From IMG/VR virus record IMGVR_UViG_3300046703_000100, positions 1-64,000 of that record: a stretch of DNA of 64,000 nucleotides; one strand, given 5' to 3'. Shown piece by piece: positions 1 to 64,000 of this stretch. The translations under genes were made by a program, and so were the position numbers. This DNA is from a virus. The stretch's first letter is position 1, and the number at the start of each line of letters is the position of its first letter. Under the pieces are notes generated by a model. That model was not told where the DNA came from. It searched no databases and saw only the letters and a program-made list of their open reading frames with translations.

Positions 1-289
1 CAGAAAATTTTAAAAAAGCGACCAGAATATACAATTTTAAATATAGAATTAGAAAAATATACAATGGAACAATTAATAAAACATTATGAAGCGATATTGC
101 ACAAGCCGACATTAATATAAAGAGATATAAAATGGACAATATGCTAACGATACTTTGTGATATTTGTAAAAAAAGACCGTATATAACTACAATTGATTAT
201 AAAGGTAATTGGGTTGGTGTTTGTAAAATCTGTAAAAAAGAAATAGAAAAAAGAGAAAAACATTGTTGTATAAATAAAGGAGATTAAAA

Positions 290-646
290 ATGGAAAAATA
301 TATTTGTGATAAATGTGGAACAATTTATATAGAAAAATTTGAACATTGTTTAATTTGTCATGGACAACTTATATCAGAAGAACAAATGCAAGAAAAAGAA
401 GAAATAGCACGATTAACAGATGAAGAAAAAGGAGATGATAATATGACACCTAGAGAAGATAGTATTGACGAAGTTGTAGATTTAATTATTGTAGAAGCTA
501 TGCAGAAGAATATGAAAGAATTGGGTAATGCTAAACTTTATAAAAGTATAGAAGGAATTACAGAAGCGAAACAAAGAGTACGTTACCGCAAATATTTTTT
601 AATGGTTGGGGGTTATATTCCTATTACAGAAGAAATAATTAAATGA
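290..646 (+). CDS. Hypothetical early protein with N-terminal Zn ribbon
   Basis: SD AAGGAG upstream; CxxC...CxxC at the N-terminus. Confidence 0.6.
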   Translation: MEKYICDKCGTIYIEKFEHCLICHGQLISEEQMQEKEEIARLTDEEKGDDNMTPREDSIDEVVDLIIVEAMQKNMKELGNAKLYKSIEGITEAKQRVRYRKYFLMVGGYIPITEEIIK

Positions 647-655
647 AAAATAAAC

Positions 656-685
656 TTGACTTCGAGCATAGTATTGTGGTATACT
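656..685 (+). promoter_or_regulatory. Sigma70-type promoter P1
   Basis: TTGACT (656-661), 18 nt spacer, TATACT (680-685) preceded by TGG; intergenic. Confidence 0.75.
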
Positions 686-726
686 TGCTATATGAAGTTA
701 AGAAAAACTAAAAAGGAGATAAGCAT

Positions 727-1134
727 ATGTGTGAATTTATTAGTTGGATAGAATATGGTAATAAGAATTATTTTTTAACAAAAAACGATTTAAACACTAA
801 AGAAGGTAGAAAATTATTACAGCCTGATGTAATAGCAGATTTATGTGGTCATGGGACTATCAGAGTATATTATCCAGAATTAAAAGATTTAGGAATAAAT
901 AAAGAAAGTACAAATTTTTCTAATCCTAACAATTTTCCTGATGATATAATAAAAGCAATTAAAACAGGACAATTTGAAGGTATAGGAATTTGTTTAGATA
1001 TTCTTAATGATGAAGGTAAAAAGAAATACGAAGAAATAAAAGCACCAGCATGGAAGAAATACGAAGAAATAGAAGCACCAGCATTTTGGAAAATTGCAAC
1101 ACAAAAGAAATATAGAATAGCAATATGGAAATAA
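727..1134 (+). CDS. Hypothetical phage protein with 11-aa tandem repeat
   Basis: SD AAGGAG; KKYEEIKAPAW / KKYEEIEAPAF. Confidence 0.7.
   Translation: MCEFISWIEYGNKNYFLTKNDLNTKEGRKLLQPDVIADLCGHGTIRVYYPELKDLGINKESTNFSNPNNFPDDIIKAIKTGQFEGIGICLDILNDEGKKKYEEIKAPAWKKYEEIEAPAFWKIATQKKYRIAIWK
1021..1086 (+). repeat. 33 bp in-frame tandem repeat, 2 copies
   Basis: aagaaatacgaagaaataaaagcaccagcatgg / aagaaatacgaagaaatagaagcaccagcattt. Confidence 0.9.
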
Positions 1135-1148
1135 AAAAAGAGGACAAT

Positions 1149-2355
1149 ATGCTAAGGTGTGCTTGCATTTCTAAAAACGGTACAACTTACTCTATTAATG
1201 GGAATAGAGAGGAAATAGACCTATTTTTGCTTGAAATTGAAGGCAATGAAGGCATAAAGGTATACCGGATACTTGATAAAGATACCGGACAAGTTATCGA
1301 AACACAAGACGGAGTGAAAAATAAGGAGAATTAAATGAAAATTTTAGGATTGATAATTTTAATAATTGGATTAATAATAGGCATTTTGACATGGTATCAC
1401 GTATCACAAATGCCAAAAATCAGTACCGTAAATTTTGAAGGAGTAACAATAAGTATTAAAATACCTTCAATAATTTCGCCGAATACCTTCAACGATATAA
1501 CTTGTACAACACGATTGACAGAATAAAGGAGATAATCAATGAACAAAAAACAATGGTATGAATTGTTTTCGTATAGCAAAGAAGAAGGAACACGCACAAT
1601 AGCGACTTTTGATACTTATTTAGAAGCATTACAGGAAAAAATAAGATTAGACGAATTAAAGACCGGACAGATTTTGAATATTGATAAATGGGAAGATACC
1701 GATAATCCTCACAATATAATGTAAGGAGATAGAAGATGTTTAATCATAGACCATATTGTAGAAAAGAAGGTAGATGTATTAAATGCGGTAGATATATTTG
1801 TGAAGGTTGCAACGCTATTGACGAAACAGGACATTACGGTATTTGTATTGCTTGTAATGCAAAAGAAATGAAATTTAGAAGCGACGTTAAATTACCATTT
1901 CGTCCTATTATAAAACCGAAAAATATAGAAAGATATACAAATACTTGTAATGATAGGTTTGACGGATATACAGAAGAACTAATATAAAGGAGAAAAAGAT
2001 ATGAGAACAAAAACTATTACGGCATTGGCTTATAAAATGAGATACGCCGAGAACTATTATTTAGATAGCGGAACGGATTATAAAAAAGATAAAGTTATAA
2101 AGGAATTAAGAAGATTAAAGCCGTCAGAAAAAGAATATGATTTGTTTAATTCGCTTTGCAACAGTATGGGGTGCTAACATGAACGATATAAAATATCCGA
2201 CAACATTAACAAAGATACAAAGGAAGATACAAAAATCAAAATGTCCGGCTTGTGGAGAGGGCAGATTACATAGAGTAGACGGAGAAAATGAAATAATGTT
2301 ATGGTGTAATTTATGCGATTGTGCAGTTGATAGCGACGGTGGATATACTGCTTAA
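1149..2355 (+). other. Run of small (about 45-85 aa) early ORFs, several Cys-rich or with one TM helix
   Basis: Tightly packed ORFs, most preceded by AGGAG/GAGG; no recognisable families. Confidence 0.6.
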
Positions 2356-2451
2356 AAAGAGGACAGTATGAATAAAATTTTAATTTTATATTATGGTTTA
2401 ATGACATTAATCGTCGGTACATTGTCGTATATGTTTTATTTATTGAAGAAC

Positions 2452-2480
2452 TTGACCTCGAATAAAAAATAGTGTATACT
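2452..2480 (+). promoter_or_regulatory. Sigma70-type promoter P2
   Basis: TTGACC, 17 nt, TATACT. Confidence 0.75.
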
Positions 2481-2486
2481 TATTAT

Positions 2487-2569
2487 TAAGAAGGCGAGGA
2501 AGGGTAGATTAGTCAACTACCGCAAAATTTGGATAAGGTGGACTATAAAACACTCCCCAAAACTTCTTA
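2487..2569 (+). ncRNA. Candidate structured leader RNA or sRNA (multi-stem, possible kissing loops)
   Basis: Begins at the predicted P2 +1; stems TAAGAAG/CTTCTTA, GGTAG/CTACC, TTTGG/CCAAA plus GTG/CAC; loops TAGTC and GACTA are complementary. Confidence 0.4.
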
Positions 2570-2590
2570 TTATAAAAAGGAAAAGAAAAT

Positions 2591-3166
2591 ATGAGAGAAC
2601 ATTATAATTCAGCATATTGGATAATTTTTGAAACAATTATTTTAATAATAATGTGGACATATTTATCTACATTATCTTTCGCAGAAGAAACAAAACATAT
2701 CTATATAAATATGGATAAAACATATGAACAATGCGAAAACGAAGCATTTAAAAATATTTATCAAATAATAAACTCAATAGGAGAAAATAAAAACAATACA
2801 ATGCCCGAACAACTTTGCGATGATATAGAAAGTCATATACAATATAAAGATAATATAGATGTATATGGAAGCGATAGATATGCTTCTGTTGATGAAATTA
2901 TTAATAAAAGAGCCGGAGATTGCAAAGTGTTTGGAGTATTAACTTATGACAGTTTAAAAAAAGCAGGATATGAAACTCATTTAGTAGCATTATATAATAG
3001 ACACAGTGGACATATTATAGTTATTTTTAAAGAAAAAGATTATTGGAAAGCAATATCGAATGGAAATTTGTTAGATTATAAATGTAAAAATTATAGAGAT
3101 TTATTTAAAATTTTTATAGGATATTCTGACTATAAATTTATTAATGAAAAAGGATATGGAGAATAA
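2591..3166 (+). CDS. Transglutaminase-like cysteine peptidase with signal/TM segment
   Basis: N-terminal hydrophobic helix; GDC motif (RAGDCK), GHIIV, downstream W..ISN. Confidence 0.7.
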   Translation: MREHYNSAYWIIFETIILIIMWTYLSTLSFAEETKHIYINMDKTYEQCENEAFKNIYQIINSIGENKNNTMPEQLCDDIESHIQYKDNIDVYGSDRYASVDEIINKRAGDCKVFGVLTYDSLKKAGYETHLVALYNRHSGHIIVIFKEKDYWKAISNGNLLDYKCKNYRDLFKIFIGYSDYKFINEKGYGE

Positions 3167-3304
3167 TTTTATGGACAAAAAAATTTATTTATCGATTATA
3201 GATATTGTTCATTTAGGAAATTTTATAGAAACTTCCGAATGGCATGAAGCATTAAAATTAATTAGAGAAAAACTACCTCTTGACCGAAGAATTGCGAGGG
3301 AAGA

Positions 3305-4426
3305 ATGATAATTATATTTCTTACAATAGGTATATTTGCTATATATCTTTATAAACAACAAGAAAAAAGACAAGCACAAAAACAAATAAGAATAGAAGTA
3401 TCTTCTTTAGTAGGCGAAGATGCTATTGTTCCGATGGAAAATGTTAATCCTATTATTGATGTAAAAATTAAAGACGGACAAGTAGATACAAGCAAAATAA
3501 TACCATATACAGGAACAGAAGTCAAATGCTTTCAATGGCAACCACAATCATTTTCGCAATATATAGGACAGGAGGAGGCGAAAGAACAAGCAAAAACTAT
3601 AATAAAGAAAATTAATAGAGGAATAAAATGTCATGTATTACTTTCTGCAATACAAGGGCATGGGAAAAGTTTATTTGTTAAATTACTTGCAAGAGATTTA
3701 AATGCTCACTATATAGAAAGAGTAGGGAAAACATTAGACTATGACACAATCATAGATGTCATAAATGAAATTAATACTTGTGTAGAACAGAAAGTTATTT
3801 TTTTCCTCGACGAGACGGACACCGCAGACATGAAAATTTTAAAAATAATGAATCCTATTTTACAAGATTTTAAATTAAATAATATAAAAATTAAACCATT
3901 TTGTTTTTGTGGGGCGACAATTAATAAAGATATTTTAATATCTAAAGTACCAGATTTTCTTGATAGAATACAGACACAAATTCAGTTACATCGTTATAAC
4001 GATGAAGAAATAAAAATAATCTTAAAACAATATGTTTCTCATTTATATCCCGAAGAAAAAATATCAGAAAATATTTATGATTTAATAGCAAAATCATGTA
4101 AATATAATCCAAGATTAAGTATTGGTATTACAGAAGATTATATAGTTAATCAAAATTTAATCAAAACATTTAGAGATAGACAAATTATAAAAGACGGATT
4201 AACAGATATTGATATTAAGATATTATCAGTATTATCTCTCGCCTCAAAACCGCTTGGTGCTAATGCTCTTTCACAAAAAATAGGGATTTCTCAAAATATT
4301 TATACGAGACAATACGAACCTTATTTAAGTGAATTTAATTACTTAGAAAGATGTCCTTCTCGTAAAATAACTAATAAAGGTCGAGAACTTTTAAGGAGTT
4401 TAGAAAATGAAAATTTATTATTGTAA
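3305..4426 (+). CDS. ruvB: RuvB-like AAA+ ATPase with N-terminal TM anchor
   Basis: P.SFSQYIGQE, Walker A QGHGKS, Walker B FFLDE, GAT, LDR, NPR, C-terminal GLTDID...YEPYL winged helix; residues 1-16 hydrophobic. Confidence 0.8.
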   Translation: MIIIFLTIGIFAIYLYKQQEKRQAQKQIRIEVSSLVGEDAIVPMENVNPIIDVKIKDGQVDTSKIIPYTGTEVKCFQWQPQSFSQYIGQEEAKEQAKTIIKKINRGIKCHVLLSAIQGHGKSLFVKLLARDLNAHYIERVGKTLDYDTIIDVINEINTCVEQKVIFFLDETDTADMKILKIMNPILQDFKLNNIKIKPFCFCGATINKDILISKVPDFLDRIQTQIQLHRYNDEEIKIILKQYVSHLYPEEKISENIYDLIAKSCKYNPRLSIGITEDYIVNQNLIKTFRDRQIIKDGLTDIDIKILSVLSLASKPLGANALSQKIGISQNIYTRQYEPYLSEFNYLERCPSRKITNKGRELLRSLENENLLL

Positions 4427-5120
4427 AGACTGTTATAAAAAATTAAACGGACATATTGCTAAAAGATGTCGAAAATGTTATATACAATATAAAAATAAAA
4501 TTAATAAAAAAAGTTGTATTACTTTACAGATTTATCTATGTAAAGATTGTAAAATAAATAAAATTACTTATTTTACTGCAATAAAAGGAGAAGGTAGATG
4601 TCGTAAATGTGCTTCTATTATAAGAGGTAAAAAATATAGCGGTAGAAATCATAAATCTTGGAAAGGTGGAATTAAAAGACTTCCTTTATGTGAAATTTGT
4701 GGGAAAAGATTAAGTAAAATACAATGTAAAAGATGTAAACAATGTATGAATTTTGGACGAAAATTAACAAAACAAACAAAAGAAAAAATTAGAAAATCGG
4801 TACTAAATAATCCTCGAAAATCTAAAATTGAAATTAATAAACTTTTAAAAAGTGTTGATTTTTTATGTCATAGTATTTATAAGAAATTTAGAAATTATAT
4901 AAGAATGAAATATAAAAATACTTGTCAAATATGTAATAGAAAAAATGGTAGAAACATTGTTCATCATCTTAAAGAGAGAAGAAATTTTCCAGAATTATGT
5001 ATGAAAGAAAGTAATGTAATTCTATTATGTATAAATTGTCATACTACAATACATAATATTACTGATAAAGGAATAAGAATAATAACCGAACTAAGAAAAC
5101 AAATAAAGGAGAAAAAATAA
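4407..5120 (+). CDS. HNH endonuclease with multiple CxxC repeats
   Basis: CQIC...VHHLK...NVILLCINCH; WKGG motif. Confidence 0.8.
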   Translation: MKIYYCKDCYKKLNGHIAKRCRKCYIQYKNKINKKSCITLQIYLCKDCKINKITYFTAIKGEGRCRKCASIIRGKKYSGRNHKSWKGGIKRLPLCEICGKRLSKIQCKRCKQCMNFGRKLTKQTKEKIRKSVLNNPRKSKIEINKLLKSVDFLCHSIYKKFRNYIRMKYKNTCQICNRKNGRNIVHHLKERRNFPELCMKESNVILLCINCHTTIHNITDKGIRIITELRKQIKEKK

Positions 5121-5273
5121 TGAATAAAAACATTAATAAAATGCTTGAACAAGAAGTTAGAGATTTATATGTAAAAAAGATGATGAATTATGCTGATAAA
5201 TTAATTGAGAAAAATGATATAAAAGGATTGAAGAAATTACTTAAAATGCTTGAAAAATAAAGGAGAAAGTTTT

Positions 5274-5663
5274 ATGAAAACAAAAAAATTTAATTATCGA
5301 GAGTATGTTGATTATTTAGAGAATGATATTAATATTAATACAATGCAACAATATATTAATAGTAAAAAACGTCTTAATCATCATTTAACTTCAGAACAAC
5401 GAAAAGAACTACAAGAGAATATTTTACCTCATTTTATTATTCAAATGAGAAAAGAAATAGATAAAGATATAAAATATTGGTATAACGCACCTATTTTTAG
5501 ATTATCCTATATACATTGTTTAAATATGAAAAAACCTTTAATAGATATATTCAAAGTCGCTAGCGAAATTTGTAATAGACTAACAGAAGATAATAATATG
5601 ATTGCTATAAAAAGAAGATTCAAAGAATATTACGACAGAATGGTAAACATAGAACTTATATAA
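5274..5663 (+). CDS. Hypothetical protein
   Basis: SD AAGGAG before ATG 5274. Confidence 0.55.
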   Translation: MKTKKFNYREYVDYLENDININTMQQYINSKKRLNHHLTSEQRKELQENILPHFIIQMRKEIDKDIKYWYNAPIFRLSYIHCLNMKKPLIDIFKVASEICNRLTEDNNMIAIKRRFKEYYDRMVNIELI

Positions 5664-5838
5664 AAGAGATAAAGATGAAAAAAAATGAAACTGCATATTG
5701 TTCTATTCATGGGTCATTTTATTCTGGTTTTCCTAAATGTCCTTTTTGTAAAGAATTAAAAGACGCTTTAAAAGACGATTGCTCTTGGTGTTCTTATCGT
5801 ATTATAGAAAAAGAATGTCCGAATTGTGGAAGGAAACC

Positions 5839-6651
5839 ATGAACGAAAAATTTAAGGATTATTTATTATTGAACGGTAGTGCTTTTTTAACGGCTCGTAA
5901 TTATATCAGTCGTATAGAACGAGTGTTATCAAAAGTTAAAGAAGAAAATTTTTCTGAAGAAACACTTACAAATTTTTTACGAGAACTTCAAAAGGAAAAT
6001 TCTATATCTACATTTAACGGATATTTAAATGCTTTAACGGCTTATTTAAAATTTATTAAAAAAGAAATCCCGTTACCGAAATATTTAAAAGATATAAAGA
6101 CATTACCAAAAAGTATTGACGAAAATCAACTAGAAAAATTCATAGATATTTTAGGACAAGTATTACATACAGACTTTTTAAAAATGAAAGCTGTTTTTTA
6201 TCTTTTCTTCTATTCTGGCATAAGAGTTAGCGAAATAAATATATTAAAACGATTTGATTTTGACTTTAATAAATTAGAAGTTAAAATATTAGTATCGAAA
6301 ACAAGAGAAGAACGTATTGCAGTATTTAATATAAAAACAAAGAACGCAATACAAGACTATTTTAATAGCGAAGAAGAACAAGATAATGCCTTTAATATTA
6401 ATTCAAATGCTATACAACAACGATTAAAAGGATTTAAACAATATCTACCAGAATTAGACATTCATGCTCATATATTCCGGCACAGTTTTGCTCGTTATTG
6501 TTTGGAAGTATTGGGATTGGATATATTAACGGTTAGTAAACTTATGGGTCATTCAAATATCGCTACAACTGAAAGATATTTAAGATTAACAAATACTCAA
6601 TTTAGAGATATTTATCATAAAAAAGCAGATAATAAAGGAGAAACAAAATGA
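5839..6651 (+). CDS. Tyrosine recombinase/integrase (XerC/D-like)
   Basis: SGIRVSE, K, HIFRH, GHSNIATTERY catalytic motifs; start moved to ATG after AGGA. Confidence 0.9.
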   Translation: MNEKFKDYLLLNGSAFLTARNYISRIERVLSKVKEENFSEETLTNFLRELQKENSISTFNGYLNALTAYLKFIKKEIPLPKYLKDIKTLPKSIDENQLEKFIDILGQVLHTDFLKMKAVFYLFFYSGIRVSEINILKRFDFDFNKLEVKILVSKTREERIAVFNIKTKNAIQDYFNSEEEQDNAFNINSNAIQQRLKGFKQYLPELDIHAHIFRHSFARYCLEVLGLDILTVSKLMGHSNIATTERYLRLTNTQFRDIYHKKADNKGETK

Positions 6652-6951
6652 ACAGATATAGACGTGTTACAGACCATTTAACGAGGGATTTAATGGGAAT
6701 TATAATGGGTATGTTAAGTATTTTTACATTAATCTATGCTATATTAACAAGGAGATTATAAACATGAATAAAAGAGTATTAAAGATTAATAAAAAGAAAA
6801 TAAAAATACGTAAAATTTGGATAAGAAATCCGAATACACAAATTGTTCCGAATAAGAAAAAAGAGATAGAAGAAGATATATATTACGATAGAGATGAGGA
6901 AAGTTTGGAAGAATTTGAACGAGGTTTTCACGATTAATAAGGAGATATATT

Positions 6952-7293
6952 ATGAATTGTCCACTTGAAATTACCGAAAAATTTTCTGATTGGTCGAACA
7001 CTTGCCAAGAATGTAGACGTTATCAAGAATGTATGAATCAATCTTATGAAAACGTATCAGAAGATAAAGAAGTTTCTGGTGATAATTTTCCGACATATCA
7101 TATTATCGATGTACGTAAAATGATAAAAAAAGATAGAACAGAAATGATAGAGAAATTATTAATTGAAAATCTTGGGAAGATAACACAGGACGATGTAGAT
7201 GATATAGAAATTGATATAGGAATATATAATCAAAAATGTAGGAAAGAAAAAATAAAAAGACAATATAAAAAGAAAGTTAAACAAGATGAATAA
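6952..7293 (+). CDS. Hypothetical protein, Cys-rich N-terminus
   Basis: SD AAGGAG; C..CQEC...C. Confidence 0.55.
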   Translation: MNCPLEITEKFSDWSNTCQECRRYQECMNQSYENVSEDKEVSGDNFPTYHIIDVRKMIKKDRTEMIEKLLIENLGKITQDDVDDIEIDIGIYNQKCRKEKIKRQYKKKVKQDE

Positions 7294-7690
7294 AAAACAA
7301 TTATCGAAAATGAAAACAATTTTATTAGAATTAGCCGAAAATAATAAAGAAGGATTTCCTTTTTCAGCTTGTATCGAATATAAGAAACATTTTTATTTTG
7401 CTGTTAATCATGTTACATCGAAAAATGACCCAACAGCACATGCAGAAATAGAAGCTATCCGTTTGGCATGTAAAGAAGCAAAAGTACCAGAACTTCAAAA
7501 TGGTATAATATATTCTTCTGGCGACCCATGTCCGATGTGTTTAACCGCTTGTGCTTGGGCGGAAATTAAATTAATTTATTATGTCAACGATTATACGGTA
7601 GCTACCTCTAATAATTATTATTACGACAGACCTTCGAAAGAAGTTAATAAATTTTTAAATTTAAAACGAAATATAAGGGAAATAATATGA
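7286..7690 (+). CDS. Zn-dependent nucleoside/nucleobase deaminase (GuaD/TadA-like)
   Basis: PFSA, NDPTAHAEIEAIR, PCPMC motifs. Confidence 0.88.
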   Translation: MNKKQLSKMKTILLELAENNKEGFPFSACIEYKKHFYFAVNHVTSKNDPTAHAEIEAIRLACKEAKVPELQNGIIYSSGDPCPMCLTACAWAEIKLIYYVNDYTVATSNNYYYDRPSKEVNKFLNLKRNIREII

Positions 7691-7846
7691 AATACATATA
7701 TACTTTAGAAATTAATAGAAGATTAGGTAGCTCTAATTGGTATTTGGACAGAATATATACTACAAAACAAGGTGCTATTAAAAAAGGAAAAGCAATTATA
7801 AAAAAATTTCCGACAAGCGGATTTGCAATTAAAAAATGGAGACTAT

Positions 7847-8998
7847 ATGAATGAAATATTTATAAATAAAAAAGGATTCGCAACTTTTGTTGGAGTATTA
7901 ATTCCTTTTGGCTCATATTATGAAGATTCAAAAGTTAAAGGTATTGCTCATTTCATTGAACATATGACTTTTAAAGCAACAAAATATCGTACAAAAAAAC
8001 AGATAAACGAATCTATTGAAGGGGTTGGAGGCGATATTAATGCCTACACTTGCGAAGAACAGACTTTTTATCATGCTATTGTTGCTAATAAATATAAAGA
8101 TATGGCAATCGATGTTATCAAAGATATAGCTCTTAACCCCTCTTTTCCTGCTAAAGAAATAGATAAAGAACGTGAAGTGATTATACAAGAACTTAAAATG
8201 TATGAAGATAATCCTTCTGCTATTGTAGGAGAGTTATATAATAAGATTTATTATCCAAAAGAGAGTGGTTTTCATCTTCCGGTAATAGGAACTAAAGAAA
8301 CTTTACATAAAATAAATAGAAAAGTATTAAACGAATATCATAAAAACAATTATCAAAATCCCACATTAATTGTCATAGGGGATGTTAAAAGCAAAACAAA
8401 TAAAGAAGCGATAATAACAGAAACTACATTAAATACTATATATAAACAAAAAAAAGATGAATATTTAGAAAAAAGAAAAATAGAACAAGCTCATATGATT
8501 ATAGGGCATGATGTTTATTTATCGCAGTATTCGAAAATAGATACAATATTACTATTAAATTTAGTTAAATTACTTTTAAATGGTATGAGTGGCAGGTTAT
8601 TTGGTAAAATAAGAGAAGAAAATAACTTAGTTTATGGAATACATTTTAATTACACAGTTTGGTCAGGTGGTATGATTACATGGTACGTCAATTTAGGACT
8701 AGATAAATCAAAAATCTATAAAGCTCGTAAATTAATTGAACAAGAAATGACAAAAAATGTCTTAAAAAAAGAACTAAAAGAAACAATTATAAAAACGATA
8801 GGAACTAACGCTTTAGAAAGCGAAGATATAAATACTATATCCGAGTTAATTGTAGATTGTACACGTAAACAGATAGATTATAGCCCTTTATATCATGATT
8901 TCGAGAAGAATCTCCGTCGAGTAAGTGGAAATTTGAACGAATTTATAAAAGCGTTGAATTTTAAAGAAAATTTTATGTGTGGTATCGTTCCAAAATAA
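7847..8998 (+). CDS. M16 family (pitrilysin-like) zinc peptidase
   Basis: GIAHFIEHMTFK (HxxEH), INAYT, KEREVIIQE, SGRLFGKIREENNLVY. Confidence 0.9.
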   Translation: MNEIFINKKGFATFVGVLIPFGSYYEDSKVKGIAHFIEHMTFKATKYRTKKQINESIEGVGGDINAYTCEEQTFYHAIVANKYKDMAIDVIKDIALNPSFPAKEIDKEREVIIQELKMYEDNPSAIVGELYNKIYYPKESGFHLPVIGTKETLHKINRKVLNEYHKNNYQNPTLIVIGDVKSKTNKEAIITETTLNTIYKQKKDEYLEKRKIEQAHMIIGHDVYLSQYSKIDTILLLNLVKLLLNGMSGRLFGKIREENNLVYGIHFNYTVWSGGMITWYVNLGLDKSKIYKARKLIEQEMTKNVLKKELKETIIKTIGTNALESEDINTISELIVDCTRKQIDYSPLYHDFEKNLRRVSGNLNEFIKALNFKENFMCGIVPK

Positions 8999-9010
8999 AC
9001 TGTAAATTAC

Positions 9011-9039
9011 TTGACATCTTCAGGAAAATAGTGTATAAT
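9011..9039 (+). promoter_or_regulatory. Sigma70-type promoter P3 (perfect consensus)
   Basis: TTGACA, 17 nt, TATAAT. Confidence 0.85.
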
Positions 9040-9081
9040 TTAGTTATGAGAGAAAGAGACTTTAAAAAAAGGAGTAATGAC

Positions 9082-9738
9082 ATGAAATCAGGACAAGAAA
9101 CTTTTGATTGGTCGAAATTTTGGCAAGGCTGTTTAGGTTTGTTCAATCCGGTTTTGTGGGCAAAGGATTTAGTAAGCCTTTTTAATGTTCGAAAATTAAT
9201 TATATACATTATAATAATTGCAGGAGTTTTCTTCTATGCTTATTCAATTGGAAATCAGAATGTTCCGGTACAGATTTCGCTTGGATATGGCAAAGAAGCA
9301 ATAATAAATCTCGGTTCGGGAGAATTCTTATGGATACAAAAATCTGGTGAAGTTGCAGTAATCGACAATGCTAATCCAGAAAAAGCAAAAATACTTCGAA
9401 TAATAAAAGTAAAAGATTTAGGTGCATTAAAAGGAAAATTAAGTGCTATTGGGGTACAGTTTGTTCCTATTGCGGTTGTAGGATATGGACTTGGTATAGG
9501 AACAGACGGTGGTATCGAAGGCGGAATAGAAGGTGGTGCAGGTATATCGTTTTTCAGATATTGGCAGGGGTCGGTAGAAGCATTTTTAACACAAAAAGGT
9601 GTATATGTAGGTACTTCATATAGACTTGATAGAATAAAATTATCAAATACTTCCGTTGGTATTGCTGTAGGAAAAGGTTATCAAGATTTTACTAATAGTA
9701 ATTATAGGATAATGATATATGGAAGTATTCGTTTCTAA
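9082..9738 (+). CDS. Membrane protein: N-terminal TM helix and Gly-rich C-terminal beta strands ending in Phe
   Basis: SD AAGGAG before ATG 9082 (alternative in-frame ATG 9046); TM LIIYIIIIAGVFFYAY; ends YRIMIYGSIRF. Confidence 0.6.
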   Translation: MKSGQETFDWSKFWQGCLGLFNPVLWAKDLVSLFNVRKLIIYIIIIAGVFFYAYSIGNQNVPVQISLGYGKEAIINLGSGEFLWIQKSGEVAVIDNANPEKAKILRIIKVKDLGALKGKLSAIGVQFVPIAVVGYGLGIGTDGGIEGGIEGGAGISFFRYWQGSVEAFLTQKGVYVGTSYRLDRIKLSNTSVGIAVGKGYQDFTNSNYRIMIYGSIRF

Positions 9739-9754
9739 ATTTTAAGAGGATAAA

Positions 9755-10000
9755 ATGAAAGATAGTTTATTAATTATGAATATACATCGTCATTTGCTTC
9801 ATATTACAGCAAAATTAATTACTGTCTTGGAACATCATACAGAAAAACAAGAAAAAGATATATCTCCTGAACTTAAAATGAAATATAAAGATTTTCGCAC
9901 CCATGCTCACAATTTAATAGAAGAATTCAACAATTCGTTACATCATTTAATAAAAATAGATACAGAACTTAAAGAATTAGAAGATAAGGAGATAAAATAA
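9755..10000 (+). CDS. His-rich helical hypothetical protein
   Basis: SD GAGGA; HRHLLH, HH, HAH, HH clusters. Confidence 0.55.
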   Translation: MKDSLLIMNIHRHLLHITAKLITVLEHHTEKQEKDISPELKMKYKDFRTHAHNLIEEFNNSLHHLIKIDTELKELEDKEIK

Positions 10001-10254
10001 TGCCATATATCAAAGCCGATTTGAGAATAAAATACGATAAAATTATTAATCAATTACCAGATATTGATAATAAAGGAGACCTTGAGTATATAGTAACTAA
10101 AATAATGAAAAGATTTATGAGCACAAGGGAAAGACGTTATTCAACTCTGCATGAAGTAGTTTATGCTATTATGCATTGTGCAGATGAATATAGACGAAGA
10201 CATTTAGATAAAAGAGAAGATGAAGCTATCATTGAGAATGGAGATGTGTTATGA
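10000..10254 (+). CDS. Conserved phage protein (MPYIK... family, DUF6899-like)
   Basis: MPYIK, GDLEY, EYRRR...ED.AI..NGDV pattern recalled from phage nucleotide-metabolism loci. Confidence 0.55.
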   Translation: MPYIKADLRIKYDKIINQLPDIDNKGDLEYIVTKIMKRFMSTRERRYSTLHEVVYAIMHCADEYRRRHLDKREDEAIIENGDVL

Positions 10255-10636
10255 CCAGAAAAGAAGCCTTAATGACATTTTTAAAGAATTTAGATACCGA
10301 TTGTTTTAATTTTTCTCCAAAATCAGAAACAGTTTCTTTAGATGGATATTATACAAAAGAACAATTACAAATTATAATAGAATTATTAGAAGAATTTAAA
10401 AATGAATAGACAAAAAATACTTGATAAAATAGCTTATCGAATATACGAAATAAGAACTAAAGATATTAACAGTCCTTTATTTGGTTATGGAGATGAAGAA
10501 AGAGATTATTATTTAGCAGATAGAATATTACATTTTATTGAAAATTTAGAAGAATATAATTTAGATGACCCAATGATAAGAACTCAATATGAAGATTATA
10601 TAGATTTATACGGAGATATTTTGCAGGAGATAAAAG

Positions 10637-11275
10637 ATGAATAAAAGATATAAATATACATGTTATAGTGCTGGAGCAATAGAACATGTATCGTCAAAAG
10701 AGATGAAGACATGGAGACAAGAAGTTACAGAGAAATTATTATCTCCAGACCTTCTTATGTATGACCCTGTTGTGCAAGAATCTTTTAAAGTAGGTAAACC
10801 TTCTGGCGAGCAAGTTGAATATATAAAAGGTTTAAAACAAGGGGGTCATTGGAAGAAATTTGAAGAAGAAATGCAAAAAATCTGGTGGGGGTCTATAACA
10901 CCACAAGCAGATTTAATTGATTTATTTAAAGAATTACAGACAAGAGCTTCAATAGATGGCAATTCTGCCGAAGAAATGGTTAGTTGGGGAGATTATGAAG
11001 CGGTAGCAAGAGCAAATTTTATTGTTGTATATCTTCCTAAAGATACGAAAACAGTTGGAACAATTTATGAAGTTATGTTGGCTTTTCTTTTAAGAATTCC
11101 AATTTATTTAATTTTACCAGACCATTCAAAAACAGAATGTAATTCTTCATTATTATATGGGGTTATTATTTCTGGAGGAGAAGTTTATTATTCAGTTTCT
11201 GAAGCATGTAAAGCAATTAGAGCAAAATATAATTTAACAGAAATTATTAAAGAAGAAGAAAAAAAGAAGGAGTAA
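10637..11275 (+). CDS. Nucleoside 2-deoxyribosyltransferase / nucleotide N-glycosidase-like protein
   Basis: YSAGAI...WRQ...YDP...DYEAV...GTIYEV. Confidence 0.7.
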   Translation: MNKRYKYTCYSAGAIEHVSSKEMKTWRQEVTEKLLSPDLLMYDPVVQESFKVGKPSGEQVEYIKGLKQGGHWKKFEEEMQKIWWGSITPQADLIDLFKELQTRASIDGNSAEEMVSWGDYEAVARANFIVVYLPKDTKTVGTIYEVMLAFLLRIPIYLILPDHSKTECNSSLLYGVIISGGEVYYSVSEACKAIRAKYNLTEIIKEEEKKKE

Positions 11276-11278
11276 AAC

Positions 11279-11617
11279 GTGAATCTAACCACGTGTGATT
11301 TGTGCAAAGAAATTTTGCCAGAAGGTGATAAAAAATTTGTATTTGCGTTATATCCGATGAACGAAGAAGATGAAGACACAAAAAAGATGAGATTTGCAGA
11401 AATATTAGACGCTCTATATAAAGGCAAAAGATATGAAGATAATTCTATTAAAGTAACTGAAATATGTAATCAATGTGCAGGAGTATTTGCTCACTTTATG
11501 AATCTTCGGAAAAAAGAATTGATAAAGTCAAGAAGAGAAGTAAAAAGAATGTTATCGAGAAAAGTAAGAACAGAAAAAAAGAAAGAAACTAAAAAAGATA
11601 ATAGAGGGAATAAATAA
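11279..11617 (+). CDS. Hypothetical Zn-binding protein
   Basis: SD AAGGAG, GTG start; CDLC...CNQC. Confidence 0.55.
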   Translation: MNLTTCDLCKEILPEGDKKFVFALYPMNEEDEDTKKMRFAEILDALYKGKRYEDNSIKVTEICNQCAGVFAHFMNLRKKELIKSRREVKRMLSRKVRTEKKKETKKDNRGNK

Positions 11618-12000
11618 TGGCAGAATTTAATGAAGTAAAGGACAGTGGAAAAAGAGAAGATTTTAATACCGGAAGTAAGAGAGATACTCGTCAAGGTAAA
11701 GGAAGATTTGATTTAATCAGTCCTATCGCAGAAGAAAGATTAGCCAAGCATTATGAAAATGGAGCAGTAAAATATGGAGATAGGAATTGGGAAAAAGGAC
11801 AACCATTAACTCGTTATTTAGATTCTGCTAAAAGACATATAAATAAATTAATACAAGGTTATAAAGACGAAGACCATGCAACTGCTGTAGTTTGGAATTT
11901 AATGGCTTATATTCATACAGAAGAAATGATAGAAAGAGGTTTGCTTCCGAAAGAGTTAAATGATATGCCAAATTACAAAAAAGACAAAAAAGAGGAATAA
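11617..12000 (+). CDS. dATP/dGTP diphosphohydrolase domain protein (DUF5664-like)
   Basis: GKGRFDLI, GAVKYGDRNWEKG, SAKRH, EDHA...WN. Confidence 0.85.
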   Translation: MAEFNEVKDSGKREDFNTGSKRDTRQGKGRFDLISPIAEERLAKHYENGAVKYGDRNWEKGQPLTRYLDSAKRHINKLIQGYKDEDHATAVVWNLMAYIHTEEMIERGLLPKELNDMPNYKKDKKEE

Positions 12001-12446
12001 TTTATGTCAAAAGAAAGAGAAATAAAAGGGTATTGTTTATATTGCAAAAGTGCTATTTATTATGGAGATGCTTATACTGTGGATAAAAATAATAAAATAT
12101 ATCATCCTTCGTGCTATGAACAGTTAAATACATATTCTGATGAATTTGGTACTTATAACACAGACCAGTTTGGAGATTCTATAGATGAATAAAAGAATAA
12201 ATTATTTAAAATCTCTACAAAAAACTTTAGAACTATTTACAGATGGTTCAAGAGTTTTAGATGAATCAATTGATAGATGTTCTGAAATAGGATTTCGTGC
12301 TAAATTAAATGAATATCTTTTACAATATGCCCAATTAAATTTTGATTTTAGTTCTTACATTATTTTTAAATTGAGCGAAGCATATTCAAAAGATAAAGAA
12401 GAACAAGAATTTAATGATTTAATTAAAGGATTAGAAGAGGATATAG

Positions 12447-14336
12447 ATGGAAACAAATAAAGGTAAAATTATTATGGTGGATTTTGGGTGTTTAATGTTT
12501 AGTGCAATTTTTGCACATAAATTTACGCCCCAAATACCTGTTACATATACGACCACAAATATGATTTTAGCTAATCTTTTAAAAGTAGGTGTTCAATCAG
12601 AAGATATTATTATGATAGCTTGCGATGAAGGACATTCATGGAGAAAAGATTATGACCCTTGTTTAGACGAACAGACAGAAGTATTGACAAAATTAGGATG
12701 GAAATATTTAAAAGATATAGTGGAAAAGAAAGAAAAAGTAAAAATAGCTACTTTAAATCCAAAAACGAATAAAGTAGAATATCAATATCCTAATAATTAT
12801 TATAAACGGTTTTATAGAGGAGAAATGTTTAAATTCGGAGGACGTGGTTGTCAAATAGACCTTTTAATGACTCCAGAACATTCTCATTATACAAAGAATA
12901 CTACAGATGAAAAATTTACATTACAATTAGCAAAAGATATAAGAAGATATAAAATTAATCATAATAAACAATTTAATTATAATAAAAAAGGATTAAAATA
13001 TATTATTATTCCCAAACTAACAACCAAGTCTATTACAACAAGAGGAAGAGCAGAATATACATATATTGTTAAACATCCAAAACGAAAAATAGAAATTAAT
13101 TTATGGCTAAAGTTTTTGGGTTGGTATTTAACAGAAGGTTCTTGTGGAGGAAGACGATATTGTGGATATATAAAACCTTATAGCGTAGTTATTCCTCAAT
13201 CTTTTACTCATAATCCTGCAAACTGCAAAGAAATTGAAGACATTTTAAAAGAATTAAACGAAACTTTTTGTATAACTAAACGAAAAAATATTAATTCTTA
13301 TAGTATTTCAAATACTCAATTAGCGAACTATTTAAAAAACACATTTGGAAATTCTTTTCATAAATTTATTCCTCGTATATTATTAAACAAATTAAATAAA
13401 AAACAGTGTCAATTATTGTTAAAAACAATGATTAAAGGTGATGGAACGGTTCGAATAGGGAAAAAAACCGTTAGTTATGCATATACTACTGTATCAAAAC
13501 AGTTAGCGAATGATGTTCAGGAATTAGCATTAAAAGCAGGATATACTGCTACCATTACAATGCCAAATCAAGACAGAACTTGGTACGGAGTTAGTATTTT
13601 AGACAAATATATAACAGAAAGTTACAAAAATATAATCAAAAACTGGCAGGGGGATGTGTACGATATAGAAATTCCTAATCATATATTTTATATTAGACGC
13701 AACGGCAAATGTTGTTGGACAGGAAATTGTTATAAAGCAGACAGGAAAGAAAAAAGAGAATCACATACAGATATTAATTGGAAATTAACTTTTGAAATGA
13801 TGAACGATTTATTGGTAAAATTAGATATATCTACCAATTGGCATATAATTCAAATTGAAAGTATGGAAGCGGATGATATACAAGCAGTTGCCACAAGATA
13901 TTATAAAGATAATGAAGTAGTTTTAATCACATTTGACGCAGATATGGAGCAATTACTTGACAATAAAAATGTAAAAATATTTTCTCCAAAATCAAAGAAA
14001 TATAAATTTAATACTAATCCTCTTGCAATGTTAGCGAAGAAATTAAATAAAGAAGCAGTAGATGGGTTAACGAATCCGATTTTGAATGAAGAAGATTTTG
14101 ACAGAAGAAATTTAATCGTAAATTTAAGAGAATTGCCAGAATTTGTAGAAACACCTATTATAAATAAATTTAAAAATTTAGAAGTAAAAACACCTGATAT
14201 AGATGAGTTTCCTTTCTTTAGTTTAAAAGAAAAATATTTAAATCTTTGTAATAATAAGACAAAAATAGTTACAATAGAAAAATGTGAAAAAGAAATAGAA
14301 CGAAAGAAGAAAAGGAAGAAAGTAAAAAAATCATGA
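12447..14336 (+). CDS. 5'-3' (flap) exonuclease / T4 RNase H-like protein, interrupted by an intein
   Basis: IMVDFG, ACD, SWRK, [intein], YKADR, MEADD, ITFDADMEQL. Confidence 0.85.
   Translation: METNKGKIIMVDFGCLMFSAIFAHKFTPQIPVTYTTTNMILANLLKVGVQSEDIIMIACDEGHSWRKDYDPCLDEQTEVLTKLGWKYLKDIVEKKEKVKIATLNPKTNKVEYQYPNNYYKRFYRGEMFKFGGRGCQIDLLMTPEHSHYTKNTTDEKFTLQLAKDIRRYKINHNKQFNYNKKGLKYIIIPKLTTKSITTRGRAEYTYIVKHPKRKIEINLWLKFLGWYLTEGSCGGRRYCGYIKPYSVVIPQSFTHNPANCKEIEDILKELNETFCITKRKNINSYSISNTQLANYLKNTFGNSFHKFIPRILLNKLNKKQCQLLLKTMIKGDGTVRIGKKTVSYAYTTVSKQLANDVQELALKAGYTATITMPNQDRTWYGVSILDKYITESYKNIIKNWQGDVYDIEIPNHIFYIRRNGKCCWTGNCYKADRKEKRESHTDINWKLTFEMMNDLLVKLDISTNWHIIQIESMEADDIQAVATRYYKDNEVVLITFDADMEQLLDNKNVKIFSPKSKKYKFNTNPLAMLAKKLNKEAVDGLTNPILNEEDFDRRNLIVNLRELPEFVETPIINKFKNLEVKTPDIDEFPFFSLKEKYLNLCNNKTKIVTIEKCEKEIERKKKRKKVKKS
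12660..13727 (+). mobile_element. Intein with LAGLIDADG homing endonuclease (356 aa)
   Basis: Starts CLDEQTEVLT, block B TPEH, FLGWYLTEG and MIKGDG, ends VYDIEIPNH...WTGN followed by Cys +1. Confidence 0.9.
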
Positions 14337-14695
14337 AATGGGATATAATAAAAAAAGAATGGGAATACAAAGAACCGAAATTTTGGTCTAAATGTACATT
14401 TTTTCATCATCATAAAAACGGTCTTTATTTTCCTGACGAATTAAACTGTATATGCGAACAATGTCACATCTGGTGGGCAAAATGGACACATAACAGACAT
14501 GACGAATCAATGCCTCCGATGTTTGATAATAGACAAAAATCACCAGAAAATCCAACAGGGATAAATTATCCTTTCTATTATGTCGAAGGTGAAGCAGGAA
14601 TAAAACCAAATCCAGAATATACTTATGGAGAATATCGTAAATGGCTCAATGGTCAAGGAGTAGCATTAAAAAGAGAACGGTATCCTGATGAATAA
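14333..14695 (+). CDS. Hypothetical protein (HHH, CxCxxC)
   Basis: ATGA-coupled to the previous gene. Confidence 0.55.
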   Translation: MKWDIIKKEWEYKEPKFWSKCTFFHHHKNGLYFPDELNCICEQCHIWWAKWTHNRHDESMPPMFDNRQKSPENPTGINYPFYYVEGEAGIKPNPEYTYGEYRKWLNGQGVALKRERYPDE

Positions 14696-15023
14696 AATAA
14701 TCACTAAAATTATAATTGCTTTTGCATTAAGTATTTATTTTATGATGTTTTGTTTGTTTATTTATGCAGGAATAGATACATTGGGCGGGTTTGGATGGAT
14801 AACATTAGTACAATAAAAAGGAGAAAAGTATGAAAATTAGCAAAGGTCAGACAGCTTTAATAGTTATGAGTATTGCAGGAGTATTAGGTGCATTAGTATT
14901 AATTAATGCTATAAGATTACATCCTGTTATAGCGATATTAATTGGGCTTTCAGTTATTGGTGTTGGAATTGGTTATTATATGTATCGTCGAAATAAAGAC
15001 AAATAAAAAAGGAGGAACAAATC

Positions 15024-15548
15024 GTGAAGTACTTGGTAGCTTATAAGAGTGATAAAGGAAAGTATTTAGTAAAATTGGAATTTGAAGTAGGAAAAGAAAA
15101 ATGGGCATCTACTTCAGAAGCCGTAGTAAATTATGCAAAAGCTAATTTTAAGGCGAATGAAGATGTAGATGTAGATTATACAGAGAAAAATGGCTCATAT
15201 ACCGTTTCAAGAATTACAAAGAAAGGGTCGACCCCTGCTCCAGTTGAAACAAAGACTGAAACTCCGAAAACAGAAGGATATAAATGTGAAGATTGTGGAG
15301 CTTCATTAAAAGATGGAAAATATAAAAAATGTTTTCCTTGTAATAAAAAGAATCCAACTCCGAAGAAAGAATATTCTGGTGGTGGACAGAGAGATGCAGT
15401 TGGTCAGTCAATCGAAAAACAGGCAATGATGAAAGCTTCTGCACAAGCAGTTGCTACAGTTATGCAAGGACAAGTCGGAGATGTAGATACTTTGTCAGAT
15501 ATGATTATAAAAGTTTATGAAAAACTATTAAAAAAACTTATAGAATAA
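15024..15548 (+). CDS. Putative ssDNA-binding protein (OB-like domain plus Zn ribbon)
   Basis: Strong SD AGGAGG; beta-rich N-domain, flexible linker, CEDC...CFPC; follows exonuclease. Function is inferred. Confidence 0.4.
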   Translation: MKYLVAYKSDKGKYLVKLEFEVGKEKWASTSEAVVNYAKANFKANEDVDVDYTEKNGSYTVSRITKKGSTPAPVETKTETPKTEGYKCEDCGASLKDGKYKKCFPCNKKNPTPKKEYSGGGQRDAVGQSIEKQAMMKASAQAVATVMQGQVGDVDTLSDMIIKVYEKLLKKLIE

Positions 15549-15566
15549 GATATTAGAAAGGATATT

Positions 15567-16307
15567 ATGATTAAAAAAGTTTTACATATTATTAGTATAA
15601 TTGTGAAGTCTTTTATTAAGGGAAGTGTAGTTGCTTTGTTGATTTTAAATATGGTATTAATTATTAATGTAGCACAGTTAATGAATGACCTAGAAGCTAA
15701 AACAGATACAATGGTATCAGCAATACAAGAAAATAAAGTACCTACATTGCCAAATTTTGAAAATTTAGTCAGAGCAAATGTAGTTATTTACAATATATCA
15801 AAAGGTTGTATGGGAGCAGGTACAATAATTAATGTAAATGGAAAAATTTATATTCTTTCCGCAGGACATTTAGATGACCCTGACGATACATTTTTTGTTA
15901 AAGAAGGAGAAGAATATCGAGGTATCACATTAGTTAAAGTTAATCATAAAGTAGATTTAGCATTATTTGAATATGATTGTACTTATTGTGATTTAACAAT
16001 AGCTCCAATTGCTGTTGGAGAACCAAAAGTAGGAGACAAAGTTTGGGCAATAGGTAATCCTGCTTGTTTAGAAGACGCTATTACATCTGGTACTTTAGTT
16101 AGAAAATTAGGATTTAATTATCTAATGGATGCTAAAATTTATCATGGTAATAGTGGCGGAGGATTATTTAATACAAAAGGCGAATTAATAGGAGTAAATG
16201 TAGCAATGACAGGAATACCAGGTTATATGTTAGGTATGACGGTTAATTTAAGTACAGTAAAAGCTTTTGTTTTAGGTTTAATTCCAAACGAACTTGATAA
16301 AGGATAA
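15567..16307 (+). CDS. Membrane-anchored trypsin-like (S1) serine protease
   Basis: SAGH, DLAL, AIGNP, GNSGGGLFN; N-terminal TM. Confidence 0.9.
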   Translation: MIKKVLHIISIIVKSFIKGSVVALLILNMVLIINVAQLMNDLEAKTDTMVSAIQENKVPTLPNFENLVRANVVIYNISKGCMGAGTIINVNGKIYILSAGHLDDPDDTFFVKEGEEYRGITLVKVNHKVDLALFEYDCTYCDLTIAPIAVGEPKVGDKVWAIGNPACLEDAITSGTLVRKLGFNYLMDAKIYHGNSGGGLFNTKGELIGVNVAMTGIPGYMLGMTVNLSTVKAFVLGLIPNELDKG

Positions 16308-16568
16308 AATGTTTGAAAAATTCTATAATTGGCTACTTTATTTAACCAACAATGAAAAAAAATCCGTAGAACTTTGGCGAGCAGATGAAATTCATTTTGA
16401 TATAGGATTTTTGATTTCAGGTTTTGTCTTATTAATGCTTGGAGTCATAGGTGTAATATTGTATGTTATTACAAAACAAGATGTATATTTAGGCATTATG
16501 TTTGGTTGCGAATTTATTATATGTTTCATCTGGCTCTGGGATAATATTCGTCATAATCGGGAGGATTA

Positions 16569-17144
16569 ATGATAGATTTTGAAGGGATGCCTAAAATTGC
16601 AAGACTATCGAGAGAAATAATAATCTCGGAAAAACTGGATGGGTCTAATGCATTAGTTTATATTTCAGATGATTTGTCTACTATTACTTTACAATCTGGC
16701 AGAGAAGTTCCTTTTTTAGTTGGAAGTAGAACTCGCTGGATATTGCCAGAGAACGATAATCATGGTTTTGCTCGATGGGCTTATGAGCATACTGACGAAC
16801 TTTTAAAATTAGGTAAAGGTTGGCATCGAGGCGAATGGATGGGGCAAGGAATAAATAGAAATTATGGACTTAAAGAAAAAAGATTTTATTTATTTAATAC
16901 TTCAAAATGGACAGATGATACAATAAGACCAAAATGTTGTCATGTTGTTCCTGTTCTTTATCAAGGTATTTTTAATGAAGACGAAATAAATAATTGTATT
17001 GATAGATTATTTTTAGATGGAAGTATTGCAGTACCTACATTTATGAAACCAGAAGGAATAGTTATCTATCATACTGCTGGAAAAATATACTTTAAGAAAA
17101 CAATAGAAAATGATGAAAAACCTAAAGGTCAAGTAGATGAATAA
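16569..17144 (+). CDS. RNA ligase-family nucleotidyltransferase (compact Rnl2-like)
   Basis: EKLDGSN, GSR, GEW, YLF, VVPVL, EGIV, FKK. Confidence 0.8.
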   Translation: MIDFEGMPKIARLSREIIISEKLDGSNALVYISDDLSTITLQSGREVPFLVGSRTRWILPENDNHGFARWAYEHTDELLKLGKGWHRGEWMGQGINRNYGLKEKRFYLFNTSKWTDDTIRPKCCHVVPVLYQGIFNEDEINNCIDRLFLDGSIAVPTFMKPEGIVIYHTAGKIYFKKTIENDEKPKGQVDE

Positions 17145-17475
17145 GATAATTAAGAGTATAATACTTATAAGTATCTTAATTTCTATATTTATAGTAGGTT
17201 ACTTTATGCCTTTCTGGAGACAAAAACCTATTCCAAAACCAATACCAATAGAAAATTTAAAACCACTTCCATATGGGTCAACATCTTGTATTAAGGATGG
17301 AATTCTTTTTACAAGTGTTAAAGCAATTCCTATTGCATGTATAACTAAAATAACAAGAATAGATTCAATGAGTGTAATGATAGAGTATAAAATTTCGAAT
17401 ATTCATAGAGGTTCTTTAATGATGAAATATTCGGAGTATAAAAGATTATTCGAGGTAAATGATGCCAAGACTTAA
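17137..17475 (+). CDS. Hypothetical single-TM protein
   Basis: Hydrophobic N-terminus, Pro-rich linker. Confidence 0.55.
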   Translation: MNKIIKSIILISILISIFIVGYFMPFWRQKPIPKPIPIENLKPLPYGSTSCIKDGILFTSVKAIPIACITKITRIDSMSVMIEYKISNIHRGSLMMKYSEYKRLFEVNDAKT

Positions 17476-18127
17476 AACAAAAAGAACATTAGAGAATACA
17501 AGATTTTCAATCGAAATTGAATGTGAATTTCCATCAGCCAAAGATAGTCAAAAATTAATTTCAAAACATAGAATTATTAGAGGTTGGGAATTAGATTATG
17601 ATGGGTCATTGGATAATGGAGCAGAGTATCGTCCGAAAAATCGGAATAAACTTTATTGGAACGAAGATTGTATAGACCAAATAAAGGAAATTATAGGACT
17701 TATTAAGGCACATAGAGGACATATTAAAGGCAGTACATGTGGGTTTCATATACATATAGATATGAGCAAGTTTACCAATAAAGAAATTTGTAATATTATA
17801 AAAGCATATATTAAACAACAAAATAAAATTTGTAAACAATTTGGCATGTTAAAATGTCGTTTAGACTATGCCCAAAAAATACCTACAAACACCATAAAAT
17901 ATTTAACAGAAAGAAATATTCAAAAAATTAAAGAAAATAATGATAATTGCCGAGATATATGTATTTATATGTCAGAAAGACATTTTGCTCTAAATCTTTT
18001 GGCTTTACAGCGACATGGAACACTCGAATGGAGATTATTTAACGGCTCAATACAAATTAATCGTATTAAAGGATATATTAAATTTGTTCTTAATTTCTGT
18101 TTAAATAACGCAAAAGGCGATAAATGA
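17462..18127 (+). CDS. Putative amidoligase (COOH-NH2 ligase family)
   Basis: FSIEIECE, YDGSL..GAEY, CGFHIHI, ALNL, TLEWRLF. Confidence 0.8.
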   Translation: MPRLKTKRTLENTRFSIEIECEFPSAKDSQKLISKHRIIRGWELDYDGSLDNGAEYRPKNRNKLYWNEDCIDQIKEIIGLIKAHRGHIKGSTCGFHIHIDMSKFTNKEICNIIKAYIKQQNKICKQFGMLKCRLDYAQKIPTNTIKYLTERNIQKIKENNDNCRDICIYMSERHFALNLLALQRHGTLEWRLFNGSIQINRIKGYIKFVLNFCLNNAKGDK

Positions 18128-18498
18128 TAGACCCATTATGGACAACTAAACAAATATTTGGTGCATTACTTATCTTTACTTCTATCTTTGATGCAGTAAA
18201 ATATAGTGTACAAGCCTTAAAAATACATAGACTACATTCAGCGAAAGGAATGTCAAGAAGATTTACGAATTGGGCTATTTCAAATGATATTGTAAAACTA
18301 ATTTACGGAAGTATTATTATAGATATATATATTGTTTTATCAAGTATCTTAGCATTAATTTGTATGACTCATCTTTGGATAGAAACCTATCTTAATTATC
18401 CATATCGTTATCGTGGATTGGAACATTTTAAAAGACCTAATCCAATTTTATACTTAATAAACAGTGTTATGCCCAATTCTTTGAGAAAAAGGTTATAA
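18124..18498 (+). CDS. PQ-loop/SemiSWEET-like 3-TM protein
   Basis: YSVQALKIHRLHSAKGMS resembles the PQ-loop consensus; three hydrophobic segments. Confidence 0.55.
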   Translation: MIDPLWTTKQIFGALLIFTSIFDAVKYSVQALKIHRLHSAKGMSRRFTNWAISNDIVKLIYGSIIIDIYIVLSSILALICMTHLWIETYLNYPYRYRGLEHFKRPNPILYLINSVMPNSLRKRL

Positions 18499-18499
18499 A

Positions 18500-18739
18500 A
18501 TGCCTAAATATATAATGTATTTATTAATAACATTGTGTTTAATAGGACAAATTTTAGTTACTAAGCATAAAAGAAGTGGATATATGCTCTGGATAATTAG
18601 CGATTTTGCATGGGCTGGTTTTAACTTTTCCCAATGGCAAGTTATTGGAGCAATAGAACAAGGAATTTTATGGTCTATTTATTTAATAATTTCTGTTTGG
18701 GGATTTGTAATTTTTAAGAAAGATAAAGATGAAAAATAG
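18500..18739 (+). CDS. PnuC-like half transporter (3 TM)
   Basis: GQILVTK...GYMLWIISD...YLIISVWGF. Confidence 0.55.
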   Translation: MPKYIMYLLITLCLIGQILVTKHKRSGYMLWIISDFAWAGFNFSQWQVIGAIEQGILWSIYLIISVWGFVIFKKDKDEK

Positions 18740-19910
18740 AAATATATTCTATTTATATTTATTAATAGGAAGCGTGTTCGGACTTCAGGCATTAGAAGGA
18801 CTTCCAGGTTCAGCTATTTCATTTTATTTTAAAGAGACTTTACATTTAAATGCAAGTACAATGATGTATATTTCATCAATTATTTCATTAGTATGGTTCG
18901 TAAAATTTTTGTGGGGTTATCTTATTGACAATGTAGTATCAGTTAAATTTTGGATGATTTTATCTATATTAATAAGTTTAGGAACATCTCTTTATTTCGG
19001 GTTGAATCAAATTATTGTTCTTCCTTTATTAATAGGACTTATGTTAATTAATGGATGGGCAGAAGCCTTACGGTCAACAGGTGCAGGTGGATTAACTTGT
19101 AGCGAAGGTAAAAGATATGAAAATACAGGAAAATTACAAAGTATTAGAGAAGGTAGTCAGATTATTATCGGTATATTAACAGGAATTGCCGGAGGATGGA
19201 TTGCACAATACACTTCCTATCATTTTGGGTTCTTGTGTTTGATTCCATTTTATATAATTTTATTAATAATTGTTTGTCTTTATAAACCTGCTAAAAAAGA
19301 GACATTACGTATTAAAATGTCATTTATAGATACAATAAAATCTTATAAAGAAGTTTTTACGAACAAACAATTTTTATGGATATGTTTAATTGTTTTTCTT
19401 TATAATTTTAATCCGAGTTTCGGAACGCCATTGTGGTTCAAAATGCGAGATTCGTTTCATTTTTCGAAGATATTTTTTGGAGTTTTAGATTCTTTAACTG
19501 CAATAACAGCTTTAATAGGAGTAGTATTTTATTATAAATTCAGTAAAAAAATTAATATACAAAGATGGATTAAAAATTCGATTTTCATTGGAGCAATAAC
19601 AAGTATGTGTTATTTATATTTTACCAAATATACTGCAATTATATATCCTCTGATATTTAGTATTGTAGGAGCGTTTATTTCGCTTATATTATTAGATTTT
19701 ATGGCACAATCCTCTATTAAAGGCAAAGAAGCAGTTTCTTTTGCAGTATTGTGTAGTATAATAAATTTAAGCGGTACTTGTTCATTATTATCAGGAGCTT
19801 GGTTATTACCTAAGATTGGATTACAACCTTTAATAATTTTAGCATCAGTTACAAGTTTTTTATGCCTTCCTTTTATTGGACATCTAAAATTGGAGACAAA
19901 AAATGGATAA
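18729..19910 (+). CDS. MFS transporter, folate-biopterin (BT1)-like
   Basis: About 12 TM; FYFKETLHL, W.VKFLWGYLID, GKLQS, FNPSFGTPLWF, GKEAVSFAVLCSIIN. Confidence 0.78.
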   Translation: MKNRNIFYLYLLIGSVFGLQALEGLPGSAISFYFKETLHLNASTMMYISSIISLVWFVKFLWGYLIDNVVSVKFWMILSILISLGTSLYFGLNQIIVLPLLIGLMLINGWAEALRSTGAGGLTCSEGKRYENTGKLQSIREGSQIIIGILTGIAGGWIAQYTSYHFGFLCLIPFYIILLIIVCLYKPAKKETLRIKMSFIDTIKSYKEVFTNKQFLWICLIVFLYNFNPSFGTPLWFKMRDSFHFSKIFFGVLDSLTAITALIGVVFYYKFSKKINIQRWIKNSIFIGAITSMCYLYFTKYTAIIYPLIFSIVGAFISLILLDFMAQSSIKGKEAVSFAVLCSIINLSGTCSLLSGAWLLPKIGLQPLIILASVTSFLCLPFIGHLKLETKNG

Positions 19911-20020
19911 ATGTAACTATTGTGGACGGAGAATACCGAATGAAGAATTTCGTACTCCCAAAGGTTGCAAATGGTGTGATTATGATTATAATGTGGAAAA
20001 AATAATAAAACGTAATAAAC

Positions 20021-20049
20021 TTGCTATCTCTAATCAAATATGGTATACT
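20021..20049 (+). promoter_or_regulatory. Sigma70-type promoter P4
   Basis: TTGCTA, 17 nt, TATACT with extended -10 TG. Confidence 0.75.
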
Positions 20050-20075
20050 TATGACATGGATAAAAAGGAGACCTT

Positions 20076-20228
20076 ATGAATAAGACACCAAAGAAAGATG
20101 TTAGTAAGTCTCGTAATGGAGAATTGTATTGCGAAAAATGCGGTTTCAAAAAGCGTGGCAAGAACCACGATGCCGGAGAACATCATACGAAAGGCAAAGA
20201 AGGTAAAGCAGACGTAAGCAAACCTTAA
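20076..20228 (+). CDS. 50-aa basic, putative Zn-binding protein (absent from the ORF track)
   Basis: SD AAGGAG; MNKTPKKDVSKSRNGELYCEKCGFKKRGKNHDAGEHHTKGKEGKADVSKP. Confidence 0.7.
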   Translation: MNKTPKKDVSKSRNGELYCEKCGFKKRGKNHDAGEHHTKGKEGKADVSKP

Positions 20229-20236
20229 AGAAAACT

Positions 20237-20383
20237 ATGAACAATCCAATATTATTAATACTTATTTTCTTTCAATTATGTGTAGCTGTAAATTATTTTA
20301 TACACAATGGGTTATTATTAGGTTGTTTGTTTATAATTTATGCTTTGGCAAATGTAATAACACTATTTATAAAGGTGCAATAA
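20237..20383 (+). CDS. 48-aa two-TM membrane peptide (absent from the ORF track)
   Basis: MNNPILLILIFFQLCVAVNYFIHNGLLLGCLFIIYALANVITLFIKVQ; TAATG-coupled to the MTase. Confidence 0.5.
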   Translation: MNNPILLILIFFQLCVAVNYFIHNGLLLGCLFIIYALANVITLFIKVQ

Positions 20384-21135
20384 TGAAAATAGAAAATATG
20401 TTAAATAAAATATTTTTAGAAACTCAAGAAAATTTTGAATATTTAAAACAAATACCAGATAATAGTATTGACCTTATTATTATTGACCCTCCTTATTTAA
20501 CTACGAAAGAATCTTGGGATAAAAAAGAAGTAGTTACAGAATGGTTATCTAAAGAATTATTTAGGGTATTAAAAAATACTGGTAGTTTATATTGTTGGTG
20601 TGGTATAGGAGAGAAAAGTCAATCTTTAATAAGATGGTTTCCAGTTTTTGCTAAAGACTGGTATTTTAAAGATTTAATTACTTGGAAAAAGCAAAGAGGA
20701 ATTGGTATGCGAAAAGGATGGTTATATACGAGAGAAGAAATAATGTGGTTTGTCAAAAATAATAAACAATTTATTTGGAATAAAGAAGTGCAATATAGTA
20801 ACGAAAAAAGAGAAGTTTTTGCAAATAATGACCAAACTAAATACGGAAGTGATAAAAAAAGATGGACAAATATTTGGATAGATATAAATGAAGATGGTAT
20901 GAGAGGTGGCAAAATTTTATATACTGGCAATGTTCATCCTACTCAAAAACCTATAAAAGCATTAGAAAGAATAATAAAATTACATACTCAAGAAAATGAT
21001 ATAGTATTAGATTGTTTTATGGGGGCAGGTTCTACTGCTCTTGCTTGTCAGAATTTAAATCGTAATTTTATAGGTATGGAAATATATCAGAATTATATAG
21101 ATATATCTTATAAAAGACTAAAAGGAGAATTATGA
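20383..21135 (+). CDS. Orphan beta-class N6A/N4C DNA methyltransferase
   Basis: IDLIIIDPPY, HPTQKP, VLDCFMGAGST (motif IV before motif I). Confidence 0.9.
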   Translation: MKIENMLNKIFLETQENFEYLKQIPDNSIDLIIIDPPYLTTKESWDKKEVVTEWLSKELFRVLKNTGSLYCWCGIGEKSQSLIRWFPVFAKDWYFKDLITWKKQRGIGMRKGWLYTREEIMWFVKNNKQFIWNKEVQYSNEKREVFANNDQTKYGSDKKRWTNIWIDINEDGMRGGKILYTGNVHPTQKPIKALERIIKLHTQENDIVLDCFMGAGSTALACQNLNRNFIGMEIYQNYIDISYKRLKGEL

Positions 21136-21342
21136 AAAGTGAAAAATATAATATAGAGTTTTATCCTATGACAAAACACCTCGAAGGAATACAATCGCCA
21201 GACGAATATATAAAAACTCTTATAGATTATTTATATGGAGAACTCTTTGACAGAAGAATCGATAAAGAAAATAGTATTAAAATATTAAAAGAGACAATAA
21301 AAAAATTTGAGGAAAATTAAACCTTAAAGAAAAGGAAACACA

Positions 21343-23280
21343 ATGGAAAAAGAAATAATAGTAGGTTATCTTTTAGAATATTTAAAAAAGAGAGAAGTAA
21401 AAATTAAAGTCGCTGGTGCATGTACGATGTTGGAATGTCCTTATTGTCATAAAGTTCCCATGTCCGCCACCATACCACCTCGCTGTACCTTTATCAATTG
21501 TTTTTCTTGCAATGCCAAAAAGAAGAATATAATCGATATAGTAAGAGATACTGAAAAGGTAGAAGGAACAGATGACGATGTAATTCATTATATTAAGGAA
21601 TTATTAAATTTAGATATGGTTACAAAAAAGGATACAGAAAAAATAAATGAAGTCTTAAAATTCTATGTGGAAAACGGATTTGATTTAGTTCCGGTAGCCA
21701 AAGATAAGAAAATACCTGTAGAACAAGACTGGACACATAAAATTCATAAAGATATTGATGAATGGCAAACATGGTTAGGGGATGGAATTAATTTAGGAAT
21801 AAAGACTGGCAAATCTTCAAATCTTACAATTCTTGATGTAGACGTAAAACCAGTACCTAAAGAAATTTTAGCATTAGTAGGAGATACTTTTACATTAGAG
21901 ACTTCTAAAGGATTTCAATATTATTATAAATATATCGCAGAATTACCAAAAACTCGTATCAACGATTTAAAAATAGATTTAGAAAACGAAGGTGGTCAAT
22001 GTGTTGCTTTTCCTTCTATAGTAGATGGAGTGAAAAGAAAAATAAATTCTTTTAAACCTATTATAGAAATGCCTAAAGATTTACTAGATTATTTAAAAAC
22101 AAAAGTAACAGTACCTTTAAAATCCTTTAGTGAAAAATTAAAAGAAGATATTCAGACTGAGAACTTTAACCTTAATCTTCTCAATGAGGGTGAGAGAAAT
22201 GTTTCTTTATTAAAATTAGGCGGTCTTCTTCGTAAAGAATTGAATGTTAACCAAACAGAACGAGTTTTAAGTATACTTAATAGACATATTTGTACAAATC
22301 CTATTTCTTCAAAAGATTTAAATGCTATGGTTAAAAGTTTGTCTCGCTATACAGATTTCGATGAAAAAGAATTAGCTCATAGAGTAATGATTTATCTCAA
22401 AGATGTAGAAGAAGCAGGAAGAATGGAAATTTGTTCTGCTATTATGGGAACGAATCGTGGAGAAGAAAAAATAAGAATAGATAAAGTATTAAATTATTTA
22501 GTAAAAGAAGGATATATACAGAAGAAAGGTTCTCGTTATATTCTTTTACAGAAAATGACTTGGGCAAATTCTTTATTAGATACTGACAATAATATAGGAT
22601 TTAAAATACCTTATTTTTATGATATTGCAAATATTGAGTATGGAGATTTAATTTTAATTGGAGGTACTCCAAAATTAGGTAAAACACATATTTCTATGAA
22701 TATAATAAAACAATTAGTAGAACAAGGAATAAAACCTTATTATATTTCATTAGAATCGGGAAGTCGTTTTAAAAAAATTGCTCTTCAATTAGGATTAAAA
22801 GACGACGATTTTAATTATAATAAAAAATGGATAGACCCTGTTGGAATCCAATTAGAATCTAAAGCAATCATGATTATAGATTGGTTATGTCCTGATAATT
22901 TTGCAGAAGTAGATAAAATATTTAGACATTTTACAGAACAATTAGCTAAAACAGGTGGAATATTGATTGTATTTATGCAATTAAAAGGAGATGGAAATTG
23001 GTTTTCTTCGAACCTTGTTATGCAATTTCCAGCATTATGTGTAAAATATATTTACGACGATGAAAAAGATGGTACTTATGGCAAATTTGTTATAAACGCT
23101 GTTAGAGACCCAAAATCACATATTAAAACATGGGAAATAGCATGTAAATATGACTGGCAGACTAAATTGTTTTTACGAATAGATGAATTAGAAAAGAAAG
23201 AAATAAAAGAACAAGGGAGTACTAAAGAATTACCAAAAGACGGAGAAATACAAATTGATACGCAGGAGATAAGCAATTGA
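21343..23280 (+). CDS. Primase-helicase (Zn finger, bifunctional Prim-Pol, PriCT, RecA-fold ATPase)
   Basis: CPYC/CFSC; NLGIKTG...ILDVD, TSKGFQYYY; GERN; GGTPKLGKT, IIDW. Confidence 0.8.
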   Translation: MEKEIIVGYLLEYLKKREVKIKVAGACTMLECPYCHKVPMSATIPPRCTFINCFSCNAKKKNIIDIVRDTEKVEGTDDDVIHYIKELLNLDMVTKKDTEKINEVLKFYVENGFDLVPVAKDKKIPVEQDWTHKIHKDIDEWQTWLGDGINLGIKTGKSSNLTILDVDVKPVPKEILALVGDTFTLETSKGFQYYYKYIAELPKTRINDLKIDLENEGGQCVAFPSIVDGVKRKINSFKPIIEMPKDLLDYLKTKVTVPLKSFSEKLKEDIQTENFNLNLLNEGERNVSLLKLGGLLRKELNVNQTERVLSILNRHICTNPISSKDLNAMVKSLSRYTDFDEKELAHRVMIYLKDVEEAGRMEICSAIMGTNRGEEKIRIDKVLNYLVKEGYIQKKGSRYILLQKMTWANSLLDTDNNIGFKIPYFYDIANIEYGDLILIGGTPKLGKTHISMNIIKQLVEQGIKPYYISLESGSRFKKIALQLGLKDDDFNYNKKWIDPVGIQLESKAIMIIDWLCPDNFAEVDKIFRHFTEQLAKTGGILIVFMQLKGDGNWFSSNLVMQFPALCVKYIYDDEKDGTYGKFVINAVRDPKSHIKTWEIACKYDWQTKLFLRIDELEKKEIKEQGSTKELPKDGEIQIDTQEISN

Positions 23281-23513
23281 ATAAATTAAATATTAATATA
23301 CCTATCTGGAAAACAAAATCTATTGGCATAGCCGAGAGATTATTAAATGATGACGTGGAGATAGAGATTCTTTATAAGGACAAGAATGGTAATAGATTGT
23401 ATCCGGCTACTTACACGATTAAAAAAGAACTTGCAAAGAAGTTTCCTGTACAATTTATAAGAGGAATGAAATTATACATTGTACCGATAGCAAAGTTAAA
23501 GATAAAGGTATAA
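23277..23513 (+). CDS. Hypothetical protein
   Basis: SD AGGAG, TTG start overlapping the primase stop. Confidence 0.5.
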   Translation: MNKLNINIPIWKTKSIGIAERLLNDDVEIEILYKDKNGNRLYPATYTIKKELAKKFPVQFIRGMKLYIVPIAKLKIKV

Positions 23514-23762
23514 AAATGTTAAGCAAATGGTTTGAAAATACTTTTCAAGATATGTTAAGAGAAGAAACTCTTTTAAAAAAACAATTAGAAAAATTATTTT
23601 ATGTAAATCCAAAAGATTTAGACTCTATTAACGAGTATTTAAAAACAGCAACCGAAGTTAGAATGGACGCAATGCAAAAATTGCAGAAACATCTTGTTTC
23701 TTTACAACTTGATATGGGTCGTATGAATGATTATATATTTATAGAACAGAAAAGAGAAAACA

Positions 23763-24299
23763 ATGAATAAATTCGTATGGTCGATAGACAAAATCGAGAA
23801 GCGGTTCGAAATTGCTCTTAAACGCAATGCAATCGTACTTGGACTTGATTGTGCGACAAAGACAGGATATTGTGTTGCTAAAACCGATGAAAAAAAATTG
23901 ATATTAGAACTTGGTTTTATAAATATTGACGTTTCCAAAATTGAAGACAAATATGCTAAAAATGAATTTAGATATAATGCCTTCTATGATGCGATTAATT
24001 CTCTAATTGTACCAAAATTTGAAGCGATTGTAATAGAAGATGTATTCTTTTCAAGAAATGTACTTAGTTTGATTTTGCTTGCCAGAATAGGAGCGATAGC
24101 ATACACGATTTGTAAAGTAAAAGGAATAAAAGAGATTATATGGAAGAGTGCAATTTCTGCCAGAAAACTTTTGAAACTTCCTTGTAACAAAAAGAAAGTT
24201 ATAGTGCAGAAGGAATTTAGTAAAAAACTCGGAATACTTTTAAAGAATGAAGATGAAATCGACGCAATTATATTAGCATTAGTGGGGTTATTACAATGA
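23763..24299 (+). CDS. ruvC: RuvC-like Holliday junction resolvase
   Basis: VLGLDCATKTGY, IVIED, EDEIDAIILA. Confidence 0.8.
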   Translation: MNKFVWSIDKIEKRFEIALKRNAIVLGLDCATKTGYCVAKTDEKKLILELGFINIDVSKIEDKYAKNEFRYNAFYDAINSLIVPKFEAIVIEDVFFSRNVLSLILLARIGAIAYTICKVKGIKEIIWKSAISARKLLKLPCNKKKVIVQKEFSKKLGILLKNEDEIDAIILALVGLLQ

Positions 24300-24967
24300 A
24301 AAAATGTAAAGATTGTAAAGAAATTTGCGATGATAGAGCTATTAGATGCCATTCTTGTGCTAATAAAATATTAGGACAGAATCAAACAGGAAAAAATCAT
24401 CCTATGTATATAAATGGTAAAAGTAGAACAAAAAAATATCAAAAAGAATACAACAAAAAATATAGAGAAGAACACAAAGAAACTATGAAAATAAAATCTA
24501 AAATATATAGAACAAAAAATAAGGATATTAAAAAAGAATACGACAAACAATATCGTTTAAAAAATAAAATTAAAAGACAAAAATTACAACGAAAATATAA
24601 ACAAGAACATAAAAAAGAAAGAAAAATTTATAGAGATAATAAATTTAAAACGGATGTAGGATTTAAAATAGAACATAATTTAAGAGGTAGAATACACAGT
24701 GCTTTAAAAGGTAAAAACAAAAGTAAATCAACTATGAAATTAATAGGTTGTAGTATTGAAAATTTAAAAATACATTTAGAAAATAAATTTACCAAAGGTA
24801 TGACATGGAAGAATTATGGTAAAGGTGGTTGGGAGATAGACCATATCAGACCTTGTTGTAGTTTTAATCTTATTAATATTAAAGAACAATTAAAATGCTT
24901 CAATTATATAAATCTTCAACCCCTGTGGGCAGAAGATAATAGAAGAAAACATACAAAGGAGATATAA
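24296..24967 (+). CDS. Free-standing HNH-type endonuclease
   Basis: LIGCS...GMTWKNYG..WEIDHIRP...NLQPLWAEDN. Confidence 0.8.
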   Translation: MKKCKDCKEICDDRAIRCHSCANKILGQNQTGKNHPMYINGKSRTKKYQKEYNKKYREEHKETMKIKSKIYRTKNKDIKKEYDKQYRLKNKIKRQKLQRKYKQEHKKERKIYRDNKFKTDVGFKIEHNLRGRIHSALKGKNKSKSTMKLIGCSIENLKIHLENKFTKGMTWKNYGKGGWEIDHIRPCCSFNLINIKEQLKCFNYINLQPLWAEDNRRKHTKEI

Positions 24968-24971
24968 ATTT

Positions 24972-26033
24972 ATGGGTCGCCATTTAAAAACATGCTCATG
25001 CGAAAGTTGTAAAGAACGAGAGTCTCAAGAAATTATGAAAGAACAAATAGAACCAAAGATTGAAACACCTAAAGAGAATACTGAGTTTAATCGTACTATG
25101 AAAGAACTCGAACGAAAGTATTCTATGAAACCTGCATCTGAAATAGTAATTGAACCAAAGATTAGAACAGGTGTGTACGCATTTGATTATGTGTTGTCAG
25201 GGGGTATAGCACAATGTGAAGGTGGATGCAAAATTGAACTTTATGGTAGAGAATCAAGCGGAAAAACAACTTTGGCTATGAAAGTTGTAGCCAAATTTCA
25301 GGAATTAGGAAAATCTTGTATCTGGATAAATGCCGAGAATAACCTTGATTCGCTTTGGGCAGAAATGAACGGCGTAGATATAAACAAACTTTTAGTTACC
25401 AAACCAGAAACTCTTGAAGGTGCAGGAGACATGATTATAGATTTAGTCGGAAAGGTTGATTTAATAGTAATAGATAGTATTTCTATGCTTATTCCAGCAG
25501 AAGAATTAGAAGGAGGACTTGAGGATAAATCGATGGCATCTCAAGCAAAAGTGCTTTCTCCTTTTTGTCGAAAACTTTTACAATATTACAAAGATGCTAA
25601 AACTACGATTATCTTTATTAATCAGATGCGAGAAAAAGTCGGTGTTATGTATGGCAATCCCGAAACCACAAGCGGAGGCAGGGCAATTCGTCATCTTTAC
25701 GATATTCGAGTAGAAGTTCGTAAAGGTAAACCAATTGAAGAAGGAACAGGAGAAAGTAAAGAAGTAATAGGACATGAAATTCAACTAAAATGTACAAAAA
25801 ACAAAAAAGGTAGAGCGTATTTACAAAGTATCGTAGATTTTTTCAGTATTGCCAAGTTCGACAATCGTAAATCTTTAATTTTTGCTGGTCTAAAATATTG
25901 CGTGATTAAACGAGAAGGAAACACATACACTTTCAAGAATATATCAGCAGTAGGACAAGATAAGTTTATAGATAAATTCGATGATAAATTACTTAAAGAA
26001 CTTGAAGACGAAATTTGGAAATTGGAAAAATAA
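24972..26033 (+). CDS. recA: RecA/UvsX recombinase
   Basis: ELYGRESSGKTT, IVIDS, FINQMREKVGVMYGNPETTSGGRA, KNK. Confidence 0.95.
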   Translation: MGRHLKTCSCESCKERESQEIMKEQIEPKIETPKENTEFNRTMKELERKYSMKPASEIVIEPKIRTGVYAFDYVLSGGIAQCEGGCKIELYGRESSGKTTLAMKVVAKFQELGKSCIWINAENNLDSLWAEMNGVDINKLLVTKPETLEGAGDMIIDLVGKVDLIVIDSISMLIPAEELEGGLEDKSMASQAKVLSPFCRKLLQYYKDAKTTIIFINQMREKVGVMYGNPETTSGGRAIRHLYDIRVEVRKGKPIEEGTGESKEVIGHEIQLKCTKNKKGRAYLQSIVDFFSIAKFDNRKSLIFAGLKYCVIKREGNTYTFKNISAVGQDKFIDKFDDKLLKELEDEIWKLEK

Positions 26034-26047
26034 CTAAAAGGAGATTT

Positions 26048-26293
26048 ATGGAAAATGTACCTGTTGTACCTCTTAAATTAAACGGTCTTCGAGTAGAAGT
26101 TCGTCCAGCAGACTCAAAAGATGCCCAATTGTTTCAATTAGAAAAGGCATTAAAAATATTTAAGAAAAAACTTGAAAAAGATGGCATCTTATTTGAGGTA
26201 CGTGAAAGAAGATATTATACCAAACCTTCCATTATAATAAGAACGGCATATAAGAAATTACATCCAAAAAAGAAAAGAGTGCAAGCTAAATAA
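26048..26293 (+). CDS. rpsU: Ribosomal protein bS21 homolog
   Basis: SD AAGGAG; RVEVR...LEKALKIFKKKLEKDGILFEVRERRYYTKPS matches the bS21 consensus. Confidence 0.8.
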   Translation: MENVPVVPLKLNGLRVEVRPADSKDAQLFQLEKALKIFKKKLEKDGILFEVRERRYYTKPSIIIRTAYKKLHPKKKRVQAK

Positions 26294-26294
26294 C

Positions 26295-26843
26295 ATGATA
26301 TACTTCACTTCTGATTGGCACATTAATCACGCTAATATTATAAAATATACCAATCGCCCTTTTAAAAATGTTGCAGATATGAACAATAAAATTATTTCTA
26401 ATTGTAATGAAAGGGTGAAAGAAGAAGATACTTTGTTCTTTGTAGGTGATATAGGATTTAAGTCAGGAACAGGAAGAGGTGAAGGAGAACCAGAAAAATT
26501 ACAAATTTATCTTAATAAAATTAAATGTAAAAATATTATTTATATTGAAGGAAATCATGATTATTCGGGAAGAAACGGCTTTAAGACTATTATCAGAAAA
26601 ATAATAGTGCATTACGGTGGTAAAGATATATGTATTTTACACGACCCCAAATTTTGTGATACTAATTATGAAATAAATCTCGTTGGTCATGTACATAATA
26701 ATTGGGATATTCAGAGAATAAGAAGAGGGGAATCTTTTACGGATTGTGTTAATGTAGGTATAGATGTCAATAATTTTTATCCTGTAACTTATGGAGAAAT
26801 AATTTCTAAATTAAATAAATGGAGGAAACAAAATCATGAATAA
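26295..26843 (+). CDS. Calcineurin-like metallophosphoesterase
   Basis: SDWH, GD, GNHD, GHVH, NVGID. Confidence 0.9.
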   Translation: MIYFTSDWHINHANIIKYTNRPFKNVADMNNKIISNCNERVKEEDTLFFVGDIGFKSGTGRGEGEPEKLQIYLNKIKCKNIIYIEGNHDYSGRNGFKTIIRKIIVHYGGKDICILHDPKFCDTNYEINLVGHVHNNWDIQRIRRGESFTDCVNVGIDVNNFYPVTYGEIISKLNKWRKQNHE

Positions 26844-27405
26844 AACAGAAGAAGAGCGACTTTTCGAAGTAGGTAAAGGAAAAGAATATGAAACAATTGA
26901 TGAAATGTTAGATGACACGTCTTCAAAATATAAATATACCTATTTAGATTATTTAGAAATATATTTCAATAGATATATTCGTAATCCTATCGAAGAAGCC
27001 ATCAGATATATCAAGAGATTTTGGCAAAGAGGAATAAGAGGATATGGAGATAGCGATGTTTGGAATTTTGATTATTATCTTGCAACTGTTATATCATCAG
27101 GTGTAAAACACCTTATCAAATACGGTAATTCATGCTGGACAAAGAAGGATTTGGCTTCTTTGAAAGAAATAATCAAAACATTTGAGACTGCTAACGAAAT
27201 AAACGAACATAATTTGATTTATACACCTTCGAAAAAGTTTACTTGGTCGGCTTATAAGAAACAAAAGAGAACGTGTATATACATGAATAAGAAAAGGTCG
27301 TATCCAAGAGACAAAAAATATAGAGTTATGACTCTTCGGGAAGTATTACGTTTTGAAAAAGGGTTCGATACTTTCAAAGAAAAATTCTTTTATCTTTGGG
27401 ACTGA
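26836..27405 (+). CDS. Conserved phage hypothetical protein
   Basis: WQRGIRGYGDSDVWNFDYYL...LWD pattern. Confidence 0.55.
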   Translation: MNKTEEERLFEVGKGKEYETIDEMLDDTSSKYKYTYLDYLEIYFNRYIRNPIEEAIRYIKRFWQRGIRGYGDSDVWNFDYYLATVISSGVKHLIKYGNSCWTKKDLASLKEIIKTFETANEINEHNLIYTPSKKFTWSAYKKQKRTCIYMNKKRSYPRDKKYRVMTLREVLRFEKGFDTFKEKFFYLWD

Positions 27406-28066
27406 TATGACAATACATGAAGCAGATGAAATTTTATGTAATTATGAACGATTACAAGATAAATGTTGTACTTGTTTTCAAGGTTGTGCTCCTTGTTCTT
27501 ATTGTATTGATATGCCTTCAGAAGAACAAATTAAAGAAGCTTATATTACTTTAAATCAAAAGGAGACATAACATGGAAATATGTTCTGGAAGATTTACGA
27601 ATGAACCACATGAAGAAATTTGTTATGAAGGTAAAAAATGTCCTTTATGCGAAACAATGCAAGAGGTAGTAAAGTTACAGAAAACAATAGAGAATTTGGA
27701 AGATAGTTTAAAACAATACGAATAAGGAGACATATGAAATTTAAAAGTTATTGCGATTGTAAGTTTCACATGATGGAAGTTGATACTACTCCGATATATG
27801 GAGAAGATTATATAGGAATAACAATATATAATCATATATCAGAAAACACAGGAAAATTATTAAAGAAACCTATTGAATTAGGTACAGTGGTTTTGATTGG
27901 TAAAGAAGCCAGAAAATTTAAAAAAGAGATAATGAAATGAAAAAGAAAAAATTATTTAAAACTAAATGTAATTATTGTGGATGTCCTATTATAGAATGTC
28001 CAGAAAAAGAAGGTGTTATAAGAATTTTCGATATATGGTATAAAATAAATAAAAAGGAGATACAAA

Positions 28067-28516
28067 ATGAGAATATTAGAAATCGAACAAGCGTTTAAAG
28101 ATGAAGCGAAATTGAACACAGTATTAGAATTATGTAAGGAAGACATCGAATTGGTAGATTATTATGCCAGAGATATTCTGAAATCAAAATTGGCTAATAA
28201 TGCCGAAGAAGCAAAGTCCGCAGTACTTGTTCTTGCTGGAGTATATTCGAATCTTACCACAGTTTTGTCAGTAGCTATGACAGAAAAAAAGAATAGAGAA
28301 ATTAGAGAATATAACAGAATTCGAATTGAAGCAGAAAATGCAGAGAAAAAATTTACTTCTGCTATTGGCGAAGTACAAGCAAGCGAGTTTGTTGCTTCTT
28401 ATAGACGTATTAGAAATATTATAGAGGGATATTGTAATGGTTGTGAAAAACAAATTTCTGCTTTACAGTCCACAATTAAAAATGAAAAAAGGACTTATAA
28501 TGCCCCGACAGAATAA
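28067..28516 (+). CDS. Helical protein, possibly a UvsY-like recombination mediator
   Basis: All-helical, ends ISALQS..K; lies between recA and the polymerase. Function is inferred. Confidence 0.35.
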   Translation: MRILEIEQAFKDEAKLNTVLELCKEDIELVDYYARDILKSKLANNAEEAKSAVLVLAGVYSNLTTVLSVAMTEKKNREIREYNRIRIEAENAEKKFTSAIGEVQASEFVASYRRIRNIIEGYCNGCEKQISALQSTIKNEKRTYNAPTE

Positions 28517-28656
28517 AAAAGAAGAATGTTTTTTTTATATGAGAGGTAAATGTGCCAGAGATGAAGAGAATCCTATTGCTATAATACCTTGTACAAAGAA
28601 ATGTAAGTTTTTTCTTTCATGGGAACATATGTTGAATGGTTTATCAGAAAAGGATT

Positions 28657-31600
28657 ATGATGCGAATTAATAACTTATTTTCAGAACATAAAGACCTTTA
28701 CGTATTTTATCGTGATGATTTATGTAATTTAAAGATTACAAAATTCACTGGTTTTTTCCCATATTTCTATGAACCAGACCCTTCTGGAAATTTTGAATCT
28801 TTTAAAGGTGAAAAACTTCGTAAAATAATTATATCAAATCCTTCAGAAATTCGAAAACAAGCAAGTACAAAAGCTTTTGAATCAGATATATTATTTGTAA
28901 AAAGATTTATGATAGATAAAGTAGATGTTATCGAACCTGCTCCTATTAAATACTGTTTCATAGATATTGAAACTCTTTCTCCCGAAATGCCAAATGTACA
29001 AGAAGCCAAATATCCAATTTCTTGTATTTCGATTTATAATTCATTATCTAAAGAAATTAAAACTTTCTATCTACCAGATTATGAATCAGAATACATGATG
29101 TTGGTTGCCTTTACAACATATATGAAAAAAGAAAAGTTTGATATATGGTTTTCATGGAATGTAAAGTTCGACTATAATTATTTATACAATCGCACTCTGT
29201 CGATATTCGATTTAGAAGGAATAAAAAACGCAGACTTGGCAGAATGTATAAGTCCAATAGATAAAAGTAGATATGGAGACGGAGAAGTAAAATATCCGGC
29301 AGGTACTTCGGTTGTAGATTATCTTGAATGGTTTAAAATAATTACATTAAAAAGAGAGAAAATGTATACTCTCGATTATATTGCACAGAAATTTTTAAAA
29401 GTTCCTCCAAAGGAAAAAGTAGATTTTAGTAAATTATCACCAAAATTAAAACAACATAATATTGATGATATAAAACTACTCGTAGGATTGGAAGAACTAA
29501 TGCATTTAGTATCCTATTACGACGAAATTAGACGAATTACACAAGTTGAGTGGGAAGATTTTATATATAATAGTAGAAGTATTGATATGCTTATTTTAAA
29601 AGAAGCTAAACGAAGAAATATAGTATTGCCAAATAGACCTTCTGGAGAAGGAGATGAAGAGATTTTCGAGGGAGCCTTTAGAGAGATATACGAGACTGGT
29701 CGTCTGGAGAACGTTGGTAAGGCAGATTTAGGTTGTTATTCAGAAGATACTGATATTTTAACTATAGAAGGATTTAAAAAATATAACGAATTAAAAATAG
29801 GAGAATCGGTAGCATCTTTTAATACAAAAATCAATAAAATCGAGTTTCAACCTATCCTTCATTTAAATATACAAAATGTAAAAAACCTACCTATGATAAA
29901 TCTGAAAAACTCTTATTCAACAGACCAACTTTTAACTTTAAATCATAAAGTTTTATTTAAAACTTCTTCAAAAAATCATAAAACGATAGAAAATACGACA
30001 AATGATTGGGAAATTTGTTACGCAAAAGATTTTCGAATTTCTCATTCTTTATTACCATTAACCGCTGAAATGAAAGATAAAGAGAATTATCCAATTTCTG
30101 ATGATATAATAAAAATACATGCTTGGATTATAACAGAGGGTTATGCATCAGGTAAAAATAAAGATATTTATCATATTAGTCAGAGCGAATCAATTAATCC
30201 TTTATTTTGTAAAGAAATTGATGAATCTTTCAAAAACCTAAATTGGAATGTAACTCGTTATGCAAGAATACGAAAAAATAATAGAATAGAAGTAGAATGG
30301 AATTTGAAATGGCTTTGGTCTACTTATATCGAGTTAGAAGAAAATTACAAAGCGATTCCTTTATGGATGCTCCAAAAATTATCAAAAAGACAATTAACCG
30401 TTTTATACGATACTTTAATGAAAGGGGATGGAGATAAAAAACGATATTGTTATTATGCTATTGACAAACTTGCTAAAGAAAGATTTCAATATTTATGTGC
30501 ATTACTTGGAAAAGCTTCTTATCAAAATAATAGAAAAGAAGTTTATTGTAAACCTAATAAATTTACAAGTCTTGAATCTGCAAATTTTAAAACTCAACAT
30601 AAAATTATAAATTATTCAGGTGTAGTATGGTGTCCTACAATTGCAAATGGATTTGTTTTAGTAAGAAGAAAAGGAAAGATATTTATTTCAGGAAATTCAG
30701 CCTATCCTTATGCTATTATAGAATTTTGTCTTGACCCTGCAAATGTAGTACAAGATAGCGGAGAAAATATTATACAGGTAGGAGACAATTATTTTAAACA
30801 AGATTCTAAAGCACTTATACCAACTATTATTAAAAAATTACTTGTTTTAAAAGCCACAATTAAAAAAGAATTATCAGAATGTTCAGTAGACGACCCAAAC
30901 CACAAAAATATTAAATTAAAATACGATGCTATAAAATCATTATGTAATACCGCATATGGAGTTACCGCTTTGAAGTTTTTTAGATTGTTTGATGTGCGTG
31001 TTGCATCGGCTACAACCTTCGTTGTACGTTCTTTACTACATTATATTAAAGATAAATTAGATGGTTCTGGACATCCGGTAGTTTATATAGATACAGATGG
31101 TGTATTTTATAAGAACCCTTCGACAGAAATAAATACAAAATTAAACGAATGGATTCAACAATGGGTAAAAGAAACTTTTAAAAAAGAAAGTGTGCAAATT
31201 TCGTTTGATTTTGAAGGTGTATACGAAAGTATTCTTTTATTGGCAAAATGTAGATACGTAGGAAGATTAAGAAAAAATAATGGAGAACTTGAAATAGAAA
31301 CAAAAGGTATTGAAGCAAAAAGAAAAGATTCTACCAAATATATGAGCAATTTTCAAAAGATATTAATAGATAAGATTTTAGACAACGAACCTAAAGAAAA
31401 AATATATGATTGGATAAAAGAAGAAATTAAAAATTTCCCAAAACAAAATATTATAGATATATCATTTCCTTGTAAAATGGCAAAATCAAAAATAGAATAT
31501 AAGTCAGTTCCCATCTTCTCCAGAGCTTTAGATAATACTCCGGAATTTAAGACAAGGGTAGGAGATAATTTCTACTATATTTATATGGAAGGTCTGGATG

Positions 31601-32145
31601 AAACAAAAAAAGATAAGGTTCTTGCTTTTGATGAATATAGATATGAACATATAAACAGAGAAGAAGTCGATTGGCAGAGGATGTTGGAAAGAAACATAGT
31701 TGCAAAAATAGACGTAATCTTTACAGCTCTAAAATGGAACTTAACGGACATTTACGTAGCTCCGCCGACTTCAAAGATATGTGATAAATGCCTAAAAGAC
31801 AAGTCGTTTTGTCGATTCCCATTAACCGGAAATACCTGCAAGGCGTGTATTACTCTCATAGAGAAGGCAAATAAGCCAAAGAGGGTCAAAAAGACCATAG
31901 AATCCTCTATTAGCGACACCCTGCCGAGCGATAAGGCGGATAAGGTAGGTCAGGATACCCCCGATTTGACAGGAAATACCCCTATTTTAACACAAAGTAC
32001 TGATAATAAAGGGGTTAAGATGGACAAAATCGATGACAAAGACCTCGTTACAGGCACTCCGGTCAAGTCCTTAAAAAAGAGGGGTAGACCACGAAAAATC
32101 AAGAAACCAGAAGACCTTAATTATGGGAAAGTAAAAAATGCATAG
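28657..32145 (+). CDS. Family B DNA polymerase with intein and extended C-terminal tail
   Basis: ExoI DIET, ExoII WNVKFDY, motif A DLG[intein]SAYP, motif B KSLCNTAYG, motif C YIDTDG, KGIE. Confidence 0.93.
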   Translation: MMRINNLFSEHKDLYVFYRDDLCNLKITKFTGFFPYFYEPDPSGNFESFKGEKLRKIIISNPSEIRKQASTKAFESDILFVKRFMIDKVDVIEPAPIKYCFIDIETLSPEMPNVQEAKYPISCISIYNSLSKEIKTFYLPDYESEYMMLVAFTTYMKKEKFDIWFSWNVKFDYNYLYNRTLSIFDLEGIKNADLAECISPIDKSRYGDGEVKYPAGTSVVDYLEWFKIITLKREKMYTLDYIAQKFLKVPPKEKVDFSKLSPKLKQHNIDDIKLLVGLEELMHLVSYYDEIRRITQVEWEDFIYNSRSIDMLILKEAKRRNIVLPNRPSGEGDEEIFEGAFREIYETGRLENVGKADLGCYSEDTDILTIEGFKKYNELKIGESVASFNTKINKIEFQPILHLNIQNVKNLPMINLKNSYSTDQLLTLNHKVLFKTSSKNHKTIENTTNDWEICYAKDFRISHSLLPLTAEMKDKENYPISDDIIKIHAWIITEGYASGKNKDIYHISQSESINPLFCKEIDESFKNLNWNVTRYARIRKNNRIEVEWNLKWLWSTYIELEENYKAIPLWMLQKLSKRQLTVLYDTLMKGDGDKKRYCYYAIDKLAKERFQYLCALLGKASYQNNRKEVYCKPNKFTSLESANFKTQHKIINYSGVVWCPTIANGFVLVRRKGKIFISGNSAYPYAIIEFCLDPANVVQDSGENIIQVGDNYFKQDSKALIPTIIKKLLVLKATIKKELSECSVDDPNHKNIKLKYDAIKSLCNTAYGVTALKFFRLFDVRVASATTFVVRSLLHYIKDKLDGSGHPVVYIDTDGVFYKNPSTEINTKLNEWIQQWVKETFKKESVQISFDFEGVYESILLLAKCRYVGRLRKNNGELEIETKGIEAKRKDSTKYMSNFQKILIDKILDNEPKEKIYDWIKEEIKNFPKQNIIDISFPCKMAKSKIEYKSVPIFSRALDNTPEFKTRVGDNFYYIYMEGLDETKKDKVLAFDEYRYEHINREEVDWQRMLERNIVAKIDVIFTALKWNLTDIYVAPPTSKICDKCLKDKSFCRFPLTGNTCKACITLIEKANKPKRVKKTIESSISDTLPSDKADKVGQDTPDLTGNTPILTQSTDNKGVKMDKIDDKDLVTGTPVKSLKKRGRPRKIKKPEDLNYGKVKNA
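29734..30696 (+). mobile_element. Intein with LAGLIDADG-like domain (321 aa)
   Basis: Starts CYSEDTDILT, TLNH, AWIITEG and LMKGDG, ends VWCPT...ISGN followed by Ser +1. Confidence 0.9.
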
Positions 32146-32632
32146 CGGAGATATAGAAATAGCATTAGCAAATCATTTAGGTACTAATTGTAATTTAATA
32201 GTTCCTAATATTTCTTATGGATTGGGTTTTCATTATGAATTAGATTTATTAGTAGTAACAAAAAGCGGATATGCGGATGAGATAGAAATTAAGATTTCTA
32301 AATCTGATTTAAAAGCAGATGCGAAGAAAGAACATGGTCATCACAGTGAGAAGATTAAAAGATTATATTTTGCAGTACCAAAATTTATGGAAGAATATGC
32401 TTTAAAGAATATTCCTAAAAGAGCAGGGTTGTTTATAATAAATGAAAAGAACGGTTTTATATATGTTACTTGTGTAAAAGTAGCAGACCGAAACAAAACA
32501 GCAAGAAAGTTAAACGAAAAAGAAATTAATCATCTTTATGAACTTGTGGCTTTAAGAATGTGGTCGTTAAAACGAGCATTATATAGTTTACAAAGAAGAA
32601 ATAAGTCCGAGAACGAAGCAGTAAAATTCTAA
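32138..32632 (+). CDS. PD-(D/E)XK nuclease (MmcB-like)
   Basis: ELDLL...EIEIKISKSDLKAD..K, LYFAVP, AGLF. Confidence 0.7.
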   Translation: MHSGDIEIALANHLGTNCNLIVPNISYGLGFHYELDLLVVTKSGYADEIEIKISKSDLKADAKKEHGHHSEKIKRLYFAVPKFMEEYALKNIPKRAGLFIINEKNGFIYVTCVKVADRNKTARKLNEKEINHLYELVALRMWSLKRALYSLQRRNKSENEAVKF

Positions 32633-32650
32633 AGAAAGGAGGATTATACC

Positions 32651-32872
32651 ATGATAAGGTCTGAACATGCGAAGGATGATTTCACAGTTCTGGAGACCAA
32701 AATTAAGGAAGGCAAGGTTGAAATAGCCGATGTAGCGAAGGTTGTTTTGACGCTCGGTAAGCTCCTTCTTTCTATTAGGTCAAATCAGATAGCTTCAATG
32801 AAAGCGTCTGGTGTAGAATTACAGAAGCCGAGAGTTACAACCGATGCGAAAGCACCGGAGAAAAAGGCGTAA
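32651..32872 (+). CDS. Small, probably highly expressed protein
   Basis: Strong SD AAGGAGG, higher GC at third codon positions, followed by a hairpin. Confidence 0.65.
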   Translation: MIRSEHAKDDFTVLETKIKEGKVEIADVAKVVLTLGKLLLSIRSNQIASMKASGVELQKPRVTTDAKAPEKKA

Positions 32873-32901
32873 GAAATTACATCAATCAGTGTAATAAAAA
32901 A

Positions 32902-32932
32902 GAGAGGGGTATATCCCCTCTCCCAAGTTTTT
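32902..32932 (+). terminator. Intrinsic terminator-like hairpin, possibly bidirectional
   Basis: GAGAGGGG-tatat-CCCCTCTC, A-run before and T-run shortly after. Confidence 0.7.
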
Positions 32933-32971
32933 TAAAGACATGTTAAGTAGGAAAAAGTAAGCACAAAATAC

Positions 32972-33000
32972 TTGTAATCTATAATCAAATATGTTATACT
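32972..33000 (+). promoter_or_regulatory. Sigma70-type promoter P5
   Basis: TTGTAA, 17 nt, TATACT with extended -10 TG; spacer nearly identical to P4. Confidence 0.75.
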
Positions 33001-33027
33001 TATAGTGTAGATAGAAAGAGAGATAAA

Positions 33028-33306
33028 ATGAAGAAGAATAAAGGCAGAAAATTTGAAGAGGAATGTCAGAAGACAATTAATAGTGGTGCTTTTTTTAAAG
33101 ACCACGATTTATCTACTGACCAATATTGTGTGGAATGTAAGTTTACCGAAAAAAAAGGATTTAAAATTACCACCGCAATTTTAGATAAATTATGGGAAGA
33201 TGCTTTTTCAGCAAATAAATTACCATTACTTTTGGTAGGAATTAAAGATAGAAATATACAATATAATTTACGAATAACAATTAACAAGGAGATAAAAAAT
33301 GGGTAA
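33028..33306 (+). CDS. Small PD-(D/E)XK nuclease (Hjc-like resolvase)
   Basis: GRKFEE, NSGA, D, VECK. Confidence 0.65.
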   Translation: MKKNKGRKFEEECQKTINSGAFFKDHDLSTDQYCVECKFTEKKGFKITTAILDKLWEDAFSANKLPLLLVGIKDRNIQYNLRITINKEIKNG

Positions 33307-34441
33307 AATACATTGGAATGGAGATAAAGTACAATTATTGCTTAATTATTTAAATCAAAGTTTAAAAGTAAGCGATATTGCTATAAAAATGAATGAAACA
33401 GATGATAGTATAGACCATGCTATTCGACGTTATCATCTTCGTAAAAATATTACAAATAATTCTGAAGAAAATGTATCTCCTACTTGTAAAATTAAGAAAA
33501 CTGATATAGATGAACTTTCTCGACAACTTGGTGAAAAAATGTATGAAGGTTATAAATCTTTAAAATTAATAGAACCAAAAGTATACGAAAGTAAAGGAAA
33601 GAGAGAAGAAGTATCTATATTAACATTAAGTGATTGTCATATAGGCACATATAACACTGTTTTTGATAAAAATTCAGGACAAAAATTAGTTACTTATAAC
33701 GAAAAAATTTTTGAACAAGAATTACAAACACTTCAAGATTCTATTATAGAAATTCATAATATATTAAGTCATTCTTATTCGTTAAAGAAATTGGTGATTT
33801 TTGTATTGGGAGATATTCTTACAAATGATAGAATATTTGAAGGACAACAATGGGAAATTGAAAAGACCGTAGGACTTCAATTATGGGATGGAGTAAATTA
33901 TTTTACGAAGTTTTTTAATAATCTTTTAAAAGTTTATGATACAATCGAAGTGGTCGGAGTAGTCGGAAATCATGGTAGAAGTCAACCACTTAAAGATTCA
34001 GACGATGAACCAGTTGAATCAAATTTCGAATATCATCTTTATCGTATTTGGCAAAAACAATTTGAAAACAGTAAAAGAATAAAAGTTATTGTTCCAAATA
34101 CTCGTAGATATATTTATAATGTAAATGGTTGGAATCATATGATTGAACACGGAGATGCTATTAAAGGTATGTCAGAACAAGCACAAATAAAACAGATTAA
34201 AGACCTATATGTAAATACAGGAGTATTTGATGTATTTCAGATGGGTCATGTGCATAGCATTAAAGAAATAGAAGTATCTGATAAAATAATCGCAAAAATA
34301 AATGGAGCATGGATAGAAAAAGATAATTACGCTTATCGTAAATTTAAGACATATTCTATTCCGAAACAATGGTTTTTTGGATGTTCAAAATCTCGACCTG
34401 AAACATGGTCGTATAAGTTGGATTTAAGGAAAACAAAATAA
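33299..34441 (+). CDS. Metallophosphoesterase with N-terminal HTH
   Basis: LSDCHIG, LGD, GNHGR, HGD, MGHVH. Confidence 0.85.
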   Translation: MGKIHWNGDKVQLLLNYLNQSLKVSDIAIKMNETDDSIDHAIRRYHLRKNITNNSEENVSPTCKIKKTDIDELSRQLGEKMYEGYKSLKLIEPKVYESKGKREEVSILTLSDCHIGTYNTVFDKNSGQKLVTYNEKIFEQELQTLQDSIIEIHNILSHSYSLKKLVIFVLGDILTNDRIFEGQQWEIEKTVGLQLWDGVNYFTKFFNNLLKVYDTIEVVGVVGNHGRSQPLKDSDDEPVESNFEYHLYRIWQKQFENSKRIKVIVPNTRRYIYNVNGWNHMIEHGDAIKGMSEQAQIKQIKDLYVNTGVFDVFQMGHVHSIKEIEVSDKIIAKINGAWIEKDNYAYRKFKTYSIPKQWFFGCSKSRPETWSYKLDLRKTK

Positions 34442-34574
34442 TGATACCAGATTACATTTATATTCTTTGTATTTATTGTCATAGTAAAATTTTACAAATC
34501 TCTAAAGAATTAGAAGGTATTGTTTGTGATTGTGGAAACCATATAAAAAATCCATATTATAAGGAGGAAAATAT

Positions 34575-34856
34575 ATGAAAGGTGTGAGATTCGAAAAAGT
34601 TGATGACAATACTCTTAGAGTTATAATAGAAAAACCAGATGATGTACAAATTGAGAAGTTAATAGAAAATAGAGCAAAAGTATTAGAAAGTATAGAAGCA
34701 GAACAGAAAAGTCTTGATACTCATGAAGCAGAAACACAACAAAGAGCAAGTATAGAAGCACAGAAAAAAATAATAGCAAACATCGACGAAATGCTTAAAT
34801 ATTGTAAGCTCAATGGTATTGTTCCTAAACCTAATGAAATCGCAAAGAAAGAATAA
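34575..34856 (+). CDS. Hypothetical coiled-coil protein
   Basis: SD AAGGAGG. Confidence 0.6.
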   Translation: MKGVRFEKVDDNTLRVIIEKPDDVQIEKLIENRAKVLESIEAEQKSLDTHEAETQQRASIEAQKKIIANIDEMLKYCKLNGIVPKPNEIAKKE

Positions 34857-35694
34857 TATGAATTTCTGGAAGTATGTTTGGGTATCTATAGATGCAAGTA
34901 ATCCTATTGATAGATTTTGGACTTTTATTGGTGGATTATTTGGTATGGGATTGATGATTTTAGCAATATTGAATTTATTTGGAGGATTTGGTTATATTTT
35001 AGGAATGTTAATAGGAGTAATTAAATGATAACTTTAATACTTAGTCTTAGTATATTATTTACATTGTTTATTGCTTATATGCTTATTAAAAAAGGATATT
35101 TAAAATGATATGGAAATTAAGAAAAGATGATGTTTTGAAATTAACAGGAGAAATCTGTCATTATAAAGTTACAGATATGTATGGATGTCATATAATTTTA
35201 GAAAATTGTTTAACCCATGAAAAGAAAGATATTTTTAATTCAGAACTTATCGATGGTACAGTAATAAGGTGAAAAGACTAATGAGCAGATATTATGAAGA
35301 CCATTCTGACCAATTATCAGAAAAATTTAAAGACCAATATGATTGCGATAAAGGCGATTTTGTATTTTTTGCTGTAATTGCAATTATTATTTTAATATTA
35401 TTTATTATAGGATAAATTTATGATATGTGAATTATGTAAAATAAAAGAAGCTACTATTCATTTGAAAAGTACGAGAGATTTACTTGATATATGCAATTCT
35501 TGTTTGGAAGACCTTCAGACAAGTCTTGGTTATTATATTGCAGGAGAGGAAGTCGTTAAAGAAGAATATGACCAAAGAACCCAAAATACATAAATGCAGA
35601 AAATGTAAAATGTTAGTATGTTGGCTTTGTGATTATTGTAAAAATATACAATGTTCTGAATGTTATTGCTTTGACTCTGAGAAAGAGAAATACG

Positions 35695-36576
35695 ATGTCT
35701 AAAACTTTAATTATAGGCGATTTACATATAAATGAAAGAGCAATAGAGGAAATAGAAACTATCTTTGACAAAGATATTTGTCCTATTGATGCAGACCGAT
35801 TAATACAATTGGGAGATTATTATGATTCTAATTTTCCAAGTGCTTTAGAATTAAAATTCGGTACAAACTTGGCAAAACGATTGTCTTCAAAATACAGAGA
35901 AGTTATTATTCTTTCTGGTACAGGAACACACGACCTATGCAGAGGATATTCGGTAATAGAATATTTACAGGAAGTAAAAGGTGTACATGCTAATAAAGGC
36001 GATTTTATAGAAGGTGTAGACTTATTTTGCGGTCATTTTATGTTGTACGAGTCCGCACTTGCTTTTGGGTCAGCAAACATGGGGATTGGTGATTTGTCGA
36101 AGTATGACAAAGTTTTTCTCGGACACCAACATTCGCCCCAAACGCTTGTAAAAAATAATATATATCATCTTGGTTCAGTAAGATATTGCAGTTTTAATGA
36201 AGTAAATGATAAGAAACACGTCGTCCTTCTGGAAGATAGTAAGATGTCATTTATAGCATTAAAACACTGTATTCCTATGTTAGATGTATCAGATGTGAGC
36301 CAATTGGAACAAATAGATGCCAGAACAAAGGTCAGAGTTATATTTAATTCTTTTGAAGATTATAAGAAGAACGCTTCTTATGTTAATAAATTAGGTAAGA
36401 AGTTTTTTCAGTTTAAACTGAAATTAAATTTTGAAGAATCTAAAATAATAATCAATCAATCTAATAAATTAGACACAAATATAAATAAAAGTAACATTAT
36501 AAAAGATTATATAACAAAGATAGAAGATAAAGATGTCAGGCAAATGCTCGAACAACAATTTAAGGAGAACATATAA
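35695..36576 (+). CDS. sbcD: SbcD/Mre11-like nuclease
   Basis: IIGDLH, LGD, GTHD, LGHQH, LGS; upstream of the SbcC-like gene. Confidence 0.8.
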   Translation: MSKTLIIGDLHINERAIEEIETIFDKDICPIDADRLIQLGDYYDSNFPSALELKFGTNLAKRLSSKYREVIILSGTGTHDLCRGYSVIEYLQEVKGVHANKGDFIEGVDLFCGHFMLYESALAFGSANMGIGDLSKYDKVFLGHQHSPQTLVKNNIYHLGSVRYCSFNEVNDKKHVVLLEDSKMSFIALKHCIPMLDVSDVSQLEQIDARTKVRVIFNSFEDYKKNASYVNKLGKKFFQFKLKLNFEESKIIINQSNKLDTNINKSNIIKDYITKIEDKDVRQMLEQQFKENI

Positions 36577-37164
36577 TGTATTGTTATTGTGGAAAAGAAA
36601 TAAAATCTATTACAAGTAATACAGTTGTTTGGCAAAGATGTGCTTACAATGATAAAGGTAAAATAATATATGCTATTTGTATGCATGGTATAGTTTGTAT
36701 TGATGAAAATAATGACATCCTAAATAAAATTGATATTTTAGAAGATTTAAAAATCTCTGTGCAAAATGAAATAGTAGGATATGAACCTTGTGACAGAGAG
36801 AAGGATAGAATTGATGCTTTAGAAAAAGCTATTGAAATATTAAAAGAGGAGATAAAACAATGACACTTGAATCTAAGATACGAAAAATATTAAAAGAAGG
36901 TTTAGTATCTCCAGTATTAAAACTTAAAGAAACACATCCTGACCATTATTTTACAGAAAAAGGATACGAAACTTTATTATCTAATACTATAGAAGAGATT
37001 ATGACATTATTAAGAAGGGGAGACTATGAATAACGATATTTATACATTTGGTAAATGCGAAGAATGTGGAGAAGATAAACCATTAAAAAATGATTTATGT
37101 AATAATTGTAATAATAAGAATTTTCCAGATATATTAAAAGATTTATTTAGAAAAAAGGACGACC

Positions 37165-38880
37165 ATGATTCTTAAAAAGATTTCACTCAAGAATTTTAAA
37201 TGCTTCGAAGATTGTTCTGTAGAATTTTCTAAAATTAATCTTATACAAGGAGCAATAGGTATTGGCAAATCTACTATTTTACAGGCACTAATCTTTGCTC
37301 TTTATGGTTATAGCGAAAGTACTCTCGCAGACCTGCCTACACGTGGAAAAGCAATTTCTTGTAAGATAACAGCGATTATAGAAGATTCAGGACATATTAT
37401 TGAGATATGTAGAGAATATCCTCTTAAATTGATAATCAAAGAGGACAGTAAGACTCTTAAAATGTCTACATCAGAAGGTAACTCTTATTTAATAGATAGA
37501 TTTGGTAGTAGACAGGATTTTTTCCAGTTTCGCATTGTTGATGCATATTCAAAGGAAACTAATTTACTCGAACAAGGTAATGTAGTATTTAAGAAGATTC
37601 TTTTTGCCGGAACGGATGAAAAATTTAATGAAGTTCGAAATAATCTTAATATAATCAAATTAGAACGAGAAAAACTTAATAAAGATTCTGTGGTTATTTA
37701 TAAACATCATCCTTCTGAAAAAAGATTAGAAATATTGAAAAAAGGATATAAAGAAATTAACGAACTTGTTATAAGTCATGAAAATACTGTAGGAGAATTA
37801 CAAAATAGTATAAATAAGAAAACTTCAAATTTTTCTAAAAACGAAAGTAGACAAGAATCTAATAAACAAACTATAGAACGACTTCAAAAACAAGTTAATA
37901 ATATAGATACAATCAAATCTTCTTATGACAGTAAATTATATCAATCAGAATCAAGACATACTGAAATACAAAGAACCGTTGGAGATTTAAATAAACAATT
38001 TATGGAAGTTATTAAAAATACTGAAACTATTAAAAAAGATAAAAAATGTTATGTGTGTCAACAATCTATATTAGATACTTCAAATATTGTTATAGAACAA
38101 AAATTAAAAGAAGAAAAACTTCAAAAACAATTTGAAAATATAAAAAACGAAGATATTGAACTTTGTAGTCAGATACCTATTTTAAAGGAAAATATTTTAG
38201 AAGAAAGAAAAAAGAAAATAGAAGAATATAAAATAGAAATAGAGGGATTAAATCAAGAGATTATATCTTTGTCAGAAGAAAATTCTAATATTAAAACTGA
38301 AATAGATATGGACAAAGAAATTATAACACAGTATCTTAATGATAGAGATAATTATAGGAAAGAAAAAGAAAGTATTCAATCATTGGTTATTAAATTAGAA
38401 GGACGATTGCAACAAAAAGAGTATATTTATACAGAACAAGATGTCATTATCGTTAAAAAAGCTTTAACCGAACTCGACAATCTTTCAAGTATTTATTTAT
38501 GTGAAACAGTAAGAAGTTTAGAACCAATTATAAATTCAGTCTTGGAAAAGATAGGTTTCCAAATTACTTTTGACGTGGACATTAAAGGCAAATTTAATAT
38601 TCTTTTAAGTAAAGATGATATACAATATAAATATACCGATTTAAGTTGTGGTCAACGCCTTATTTTACAAATAGCATTAAAACTATCGTTGCTCCTTCAA
38701 CAGAGCAAAACAGGTATAATTTTGAGCGATGAAGGGTTGAGTGCCCTTGAGAATAACAACCTTGAGGATATTATCAATCTATTTAAAGAATTAAATTTTC
38801 AATTAGTCTTCGTCTTGCACAGAGCAAGTATAGAAGACCCCGAAATTAATGTAATTAAATTAGGAGGAAATGATGAGTAA
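37165..38880 (+). CDS. sbcC: SbcC/Rad50-like ABC ATPase
   Basis: LKNFK, Walker A GAIGIGKS, coiled coil with CYVC hook, LSCGQ signature, ILSDE, VLH. Confidence 0.88.
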   Translation: MILKKISLKNFKCFEDCSVEFSKINLIQGAIGIGKSTILQALIFALYGYSESTLADLPTRGKAISCKITAIIEDSGHIIEICREYPLKLIIKEDSKTLKMSTSEGNSYLIDRFGSRQDFFQFRIVDAYSKETNLLEQGNVVFKKILFAGTDEKFNEVRNNLNIIKLEREKLNKDSVVIYKHHPSEKRLEILKKGYKEINELVISHENTVGELQNSINKKTSNFSKNESRQESNKQTIERLQKQVNNIDTIKSSYDSKLYQSESRHTEIQRTVGDLNKQFMEVIKNTETIKKDKKCYVCQQSILDTSNIVIEQKLKEEKLQKQFENIKNEDIELCSQIPILKENILEERKKKIEEYKIEIEGLNQEIISLSEENSNIKTEIDMDKEIITQYLNDRDNYRKEKESIQSLVIKLEGRLQQKEYIYTEQDVIIVKKALTELDNLSSIYLCETVRSLEPIINSVLEKIGFQITFDVDIKGKFNILLSKDDIQYKYTDLSCGQRLILQIALKLSLLLQQSKTGIILSDEGLSALENNNLEDIINLFKELNFQLVFVLHRASIEDPEINVIKLGGNDE

Positions 38881-39262
38881 ATGTAAGCAGTGTAAAAAGA
38901 ATAAAAACATTCTCTGGTTTTTTGATGAGATATATCGACAAGAATTCATGGTTATATTCGCTCCTAATCATCGAAAATTTGCAGAACTTCTTAAAAAAGA
39001 AACTGGATTTGTTGTAGAACCTTGTGAAGAAGAATGTGTTGCTGGACAATTTAATGAATTAAAAAGTAAACATGGAGATTTAGCAGTAATTTGGGCAAGC
39101 GATAAAAACTTGGTATTAATGCATGAGACCTTCCATGCTTGTTCCTGCATTTTACAACAAAGAGATATTTGGCTTAATCCTGAAACAGAAGAAAGTTATT
39201 CATATTATTATTGTTATATAATGCGTAGTATACAAGAACGACTTAGAGAGGGAGGAAAATAA
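38870..39262 (+). CDS. Putative minimal zincin metallopeptidase
   Basis: LMHETFHA (HExxH) and downstream EE. Confidence 0.5.
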   Translation: MMSKCKQCKKNKNILWFFDEIYRQEFMVIFAPNHRKFAELLKKETGFVVEPCEEECVAGQFNELKSKHGDLAVIWASDKNLVLMHETFHACSCILQQRDIWLNPETEESYSYYYCYIMRSIQERLREGGK

Positions 39263-39263
39263 C

Positions 39264-39542
39264 ATGATGGACGCTCTCTTTGTAATTGGTTTTTTATGTT
39301 TACTTTTAGTACCTTTTATTGTTTATAAACTTTGGTGGTGGGTTGGTACTCTTGCTATCATAGCAATTATATTAGGGTCTGGCGAAGGAATAAGTGCTTT
39401 AATTACTGGACGAACTTTAAGTCAAGAATTTTGGAAACTCTCGCAAGAAAATCAAATGGGTGCAATGATAATTACTATTTGTATTACGATTGCTTGGATA
39501 TTTTTACTTTGTCATCTCAATTGGAAAATAATGACTAAATAA
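39264..39542 (+). CDS. Small multi-TM membrane protein
   Basis: Three hydrophobic segments; SD GGAGG. Confidence 0.6.
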   Translation: MMDALFVIGFLCLLLVPFIVYKLWWWVGTLAIIAIILGSGEGISALITGRTLSQEFWKLSQENQMGAMIITICITIAWIFLLCHLNWKIMTK

Positions 39543-39553
39543 AGGAGAAATCA

Positions 39554-39877
39554 ATGGACAAAAACGAAGACCTTGTTACAGGAACGCCTGTTACTAAAAC
39601 TCCCTTAGCATTAAGAGCAGTGTTGGCTGTTCCTGAATATTGGAAAGAAATTTTTATATATTTCCAACGATTAATTATGGTTATTTTAACTGTCGCTGTA
39701 GTATTAAGTCTTTATAAAGCTTCAGAAGAAATTAAAGCCCTAAGAGTACAAACAACTCGTATTGCAAATATAGCTGAAAATGGTTGTAGAATAGCAGAAG
39801 AAACACGAACAGAAATTTATCGACAGATAGAAGAGATTCAAAGAGATGGTATTAAATTACATTTTCGTATTTTTTAA
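39554..39877 (+). CDS. Single-TM plus coiled-coil protein with N-terminal DLVTGTPV motif
   Basis: SD AAGGAG; TM LIMVILTVAVVLSLY. Confidence 0.65.
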   Translation: MDKNEDLVTGTPVTKTPLALRAVLAVPEYWKEIFIYFQRLIMVILTVAVVLSLYKASEEIKALRVQTTRIANIAENGCRIAEETRTEIYRQIEEIQRDGIKLHFRIF

Positions 39878-39897
39878 CTAACAAAAGGAGGTAGTAA

Positions 39898-40386
39898 ATG
39901 AAGTTTTTAGCAAATCTATGTACGAAATATATGACTCATTTGCAGAAGAAGGGTCAAAAGATTCAGAAACAAATACAAGATAAGAAGTTAGAAGAAGCTG
40001 GTAATCAATTAAAAGCATTATATGAATTTGTTAAATTTATTAATGAAAAATGCTTGTTAAAACGTCATGAACGTAAGACTTTTTGGAGAAACGTATCAGA
40101 AGGTCAGCCATTAGTTGAGAAAACTCTTTTAGATATGCTCCGAAAATATGGAGTAAAAGAAGAGAGTATTAAAGAGATAGAACAAGCGAAATATAGAGCA
40201 CAAAAACAGGCAGAAGCACAAGAAGTAGTAGCAAAAAGAGAAAAAGAAGAACAACAAAAAGTAAATGGGAAAATATGTGCTCCCGATTGTTCTGCTGAAT
40301 GTTCAGAATGTTATCATAAACCTGTAAAAAGTGAAGACACTCAGAGAGCAGAAGATTATAGAAACAATATGAATGGACAGATATAA
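39898..40386 (+). CDS. Hypothetical protein
   Basis: SD AAGGAGG; helical with a C-terminal Cys cluster. Confidence 0.6.
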   Translation: MKFLANLCTKYMTHLQKKGQKIQKQIQDKKLEEAGNQLKALYEFVKFINEKCLLKRHERKTFWRNVSEGQPLVEKTLLDMLRKYGVKEESIKEIEQAKYRAQKQAEAQEVVAKREKEEQQKVNGKICAPDCSAECSECYHKPVKSEDTQRAEDYRNNMNGQI

Positions 40387-40549
40387 ATAATGTTACATAA
40401 TCTTTTAATTGCTGTTTATAGTGGAACTCTTACTGGAATATTGATTGTCTTTCTTTTAATACCGATAGCGTTCTTATTAGGGCTTAATTGCCCTTTAACA
40501 TTATCGAATTTTAGAAAGATATGGTACATTATATTTGTAGGATATAAAC

Positions 40550-42334
40550 ATGACAAATAATCTTGAATATTGCGAACATTGTAATAAAGAAACTTCATTT
40601 CAATATATCCAACATATTAAAGGATATACGATTAAAAAATGTTTAGATTGTTATACTATTACTAAAATAGAATCTAATTCAGAAGAGATTGATTCTAATA
40701 AAATTTTATTAAGTATAATAATTCCTTCTTATAAAAGACCTGAATTATTAAAATGGGGATTGTATTCTTTAAGTCAACAGATAACTACTTTTCCATTTGA
40801 AATAATAGTTTTAAATGACGGTATTAAGGACGAGACTGAAAATATATGTAACTCTTATCAAGATAAATTAAATATTCGATATATTTATATTGGACATCGT
40901 AATGAAAAAGAAGACCATTGGAGAATTCCAGGATATGCTATAAATATTGGAGTTAAACAATCATTAGGAGAAAATATAATTTTGTCATGTCCTGAAATTT
41001 TTATCATGGATAATTGTTTACAAGAAATTATAAATTTACTTTCTAAAAATAAAAAATTATTGATAAATACTAACGGATTTCATGAAAAAAGAGATAATTA
41101 TATTAATCAATTAAAAACAACTGGAAAAATAAATTTAGATTTATCTACTATGACATCTTTAGATACTGAATTACCTTTTTTTATAGCAATGAATAAAGAA
41201 GAATTTATTAATATTGGAGGATACGATGAAGATTTTATTGGTTATTGTTGGGATGATAATGATATAATAAGTAGATTAAAATTAAATAAATGCACTTTTC
41301 TAAAACTTAATAAAACAATTATTCATTTATGGCATGATAAATTAAATTATAACAATCCTAAAATTATGGACATGTGGCGTTATAATAAGAATTTATACGA
41401 TACTCGAAGAAATATGATTATAAGAAATGAAAGTAAAGAATGGGGAGTATTAAAAGTTCCTCCGCCAGAAGATATTTGGGTTTTAAAGAATATACCAAAA
41501 ATCGCTCATTTTTATTGGGGTCATCCTTATATTTCTTATTTAAATTATTTATCAATTTATACTTTTCAAAAATATAATCCAGATTGGGATATTAGACTTT
41601 ATTATCCTAAAAAAGCATTTTTAGAACAAACATGGAAAGACCCAAATCAAAAATTTACTTTTAAAGGTAAAGATTATTGTTCTGAACTCAAAAAACTTCC
41701 AATAAAATTTATAGAATTTGATATGAAAAGTATTGAAATAAGTAACGATATTGCAGAAGTATTTAAATCTGAATATTTAAAAAATTATCTATTAAGTACA
41801 ATAGGCGGTTTATGGTCAGATATGGATATTCTATATTTTAAACCAATGAATAAAATTAACGTTAATATAAAATATAATGAAGATATTACAAATGTAGTAT
41901 CAATTGATACTAAATATACTAATAAATGGTTTCATTCAATAGGCTTTTTATTATCCTCTCCTAATAACGAATATCATGATTTCTTTTTTAAAGAAGGAAA
42001 AAAACAATTTGACCCTACAAGTTATCAAAGTCTTGGAGCAGTATTATTTAATAAGATTTGTCCAAGTATAATATCTATTCATGCTAAATTTCCTAATACT
42101 AAAGCAGTTAATATGTCTTATGATACCGTTTATGCTTATGGTTATATTAATAGACGATGGGGTTTAATATATAATAGTAATAATACTGTATATTATACAA
42201 ATGAATCAATTGGTTGTCATTGGTATGGAGGATGGAAAGAAGCGGAAAAATATATAAACGAAGTAAATGATACTAATTATAAAAAATATAATAATGTATT
42301 ATGTAAAACAATTAGGATGGCATTAAATGACTAA
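40550..42334 (+). CDS. Two-domain glycosyltransferase (Zn ribbon, GT2, DxD/GT32-like)
   Basis: SIIIPSYKR, VLNDG, GGYDEDFIGY..DDND; second domain IPKIAHFYW, GGLWSDMD. Confidence 0.85.
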   Translation: MTNNLEYCEHCNKETSFQYIQHIKGYTIKKCLDCYTITKIESNSEEIDSNKILLSIIIPSYKRPELLKWGLYSLSQQITTFPFEIIVLNDGIKDETENICNSYQDKLNIRYIYIGHRNEKEDHWRIPGYAINIGVKQSLGENIILSCPEIFIMDNCLQEIINLLSKNKKLLINTNGFHEKRDNYINQLKTTGKINLDLSTMTSLDTELPFFIAMNKEEFINIGGYDEDFIGYCWDDNDIISRLKLNKCTFLKLNKTIIHLWHDKLNYNNPKIMDMWRYNKNLYDTRRNMIIRNESKEWGVLKVPPPEDIWVLKNIPKIAHFYWGHPYISYLNYLSIYTFQKYNPDWDIRLYYPKKAFLEQTWKDPNQKFTFKGKDYCSELKKLPIKFIEFDMKSIEISNDIAEVFKSEYLKNYLLSTIGGLWSDMDILYFKPMNKINVNIKYNEDITNVVSIDTKYTNKWFHSIGFLLSSPNNEYHDFFFKEGKKQFDPTSYQSLGAVLFNKICPSIISIHAKFPNTKAVNMSYDTVYAYGYINRRWGLIYNSNNTVYYTNESIGCHWYGGWKEAEKYINEVNDTNYKKYNNVLCKTIRMALND

Positions 42335-43406
42335 AATAATGACAATTTGCGGAACTAGACCCGAAATAATACGTCTTTCTTGTATTATTCCTAAATTAGA
42401 CAAGATATGTGAACATATATTAGTCTATACCGGACAAAATTTTAATACTCGTTTAAAAGATATATTTTTTCAAGATTTAGGAATACGTACTCCTAATTAT
42501 GATTTAGGTGCTATGGGATGTTTTGGAGAACAAATAGGTGTAATGTTCACTAAACTTGAATGTATATTAAAGACTGAACATCCTGATAAAGTTCTCATTC
42601 TTGGTGATACAAACAGTGCATTATGTTGCATTGTCGCTGAGAGATTGGGTATTCCGGTTTATCATATGGAAGCAGGAAATAGATGCGGAGATAAAATTGC
42701 AGAAGAGATTAACAGAAAAATAGTAGATAATACCTGTACAATTAATCTACCGTATACTAAAAGAAGCAGAGATAATCTTATTAATGAAGGGTTCGATTTA
42801 AAACGAATATTTGTTACTGGTAATCCAATCAAAGAAGTAATAGAATTTTATCAAAATCAAATAATTGATAGTACAATATTAACAACTTTAAATTTAAAAC
42901 ATGAAAATTATATATTAGCAACGCTCCACCGTAGTGAAAACGTCGATGATTTAAAACGATTAACTGATATAATATCTGCTTATAATCAAATTTCAGTTAC
43001 AACTGGTAAAGAAATTATTGTATCTACACATCCTCGAACACAAAGTAAATTATCGCAATTAATGATAACTATTTATGATAAAGTAAGATTCTTACCTGCT
43101 TTTGGATTTTTTGATTTTATTAGATTAGAAAAAAGTGCTTCATGTTTATTGACAGATTCTGGTACTTGTCAGGAAGAAGCAGGACTACTTCATATTTCTT
43201 GTGTAGTTACTCGCAGAGCAACTGAAAGAACAGAATTAATAGAATGTGGAGCAAGTATATTAGGAGGTATTGAATTTTCATCTATTTTAGAATCTTATCA
43301 ATATGCTAGTAAAATAGACAGAAATTGGGAATTACCGAAAGAATATTTAGACCTTAATGTTTCTAATAAAGTAATTTCAATATTAATGGGAGAAATCAAT
43401 GTTTAA
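42327..43406 (+). CDS. Non-hydrolysing UDP-HexNAc 2-epimerase (FnlC/WbjD/QnlB type)
   Basis: GTRPEIIRL, LGDTNS, HMEAGNRC, EEINR, HRSENVD, TDSGTCQEE. Confidence 0.9.
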   Translation: MTKIMTICGTRPEIIRLSCIIPKLDKICEHILVYTGQNFNTRLKDIFFQDLGIRTPNYDLGAMGCFGEQIGVMFTKLECILKTEHPDKVLILGDTNSALCCIVAERLGIPVYHMEAGNRCGDKIAEEINRKIVDNTCTINLPYTKRSRDNLINEGFDLKRIFVTGNPIKEVIEFYQNQIIDSTILTTLNLKHENYILATLHRSENVDDLKRLTDIISAYNQISVTTGKEIIVSTHPRTQSKLSQLMITIYDKVRFLPAFGFFDFIRLEKSASCLLTDSGTCQEEAGLLHISCVVTRRATERTELIECGASILGGIEFSSILESYQYASKIDRNWELPKEYLDLNVSNKVISILMGEINV

Positions 43407-44361
43407 AGACAAAATTATAACAATTTCGGGGGGTACAGGTTCTTGGGGAAATGAATTAACAACTCAGTTATTAACTTATAATCCGAAAGAAATACGAATA
43501 TATTCAAGAGGAGAATTTGCTCAAGTTACGATGCAGAGAAAGTTCAATAATCCTAAATTAAAATTTATTATCGGTGATGTAAGGGATTTCGGAGCTTTAA
43601 AAAAAGCAACAAAAAATGTAAATTATCTTTTTCATTTAGCAAGCTTAAAACATGTGCCGATTTGTGAATTACAACCTGATGAAGCTATTAAAACTAATAT
43701 TATCGGTATTCAAAATATAATCGAATGTGCAATAGAAAATAATATTCAAAAAGTAATAGATGTATCAACTGATAAAGCTTGTAATCCTTTCTGTTTTTAT
43801 GGTATGACAAAAGCTGTTGGAGAAAAACTTACACAAGAAGCTTCAAGACAAACGACTAATACTCAATTTTTAGTTATTAGAGGAGGCAATGCTCTTGGTT
43901 CAAGCGGAAGCGTTTTAGGATATTTTATTGACCAAATTAAACGGTATAATAAGATTACAATTACAGATATTGAAATGACCAGATATTTTATTACTTTACA
44001 AGAAGCAATCAAACTTCTTTTTGTTTCAATAGCAAGTGAATATTCTGGTAGTATCTTGGTTATGAAAATGCCAGCTTGTAAAATTATAGATTTAGCAAGG
44101 GTGTTAATTCAAGAATACGGAAATACATATACAAAGATAGAAATAATTGGAGTTCGTCCTGGAGAAAAACTTCATGAATCTCTTGTTTCTACTTATGAAT
44201 CAGTTAATTGTTATGAATATAATAAAGATTATTATCTTGTTTATCCTTATGGTAAACTTGATTTACCTAAAGTTGAATTTAAAGAATATTCTTCTAATGA
44301 CAAACTTATGAACACAGGTGAAATAATGAATATGTTAAAAAAAGGTGGATTTATAAAATGA
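43399..44361 (+). CDS. UDP-GlcNAc 4,6-dehydratase (FnlA/WbjB/PseB type)
   Basis: GGTGSWG, IGDVRD, LKHVPICE, STDKA, YGMTKA, RPGEKLHE. Confidence 0.92.
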   Translation: MFKDKIITISGGTGSWGNELTTQLLTYNPKEIRIYSRGEFAQVTMQRKFNNPKLKFIIGDVRDFGALKKATKNVNYLFHLASLKHVPICELQPDEAIKTNIIGIQNIIECAIENNIQKVIDVSTDKACNPFCFYGMTKAVGEKLTQEASRQTTNTQFLVIRGGNALGSSGSVLGYFIDQIKRYNKITITDIEMTRYFITLQEAIKLLFVSIASEYSGSILVMKMPACKIIDLARVLIQEYGNTYTKIEIIGVRPGEKLHESLVSTYESVNCYEYNKDYYLVYPYGKLDLPKVEFKEYSSNDKLMNTGEIMNMLKKGGFIK

Positions 44362-45212
44362 AAAAAATTCTTATCTTAGGTTCAAATGGAATGGCAGGTC
44401 ATTGTATTTATAATTATTTAAAATCTTTAAATAAATACGATATTTACGCCACTCGCCAAAAAGATAGTGATGAATCTCAACATATTTATGCTTGTAATGT
44501 TAAATCACAATTATATTTCTTAGAACCTTTAATAAAACGTATTCAACCAGATATTATAATTAATTGTATTGGGATACTTGTTAAAGCCAGTGAAGATAAC
44601 TCTGAAACTGCTATTTTCATTAATGCGTATTTTCCTCATTGGCTTGAAAAAATAACTAAAAATACTCAAACAAAAATTATTCATTTGAGTACTGATTGTG
44701 TTTTTGATGGTAAAAAAGGTAATTATCTTGATACTGATATACCTGATGGGATAGGATTTTATGCTCGTAGTAAAGCATTGGGAGAGATTATCAATAAGAA
44801 GGATTTAACCCTTAGAATGAGCATTATAGGCAAAGAACTTAAAATTGATGGCACAGGGCTATTTGAGTGGTGTTTGAGGCAAGAAGGAGTCATTTCGGGC
44901 TATTCTAAGGCATATTTTAATGGGATTTCGACCTTAGAATTGGTAAAAGCGATAGATAAACTTATAGAGTCGAATATAATAGGTCTTTATCAATTAGCTC
45001 CTAATTATAAAATAAATAAATATCATTTGTTACAATTATTACAAAAAATTTGGAATAAACAAAATATAACTATTCATCCCGATTCAAGTTTAGACCAAGA
45101 CAAAACTTTAATAAATAGCGAACCCCCAATACCTAATTATATTATGCCTTCTTCTTATGAAATAATGCTTAAAGAATATAAGGAATATTTAGATGCAAAC
45201 GAATCTAACTGA
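44358..45212 (+). CDS. RmlD-like NDP-4-keto-6-deoxysugar reductase (QnlA/WbvR type)
   Basis: LGSNGMAGH, INCIG, HLSTDCVFDG, YARSKALGE. Confidence 0.88.
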   Translation: MKKILILGSNGMAGHCIYNYLKSLNKYDIYATRQKDSDESQHIYACNVKSQLYFLEPLIKRIQPDIIINCIGILVKASEDNSETAIFINAYFPHWLEKITKNTQTKIIHLSTDCVFDGKKGNYLDTDIPDGIGFYARSKALGEIINKKDLTLRMSIIGKELKIDGTGLFEWCLRQEGVISGYSKAYFNGISTLELVKAIDKLIESNIIGLYQLAPNYKINKYHLLQLLQKIWNKQNITIHPDSSLDQDKTLINSEPPIPNYIMPSSYEIMLKEYKEYLDANESN

Positions 45213-45747
45213 AATACAAAATTATCTTAAAGATAAACAAATTTGTCTATTAGGTAATGCTCGGTCTATTTTAAATAATCCTAAAGATATAGATAAATAT
45301 GAAATTATAATTAGAATGAATAGAGGAATACCTAAAGGTAAAGAAAAATATATAGGTAGTAGAACAGATGTTTTATGTACTTCTACTAAAAATACTCTTT
45401 ACGAAATTCATCAATTTAATCCAATGTTTATAATTTGGATGACAAAAGACCAAAATTTAAAAAATCCTATGATAGATTATTATATTCAAAATCCTCCTGA
45501 AGATTGGCAAGAATTAAAAGACAGTTATCCTGATAAATATTTACCTTCTACTGGATGTATTGTTATTAATTTTTTATTAAAACATGTTGAATTTAAATCT
45601 TTAACTCTTATGGGTTACGATTTTTTCTGTACAGGAACGTTTTACCACAATTTAAAAAATCAGTCGTGGCATCCTGCCGAATTTGAAGAATATTTTATTA
45701 AAGATATGATATTTCCTTATAAAAATGTGGAGTTAATAATCAAATGA
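45193..45747 (+). CDS. GT29 (sialyltransferase-like) family protein
   Basis: ICLLGNA, IDKYEIIIRMN, GSRTD, PSTG, GYDFF, H...E. Confidence 0.75.
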   Translation: MQTNLTEIQNYLKDKQICLLGNARSILNNPKDIDKYEIIIRMNRGIPKGKEKYIGSRTDVLCTSTKNTLYEIHQFNPMFIIWMTKDQNLKNPMIDYYIQNPPEDWQELKDSYPDKYLPSTGCIVINFLLKHVEFKSLTLMGYDFFCTGTFYHNLKNQSWHPAEFEEYFIKDMIFPYKNVELIIK

Positions 45748-46340
45748 TAATAGTTTCCTTCGCCACAAAAAATACGCCCTATGAAGGCGTGATAAAAGAA
45801 TTTTTGTTATCTTCTTTGGAACAACTGAAACTTTCTTACGATATTGCTTATCCAGAAGATAGAGGTTCTTGGCAATTAAATACTCAATGGAAACCTACTA
45901 TAATTAAAGAAATGCTTCTTAAACATAAAGAAGCTATTACTTATATAGATTCAGATGCTACTATAATGCTTTATCCTGAATTATTATATAAATTACAAAA
46001 GTATGATATTGGGGTACATTATTTTGATTGGTATTATTTCTGGAAAAATATAGAAGGAAATCCTAAACGAGAAATTTTAGGAGGAACTTTATATTTTAAT
46101 TATAACGATAAGACATTAGCATTTGTAGATGAATGGATAAAAGTAACTAAAGAAAAAAGTTATAATGACCAACAAAGTTTAAATGAGTTAGTTCCAAAAT
46201 GTAACCAACTGAAAATTTATTCGTTACCAATAGAATATTGTGCGATTTGTAAAAGTACAAAAGTTCCTGATTGGCTTATTAATCCAGTAATCGTACATCA
46301 TCAGTGTTCCAGAAAATACAAAGGATGGAGAAAGAAATGA
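45744..46340 (+). CDS. Nucleotide-diphospho-sugar transferase (GT-A fold)
   Basis: WKP, YIDSDA, GGTLYF, NDQQSL, HHQCSR. Confidence 0.75.
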   Translation: MIIVSFATKNTPYEGVIKEFLLSSLEQLKLSYDIAYPEDRGSWQLNTQWKPTIIKEMLLKHKEAITYIDSDATIMLYPELLYKLQKYDIGVHYFDWYYFWKNIEGNPKREILGGTLYFNYNDKTLAFVDEWIKVTKEKSYNDQQSLNELVPKCNQLKIYSLPIEYCAICKSTKVPDWLINPVIVHHQCSRKYKGWRKK

Positions 46341-47029
46341 ATAAACCTTCTCAAATCGTAATTGTAGGCGGAGGGTCAAGTATTTCTGAAGGCATTAACT
46401 TAGGACTTTGGGAAAAACTTAAAGAAAAATTTACTTTTGGTATTAATTATTCCTACAAATACTTTAATGCCACTGCACAATTATATTGCGACAATTCGTT
46501 CTATAATAATGAATCTCCTAAAATGACTAATATACCTCTTATTATAGGAACAACTTATCAGGTAAAACAAAGAATAAATAATTCTATTCATCTTACCGCT
46601 ACAAATAAATATTCTAGAGACCTTTCTAATGGAGTATATTCACCACGTTTAACAGGTATGTTCGCTTTAACATTAGCGATATATTTATTAAATGTTGGAG
46701 AAATATTTCTTTTAGGTTATGATAATGGCAATATTACCGAAGAAAAAGATGATAAAGGACGAGCGATAACACATTTCTACCAAAAAGAATTGATTCATGG
46801 AGGCAGTGGAAAAATTTATTACTATAACAGGAAATCCGCAGAAGAGACCGATTATGGAGTATATAAACAAGAAAAAAACGTTAAAATTTTTAACGTTTCT
46901 TTAAATAGTAAATTAAATATATTTCCTAAAATATCTTATGAAGAATTTTTTAAACAATTAAATAACGAAACTTATGACCAAAATCTTTTAAGACAAGAAA
47001 TTTTATCAAAATTAAAAGGTAAATATTAA
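46337..47029 (+). CDS. Maf/DUF115-like (GT29-related fold) protein
   Basis: IVIVGGGSS, FGIN, TGMFAL.LA, IFLLGYD, HFY, IFNVS..S. Confidence 0.65.
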   Translation: MNKPSQIVIVGGGSSISEGINLGLWEKLKEKFTFGINYSYKYFNATAQLYCDNSFYNNESPKMTNIPLIIGTTYQVKQRINNSIHLTATNKYSRDLSNGVYSPRLTGMFALTLAIYLLNVGEIFLLGYDNGNITEEKDDKGRAITHFYQKELIHGGSGKIYYYNRKSAEETDYGVYKQEKNVKIFNVSLNSKLNIFPKISYEEFFKQLNNETYDQNLLRQEILSKLKGKY

Positions 47030-47536
47030 ATGAAAGATACTAATACCTCTAATACTTTTTGGGGTTCAATTATTGCAGGATTTTTAGGTGCATTAGGAGG
47101 TGCTGAAAATTCTAATAAAAACTTTCGAAGAATTGGATTACCTCTATTTCTTGCTGGTATCGCTTGGCAACAATTTCATAATTGGTATATTTTTAGTATC
47201 TTCTTAATGATTCCTATATTATGTATAGGATATGGGTTAAACTCTCTATTATATAGGGTATTTTATGCCTTATTTGGTCATAATGGCCTATTAGCCGATA
47301 TATTTACAAGAAGTACGTTAGGATGTCTTCTTTCTTGTACTTTAGCTCCTATAGCCCTTATAACACAAAATTACCTACTGTTTATAGTAGGTATGTTAAC
47401 GATTATTTTAGTTTTTGGGTCGTTAAGTTGGAGAGATTTAGGTAGTTTTAAATTTCAAGGAAAACAATTGATTTGGTCAGAATTCATCCCTTATGCTAGT
47501 ATAGGAATTGTTTCTCTAATTTTAATCTATTTTTAG
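47030..47536 (+). CDS. Multi-TM membrane protein
   Basis: 5-6 hydrophobic segments. Confidence 0.65.
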   Translation: MKDTNTSNTFWGSIIAGFLGALGGAENSNKNFRRIGLPLFLAGIAWQQFHNWYIFSIFLMIPILCIGYGLNSLLYRVFYALFGHNGLLADIFTRSTLGCLLSCTLAPIALITQNYLLFIVGMLTIILVFGSLSWRDLGSFKFQGKQLIWSEFIPYASIGIVSLILIYF

Positions 47537-47554
47537 ATAAGTAGTTCTATTTAG

Positions 47555-48013
47555 TTAAACCTTAATAACTTTCCATTTCAACCATTTAATCTTTAGATTT
47601 AATTCCGCATCAAACCATCTGCTTTTAATTTGTTCAAAGATAGATTTGTGGATTAATCGCAATCCCGATTCAGTAATAAATATTTTATATTCTTCTTCAT
47701 GCCAAAATAAAGCATTATCTAACCGTTGAATATCTTCTGTCAACGGATTTTTTATTTGATTTACAAGTAAAATCCAATCGTAACCTTCTTGGGAGAATGT
47801 TCTCGCTCCTAATTGAATTATAAAAGATTTATTTCGTCTTGGATAAATACATACTGCTGGAATCTCTTTTAACCAAAGATTAGTTGCTGTTTTATCTTTT
47901 GAACCATTATCTATAAAAACATAAGGAACTTCTAATTTATCTAATTCATCGGCTAATCTTTCAACATTATTTTCTTCATTATAGACAGGAATTAAAACTG
48001 CAAATTTATCCAT
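47555..48013 (-). CDS. Short, degenerate GT2-like protein
   Basis: VLIPVYNEE, FIDNGSKDKT; DxD position reads NQI. Confidence 0.65.
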   Translation of the reverse strand: MDKFAVLIPVYNEENNVERLADELDKLEVPYVFIDNGSKDKTATNLWLKEIPAVCIYPRRNKSFIIQLGARTFSQEGYDWILLVNQIKNPLTEDIQRLDNALFWHEEEYKIFITESGLRLIHKSIFEQIKSRWFDAELNLKIKWLKWKVIKV

Positions 48014-48134
48014 ATGTACCCCTTATAGTTCATGAGTTACATTACGACCACGTTTACACCTATTAAAGTCTTCCGGTGTAATAAATTTATAATGAATTTT
48101 GTTAATGTAATAACCTTGTTTCATAAAATTCCTT

Positions 48135-49256
48135 TTAAGAAATAAAAGACATTTGACTTACTATTAATGTACCTGAACATACAAAACTTTCTGGAGAGAA
48201 ATCGGGGTGATTCCACTCGATAAATGGAGGAGGATTAAGACCTACAGTTGCTTTTGCTAAACAATGTACAGAAAATACTTTATCTAAAGCAGTTGGTACA
48301 CGACCCATAGAACTTGTAAAAAATGAATATATATTAGTACCAGATGGAGGCATAAAAAAGAAATTTGTAGTTCCATTGTTTATAAATGTAATATATTTTT
48401 CAAGTAGTCCACCAGAATTGGAAACACTATGATATAAAGTTAATGTTGGAGTAATTGGAATATAAGGAGTATAATTTTGAAAATATCTTAAATATACTAA
48501 AGTATAATATACAGTATCCGGGTCATACATTCCAATCCAGTAATGTGTTGCAGAAACGACTCCTGAAGCATTGCCAATGTATCTGCCTTTGGAAGTAACT
48601 GATGCAGAAGCATCTACAAAAGGTACATATACAGCAGAATCAGTTTTGTTTCCAAGTGTTACTTGAGCTGTTCCAGAATTGATACCAAGATATACATACA
48701 CTTGATGTCCTGCTGTGCAATCCATCATCGCTACATCTTGTGTTGTAAATTTTCTTAAATCTTCAATGTGCATATGTGTAATATTCCCCTGCCAAAGAGG
48801 AGAAGTTAAAGTTGGGTCTATCCAATCTAATTGATGAGGTTTTTGACGTTCTATTCCATCTACATCGTAATTCAGATATTGTTCCATAATTGCAGTACGC
48901 TCTATTGGAGTCGTACTTCCTGTAATACCTAAACCTTTTTCTATAGCATCTCTTAATTCTTTTATATGTATTTTATTAGGAATCCAAAAACTACCTGGTG
49001 CTCCTTCAACTGGAGTCCATCCAGCAATAGGTTTATTATCATCGTTGGCATCTTGTAATTCTTTTATATGTTTATTTTTAACAATTGTAAATCCTTGATA
49101 AAGATTTTTTGTAGGGTCTGTTTGAGGCACTAATAAACCAGAAATTTCATCATAAATAAACTTAGACCCACCTTTTACAAGTAGTGGGTCTTCTGTATAT
49201 TTTAAATCTGCAAATTTACTGAAACAATAAGGGCAAAGGTCTGAATTAAGAGACAT
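48135..49256 (-). CDS. Tail-associated protein, possibly receptor binding
   Basis: End of the tail operon; three HI.(E/D)L(R/Q) repeats then a beta-rich C-domain. Confidence 0.5.
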   Translation of the reverse strand: MSLNSDLCPYCFSKFADLKYTEDPLLVKGGSKFIYDEISGLLVPQTDPTKNLYQGFTIVKNKHIKELQDANDDNKPIAGWTPVEGAPGSFWIPNKIHIKELRDAIEKGLGITGSTTPIERTAIMEQYLNYDVDGIERQKPHQLDWIDPTLTSPLWQGNITHMHIEDLRKFTTQDVAMMDCTAGHQVYVYLGINSGTAQVTLGNKTDSAVYVPFVDASASVTSKGRYIGNASGVVSATHYWIGMYDPDTVYYTLVYLRYFQNYTPYIPITPTLTLYHSVSNSGGLLEKYITFINNGTTNFFFMPPSGTNIYSFFTSSMGRVPTALDKVFSVHCLAKATVGLNPPPFIEWNHPDFSPESFVCSGTLIVSQMSFIS

Positions 49257-49270
49257 AATTATTCCTTATT

Positions 49271-50137
49271 TTAATCCATTCTTTCGTCAGGAATTAAAGT
49301 AAAAGTTTGATGAATTTTTACCCATTCATCTGAATGTACTGGAGCTACATATGCAGGAGAATCATGAACAGCAGGTTGTCCTGGTGCTGGACTAACAGGA
49401 GTTATATCTTCAGCATAAACAGCATAAAATCTCCAACATTTTGCTGTTTTATCCCAAACTACAGAATTTTTTGCATCATCTTGTGCTATTTCATTTTGTT
49501 TTGATATTGAATTTATCTGTCCTTTTGGAATATATAGTAAGGATTTCATTTCGTTTCCGTTTACATCTTTTAAAAGATTACCGTCTTTATCTCTTAAAAC
49601 AAAATAACATTTAGCTAAATCTATTTCGAATGTAGAAACTCCCCATTTTTGAGCATTTGGGTTAAAAATAAAATCAATATTTCCTATTTTATCTACACTT
49701 GTACTTTTTCCTGTTTCATCAATAGCATCTGCTTTTTTTATTGGCGGATTATCTTTCCAAAATTGTTGAGAATGTTGTCCATGAGTAATATCTGTTGACC
49801 AATTAGTGTCGTATTCTACAATCTCTAAAGATTTAATATCTAAAGCTCCACCAGAATAACGTGTATGAAAATGACAATTATAACCTTTGGTGGGTTCTGG
49901 TGGTTTTGTATATAACGGAGGATTTTTTAATTCGGAGTCATTCCAAGCTATACTTCCATCACTATTTGTACCTATATCTGAAATACGAAAAGCTTTTGTT
50001 TCTGTTCCTCCTAATGAATAAGGAACAGGGTCTTTTTCTTCAGTATTTGTTGAAAAATCTTCTACTTTATTTTCTAATCCAGCTATTTTAAGATATATTT
50101 CCTCTAATTGTTCACTTAAAGTTTTAAATTCTTCCAT
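49271..50137 (-). CDS. Minor tail protein (hypothetical)
   Basis: Position, coupled to the tail hub gene. Confidence 0.45.
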   Translation of the reverse strand: MEEFKTLSEQLEEIYLKIAGLENKVEDFSTNTEEKDPVPYSLGGTETKAFRISDIGTNSDGSIAWNDSELKNPPLYTKPPEPTKGYNCHFHTRYSGGALDIKSLEIVEYDTNWSTDITHGQHSQQFWKDNPPIKKADAIDETGKSTSVDKIGNIDFIFNPNAQKWGVSTFEIDLAKCYFVLRDKDGNLLKDVNGNEMKSLLYIPKGQINSISKQNEIAQDDAKNSVVWDKTAKCWRFYAVYAEDITPVSPAPGQPAVHDSPAYVAPVHSDEWVKIHQTFTLIPDERMD

Positions 50138-53100
50138 TAGAAATAATCCTCTCCTCTTGACTGTATTGAAACACTTCGTATATAAGTTCTATTATTTTCT
50201 AATTGTAAAGTAACTTGAAAATCTGATAATCGATAAGTCATATTTATAATATTCAAAGGAGTATTCATAACTCCAGGAATTTGTATACGTTTAGATAAAT
50301 CAATATTATAAAAACAAACTGCATCTAATGTTAAATTAATATTTCCTATTATTTTTTCATCGCAAGTTTTACTTAGTTGCCAATTAGCATAATCAATTGC
50401 AAAAGTAGTATCGTTCCAAGTGGGTATATATTGTACATTTCCATTATCGTCTGTATAAAAACCACCTTTTTGTATACTTAATCCAGATAATGATAAATCT
50501 CCATAATATGTAGTGGGATATGTTCCCATTTTACCAGTATAAAACCATAGTGGATAAGGATAAGTAGTAGGTGATTGATGTACTTTTTTATATAACGTTA
50601 CAAATACAGTAGGACGTTGAACTGCAATACATTCTCCATGTTCGTTATATTTTTTAAAATATATTCGTTCATTAAATGTAAGTGTCGAATTTTTATAATC
50701 TATTGAATAACCGTCTTTTTGTACACCTATTGTTTTGTTACATATCCAACCAAATCCACCTCCGTTTATTTCAACTCTAGGAGCATATCGGTCAGACCAA
50801 GTATCGTCTGGAGAATTTAAAGTTCCATAAGCGTCTAAACTATATTTTTTAAATACATCGTTATATAAATGTTCTTTTCCTGTTTCAGGATGATTAAAAT
50901 CATATCCTAATTGATTTTCGGGTGTTGCCAGAATTTCGAGGGAATTTTCCCATGTAGGATTGGGTTGAAAATAAACATTTTCATAATAATAAGATTGATA
51001 ACTTCTATTACCTAAAGTATCTACATAAATCCCCATTTGAACACGTAAATCGTTTATTATATTAGTAGCGTCTGATTTGAAAGATTGACTTAATACATCG
51101 TACAATCCTAAATTTTGATTAAATTGTTGAGCGTTTAACTTAACAATACTGCCTTGTCCTGCTCGCCAAAGAATAGGATTATCGCTTTCATTATAAAACC
51201 AGCCATAATTACCGCAATTATTAATTAATTCGGTAATACTTTCTGATTTAGCTTTTCCCCAACAATTTACAGTTTGAGGAATAAAATTACCAAATTCTAC
51301 AGGAACTCCTAAAGCAGAAAGAGCTACAGCAGGAGTTTTATAATATAATTCTCCTGGAACTGCTCCATAAGGTAAATGTCCAACAAGAAAATATACTCTT
51401 GTTTTATTTTGTTTCCACATTTCGTCTGCACAAGAAAGTTGTATATGTTCTGGATTATCTGTAGGAGTTATTTGTGTAATATAACCTTTAAATAATGTCC
51501 ATATATGATATTTTATTTCAATTACCGATTCTATTGCAGGAATAGTATCGTCATAAGGTCTAGCTAAAACTACATTAGCAGTATGAGCATTATTAAGACC
51601 TTTAGTAATAGAAATAGAATCTACATCAACATCTGTGGTTTCTATAGTATTAATGTATACTTTGATATAGTCTTTTCCTAATGATTGTATTTCTCCAGTT
51701 GCAGGAACTTGCCAAGATGCTCTCATTCTAAAATCGTTGTTACAAGAATATACTCCAGGACTACGAAAAAGAATTTTATTAGTCCAATTAATAAAAGTAC
51801 TTTGTAACATTGAAAATTTATTGTTTATATTTGAAATAATTTGAGACATGAAACTAAATTTGTTATGTATAAATGCAAGTGGTAAACGTGCTTCTATTTC
51901 ATCGGATAAATTCAAAGTATCTATTTCTTCTTCAGAAATAGTTTGTGATAAATCTATCATATCTGATAAACTTAAAAGGTCTGTTTCAATTGCTTTTTGT
52001 GGTCTTTCTATAACTAAAATATCATCTGATAAAGAAAAAGAATCTGTATCTTCTTCGTCTTCATTTAACCAATGTATGTTATCTGCTAAAGTTAAAGTAT
52101 CTGATTTAATTACGTTTTCAAGTGGTATATTTGCATAGATTTCATCTGATAATGTTAATGTATCTGTTTCAATTACTTGTTCCACTACAGGCAAAGAAAA
52201 TTTTTCAAAATATTCTTCATTGGCACTACTTTTTTTATAAGTATAATATAAATATGGAGTATTAAATAATAAATTAGGTAATTGTAAATTACAATTTGTT
52301 GCAGATGCTAATAAAAGAGTTTCAATAGACCAAGAAGAACCGTTCCATAATACATAATAAAGATTTGAAGTACCGTTTATTTCATAAACTAAATAAATAT
52401 TATTTCCGTAAGTCATTATACTCTGAAAATTTTGATAATTATTGGTAGTATTAGTAATTATAGTTGTCCAACTACCCCAAGAACCTTCAGATTTCTTTTT
52501 ATATTGTAATTGATAATCTGAACCTGTTTTATATGACCTAAACATCCATATAGTATCTGAATCTCTTTCTGCTACAATAGATAAAGCTCTATAAAGGGTT
52601 GTATCGCTTATATCTATAGTTTCTACAACCCAAGAATCAGGACTGTTTTCAGTTTTAGTAATTTTTGTTTCTTTGATTAATGTAGAACTATTTAACCACA
52701 TAGCATATAAATGAGAATTAAAAGCTAAACAAAAACTTCCTTGATAATTATAAACGCCAACATTTAAAGTTTTAGAGTCTATTTCTTCAACCCAAGTAGT
52801 ACCTCCATCAATACTTGTATGACAACAATAATAATAATATCCAGAATCATTGCCTCCACCAAAAAGAATTAAATTATTGTCTGAATCTATTTCAGCGTTT
52901 ATACTTGCTCTATAATTAGTAGCTCCTGTAATGGATGTAACGCTTCCCCATGTTCCAGAAATTTTTTGAAAAAATTTAACTTGTCCTGAATCTGTATAAA
53001 AAACAGAAATATTACCCAAAGAATCTACTACAATTGCAGGATTTGTATTAGGGAATCCAAGAGTAACTAATGTTTTATAAGTTCCGCTACCACCTCCATC

Positions 53101-53274
53101 ACCATCTTTAAATGTAGTTCCTCCATCGATAGAAACTGCATAATACAAATGACTAGTAGAAGCTCTAGCATCCCACCCACATATATGAATATAACCAGAA
53201 GAATCTATAAAAATAGAATTACTAACGAAGAATCCTGCTCCATAAAATGTAGTGTTCCATAATTTAACAGCCAT
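50137..53274 (-). CDS. Large tail protein: BNR/Asp-box propeller, acidic repeats, tail hub-like domain
   Basis: SIDGGTTF and SIDGGTTW Asp-boxes; five D.L.LSD.I repeats; LFKGYITQITP...LSCAD hub-like pattern. Confidence 0.65.
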   Translation of the reverse strand: MAVKLWNTTFYGAGFFVSNSIFIDSSGYIHICGWDARASTSHLYYAVSIDGGTTFKDGDGGGSGTYKTLVTLGFPNTNPAIVVDSLGNISVFYTDSGQVKFFQKISGTWGSVTSITGATNYRASINAEIDSDNNLILFGGGNDSGYYYYCCHTSIDGGTTWVEEIDSKTLNVGVYNYQGSFCLAFNSHLYAMWLNSSTLIKETKITKTENSPDSWVVETIDISDTTLYRALSIVAERDSDTIWMFRSYKTGSDYQLQYKKKSEGSWGSWTTIITNTTNNYQNFQSIMTYGNNIYLVYEINGTSNLYYVLWNGSSWSIETLLLASATNCNLQLPNLLFNTPYLYYTYKKSSANEEYFEKFSLPVVEQVIETDTLTLSDEIYANIPLENVIKSDTLTLADNIHWLNEDEEDTDSFSLSDDILVIERPQKAIETDLLSLSDMIDLSQTISEEEIDTLNLSDEIEARLPLAFIHNKFSFMSQIISNINNKFSMLQSTFINWTNKILFRSPGVYSCNNDFRMRASWQVPATGEIQSLGKDYIKVYINTIETTDVDVDSISITKGLNNAHTANVVLARPYDDTIPAIESVIEIKYHIWTLFKGYITQITPTDNPEHIQLSCADEMWKQNKTRVYFLVGHLPYGAVPGELYYKTPAVALSALGVPVEFGNFIPQTVNCWGKAKSESITELINNCGNYGWFYNESDNPILWRAGQGSIVKLNAQQFNQNLGLYDVLSQSFKSDATNIINDLRVQMGIYVDTLGNRSYQSYYYENVYFQPNPTWENSLEILATPENQLGYDFNHPETGKEHLYNDVFKKYSLDAYGTLNSPDDTWSDRYAPRVEINGGGFGWICNKTIGVQKDGYSIDYKNSTLTFNERIYFKKYNEHGECIAVQRPTVFVTLYKKVHQSPTTYPYPLWFYTGKMGTYPTTYYGDLSLSGLSIQKGGFYTDDNGNVQYIPTWNDTTFAIDYANWQLSKTCDEKIIGNINLTLDAVCFYNIDLSKRIQIPGVMNTPLNIINMTYRLSDFQVTLQLENNRTYIRSVSIQSRGEDYF

Positions 53275-53321
53275 AAAAACACTTCTCCCTACTTATATAA
53301 TTAAAATTATTATATTTTCTT

Positions 53322-53759
53322 TTAAGATACCGTTACAGTAATTTTTACATAAAGATTCGTAGAAATATCTACATTCTTTGCAGAAAATGTAAAACTATCT
53401 AACATAATAGAACCAGAAGGAACCTCTGAATTAAAAGTTCCTGCTTCTATAATAGCATAAGATTCTGCCGTTCCAAATGTAAAAGTATGTTCAAATACTG
53501 CTTTAGCAGATGCTAAATAACTTAAAGTAGCAAGAGAACGTGCAACCTCTGTACCTAATGCACTTGAACCTGGAGTACTTGTTCCTATAGCAATAGCTCT
53601 AAAATAAGTAGAATCTACACCATTAAGTAGTTTAGCTACTTCTACTTTACCATCAGTGGTTATTGTATTATCTGTTTCCCATCTGTCTAAAATTTTACCT
53701 GTAACTGCATCTCTTATTTCAAACTCTCCATGACCTTTTAAAACAATCTTATCTTTCAT
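53322..53759 (-). CDS. Tail structural protein
   Basis: NTITTDGK...IAIGT...LGTEVAR...IIEAGTFN pattern common in phage tail modules. Confidence 0.55.
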   Translation of the reverse strand: MKDKIVLKGHGEFEIRDAVTGKILDRWETDNTITTDGKVEVAKLLNGVDSTYFRAIAIGTSTPGSSALGTEVARSLATLSYLASAKAVFEHTFTFGTAESYAIIEAGTFNSEVPSGSIMLDSFTFSAKNVDISTNLYVKITVTVS

Positions 53760-53772
53760 GACTTTATTCCTC

Positions 53773-54144
53773 CTATTTTTTCCAACCTATTTTATTTAAA
53801 GACTTTACATATTCGTTATTTTCGTCAAATAAATGAACTTTTATATCTCCCGACAAAACATGTATTTTATATTCTATCACTTTATCTTTTTTTTGACCTA
53901 ATATATGAATATTTTGTATTTGGGTTTTTCCTGCACTTTCTCCTGATAAAATTTTTGTACATTCTATATACTGATAATACCGAGAATATTCTGACATAAT
54001 AAAATAATCTCCTGTAGGCATACGAAAGAATATTTTTTTAATAGATTTATCAGGTATTTCTTTCCATCCACTATTAAAATAATCTTTTTTTCCATAATAA
54101 GTATCGTTATCAGCAAAAAGAATTATAAATAAAGGTGTGTTCAT
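53773..54144 (-). CDS. Hypothetical protein in tail module
   Basis: ORF with SD within the operon. Confidence 0.5.
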   Translation of the reverse strand: MNTPLFIILFADNDTYYGKKDYFNSGWKEIPDKSIKKIFFRMPTGDYFIMSEYSRYYQYIECTKILSGESAGKTQIQNIHILGQKKDKVIEYKIHVLSGDIKVHLFDENNEYVKSLNKIGWKK

Positions 54145-54158
54145 ATTTATCCTTTCGC

Positions 54159-54818
54159 TTAGATGAAGGAAAATCTCACGACGAGAGAGAATGTCTCAAT
54201 CGCAGGAATTGAATAATTTGCAGGTATTACAATTTTAATATTTGCGTATAACTCTTGTGAAGTTTCAGCAGAAATTAAAACAGGTAATGCTCCAATTCCA
54301 TCATTTAAAGGAACAACTCTTGTAGCACCACTTCCTGCAATAGCAGTACCAACCCAAGCAGAACCAGGTAATGCAGAAGTAGTACAAACTGCTGTAACCA
54401 TTGAATTAGCTGGTGTACCTGCTCCTAATACATTTTTATTAGTAGTAAGCATTGTATCATCATCCCACGCTTCTAATTGTGGTTCAGTTGCAGTCGCACC
54501 GTCAAAAGAAAAACAAAATACATATTGTGCGTTATCGCCCATGCCTTTAACTTCTCTTGTATAAATTCCTCCTGGAGCAGAATAATCCATCAACAAACAT
54601 AAAGCAACCATAACATCTACACTCGGACTAATAATTGGAGAAGCATTTGTTAATTCAGTTTGAGATGGTTCATGTGTCATTCCATCTTTTACAATTGTAT
54701 TACCTGCCGTCCATATAAGGTAATCCAACAAGAGGTCGACATCAAGATAATCTCCTGGAGTTGTTGAAAAAGGTATATCTGCATCTACGGTATTGACTTT
54801 GAATATTAAATCTGTCAT
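54159..54818 (-). CDS. Tail structural protein
   Basis: Ala/Thr/Gly-rich beta protein; SD AAGGAG. Confidence 0.5.
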   Translation of the reverse strand: MTDLIFKVNTVDADIPFSTTPGDYLDVDLLLDYLIWTAGNTIVKDGMTHEPSQTELTNASPIISPSVDVMVALCLLMDYSAPGGIYTREVKGMGDNAQYVFCFSFDGATATEPQLEAWDDDTMLTTNKNVLGAGTPANSMVTAVCTTSALPGSAWVGTAIAGSGATRVVPLNDGIGALPVLISAETSQELYANIKIVIPANYSIPAIETFSLVVRFSFI

Positions 54819-54837
54819 ATATTTATCTCCTTACTTT

Positions 54838-55266
54838 CTAAAAACTTGTAATTAAAAATTTTACATTATATTCCAAACTTTCGGTTCTCATACTCGTTCC
54901 AAAAGTTATATCTTCAGTTCTTATTACTGCAAAACTCCAAGAAGTAATCCATTGACCTCCGCCAGAAGCATTAGGGTCGTAATACTGGAGTGTAAGAGTA
55001 GCTGGTAAAGTAGTTATATTAGTTCGCAATTCACCTTGTTTTGTCATTAAATCTACATAACCATCGTTTGACCATAATATTCCTTTAACATCTATGTCTA
55101 CAGATTTCTTACCCCCTTTGATGACAATACTTCCATCTGCTCTTATACCTCTTATAACATTAGCTTTCATTCCAGGAACAGGGTCAGAAATATTTTGAAC
55201 ATATGGTAAATCATGGTCTCCACCACCGTCATTAAATGTAAGTTTTACAGAATAATCTTGATACAT
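54838..55266 (-). CDS. Distal tail (Dit)-like protein
   Basis: Immediately downstream of the tape measure gene; beta-rich. Confidence 0.45.
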   Translation of the reverse strand: MYQDYSVKLTFNDGGGDHDLPYVQNISDPVPGMKANVIRGIRADGSIVIKGGKKSVDIDVKGILWSNDGYVDLMTKQGELRTNITTLPATLTLQYYDPNASGGGQWITSWSFAVIRTEDITFGTSMRTESLEYNVKFLITSF

Positions 55267-55278
55267 ATATTACTCCTT

Positions 55279-57579
55279 TTAAGGCTTCGTATTTGTTACA
55301 ATTTTTGTCATTGTTCTTTGTAATTGAGGGTCTGTTTCTAGTAAAGCTTTTACTCTTTTACGTACTTCGGCTTCCCATTCAGTATGTGCACCACCAAAAG
55401 GAATATTAACGTTTATTTCCATTTGAGTATTTACACCTTCTCCTTTATGTACACCAGAAGTACCTTCTGTAAGTTTCTTGAATAATTCACTGAGTCCATT
55501 AACATTAGTACCTATATTGCCTAATCCTGCAAATTCGTTCATTGCTGATTGAGCAAAATCTTTACCAAATGTTTTTGCTTTATCGTGTTCAAGTCTATCC
55601 CATTCATCCCAAAATTGAGATGCTCCTGTTTTAAATCCTTTAATTGCTTCTTCGGGAACTTTTGTTATTCCTTCTTCGGGCATACCTGTAGGAAGTTTGT
55701 TTTTTTCGGCTATTAATCCACCAATCGTTTCTTGTTGTTGTTTAGTAAAATTTTTGCGATATTGTTCAATTATTCCAGTATCATAAGGATTTGTTTGATA
55801 TTGTTTTTGTATATCTTCGCCAGACATTAAACGTAATTCCATCATTCTACGTAATCTACCTTTTTCCATATCGTCTGCTTTTTCATATTGAAAAGCCAAA
55901 TCAGATTCCGCAGATTTTTCTTTCTCTTTTTCTTTAGCAATTGCAATAACTTGTTGAAGTCTTAATTTTTCTAATTCTAATCTATCTACTTCGATACCTT
56001 TTGAGGAAGCATCTATTTGTAATTGTTGCATTTTTACTTCAAGAATTTGAGTTTCAGAAGCTCCCATTGTTTGTAATAATGCACCAAGTTCTTTAGCATA
56101 TTGGGTTTCTTCTTTTTTAGAATCTAATTTTATTCCTTGTTGAACTGCTTCCTCACTGGCAACTCCTTGACTACGTTTTTGATGTTCTTCCATTGTTCTT
56201 TGAGACTTTAACCATTCGTCTACATAGGCAGTAAAGCCTATATTATGAACCTGAAGTCCACCTGTTATATTACCATGTAAAAATTTATCATATATTTCTA
56301 CATATCTTTTAAAATTTTCTGTTAAAAAACCTAATCCTATTCCCAATCCTTGTACATTAGGTCTTATACTTACAAGCCAATCATTCAAACTTTGTAAAAA
56401 TCCTTGATATTTTGTAACGTGTCCTGCTCCATTTGTAAATTCAATTGATAATGCTCCTAAATCTGCTTTAAATTGTTTAAATTGAGCTGAAATAGTGTTA
56501 TCTACTATTTTTTTAGTTTTGTCAGCAAATCCAGTGGCGTTCATTTCAGCATCTTGTAATTTAGCAATTAATTCATCAAAGAATGTTAAAATTTCTCTTG
56601 AAGGAGCTGAAGTTCTTGCACCGCCAAAAACTTTAGACAATGCATCCGACTGAGAAGCTGACAAAGTTGTGGAATTTTTTAGTTTTTCTCGAAGTTGTGT
56701 AAAAGTATCTATTATACTAATAGGTTTATTTGGATTTAATTGTAAATTAAAGACATTGGCTAATTCTTTTGAATTTTTACTTAAATTAACAATTTCTTGA
56801 GATAATGATTGACCTGCACGACCACCTTCCACAAAATGAGTATTCAACATACCTAATAAAGTAATCATATTTTCAAATTTATCGCTTGTACCAGTTAAAA
56901 AAGGAGCTAATTTAGAATATCCTTGTGCAACACTGTCTACAGATGCTCCTTGACGAAATTCTGTAAAAGTTAAAATATCAACAATTTTATTAAATTTTTC
57001 AGCAGGTGTAAGTGCTTTGTCCATTTTATCAGCAACTTGTAAATAAGTTTGTGCTATTAATTTTCCTGCTTTTTCAGCTCCCATTCCAGTATCAGTCATT
57101 AAAGCTTCTGTAGCTTTTAATCCTGACATTGCAATACTTGTATCTCCTATAATTCGTTGTAAAGGAATAAAAGCTTTCGATAATTCCGCAACTCCAAATC
57201 TACTATTCATAGAGGTATCTAAAATTTCTTTTTGAATAGAATTTAATTGGGCAGAAATTTCTGAAGTAGTTCCACGCAAAGAGGCTTGTAATTTAGCCAT
57301 ATTATCTTCTAATTCAATATTTGCTTGTATCATGTCTTTAATAGTAGTTAATACTGCTAACATAACTGTTCTTATTGCCATCCATATAGGAGCTACTATT
57401 AAAGCACGTTGTCCAGCTTTTTCAATTATATTGCCAAAATCGTTAGTTTTTGCTCCTGCTATTTGAGCAGTGTCCCCTACTTGAGAAGTTACCGTTCCAA
57501 GTCCTTGTAAACCAGAAAGAACAGCTTGTTGCCCTTTTAATTGAGCTAAAATTGATAATATATATTCTTTGGCTTCCAT
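55279..57579 (-). CDS. Tail tape measure protein
   Basis: 766 aa helical Ala/Gln-rich; GGRAGQSL, KVFGG, TISAQFKQFK TP901-like core; position. Confidence 0.85.
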   Translation of the reverse strand: MEAKEYILSILAQLKGQQAVLSGLQGLGTVTSQVGDTAQIAGAKTNDFGNIIEKAGQRALIVAPIWMAIRTVMLAVLTTIKDMIQANIELEDNMAKLQASLRGTTSEISAQLNSIQKEILDTSMNSRFGVAELSKAFIPLQRIIGDTSIAMSGLKATEALMTDTGMGAEKAGKLIAQTYLQVADKMDKALTPAEKFNKIVDILTFTEFRQGASVDSVAQGYSKLAPFLTGTSDKFENMITLLGMLNTHFVEGGRAGQSLSQEIVNLSKNSKELANVFNLQLNPNKPISIIDTFTQLREKLKNSTTLSASQSDALSKVFGGARTSAPSREILTFFDELIAKLQDAEMNATGFADKTKKIVDNTISAQFKQFKADLGALSIEFTNGAGHVTKYQGFLQSLNDWLVSIRPNVQGLGIGLGFLTENFKRYVEIYDKFLHGNITGGLQVHNIGFTAYVDEWLKSQRTMEEHQKRSQGVASEEAVQQGIKLDSKKEETQYAKELGALLQTMGASETQILEVKMQQLQIDASSKGIEVDRLELEKLRLQQVIAIAKEKEKEKSAESDLAFQYEKADDMEKGRLRRMMELRLMSGEDIQKQYQTNPYDTGIIEQYRKNFTKQQQETIGGLIAEKNKLPTGMPEEGITKVPEEAIKGFKTGASQFWDEWDRLEHDKAKTFGKDFAQSAMNEFAGLGNIGTNVNGLSELFKKLTEGTSGVHKGEGVNTQMEINVNIPFGGAHTEWEAEVRKRVKALLETDPQLQRTMTKIVTNTKP

Positions 57580-57582
57580 TTT

Positions 57583-57933
57583 TTATTTACCTGACTTTCT
57601 ACGAAAAACTATACTTCCCTCTCCATAATTACTATCGATATGTTTCTGAGTTTCATCTTCTGATTTTTTAAGTCTTTTTTCTTTTCTATATAATAAATAA
57701 GCTTCGGTACGTATATCATCCTCTATAACTGCTTCTGATATGTATTTTTCTTGTAAATTTAAATCGTTAAATAATACTCCATAAATTTCTAAATAATAAA
57801 GATACATAATTTGTATTTTAGATAAATCTTTATCATTCTCAAATAAATGAAGAGTTCCGATTTCTTTTGCTCTGTTATAATATATTTGAGCATAATGGGA
57901 ACGAGCTAATTTTTGTAAATGTTCAATATTCAT
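57583..57933 (-). CDS. Tail assembly chaperone-like protein (T part)
   Basis: Directly upstream of the tape measure gene. Confidence 0.5.
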   Translation of the reverse strand: MNIEHLQKLARSHYAQIYYNRAKEIGTLHLFENDKDLSKIQIMYLYYLEIYGVLFNDLNLQEKYISEAVIEDDIRTEAYLLYRKEKRLKKSEDETQKHIDSNYGEGSIVFRRKSGK

Positions 57934-57935
57934 TT

Positions 57936-58568
57936 TTATTTCTTTTCGTTATAGGAATATATCAAATAGGAAAGATAATAAAAAGCTTCGTTAATAACTT
58001 TTGAATCTGATTTCTTAAATTCTTCATAATTACTATAAACTCTCTTCCAATCAGTATCTGTTTTTTCTTCAAGAACAAGAAAGGTAGTATAAGAATTCAC
58101 ATAAAGTAATGATTGGTTTTCGATACTGTAAGAAAGAAGGTCTGTAACTTCCATTGAAATGCCAAATTGTTCTTCTCTCAAACGATGAATTTCTTTCTTT
58201 AATGATTCTATATCTTTAGACAATTCAGCAGTGGCTAATCTAAGTAATGTGCTCTTGATGTCTTCTTGTAAAGAAAGTATTCTTTTTTCTTTTTCAACGA
58301 TATTAATACCTTTTGCAAGATATTTTGTTATCCATTGATTTTTAAACATATAACTATCATCGTTAATCATTTCTAAATATTTTTTACGACGAACCGTATC
58401 CATTTCTTGATGTTCTGTAAAAGTAGGTTTGCGAACTCTATAAGTTTTATTCTCAATAATAAATTCTATTTTATTATCTTTAACTAAATTTTCCATCTTT
58501 ATCGTATCTTCGAGGTCATTAAGAGCTTTCATCGCTTCAAGTGCTATCTCTTTTTTATTCTTATCCAT
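57936..58568 (-). CDS. Tail assembly chaperone-like protein (G part)
   Basis: YRVRKPTFTE motif; lies between tail tube and tape measure genes. Confidence 0.5.
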   Translation of the reverse strand: MDKNKKEIALEAMKALNDLEDTIKMENLVKDNKIEFIIENKTYRVRKPTFTEHQEMDTVRRKKYLEMINDDSYMFKNQWITKYLAKGINIVEKEKRILSLQEDIKSTLLRLATAELSKDIESLKKEIHRLREEQFGISMEVTDLLSYSIENQSLLYVNSYTTFLVLEEKTDTDWKRVYSNYEEFKKSDSKVINEAFYYLSYLIYSYNEKK

Positions 58569-58612
58569 TTTATTCTCCTTACGTTTAATTGTTACATAAA
58601 AAATAGCAAAGA

Positions 58613-58828
58613 CTATTTTATTGTGTCTTTGCTCTTAAATTGCACACTTCCATTTATTAATGTTTTTATATTTCTAATCCATTCATAACAATGCTCTTTA
58701 ACCAAAGCCTTGTATAAATTTGGGGTTAAAGCATTTTCTTTTTCGAGCAATTCTATCCGTTTTAACAACACTCCGACAAGTACTTTACTTTGGTTGTCAA
58801 GTATTTCAAAAATTTCTTTAGTTTCCAT
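58613..58828 (-). CDS. Hypothetical protein
   Basis: SD AAGGA. Confidence 0.55.
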   Translation of the reverse strand: METKEIFEILDNQSKVLVGVLLKRIELLEKENALTPNLYKALVKEHCYEWIRNIKTLINGSVQFKSKDTIK

Positions 58829-58861
58829 CTTACATTTCCTTACATAAAATTATTTTGAAAT

Positions 58862-58960
58862 GCGGAGGGAGAACTTCAGTTTTATTTGCTGAAGTCTCCC
58901 TTCGCCACTGCTATAACCCAAAAAGAACTCTATCGCTAAATAGAGAATCTCTCTGGGGGT
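58862..58960 (-). terminator. Double hairpin downstream of the major tail gene (terminator or stabiliser)
   Basis: On - strand: CTCTAT-ttagcg-ATAGAG-TTCTTTTT, then GCGAAGGGAGACTTCAG...CTGAAGTTCTCCCTCCGC. Confidence 0.65.
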
Positions 58961-58969
58961 AAATAAAAA

Positions 58970-60223
58970 TTAAATTCCTATAATCGTAGGGTCGGCACTA
59001 ATGGTTAATTCTTGCCCCTCTAACTGATTTTCGGCTTTGACATACTCTTTCACTGTGATGCCCCCTCTTACTTCTTTAGGAGCGAGTTTTGTTGCTTTCA
59101 TTCCATATTTGAAATGAGTTTTTGTATTATCAGAGAATATCTTTATGATAAGAGTAGCGTTATCTGTAAATTTTTCTATATCTATTTGACCAATATTGCC
59201 AGCCCCTCTCATAACTTCTTCAATCGTGAATTCTTCAAGAATTCTACCTAATGTAATGGTTACTGCCTTATCTCTAATGCCTCTCTGAACTACGTTTTTA
59301 TTACCTAATTCTTTTAAATCCTCTCGTGTGTATTTTACATCAATTTTACAACTCTGCAATGTATAAAGATAATCCTGAGCATCTGGATGAGCAGTTGCGG
59401 GTATGTACAAATAAATAGATACGCAATCTCCTAAAATACCAGCTATGTCTGTATCATTTAATACAAATACTTCTGGTGAAGTAGCAGATGTATACCAATA
59501 TTTTATAACATCGGAAGTATAACAATGGTCAACTGTAATTATTCCTGCTGAACCATAAGTAACCTGCCCTAAATCTATAGAAGTTTTCAAATCTAATAGA
59601 ATAGTTGACACTCCTGCTCTAACTCTAACAACTCTTAATATATATTTGTCAGTATTATCAGGAAGTTCAACAGGCATATAAGACGAAACATCTATTACCA
59701 CAGATTCATCGCTAACACTGCTTCCAACTATTTCTTGATTATTTATAATGTACTGATTTGCTCCTCTAAAAATTTCACCAGCTTCTCCAATAAAGTCAAA
59801 AGTTCTTTCTGCCTTTGTCTCTGGTGCTCCTATATTAAGACCCCATGAATTCGTTCTTAAATTAGGATACCAATATGTACCTTCGAATGTTCCATCATCA
59901 TTTGTTAAATAAGCGGAAATATCGAAAATAGATGTTTTGAAATCGTTCATTACTATTCCGTCTTCTCCGTCATTTCCTTTTACTTCATCATTAATTAATT
60001 TCTGCCAAAACTCTATATTACCATATTCTAACTGTGTTAAACGATAAGTAACATTTGGTGTTTTGTTCAAATAACCAACTAAATCTTCTCTACCAATTTC
60101 ATCAACACGCTCTCTATTAAGAGCGATAGCAGGGTCTATGGCTTGGGCACGGTCTATATTAGCAGACGCACCTATACCTAAAACCGGCGTTAATTTTGGT
60201 GCATAAAACGAACTGTGAATCAT
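58970..60223 (-). CDS. Major tail (tube) protein
   Basis: Position between tail completion and chaperones; SD AAGGAGG before MIHSSF; flanking RNA structures. Confidence 0.6.
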   Translation of the reverse strand: MIHSSFYAPKLTPVLGIGASANIDRAQAIDPAIALNRERVDEIGREDLVGYLNKTPNVTYRLTQLEYGNIEFWQKLINDEVKGNDGEDGIVMNDFKTSIFDISAYLTNDDGTFEGTYWYPNLRTNSWGLNIGAPETKAERTFDFIGEAGEIFRGANQYIINNQEIVGSSVSDESVVIDVSSYMPVELPDNTDKYILRVVRVRAGVSTILLDLKTSIDLGQVTYGSAGIITVDHCYTSDVIKYWYTSATSPEVFVLNDTDIAGILGDCVSIYLYIPATAHPDAQDYLYTLQSCKIDVKYTREDLKELGNKNVVQRGIRDKAVTITLGRILEEFTIEEVMRGAGNIGQIDIEKFTDNATLIIKIFSDNTKTHFKYGMKATKLAPKEVRGGITVKEYVKAENQLEGQELTISADPTIIGI

Positions 60224-60356
60224 ATTATTTGCCCTCCTTTGGCAATCTCTCTTTCGGAGATTTTTCTTCACCTTTAAGAAAAACCAAGAGATATACTTCT
60301 AATACTTCATACAATTATTACAATTAGCATTTTATCTAATGCTACTTACATATTCT

Positions 60357-60617
60357 TTATCTATTTTTCTTTATTGCTTTTATTTTTCGATTAAATCTTT
60401 GATTTTTTGTTCTTTCATCTACTCTTGCAAACCCGACTTCAAGTTTTGCAATACGTTCTTCTTCTTTTTCTTGTGATTTTTTAATTTCTTTAACGTCTAA
60501 TGTAAGATGTTTGAGGTCATTTGCGATAATTTTAACAAATCCTGCAACAGTTATAATTATACCAAGTATTTGTAATATCGTTAAAGACGCTCCAAGTATC
60601 CAATAAGAATTTGGCAT
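60357..60617 (-). CDS. Single-TM plus coiled-coil protein, holin/XhlA-like
   Basis: N-terminal TM, coiled coil, basic C-terminus. Confidence 0.4.
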   Translation of the reverse strand: MPNSYWILGASLTILQILGIIITVAGFVKIIANDLKHLTLDVKEIKKSQEKEEERIAKLEVGFARVDERTKNQRFNRKIKAIKKNR

Positions 60618-60629
60618 ATTATTTTCTCC

Positions 60630-61358
60630 TTATATTAACTGATAAATTTTATTTATTATTTCTGTAAAATAAGCGAACCAAAAGTCTCTATTAAAATTGC
60701 TTTTGCAGTGACATTTATCGCATAAACTAACTAAATTTTCTTCTTTACAGTTTGTTTTATTATAATCTATATGATGTATACTTAATTTTCTATTATTGTC
60801 TTTAAGTTCTTGTTTTTGTATTTTGTCACAGTATTGACATTTGTAATTATCTCTGTTTCTAATCGAGTCCTTAAAATCGTTTGTAAATTCAAAAGTATAA
60901 GGTTCTAAAGAACTCCAATTATTAAAATTGGGATTGTTTTCCCCCATCATTAATTTACTGTGTTCTGGACGTTTTTTACCTTTATGACTTTCAGTTTTTG
61001 TTCGAATTGGAATATCTAATTTTAATAACCAAGCATATATATTTTCATTAGAACAATTATATTCTTTTGCTATTTGAACAATGGATTTATTTTCATCTAT
61101 ATAATCTTTAGATAATTGTTCTATAGTAATATGAAATTTATTTTTGCAACAACTACGGCATAACGCTGTGCCATATAACGCCGAAGACCAACTTATTTTA
61201 CTATTACATTGTATACAATAATAATTTTGTTTATCTCGTCTTTGTCCGATTTTTAATAATTGTTTATTAGCACATTTTCGACATCTTGTAGATTGATAAT
61301 GTATTAATTTATTACATTCAATACAATGATTTTTTAAATAATATTTTTTCTTCTTCAT
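60630..61358 (-). CDS. HNH endonuclease (CxxC repeats, HTH, NUMOD-like segment)
   Basis: RDNYKCQYC...IHHIDYNKTNC..NLVSLCDKCH. Confidence 0.88.
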   Translation of the reverse strand: MKKKKYYLKNHCIECNKLIHYQSTRCRKCANKQLLKIGQRRDKQNYYCIQCNSKISWSSALYGTALCRSCCKNKFHITIEQLSKDYIDENKSIVQIAKEYNCSNENIYAWLLKLDIPIRTKTESHKGKKRPEHSKLMMGENNPNFNNWSSLEPYTFEFTNDFKDSIRNRDNYKCQYCDKIQKQELKDNNRKLSIHHIDYNKTNCKEENLVSLCDKCHCKSNFNRDFWFAYFTEIINKIYQLI

Positions 61359-61364
61359 ACTACT

Positions 61365-61393
61365 ATTATACCATATTTTATGATAGATTGCAA
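61365..61393 (-). promoter_or_regulatory. Sigma70-type promoter P6; predicted leaderless transcript
   Basis: On - strand: TTGCAA, 17 nt, TATAAT, 6 nt, ATG of the HNH gene; no SD. Confidence 0.8.
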
Positions 61394-61412
61394 GTTTTTT
61401 ACACTCTTAATT

Positions 61413-61910
61413 TTATTCTAACTTTCCTCGATTAACGGTAAGTGTGATAAGATGTCTGTATCTATCTATTGTCTCTAATTTCGATTTTTCTGTATCGAAT
61501 TTAATTGAAGTATCTCCAATTTTTAATACTCTTATTCTTCCTTCAGCAGTTTTTGATTGTATAATTGTACTTCTACCATCAGAAGATTTTTGAGTTATAT
61601 ATTTATAATAAGGACATCCGACTTTCATAATATCTATTATAAAATCTTTTAAATCCAATCTTTGTCCATCTGACGTACTAAACAGATTAATTAATACTTG
61701 ATAATCTCTTACTTCAGCATTGTCTCCCAATTCTCCATGATTAGTAACTGAACTTTCGCTTCTTACCGCAATTACTGGAAGATTTAATCCATATGCTTCT
61801 TCAAATCCTTTAACAACTGCAATTCCTGTCCATGAGGCAGATGCAAGTTGAGCAATGATGTAGTCGATTACACTCGCCTCGATATTGCGTGTTCTTCTGT
61901 AAATAGCCAT
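61413..61910 (-). CDS. Tail completion/terminator-like protein
   Basis: LPVIAVR motif, position upstream of the tail tube gene. Confidence 0.5.
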   Translation of the reverse strand: MAIYRRTRNIEASVIDYIIAQLASASWTGIAVVKGFEEAYGLNLPVIAVRSESSVTNHGELGDNAEVRDYQVLINLFSTSDGQRLDLKDFIIDIMKVGCPYYKYITQKSSDGRSTIIQSKTAEGRIRVLKIGDTSIKFDTEKSKLETIDRYRHLITLTVNRGKLE

Positions 61911-61912
61911 TA

Positions 61913-62482
61913 TTAAACTCCTGATTTAATTACTTTTATAAGATTTTGTAATTCATTGTCGAGCATTAATGTAGTACTTTCGATGTAGTTAATTCCTTTT
62001 ATTGGAGAATGTACGTGCATAAAATAATTGCCTTCTTTACCATGTTCATTTTTAATATAAGGAGAGTGTGTAAATCTTTCATTTCCAACACCTGTTCCTG
62101 CCATATTAAAATCGGGGGCGTGTCCATCAAAAGAACCTGGTACTGCTTTACCAGTTAAACCTGCCCAAGACATACCACCAAAATTTAGCAATGTCCAATA
62201 TTTTGCTATACTATTTAATTCAGGAATGTGCCCAATACCCCACCAAATTTGTGCTGTACCTGCTCCTGCTTGACCATATAATTTTATTGCTTGTATTAAA
62301 TTTCCAGTTTTACCACTTCTTTTAGAATTATCGGCAATATAATTTCTCATATACGCTAACATTTTTTCACCTAAAGAATAAGCTTCTGATTGAAAAATCA
62401 TCCAGTCTTTTTCAATAGTTTCGTGATAAATTATTTTAGAATCAAATTGGGGCGTTATAGATGCTGTTATGGAAAATTGCAT
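61913..62482 (-). CDS. Neck protein (HK97 gp10-like)
   Basis: KTGNLIQAI...KYW..LNFG pattern, position. Confidence 0.5.
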   Translation of the reverse strand: MQFSITASITPQFDSKIIYHETIEKDWMIFQSEAYSLGEKMLAYMRNYIADNSKRSGKTGNLIQAIKLYGQAGAGTAQIWWGIGHIPELNSIAKYWTLLNFGGMSWAGLTGKAVPGSFDGHAPDFNMAGTGVGNERFTHSPYIKNEHGKEGNYFMHVHSPIKGINYIESTTLMLDNELQNLIKVIKSGV

Positions 62483-62488
62483 ATTAAT

Positions 62489-63109
62489 TTACTTTCTTAT
62501 AGCAATTCCTAATTCTTTTAAATCTTTTTCCATTATTAATTGTATTTTTATCTCTGGATAAAATATTTTCGTTAAATCAAATTTAAATTTAGCATCATCT
62601 ATCCAGTAACCTTTTATTTCTATATATTCATTGGTTTCAGGTAAATAAAAATCAGGTGTATAAGTAGTATCGCCTAAGTCAAATGCTTTTGGTTCGTATA
62701 TCCATTTAATATCATTGTCGTCTAAAAATTGAGCGAAATTAACTTCCCATTGTGAATGAAAACAATTATCTTTATACCAAATTCGTTTACCATGAAAAAG
62801 AACTTTACCGAAATGAGGATGTTTTCTTCCTTGCATTTCTTTATGAAAACAATCTGCACATCTTCCTTTACCAGCGAAAACAGTTTGATGACTTGTTTCT
62901 TTACCGCATTTACAATAATAATGTTTATCTTGACAAGTTAATCCATGAATAAATTGATTATTATTACTGCCTCCATGTATTATTTTATTTTCTGGTCTTT
63001 TTTTACCAAACATAGAATTTAAAGAACCTTTATGAGAACAAGATTTACATCTTATCGATTTTGACCAAATTAATGTTCCACAATCAATACATTTATTATG
63101 TTTATGCAT
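62489..63109 (-). CDS. Free-standing PD-(D/E)XK endonuclease with CxxC/NUMOD-like N-terminus
   Basis: FHSQWE, WIYEP, YTPDFYL, YIEIKG. Confidence 0.8.
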   Translation of the reverse strand: MHKHNKCIDCGTLIWSKSIRCKSCSHKGSLNSMFGKKRPENKIIHGGSNNNQFIHGLTCQDKHYYCKCGKETSHQTVFAGKGRCADCFHKEMQGRKHPHFGKVLFHGKRIWYKDNCFHSQWEVNFAQFLDDNDIKWIYEPKAFDLGDTTYTPDFYLPETNEYIEIKGYWIDDAKFKFDLTKIFYPEIKIQLIMEKDLKELGIAIRK

Positions 63110-63471
63110 TATACTAATTTCCTATATATATATGCTCTGATAAAATGATAGGGTGATTCTCCTTCTAATTTATATTGAAGACGACCTGAAATACGCCATC
63201 CTTCAAAATATTCCTCTCCAACTTGTATTTTATAAGAATTAAGAAGTATTGAAAGATTTCTTGCTTCGATGATAATTTGTTTAGCATTGTCGGTAACTAT
63301 TCCTGGCATTGCCCAGGTAACTTTTTCAAATGCTAAATCAGTTACTATTGCTTTTATAGTGATTGGATTTAATTCTATATCGGTTTTGTTGTGTTCGTAT
63401 GGGTCATTATCGCTTGATATAGAAGGATATAATCTAATTGGTTGTGAATGGTCTCTGAAAACGGTTTTCAT
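63109..63471 (-). CDS. Head closure-like protein
   Basis: Size, beta-rich, position in the neck module. Confidence 0.45.
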   Translation of the reverse strand: MKTVFRDHSQPIRLYPSISSDNDPYEHNKTDIELNPITIKAIVTDLAFEKVTWAMPGIVTDNAKQIIIEARNLSILLNSYKIQVGEEYFEGWRISGRLQYKLEGESPYHFIRAYIYRKLV

Positions 63472-63715
63472 ATATTTACTTTCTTTTAATATTTATTTCT
63501 TATATTGTTCCATCGAATAATATTTTATAGTTTACTCCTTATGCACATATATCCCCTTTATACTATTTCCGCAGGTCTTTATATTTTTCTTGGCACTCTA
63601 CGCATTTCATATTCTTATCACCAGAAAATATACCTTTATCATGGTCGCAAGGAATATACGGTGTCTGTGCACCTACTACAATACAAGTTACGCCTTTATC
63701 TTTCATATATCTCCT

Positions 63716-64000
63716 TTAAGCTGAAGCTTTCAATCTAATGGTTGCTATAACAGCAGTAATACTTGTTCCCATTTTATTCTCAACTCTGTAATAAGAGCTT
63801 GCATAGCAACCAACATTTATTTTGTTATCTGTGCCCAAAGTAGTTGTAAAATCAGCCCCATTTTGCCATAGTATAGCTTGTTCTCCACTAAAACCGATAA
63901 CCAATGCACAAGAGCCAGTAGCAGCAACTGTAACTGAAATAAGTCCAGCACCAGTTGACAAAGTGCAAGTTCCATCATCAGCCAATATAACAGTATTAGC
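63716..64000 (-). CDS. C-terminal part of a probable virion protein, truncated by the window end
   Basis: Frame stays open to position 64000; Gly/Thr/Ala-rich beta strands. Confidence 0.5.
   Translation of the reverse strand, partial: ANTVILADDGTCTLSTGAGLISVTVAATGSCALVIGFSGEQAILWQNGADFTTTLGTDNKINVGCYASSYYRVENKMGTSITAVIATIRLKASA

Follow-up and report, generated by a model that had tools for sequence, protein, structure and literature searches.

What does a RuvB-type motor do in a phage that has no RuvA, and why does a membrane helix precede it? The locus that raises this question lies in an uncultured peat phage (IMG/VR record IMGVR_UViG_3300046703_000100; complete genome, 91,572 bp). We analyzed positions 1–64,000 of the record, hereafter called the window. 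The motor gene, whose product we call P0001, is part of a block of genes that share its strand, follow a promoter-like site and lie close to the left end of the assembly. The features of this block are as follows.

2452 to 2480, plus strand: promoter-like site, the best one 5' of the gene run (10/12 match).
3144 to 3308, plus strand: ORF of 54 aa, translationally coupled to the motor gene (its stop overlaps the motor ATG).
3305 to 4426, plus strand: RuvB-like AAA+ motor gene, P0001 (373 aa), with RuvB_N, AAA lid and RuvB_C domains; RuvB structures are its best sequence and fold matches.
4407 to 5120, plus strand: HNH endonuclease gene between the motor and recombinase genes, a probable homing element.
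5675 to 5842, plus strand: zinc-ribbon ORF of 55 aa with a weak DZR match; its stop overlaps the recombinase start.
5840 to 6651, plus strand: Xer-like tyrosine recombinase gene, with Phage_integrase (72.6 bits) and a SAM-like N-domain (Phage_int_SAM_1).

The genes that follow the promoter-like site overlap or abut, which suggests that the run is a single operon. No terminator-like site was found in 2200–9200, and the scan for promoter-like sites returned a second one at 9011 (12/12 match). Several neighbors were considered as parts of the module and dropped. The 54-aa ORF is probably not a core part, because it is not conserved in relatives; the other small ORFs (46 aa, 57 aa and the zinc ribbon, for which tblastn found no counterpart in relatives) are likewise not conserved beside the module. 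The HNH gene is probably a homing element inserted between the two core genes and outside the machine, and endonuclease-like ORFs of other kinds occupy the same gap in other loci. The gene at 2591–3166, 5' of the motor gene, had been described in the initial annotation as a co-transcribed exported peptidase; this was not borne out, as the gene scored under the cut-offs of the transglutaminase-like Pfam models that it matched, and relatives do not keep it beside the motor gene. An 83-nt GC-richer leader (2487–2569) was considered as a recombination site and rejected, since no relative keeps it and it has no repeat in the genome.

The translation start at 3305 determines whether the membrane helix is made. 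The ATG at this position shares bases with the stop of the preceding gene (ATGA) and has GAGGGAAG immediately 5' of it, and the homologues likewise open with a hydrophobic helix, whereas a downstream start at MENVNP, which would drop the helix, has no comparable support.

By sequence and by its predicted fold, P0001 is a true RuvB-family AAA+ protein with an intact three-domain architecture, as had been proposed from the sequence. Pfam placed RuvB_N at residues 79–192 (38.0 bits) above its cut-off, as it did the AAA model and RuvB_C, and found no match to FtsK_SpoIIIE (PF01580). A phmmer search against the PDB matched Thermotoga maritima RuvB over residues 79–364 (E 4e-20). The family profile matched RuvB structures at E 2.7e-46, and the next non-RuvB match was RarA at 8e-14. 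The single-chain AlphaFold2 (AF2) model had a pLDDT of 90.2, and its best 40 Foldseek matches were all RuvB (TM 0.75–0.81). P0001 nevertheless falls well below the NCBIfam equivalog cut-offs (91 bits vs 282 for NF000868; 88.7 vs 299 for TIGR00635). That the protein is instead a switch of the clamp-loader, ORC or initiator type, acting on an origin through its winged helix and not translocating, is extremely improbable. The best viral families matched bear the PHROGs name “clamp loader”, and clamp loader and ORC2 appear among the weaker fold matches; however, the RuvB E-values are better by ten orders of magnitude and cover all three domains, and two of the RuvB-specific arginines of the head domain are retained.

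The residues expected of a working motor were counted over 92 relatives. The corresponding segments of the gene are listed below.

3644 to 3670, plus strand: Walker A, SAIQGHGKS, residues 114–122 (G118, G120 and K121 in 92/92; position 115 is A or G).
3797 to 3814, plus strand: Walker B, IFFLDE, residues 165–170 (D169 and E170 in 92/92).
3860 to 3901, plus strand: shortened presensor-1 hairpin site, an alignment gap opposite T. maritima IMIGKGPSAKSI.
3959 to 3973, plus strand: arginine finger region, LDRIQ, with R221 aligned to T. maritima R170 (92/92).
4103 to 4117, plus strand: sensor 2, YNPRL, with P269 and R270 aligned to T. maritima P216/R217 (92/92).
4193 to 4393, plus strand: C-terminal winged-helix “head” domain, RuvB_C, residues 297–363 (38.3 bits, above cut-off), carrying R349 and R353, candidate DNA-backbone arginines.

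The Walker A motif had been called divergent. Its sequence is as claimed, but it still fits the consensus [AG]x4GK[ST] and its key residues are invariant. Inteins sit exactly at Walker A in four relatives (P0098, P0100, P0136 and P0159); apart from fusions found in separate searches, the intein-bearing form is the only one among the longer relatives of P0001. P-loop inteins are typical of indispensable enzymes. In the head domain, R349 (88/92) and R353 (92/92) both align with arginines of the RuvB RTPRGR motif, which contact DNA in the RuvAB-junction structure (PMC9477746). In Streptococcus thermophilus RuvB, the head-domain arginines on the DNA backbone are R291, R310, R312 and R315 (PMC9477746). 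In P0001 the middle Arg of the motif is Ser, and Gln stands at the R291 position according to the alignment with T. maritima. Two further positions deviate: that of the cis-acting Arg21 of RuvB is Gln in P0001 and Arg in 70 of the 92 relatives, and the second Thr of the sensor-1 GATT motif (T. maritima T158 by count) is Ile (I206) in 83 of the 92, with T205 adjacent.

RuvB is a textbook motor, thought to need RuvA for loading, activation and a fixed point. The presensor-1 β-hairpin of RuvB is the docking site for RuvA domain III (PMC9477746). The initial annotation had suggested that loss of this hairpin be checked, and the loss was confirmed: the hairpin of P0001 is 12 residues shorter than that of T. 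maritima RuvB. The deletion is family-wide, since 35–38 residues separate the Walker B Glu and the sensor-1 Ala in all members of the phage family, vs 47–49 in two canonical RuvB proteins. The initial annotation had also noted the absence of ruvA from the window. Profile searches of the complete 91,572-bp genome gave no match to RuvA_N or RuvA_C, and RuvA (RuvA_N) was not found in five related records, four of which are at least 96% complete by CheckV. Given the hairpin deletion, the lack of ruvA in the genome and the retained ATPase and candidate DNA-binding residues, the sequence data support the view that P0001 is a RuvB-type motor that no longer depends on RuvA.

What this motor works with is suggested by its genetic neighborhood. 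The initial annotation missed its sole conserved partner, a dedicated tyrosine recombinase at 5840–6651, encoded 1.4 kb 3' of the motor gene in the same operon. Its likely start is the ATG at 5840, which overlaps the upstream stop; the ORF list has a TTG at 5779. The catalytic set is conserved (R149, K174, H231, R234, H258 and Y267). As its scores lie under the NCBIfam equivalog cut-offs (XerA, 123 vs 220; XerC, 103 vs 335; XerD, 80 vs 330), the enzyme is, on this measure, Xer-like and not an orthologue of XerA, XerC or XerD. It is the only tyrosine recombinase of the phage, and each of five related genomes likewise has exactly one, the motor-linked one.

A recombinase gene lies 3' of the motor gene on the same strand in 28 of 29 informative viral loci, at gaps of −11 to 1513 nt, and in 12 of the 13 metagenome loci with at least 1.5 kb of downstream sequence. 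In contrast, none of 51 canonical bacterial ruvB loci has a recombinase downstream. The linkage also holds from the side of the recombinase: the motor gene lies upstream of all 17 recombinases that exceed 250 bits with the subfamily model, vs 0 of 63 generic integrases. The two genes abut or overlap in L016, L023, L025 and L117, and they co-diverge (Mantel r 0.67; 0/2000 permutations). Moreover, an exhaustive profile-free search and a follow-up yielded two independent full-length fusion proteins, P0114 (ENA) and P0246 (JGI/Logan), 78% identical, in which a single chain joins the motor and a recombinase that belongs to another lineage; both lack the anchor. This conserved partnership, together with the two fusions, points to site-specific recombination as the likely function. 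Part of the linkage could reflect shared ancestry, as the phages are related and largely syntenic.

A different reading is that P0001 is a general branch-migration motor for homologous recombination and replication of the phage, an analogue of RuvAB or T4 UvsW that acts with UvsX, SbcCD and RuvC, with the recombinase merely a syntenic early gene. The Holliday junction is the native substrate of RuvB, and the phage encodes UvsX (24972–26033), a RuvC-like protein (23763–24299), an SbcC-like protein, an exonuclease, PolB and a primase; one family member, L029, in a T4-like context, has no recombinase nearby. However, the motor gene is 20 kb from the genes for RuvC and UvsX, in agreement with the earlier placement of ruvC in another module, yet it is translationally coupled to the recombinase gene in several relatives. 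Neither the two-way linkage nor the fusion proteins favor this reading, which we consider unlikely.

The family behind these counts is purely metagenomic; one clade comprises at least 136 clusters (50% identity), and approximately 1000 relatives are detectable. In 50,697 cultured-phage records, tblastn returned only matches of at most 25% identity. These are probably standard RuvB proteins, two of them with the annotation “Holliday junction DNA helicase”. There was no match at the DNA level. A literature search found no published description of this RuvB family or of the motor–recombinase pairing; the mentions of RuvB in PMC11529989 and PMC8451122 are passing and unrelated to the family.

The region preceding the RuvB part was divided into three segments.

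3305 to 3355, plus strand: hydrophobic N-terminal anchor, residues 1–17 (MIIIFLTIGIFAIYLYK); the hydrophobic helix begins at residue 1–2 and extends to residue 26 in the AF2 model.
3389 to 3469, plus strand: disordered, variable linker, residues 29–55 (pLDDT <50; no conserved columns).
3470 to 3538, plus strand: conserved N-terminal segment, residues 56–78, with no bacterial RuvB counterpart (V-x-IK-x4-D-x-SKI-x-EY-x-G...K-x-FEF; pLDDT 79–95).

The membrane helix and linker predicted in the initial annotation were recovered by both hydropathy and AF2. The N-terminus MIIIFLTIGIFAIYLY has a mean Kyte-Doolittle value of 2.8, and the helix at residues 2–26 was modeled at pLDDT 94; with only approximately 16 residues, the hydrophobic stretch would make a short membrane span. 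Across 56 relatives with the helix, the preceding residues carry a net charge of about 0 and the following ones +1.4. Because these flanking charges fit it, an N-out/C-in signal anchor is predicted, which would hold the motor at the cytoplasmic side of the membrane by a flexible tether approximately 30 residues long. The segment at residues 56–78 is conserved across the crown clade whether or not the membrane helix is present, and is a candidate docking surface.

The initial annotation had proposed checking whether the helix–RuvB fusion is conserved in homologues. It is present in about two thirds of the relatives; about one third lack the anchor, and at least eight gains or losses are needed on the family tree. 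From its absence in one third of the members, it follows that the anchor is dispensable and cannot be essential to the core function. The same annotation read the protein as a membrane-tethered translocase for genome internalization, tethering or exclusion. The sequence supports an anchored, RuvA-independent motor of the RuvB type, but nothing specific to internalization or exclusion was found. A membrane-tethered pump that serves DNA entry, membrane tethering or superinfection exclusion independently of the recombinase would account for the anchor and for the position of the gene in a same-strand block near the left genome end with a promoter-like site ahead. Such a pump is nevertheless very unlikely, since a protein made after infection could not import the first DNA, the anchor comes and goes within the family, and the recombinase linkage and fusions would be left unexplained.

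We consider it probable that the RuvA-independent double-stranded DNA motor, as a hexameric AAA+ ring, works with the recombinase and that the anchor is its fixed point. The recombinase on its DNA site, with its four-way-junction intermediate, might stand in for RuvA as the platform of the motor, which would pump duplex DNA and so drive or direct strand exchange. Alternatively, the pumping may juxtapose the recombination sites and switch the recombinase on, in the manner of FtsK with XerCD. The fixed point for pulling, a role that RuvA domain III plays for RuvB, would be the membrane anchor or, in the anchorless fusions, the fused recombinase. In the account of PMC9477746, RuvA domain III is the fulcrum for the RuvB lever, and the membrane tether offers a direct way to test the fulcrum idea.

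The most likely job of such a pair would be to cyclize the replicating phage genome or resolve its multimers, not to carry out lysogenic integration. That the two genes form a lysogeny module, with the recombinase acting as integrase and the motor as an accessory or directionality factor in integration and excision, is very improbable. The recombinase does match integrase families, and one relative (G003) is labeled “provirus” in IMG/VR. The label was not borne out, as at both ends of the G003 record the replication module continues in phage genes. In addition, two scans of 185,579 species genomes with narrow patterns detected no family member, only one canonical RuvB and an unrelated match. 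The gene stands mid-operon among DNA-metabolism genes, in genomes of 70–110 kb with a full replication apparatus. Furthermore, homing endonucleases occur in and between the motor and recombinase genes, and one recombinase (L017) contains a probable intein, as indicated by a sub-threshold Pfam match. In the search for the DNA site of the recombinase, inverted repeats in 2300–7400 gave no shared site, and 10-nt arms with 5–9-nt spacers within 1.5 kb of the module gave no shared dif-like site among 32 loci; the inverted repeat GTCACAAAAA-N8-TTTTTGTGAC occurred in only two of these loci.

Among comparable systems, the RuvB of the bacterial RuvAB(C) branch-migration machine for Holliday junctions (TIGR00635/NF000868; PDB 1IN4, 7PBL and 8EFV) shares with P0001 the large AAA+ domain, the lid and the winged-helix head, together with Walker A and B, the arginine finger, sensor 2 and two head-domain DNA-backbone arginines. 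The phage protein differs in its shorter hairpin, the lack of a co-encoded RuvA, approximately 78 extra N-terminal residues (membrane helix, linker and conserved segment), and its genetic tie to a tyrosine recombinase in place of ruvA/ruvC. The RuvB motor thus appears rewirable: the RuvA interface was removed, a membrane anchor added, and the motor coupled or fused to a tyrosine recombinase.

FtsK, which acts with XerCD at dif, resembles the phage system in outline only, by analogy and not homology. Both combine an N-terminal membrane anchor, a long flexible linker and a C-terminal winged helix with a double-stranded DNA motor, predicted to be ring-shaped in the phage; the Xer-type recombinase that FtsK works with has a candidate counterpart in the phage, pointed to by gene linkage and fusions. 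However, the phage motor has the AAA+ fold of the RuvB type and not the RecA-like fold of the FtsK/HerA type, one membrane helix vs four in FtsK, and a RuvB_C winged helix, not FtsK gamma. No polar guide sequences were identified. It is conceivable, though we hold this reading only tentatively, that the phage carries a counterpart of FtsK–XerCD built from an unrelated motor: a RuvB-type ring, with RuvA replaced by the anchor or fused recombinase, that pumps DNA at the inner membrane face and loads on, activates or drives a Xer-like recombinase for cyclization or resolution. If true, the phage pair would be the first machine other than FtsK–Xer in which ATP drives a tyrosine recombinase, and its motor the first RuvB to work independently of RuvA. 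If functional, the coupling would amount to a second answer, evolved independently, to the task of FtsK–XerCD and to a natural ATP-controlled site-specific recombinase, with a bearing on the genome topology of large phages. The motor–recombinase pair would also be of interest for recombinase engineering.

Cre of phage P1 serves genome cyclization and multimer resolution, not chromosomal integration, and is not known to need an ATPase. Cre/loxP is therefore alike in being a phage-encoded tyrosine recombinase system in a large phage; the difference is that the recombinase here is Xer-like and always paired with a motor. A dedicated AAA+ ATPase encoded beside a DNA-rearranging enzyme and controlling it is also seen in the regulators of DDE transposases, IstB of IS21, MuB of Mu and TnsC of Tn7 (PMC11208146 and PMC11292022). 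These belong to other AAA+ clades, have DDE transposases as partners, and act as DNA-bound switches or filaments, in contrast to a RuvB-type ring translocase. As a separate observation, one relative, P0141, gave a Pfam match to TniB just below the cut-off, the sole match of the transposase-regulator type among the Pfam matches.

P0001, the motor protein encoded at 3305–4426 (+), is 373 residues long and matched three Pfam domains above cut-off:

P0001, residues 79–192, RuvB_N
P0001, AAA
P0001, residues 297–363, RuvB_C

As a single sequence, P0001 aligned with T. maritima RuvB over residues 79–364 (E 4e-20), and a 40-sequence profile of its family of phage RuvB-like motors matched RuvB structures at E 2.7e-46, the best non-RuvB structure being RarA (8e-14). 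The AlphaFold2 model of P0001, built on the family alignment, had a mean pLDDT of 90.2. Its top 40 Foldseek matches in the PDB were all RuvB chains (E ~1e-21, TM 0.75–0.81), with clamp loaders and ORC ranking below them (E 1e-11, TM ~0.45). Domains, profile and model agree with the RuvB-like AAA+/winged-helix architecture proposed in the initial annotation. Among viral structures, BFVD A0A8S5VQM9 (684 aa) matched the model best (E 2e-17, 259 aligned columns); this protein may likewise contain an intein or be a fusion.

The presensor-1 hairpin shows a 12-residue gap in the alignment of P0001 with T. maritima RuvB. Throughout the phage family, the Walker B Glu and the sensor-1 Ala are separated by 35–38 residues, versus 47–49 in two canonical RuvB proteins; the RuvA-binding hairpin thus has a deletion in P0001 and is shortened family-wide. 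According to PMC9477746, RuvA domain III docks on this hairpin and on helix alpha-3, and acts as a nucleotide-exchange factor, ATPase activator and fulcrum. The absence of ruvA, initially noted for the window, extends to the complete 91,572-bp genome, which encodes neither RuvA_N nor RuvA_C, and RuvA_N was not found in five related records, four of which are at least 96% complete by CheckV. Judged from sequence, P0001 apparently cannot use RuvA. Because the RuvA interface and the RuvA gene are missing, and because P0001 scored 91 bits on the NCBI RuvB equivalog models against a cut-off of 282, it is a member of the RuvB superfamily, not a RuvB orthologue.

Conservation was counted over 92 full-length relatives. 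The Walker A residues G118, G120 and K121, Walker B D169 and E170, the arginine finger R221, and sensor 2 P269 and R270 were invariant. The head-domain arginines aligned with the RTPRGR motif were retained in 88 (R349) and in all 92 (R353); such arginines grip the DNA backbone inside the RuvB ring, as described in PMC9477746. By these residues, P0001 is an active-looking motor. The Walker A sequence SAIQGHGKS had been read correctly; although described as divergent, it is the family norm and still matches [AG]x4GK[ST]. P0001 departs at Gln79, which occupies the position of the RuvB cis-acting Arg21 (Arg in 70/92 relatives), and at Ile206, opposite the second Thr of the RuvB GATT sensor-1 motif. 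Inteins are located precisely at the P-loop (Walker A) in the homologues P0098, P0100, P0136 and P0159. The intein-bearing homologues also include that of locus L143, and the insertions at the Walker A loop carry LAGLIDADG or HNH domains.

The start codon at 3305 is credible: this ATG and the preceding ORF's stop codon overlap, GAGGGAAG lies just upstream, and homologues begin in the same manner. The N-terminus was modelled as a helix at residues 2–26 (pLDDT 94), disorder at 29–55 and ordered structure from residue 56, in keeping with the annotated transmembrane helix and linker. The helix starts at residue 1–2. In the relatives that have such a helix, the net charge is ~0 before it and +1.4 over the 12 residues after it, so that a signal anchor and a cytoplasmic ATPase are predicted by the positive-inside rule. 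A strict 17-residue window detected an N-terminal hydrophobic helix in 56 of the 92 relatives, and a shorter segment of 13–16 residues, the sort found in P0001, occurs in ~7 more. Joining of the helix to RuvB therefore holds for most relatives, but about one third of them have no such segment. When 145 sequences were placed on a tree, one starred clade of 136 comprised the phage family. On this tree the anchor required 16 changes by parsimony, at least eight of them forced by well-supported branches, and was also present on deep branches. These changes and the anchored deep branches argue that the anchor is old and recurrent, yet dispensable. One anchor-less clade (the L015–L028 motor genes) has a conserved N-terminal peptide, MDxFDxLGIxxLLxW, with Asp5 and Gly8 invariant; its acidic, sequence-specific character is more suggestive of a docking peptide than of a helix that binds membranes.

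The conserved neighbour of the motor gene is a predicted tyrosine recombinase. The arrangement in the window is as follows:

3305–4426 (+), motor gene
4407–5120, HNH endonuclease, between motor and recombinase
5840–6651 (+), Xer-like tyrosine recombinase

The recombinase ORF spans 5779–6651, but translation probably begins at 5840, where the ATG overlaps a zinc-ribbon ORF's stop codon. The product has a SAM-like N-domain, a Phage_integrase match of 72.6 bits and the full conserved catalytic set; its best NCBIfam matches, XerA and XerC, are both below cut-off. The motor profile retrieved 30 IMG/VR loci; exactly one same-strand recombinase lies downstream in 28 of the 29 informative ones, at distances of −11 to 1513 nt, with the two genes overlapping in L016, L023 and L025. 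On metagenome contigs, the recombinase was present in 12/13 family loci that had 1.5 kb or more of downstream sequence (overlapping the motor gene in L117), versus 0/51 loci with canonical bacterial ruvB from the same scan; some metagenome and IMG/VR loci are identical DNA, so these counts are not fully independent. Reciprocally, the recombinase profile retrieved 80 loci: the motor gene lay upstream in all 17 scoring >250 bits on the subfamily model, versus 0/63 generic integrases (<180 bits). The linked recombinase is the sole tyrosine recombinase in each of five related genomes, and motor and recombinase pairwise divergences correlate (Mantel r 0.67). The limit of this linkage is marked by L029 (7854–13105), a short-hairpin family member in a T4-like context (gp30.3, DnaJ, RtcB), where no tyrosine recombinase was found within 8 kb.

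The motor is also fused to recombinases. P0114 (627 aa), from an exhaustive search, comprises a motor at residues 8–297, lacking both the anchor and the conserved N-segment, and SAM-like and Phage_integrase domains at residues 336–610. This fusion is not an assembly error, since P0246 (629 aa), found in a follow-up search and originating from other data sources, is 78% identical to P0114 over its full length. The motor halves scored 327–335 bits on the family model and the recombinase halves only 48–56 bits on the adjacent-gene recombinase model. Tyrosine recombinases from two lineages have thus become joined to the motor, which argues more strongly than any other finding for functional association over inherited synteny.

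Our analysis revealed a RuvB-fold ATPase that has kept its catalytic residues and two DNA-contact arginines, has lost the RuvA interface, carries a hydrophobic N-terminal helix, and is in tight genetic coupling with, and in places fused to, tyrosine recombinases. P0001 is probably the motor partner of the recombinase. It would form a hexamer that pumps duplex DNA, and a recombinase tetramer on its site or on a junction intermediate could be the loading platform in place of RuvA. The motor might drive or direct strand exchange, or bring sites together and activate the recombinase as FtsK does; this specific FtsK-like picture, drawn by analogy, is rather unlikely. According to PMC9477746, RuvB can pull DNA only from a fixed point; here the membrane anchor could serve as one, as could the recombinase half of the fusions P0114 and P0246. 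Weighing against the proposal, no shared recombination site was found within 1.5 kb of the module in 32 loci, the anchor is optional, and the L029 sub-lineage has no recombinase. A full-text literature search found no account of a RuvB that is anchored in the membrane or coupled to a recombinase; the novelty lies in the partners and the architecture of a RuvB fold.

For four reasons, we favor a lytic-cycle function (cyclisation or multimer resolution, for example) rather than lysogeny. Two scans with narrow patterns detected no family members in 185,579 species genomes. The IMG/VR 'provirus' label of G003 (the L005 record, 100,617 bp) looks wrong, as both ends (L112 and L113) are occupied by phage genes with homologues in the replication and tail modules of the window's genome. 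The recombinase lies in the middle of a presumed operon, where no terminator-like site was found from 2200 to 9200. Finally, the ~600-aa L017 recombinase (10280–12067) probably carries an intein, since its catalytic domain contains a sub-threshold Pfam match to intein splicing; the L006 recombinase (4329–6131), also ~600 aa, has a split Phage_integrase match and no intein match. A near-identical inverted repeat, GTCACAA(A/T)AA-N8-TT(T/T)TTGTGAC, occurs in two cases only (L017 ~9516 and L033 ~2282), one copy lying between the motor and recombinase genes, the other upstream of the motor gene. It may act in regulation or as a recombination site.

The motor–recombinase gap holds differing HNH or other endonuclease-like ORFs (window, L004, L009, L011, L018 and L030), which look like homing elements between two conserved genes and make the gap resemble a homing hot spot. 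The exported peptidase annotated upstream did not hold up: the 191-aa product of 2591–3166 has an N-terminal hydrophobic segment and only sub-threshold DUF553 and Transglut_core matches, and the gene is not kept beside the motor gene in relatives. A 37-aa ORF at 6648–6761, its ATG overlapping the recombinase stop, encodes the hydrophobic peptide LMGIIMGMLSIFTLIYAILT.

The window covers the first 64 kb of the complete 91,572-bp record (terminal overlap 127 bp), an AT-rich genome (GC ~0.28) from peat metagenomes. It belongs to a tailed phage with its own DNA machinery, which includes a primase, an SbcC-like protein and an exonuclease as well as:

23763–24299, RuvC-like resolvase
24972–26033, UvsX
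28636–32145, PolB-type polymerase

Among 50,697 cultured-phage records, none resembled the window at the DNA level, and tblastn found no close relative of P0001; the best identities were at most 25%, probably to ordinary RuvB, and two of these matches are annotated as Holliday junction DNA helicase. The gene run containing the motor and recombinase also encodes a dCMP/cytidine deaminase (7286–7690) and an M16 (insulinase-type) peptidase with an inactive C-domain (7823–8998).

Follow-up and report, generated by a model that had tools for sequence, protein, structure and literature searches.

A conserved LVTGTP peptide common to the DNA polymerase tail and a small membrane protein of an uncultured phage: a putative docking motif

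Replisomes recruit changing sets of partners through shared docking peptides, such as clamp-binding motifs, the SSB tip and the C-termini of the T4 proteins gp43, gp33 and gp55. The bacterial β-clamp motif (QL[SD]LF or QLxLxL) and the SSB tip (DDDIPF) are docking peptides of this kind, which lie in disordered termini and serve many replication proteins. To our knowledge, the known phage examples all link soluble DNA-transaction proteins to each other. In T4 the polymerase gp43, gp33 and gp55 have common C-termini that bind the sliding clamp (PMC2988020), and in phi29 the membrane proteins p1 and p16.7 anchor the replication machinery (PMC4974454). The locus described here combines a short peptide in a polymerase tail with a second copy in a small phage membrane protein. 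The latter resembles the phi29 proteins in having a transmembrane helix and a coiled coil, an organization proposed there to hold replication proteins at the membrane.

The two proteins and their copies of the peptide

The genome is that of an uncultured phage of 91,572 bp (91.6 kb) with a proteome of 160 ORFs. Coordinates refer to the window, the 64,000-nucleotide stretch that was analysed, and all features of the two genes lie on the + strand. When all 91,572 bp are searched in six frames, DLVTGTPV is found twice only, at 32041-32064 in the tail of a family-B DNA polymerase and at 39569-39592 in a 107-aa single-pass membrane protein. The polymerase copy reads MDKIDDKDLVTGTPV (32020-32064; conserved core [DN]LVTGTPV at 32041-32064), whereas the membrane protein ORF starts MDKNEDLVTGTPV (39554-39592), with the core at residues 6-13. 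The sequence-only reading of this DNA had drawn attention to the same motif in both proteins, and both ORFs read as it described them.

The polymerase gene (28636..32145) encodes 1169 residues, and its Pfam DNA_pol_B match (E=7.4e-29; 101 bits against a cut-off of 23) bears out the earlier label "polymerase tail". Its orthologs, which are 75-89% identical, have 841-846 residues. Alignment with them delineates an intein-like insert of 321 residues (29734..30696) that is absent from all orthologs: they read ADVSSAYPY where this protein reads ADLG, then the insert from Cys367 to Asn687, then SAYPY. The initial Cys and the terminal Asn followed by Ser fit an intein, and a Hint domain is matched with E=0.0025 at 17.9 bits, below the Pfam cut-off of 29.7.

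The tail begins with a CxxC...CxxC zinc-ribbon-like element (31780..31848), the cysteines of which are invariant in five orthologs, and continues through a variable linker into a distal block. This block comprises, in order, an acidic DK-rich run, the motif, an AT-hook directly 3' of it (KRGRPRK, 32077..32097) and a second conserved element, PE[DN]LN[FY]G (32107..32127), which lies near the C-terminus and is conserved in five orthologs. The motif is thus internal, 26 residues from the C-terminal end. The AT-hook, conserved as KRGRP[KR]K in the orthologs, shows the typical G-R-P core flanked by Lys/Arg, and the tail resembles nothing in the PDB except for a KKRGRPRK segment of one chain. A loose look-alike in the linker, DLTGNTPIL (31963..31989), is present in three of the five orthologs; it was rejected as a second polymerase copy, as L013 and L014 have unrelated residues instead. 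AlphaFold models the motif region without secondary structure at a pLDDT of ~57-64, though this low confidence may stem from the five-sequence alignment rather than from true disorder. A search for an RNA element under the GC-rich tail gave no Rfam match and an unfavourable covariation term. Comparable to the SSB tip, the polymerase ortholog P0017 ends in ...SDDLPF, which shows that docking peptides are exchanged among the tails of this clade.

The membrane protein gene (39554..39877) is preceded by a strong ribosome-binding site (AAGGAG) and by an in-frame stop. The earlier designation as a membrane protein agrees with a predicted transmembrane helix at residues 33-54 (39650..39715; 19-residue Kyte-Doolittle mean up to 2.39). 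AlphaFold predicts a helix over residues 28-106 (pLDDT >90), while residues 1-17 show no secondary structure (P0002; pLDDT 52-58), and the motif lies ~20-25 residues N-terminal to the transmembrane helix. In the family collected by profile search the transmembrane region contains a nearly invariant QR.IMVILT. The N-terminal end is probably cytoplasmic, since some relatives carry a zinc ribbon before or after the motif. In this organization, in which a single transmembrane helix separates a short N-tail in the cytoplasm from a helix outside it, the protein resembles bitopic division proteins of the FtsL, DivIC and FtsB type. Membership in the FtsL/DivIC group is not supported, the Pfam matches being sub-threshold (FtsL_2, E=0.033; DivIC, E=0.089) and confined to one or two of 20 members; one cluster member carries the source label FtsL. 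The ESM Atlas, Pfam and PHROGs suggested no function for the family, and exact-pattern and protein scans of IMG/VR gave no hit for the membrane protein.

The sequence-only reading had extended the common segment to MDK..DLVTGTPV. Its core stands but the MDK prefix does not, as the polymerase Met is Val, Val, Asp and Glu in four orthologs, and the resemblance of the two prefixes is partly coincidental. The same positions bear on an alternative in which the ATG at 32020 also yields a free peptide of 41 residues, comprising the motif and the AT-hook, such that the "MDK" N-termini would be equivalent gene starts. There is a GGGG 5 nt upstream of this ATG, and the corresponding codon is GTG in L011 and L012, but it is GAT in L013 and GAG in L014, so the start is not conserved; moreover, the upstream "ribosome-binding site" encodes a conserved NK[GE]VK that is also found in motif-less orthologs. 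We consider such an internal start very improbable.

Conservation, gain and loss of the motif

Five close polymerase orthologs retain [DN]LVTGTPVK, and across P0012-P0016 and L011-L014 the segment LVTGTPVK is unchanged although the preceding 55-aa linker is divergent. On the other side, about a dozen membrane protein orthologs with roughly 50% identity retain [DN]LVTGTP[VI], and in nine of them (47-52% identity) L7 to P12, that is L-V-T-G-T-P, is invariant in an otherwise variable N-terminal region. The motif is also found in the family members P0021, P0027 and P0034, the last of which (P0034/P0047) is a distant member (E=9e-5) that keeps EDLVTGTP and has its zinc ribbon C-terminal rather than N-terminal to the motif. 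The D/N change at the first position is tolerated alike in both families. Lack of conservation in orthologs, which the earlier reading had named as the outcome that would count against it, is thus not what is found.

Five of the eight core codons differ between the two copies, all synonymously and in the pairs that had been pointed out (ctc/ctt, ggc/gga, act/acg, ccg/cct and gtc/gtt); by comparison, 29-40% of the codons at identical residues differ between polymerase orthologs. The view that selection acts on the peptide rather than on the DNA is upheld by the invariance of the motif between variable flanks in the orthologs of both proteins. Constraint at the DNA level was rejected, because synonymous variation of the motif codons among orthologs is close to the gene average.

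At least one exact 8-mer is common to two proteins in 7.8% of 2000 residue shuffles of the 160-ORF proteome, and the exact identity is, taken alone, only suggestive. The motif is considered non-random because it is conserved in orthologs and not because of the exact match alone. A coincidence of two independently conserved peptides could draw on this shuffling frequency, but the two segments struck by chance would both need to be conserved islands that tolerate the same substitution, and the joint loss in L016 (see below) would need explaining as well; such a coincidence appears to us most unlikely. A scaffold-protein repeat, DLKTGKPD, was rejected as a third copy, as a match of this quality (5/8) is expected in 58% of shuffles.

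The motif is lost or degenerate in the membrane-family members P0022, P0023, P0025 and P0028 and in the polymerases P0017-P0019, L016 and G001. In the three genomes compared it is either present in both proteins or absent from both. On the related contig L016 the polymerase has a tail without the motif, and the membrane ortholog reads SLITNSIP. G001, a relative whose genome is 96% complete, encodes a polymerase of 771 residues without the tail. At the syntenic site this genome lacks a gene of the membrane family, and an LVTGTP-coding pattern occurs in no part of it.

Profile-profile comparison (hhalign) of the two families aligns 12 columns only, all around the motif (P=1e-4), which indicates that the two proteins have nothing else in common. 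This result bears on an alternative whereby a module of ribbon, linker and motif was copied between genes, each copy being kept for a local reason and with no common partner. A CxxC...CxxC ribbon accompanies the motif in both contexts. The distal block of the polymerase also behaves as a detachable unit, being absent in P0017, P0019 and G001 and cut off at DKTDDKR* in L018, while P0018 lacks the motif only; and the GC3 of the tail (~0.5, against ~0.15 in the rest of the gene) would fit a foreign origin. However, the zinc ribbons fail to align in the profile comparison, giving no support for ribbon and motif as one homologous module, and the membrane protein of this genome and P0005-P0007 have the motif without any ribbon. 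Furthermore, if the two constraints were independent, one would not expect the invariant residues and the D/N tolerance to be the same, or the loss in L016 to be joint. Such a relic of shuffling is, in our estimate, unlikely.

Searches further afield returned little. The phages of INPHARED gave no match by blastn or tblastn, and GTDB genome contigs contain no relative of either protein and hence offer no prophage or host clue. Longer proteins containing the motif were sought by word index, and of the 27 candidates none reached E<=10. The literature likewise gave no match for LVTGTP, and we found no description of the motif in Pfam, PHROGs, the PDB or the literature, in keeping with its earlier description as undescribed.

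Possible functions of the motif

Several properties of the peptide are those of short linear motifs. LVTGTP is a conserved island, within the 3-10 residues typical of these, between variable flanks; it lies in a segment that AlphaFold predicts to be disordered, on the polymerase side from a shallow alignment; and it is gained and lost and occurs in unrelated proteins. We accordingly propose that [DN]-L-V-T-G-T-P-[VI] is a putative docking motif for a shared partner, carried in one phage lineage by two proteins that are otherwise unrelated; this is our preferred reading, to which we give about an even chance. The copies are identical and conserved, lie in segments predicted to be disordered, are gained and lost as modules and co-vary in three genomes, and from this we infer that they bind, both docking on the same site of one partner, phage or host. 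Such docking would either gather the polymerase and the membrane protein at the membrane or set them in competition for the partner.

A more specific version is a tether, in which the polymerase would be coupled to an FtsL-like bitopic membrane protein via one hub or through competition for it. The cell envelope might in that case hold replication in place or receive a signal from it, which could serve, for instance, in the timing of a division block or of lysis. This remains a tentative and rather doubtful extension. Another product of the phage, a RuvB-like ATPase whose N-terminus bears a hydrophobic anchor, would be compatible with this scheme. An AAA+ protein at 3305-4426 matches a clamp-loader PHROG (E=1e-11), whereas Pfam reads it as RuvB_N/RuvB_C; a scan of roughly 55 ORFs with PHROGs or Pfam detected no sliding clamp. 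When gene contents were compared, no examined phage gene followed the presence or absence of the motif from genome to genome. The motif-less G001 has the M16 peptidase, the amidoligase and the RuvB-like ATPase, as well as the gene of 149 aa that precedes the polymerase.

The motif might instead be a substrate site at which a phage or host enzyme, such as a Ser/Thr kinase, an O-glycosyltransferase or a peptidase recognizing T-G-T-P, modifies or cuts both proteins. It contains two Thr and a Thr-Pro, and a glycosylation island starting at 40550, just downstream of the membrane protein gene, has no counterpart in G001. The phage also encodes an M16 peptidase, a transglutaminase-like protein and an amidoligase. 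Against this, the peptidase and amidoligase are among the genes that G001 shares, no kinase was detected among the ORFs scanned, and we know of no precedent for a glycosylated cytoplasmic DNA polymerase. We regard a substrate site as improbable, though one peptide could serve both as an enzyme site and for docking.

If the docking reading is correct, a motif gained and lost together in the polymerase tail and the membrane protein would suggest that, in an uncultured lineage, phage replication is linked to the envelope physically or through regulation. The 8-residue peptide could itself serve as bait for finding the partner. Even without any partner, the motif would remain a clear example of how a conserved peptide island can move from one phage protein to another, unrelated one.

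Comparison with known docking peptides and membrane anchors

Among known docking consensus sequences, whether for the clamp, SSB or other partners, none fits DLVTGTPV. Unlike the β-clamp and SSB motifs it has no Gln and no two hydrophobic or aromatic anchors. The sequence thus departs from the sliding-clamp-binding consensus, and the peptide is not at the C-terminus. The phi29 proteins p1 and p16.7 show no sequence similarity to the membrane protein and bind the terminal protein and ssDNA via folded domains rather than through a motif shared with the polymerase; this phage encodes a primase-helicase and, unlike phi29, is not protein-primed.

The T4 system differs in that its epitope is hydrophobic/acidic and lies at the extreme C-terminus, while the peptide described here is Thr/Gly/Pro-rich and internal or N-terminal. 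The second carrier here is a membrane protein and not a transcription factor, and the ORFs scanned include no clamp gene. The likeness to T4 lies in the arrangement: a short peptide recurs in the polymerase tail and in unrelated proteins of one phage, a divergent flexible linker joins it to the body of the protein, and different proteins use one hub (PMC2988020), as the two carriers of the putative LVTGTP docking motif may do.

The two copies of the peptide

The IMG/VR virus record, of which the window is the first 64 kb, spans 91,572 bp, has a G+C content of 30% and carries direct terminal repeats. One ORF, at 28636-32145 (+), specifies a family-B DNA polymerase of 1169 aa (Pfam DNA_pol_B, E=7e-29), whose tail has the sequence MDKIDDKDLVTGTPV at 32020-32064; another, at 39554-39877 (+), specifies a membrane protein of 107 aa with the N-terminal sequence MDKNEDLVTGTPV. 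The second ORF is preceded by a strong AAGGAG ribosome-binding site, and a stop codon in the same frame lies immediately 5', so the N-terminus of the membrane protein can be taken as read. A six-frame search of the whole 91,572-bp genome recovered DLVTGTPV at these two places only (32041-32064 and 39569-39592) and, as the sequence-only reading had it, five of the eight codons differ at synonymous third positions with no residue changes. Both contexts also share an acidic run 5' of the motif and a Lys 2-4 residues after it. The 'MDK' prefix once attributed to both copies does not survive comparison: the Met codon of the polymerase is GTG, GTG, GAT and GAG in four orthologs, so that neither the residue nor an internal start at this position is conserved, and the N-termini of the membrane orthologs are mostly longer than that of the window's protein. 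An internal start yielding a free 41-aa peptide is therefore most improbable, as its start codon is not conserved.

Taken alone, the exact 8-mer match barely exceeds chance, since at least one exact 8-mer was common to two proteins in 7.8% of shuffles (160 ORFs, residues shuffled within each, 2000 trials); the remaining shared 8-mers of the real proteome belong to obvious paralogs only. The case rests instead on the relatives. The motif is kept in orthologs of both protein families with varying codons, which supports the earlier proposal of selection on the peptide; D or N is tolerated at position 1 in both families, and nothing else within LVTGTP. Profile-profile comparison of the two families yields an alignment of just 12 columns, those surrounding the motif (P=1e-4), so the polymerase and the membrane protein have nothing else in common. 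Pure coincidence, which the shuffling frequency leaves room for and the relatives speak against, is hence very unlikely, and the LVTGTP motif is undescribed. A 1058-aa protease/scaffold protein encoded at genome positions 73901-77077 (-), outside the window, has 14-residue tandem repeats with DLKTGKPD, and was rejected as a further copy because it matches at only 5/8 positions, a level seen in 58% of shuffled proteomes.

Identical residues of the polymerase orthologs differ in codon at 29-40%, and synonymous variation in their motif is ordinary. A search for an RNA element under the motif and tail gave no Rfam match, and the consensus fold had an unfavorable covariation term. Together with the five differing codons, these observations point to constraint on the peptide. 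The tail segment at 31786-32086 (+) has a GC3 of ~0.45-0.55 and 43% G+C, against ~0.15 and 28% elsewhere in the gene; its codons include rare ones (CTC, CCG), whereas the membrane copy uses common A/T-ending codons. This contrast fits either two copies that separated long ago or a polymerase tail of foreign origin. The same segment shows the highest synonymous conservation in the gene (0.75-0.83 single-codon in 12-column windows versus a gene mean of 0.35, among five orthologs), for which neither an RNA structure nor an Rfam match accounts.

The distal tail of the polymerase

The tail comprises a zinc-ribbon-like CDKC...CKAC element (31780-31848, +), a variable linker, the motif (32041-32064, +), an AT-hook, KRGRPRK (32077-32097, +), which is its sole PDB similarity, and PEDLNYG near the C-terminus (32107-32127, +). 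Five orthologs of 841-846 aa (P0012-P0016), which lack an intein and have DNA counterparts in the contigs L011-L014, conform to the pattern DK-I-[DN]-DK-[DN]-LVTGTPV-K-[ST]-[LV]-[KR]-KRGRPKK...PE[DN]LN[FY]G; the 55-residue linker 5' of this block has diverged freely. AlphaFold gave the tail a mean pLDDT of 55 with no structure at the motif, from an alignment of only five sequences. The window's polymerase carries a 321-aa insert (29734-30696, +; Cys367 to Asn687, followed by Ser) within the conserved ADxxSAYPY, which is absent from all eight orthologs. The insert is probably an intein whose middle part has the size of a homing endonuclease, although its Hint score falls below the Pfam threshold.

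The distal block behaves as a module in other relatives too: the ortholog P0018 retains the AT-hook without the motif. The tail of P0017 (794 aa) ends in ...GLSDDLPF, resembling the C-terminal tip of bacterial SSB; different docking peptides seem to be exchanged among the polymerase tails of this clade. In the contig L018 (4480-4560) the ortholog ends with ...DKTDDKR exactly where the block starts in the others, with the ATG of the next gene inside its last codons, which identifies the start of the block as a recombination boundary. An MmcB-like/phrog_2776 nuclease-like gene (32138-32632, +), whose start overlaps the polymerase stop, occurs only in this genome and looks like a recent insertion; in the near-complete relative genome G001 and the contigs L016 and L011-L014 the polymerase is followed directly by a 73-aa gene.

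The membrane-protein family

In eight membrane orthologs (47-52% identity) L-V-T-G-T-P is invariant, and the rest of the N-terminal region varies in length and sequence. The family, extended by profile search over 1.8 billion representatives, has a core of an FFEW.KL.QR.IMVILT transmembrane helix and a C-terminal helix ending in DGIKLHFRIW. The N-terminal extension is optional, and its absence from many members makes the motif an addition to the core function rather than part of it. The motif stands alone in the window's protein, P0005-P0007 and P0027, follows a CxxC...CxxC ribbon in P0004, P0008-P0010 and P0021, precedes the ribbon in P0034/P0047, and is degenerate or lost in P0022 (DLVTGMSIT), P0023, P0025 and P0028. 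These ribbons recall that of the polymerase, and a shuffled ribbon-plus-motif module, retained for unrelated reasons, might be envisaged; this is unlikely, given that the ribbons fail to align with each other and that some members carry the motif without one.

In the AlphaFold model of the 107-aa protein residues 1-17 lack secondary structure (pLDDT 52-58), and residues 28-106 form a single long confident helix that includes the hydrophobic stretch at 33-54. The zinc ribbons of its relatives suggest that the N-terminus and motif are cytoplasmic, and would thus share the compartment of the polymerase. No assignment was found for the family in Pfam, PHROG or Atlas; its architecture is like that of FtsL/DivIC and one cluster member bears the source label 'FtsL', but the DUF948, FtsL_2 and DivIC matches are all sub-threshold. 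The gene directly upstream (39264-39542, +) encodes a protein of 92 aa that has three hydrophobic segments and a holin-like size and shape; like the membrane gene, it is missing from G001, and its surroundings yielded no endolysin.

Co-variation, candidate partners and precedents

Three genomes, a small sample, could be scored for both genes. The present genome has both copies of the motif. The polymerase of L016, a 21-kb metagenome contig, is 53-60% identical (tblastn) and retains a ribbon-like element, with a different distal tail lacking motif and AT-hook; its membrane ortholog has ...MTSLITNSIPKNVKVPF... in place of the ...DLVTGTPVTEKKPF... of other members. G001 (89.8 kb, 96% complete) encodes a 771-aa polymerase, 63% identical, without ribbon or tail. 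Neither a profile search nor the syntenic site, flanked by homologs of SbcC and a 162-aa gene, revealed a membrane-family member there, and the LVTGTP-coding pattern occurs nowhere in that genome. A shared function would predict such joint presence and joint loss. A 92-aa ORF at 26015-26293 (+), matching a phage ribosomal-protein-S21 family (phrog_21469, E=2e-8), is kept in G001, L016, L013 and L015.

We favor, with roughly even confidence, a docking peptide presented by both proteins to the same site of one partner. Shared docking would bring polymerase and membrane protein to one location, or set them in competition for that partner; such a partner is a plausible idea in keeping with the co-variation. 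None of the phage genes examined tracks the motif: every replication-module gene compared (primase-helicase, RuvC, UvsX-like recombinase, SbcCD and a conserved 149-aa gene before the polymerase) also occurs in the motif-less G001. A modification or cleavage site might be considered, as the membrane gene adjoins a glycosylation island absent from G001; it is decidedly unlikely, because the phage M16 (insulinase-type) peptidase (7823-8998, +) and amidoligase (17459-18127, +) are both conserved in G001 and do not follow the motif's distribution. Elsewhere in the genome, a RuvB-like AAA+ ATPase (3305-4426, +; Pfam RuvB_N, RuvB_C, also a clamp-loader PHROG match) has a 43%-identical homolog in G001, and its 16-residue hydrophobic N-terminal segment, MIIIFLTIGIFAIYLY, is a possible membrane anchor.

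The motif was rejected as a member of any known clamp-binding class since the consensus residues are absent, and a scan of ~55 ORFs revealed no clamp gene; the conserved PE[DN]LN[FY]G is the better candidate for a putative clamp contact. The nearest precedent for the proposed shared docking peptide is in T4, where the polymerase gp43 and the transcription proteins gp33 and gp55 each end in a clamp-binding epitope; these C-terminal epitopes are highly similar, can replace one another and sit on flexible linkers that diverge (PMC2988020). The membrane side recalls p1 and p16.7 of phi29 (PMC4974454). Docking peptides common to replisome proteins are a known principle, and what is unusual here is that the second carrier is a membrane protein.
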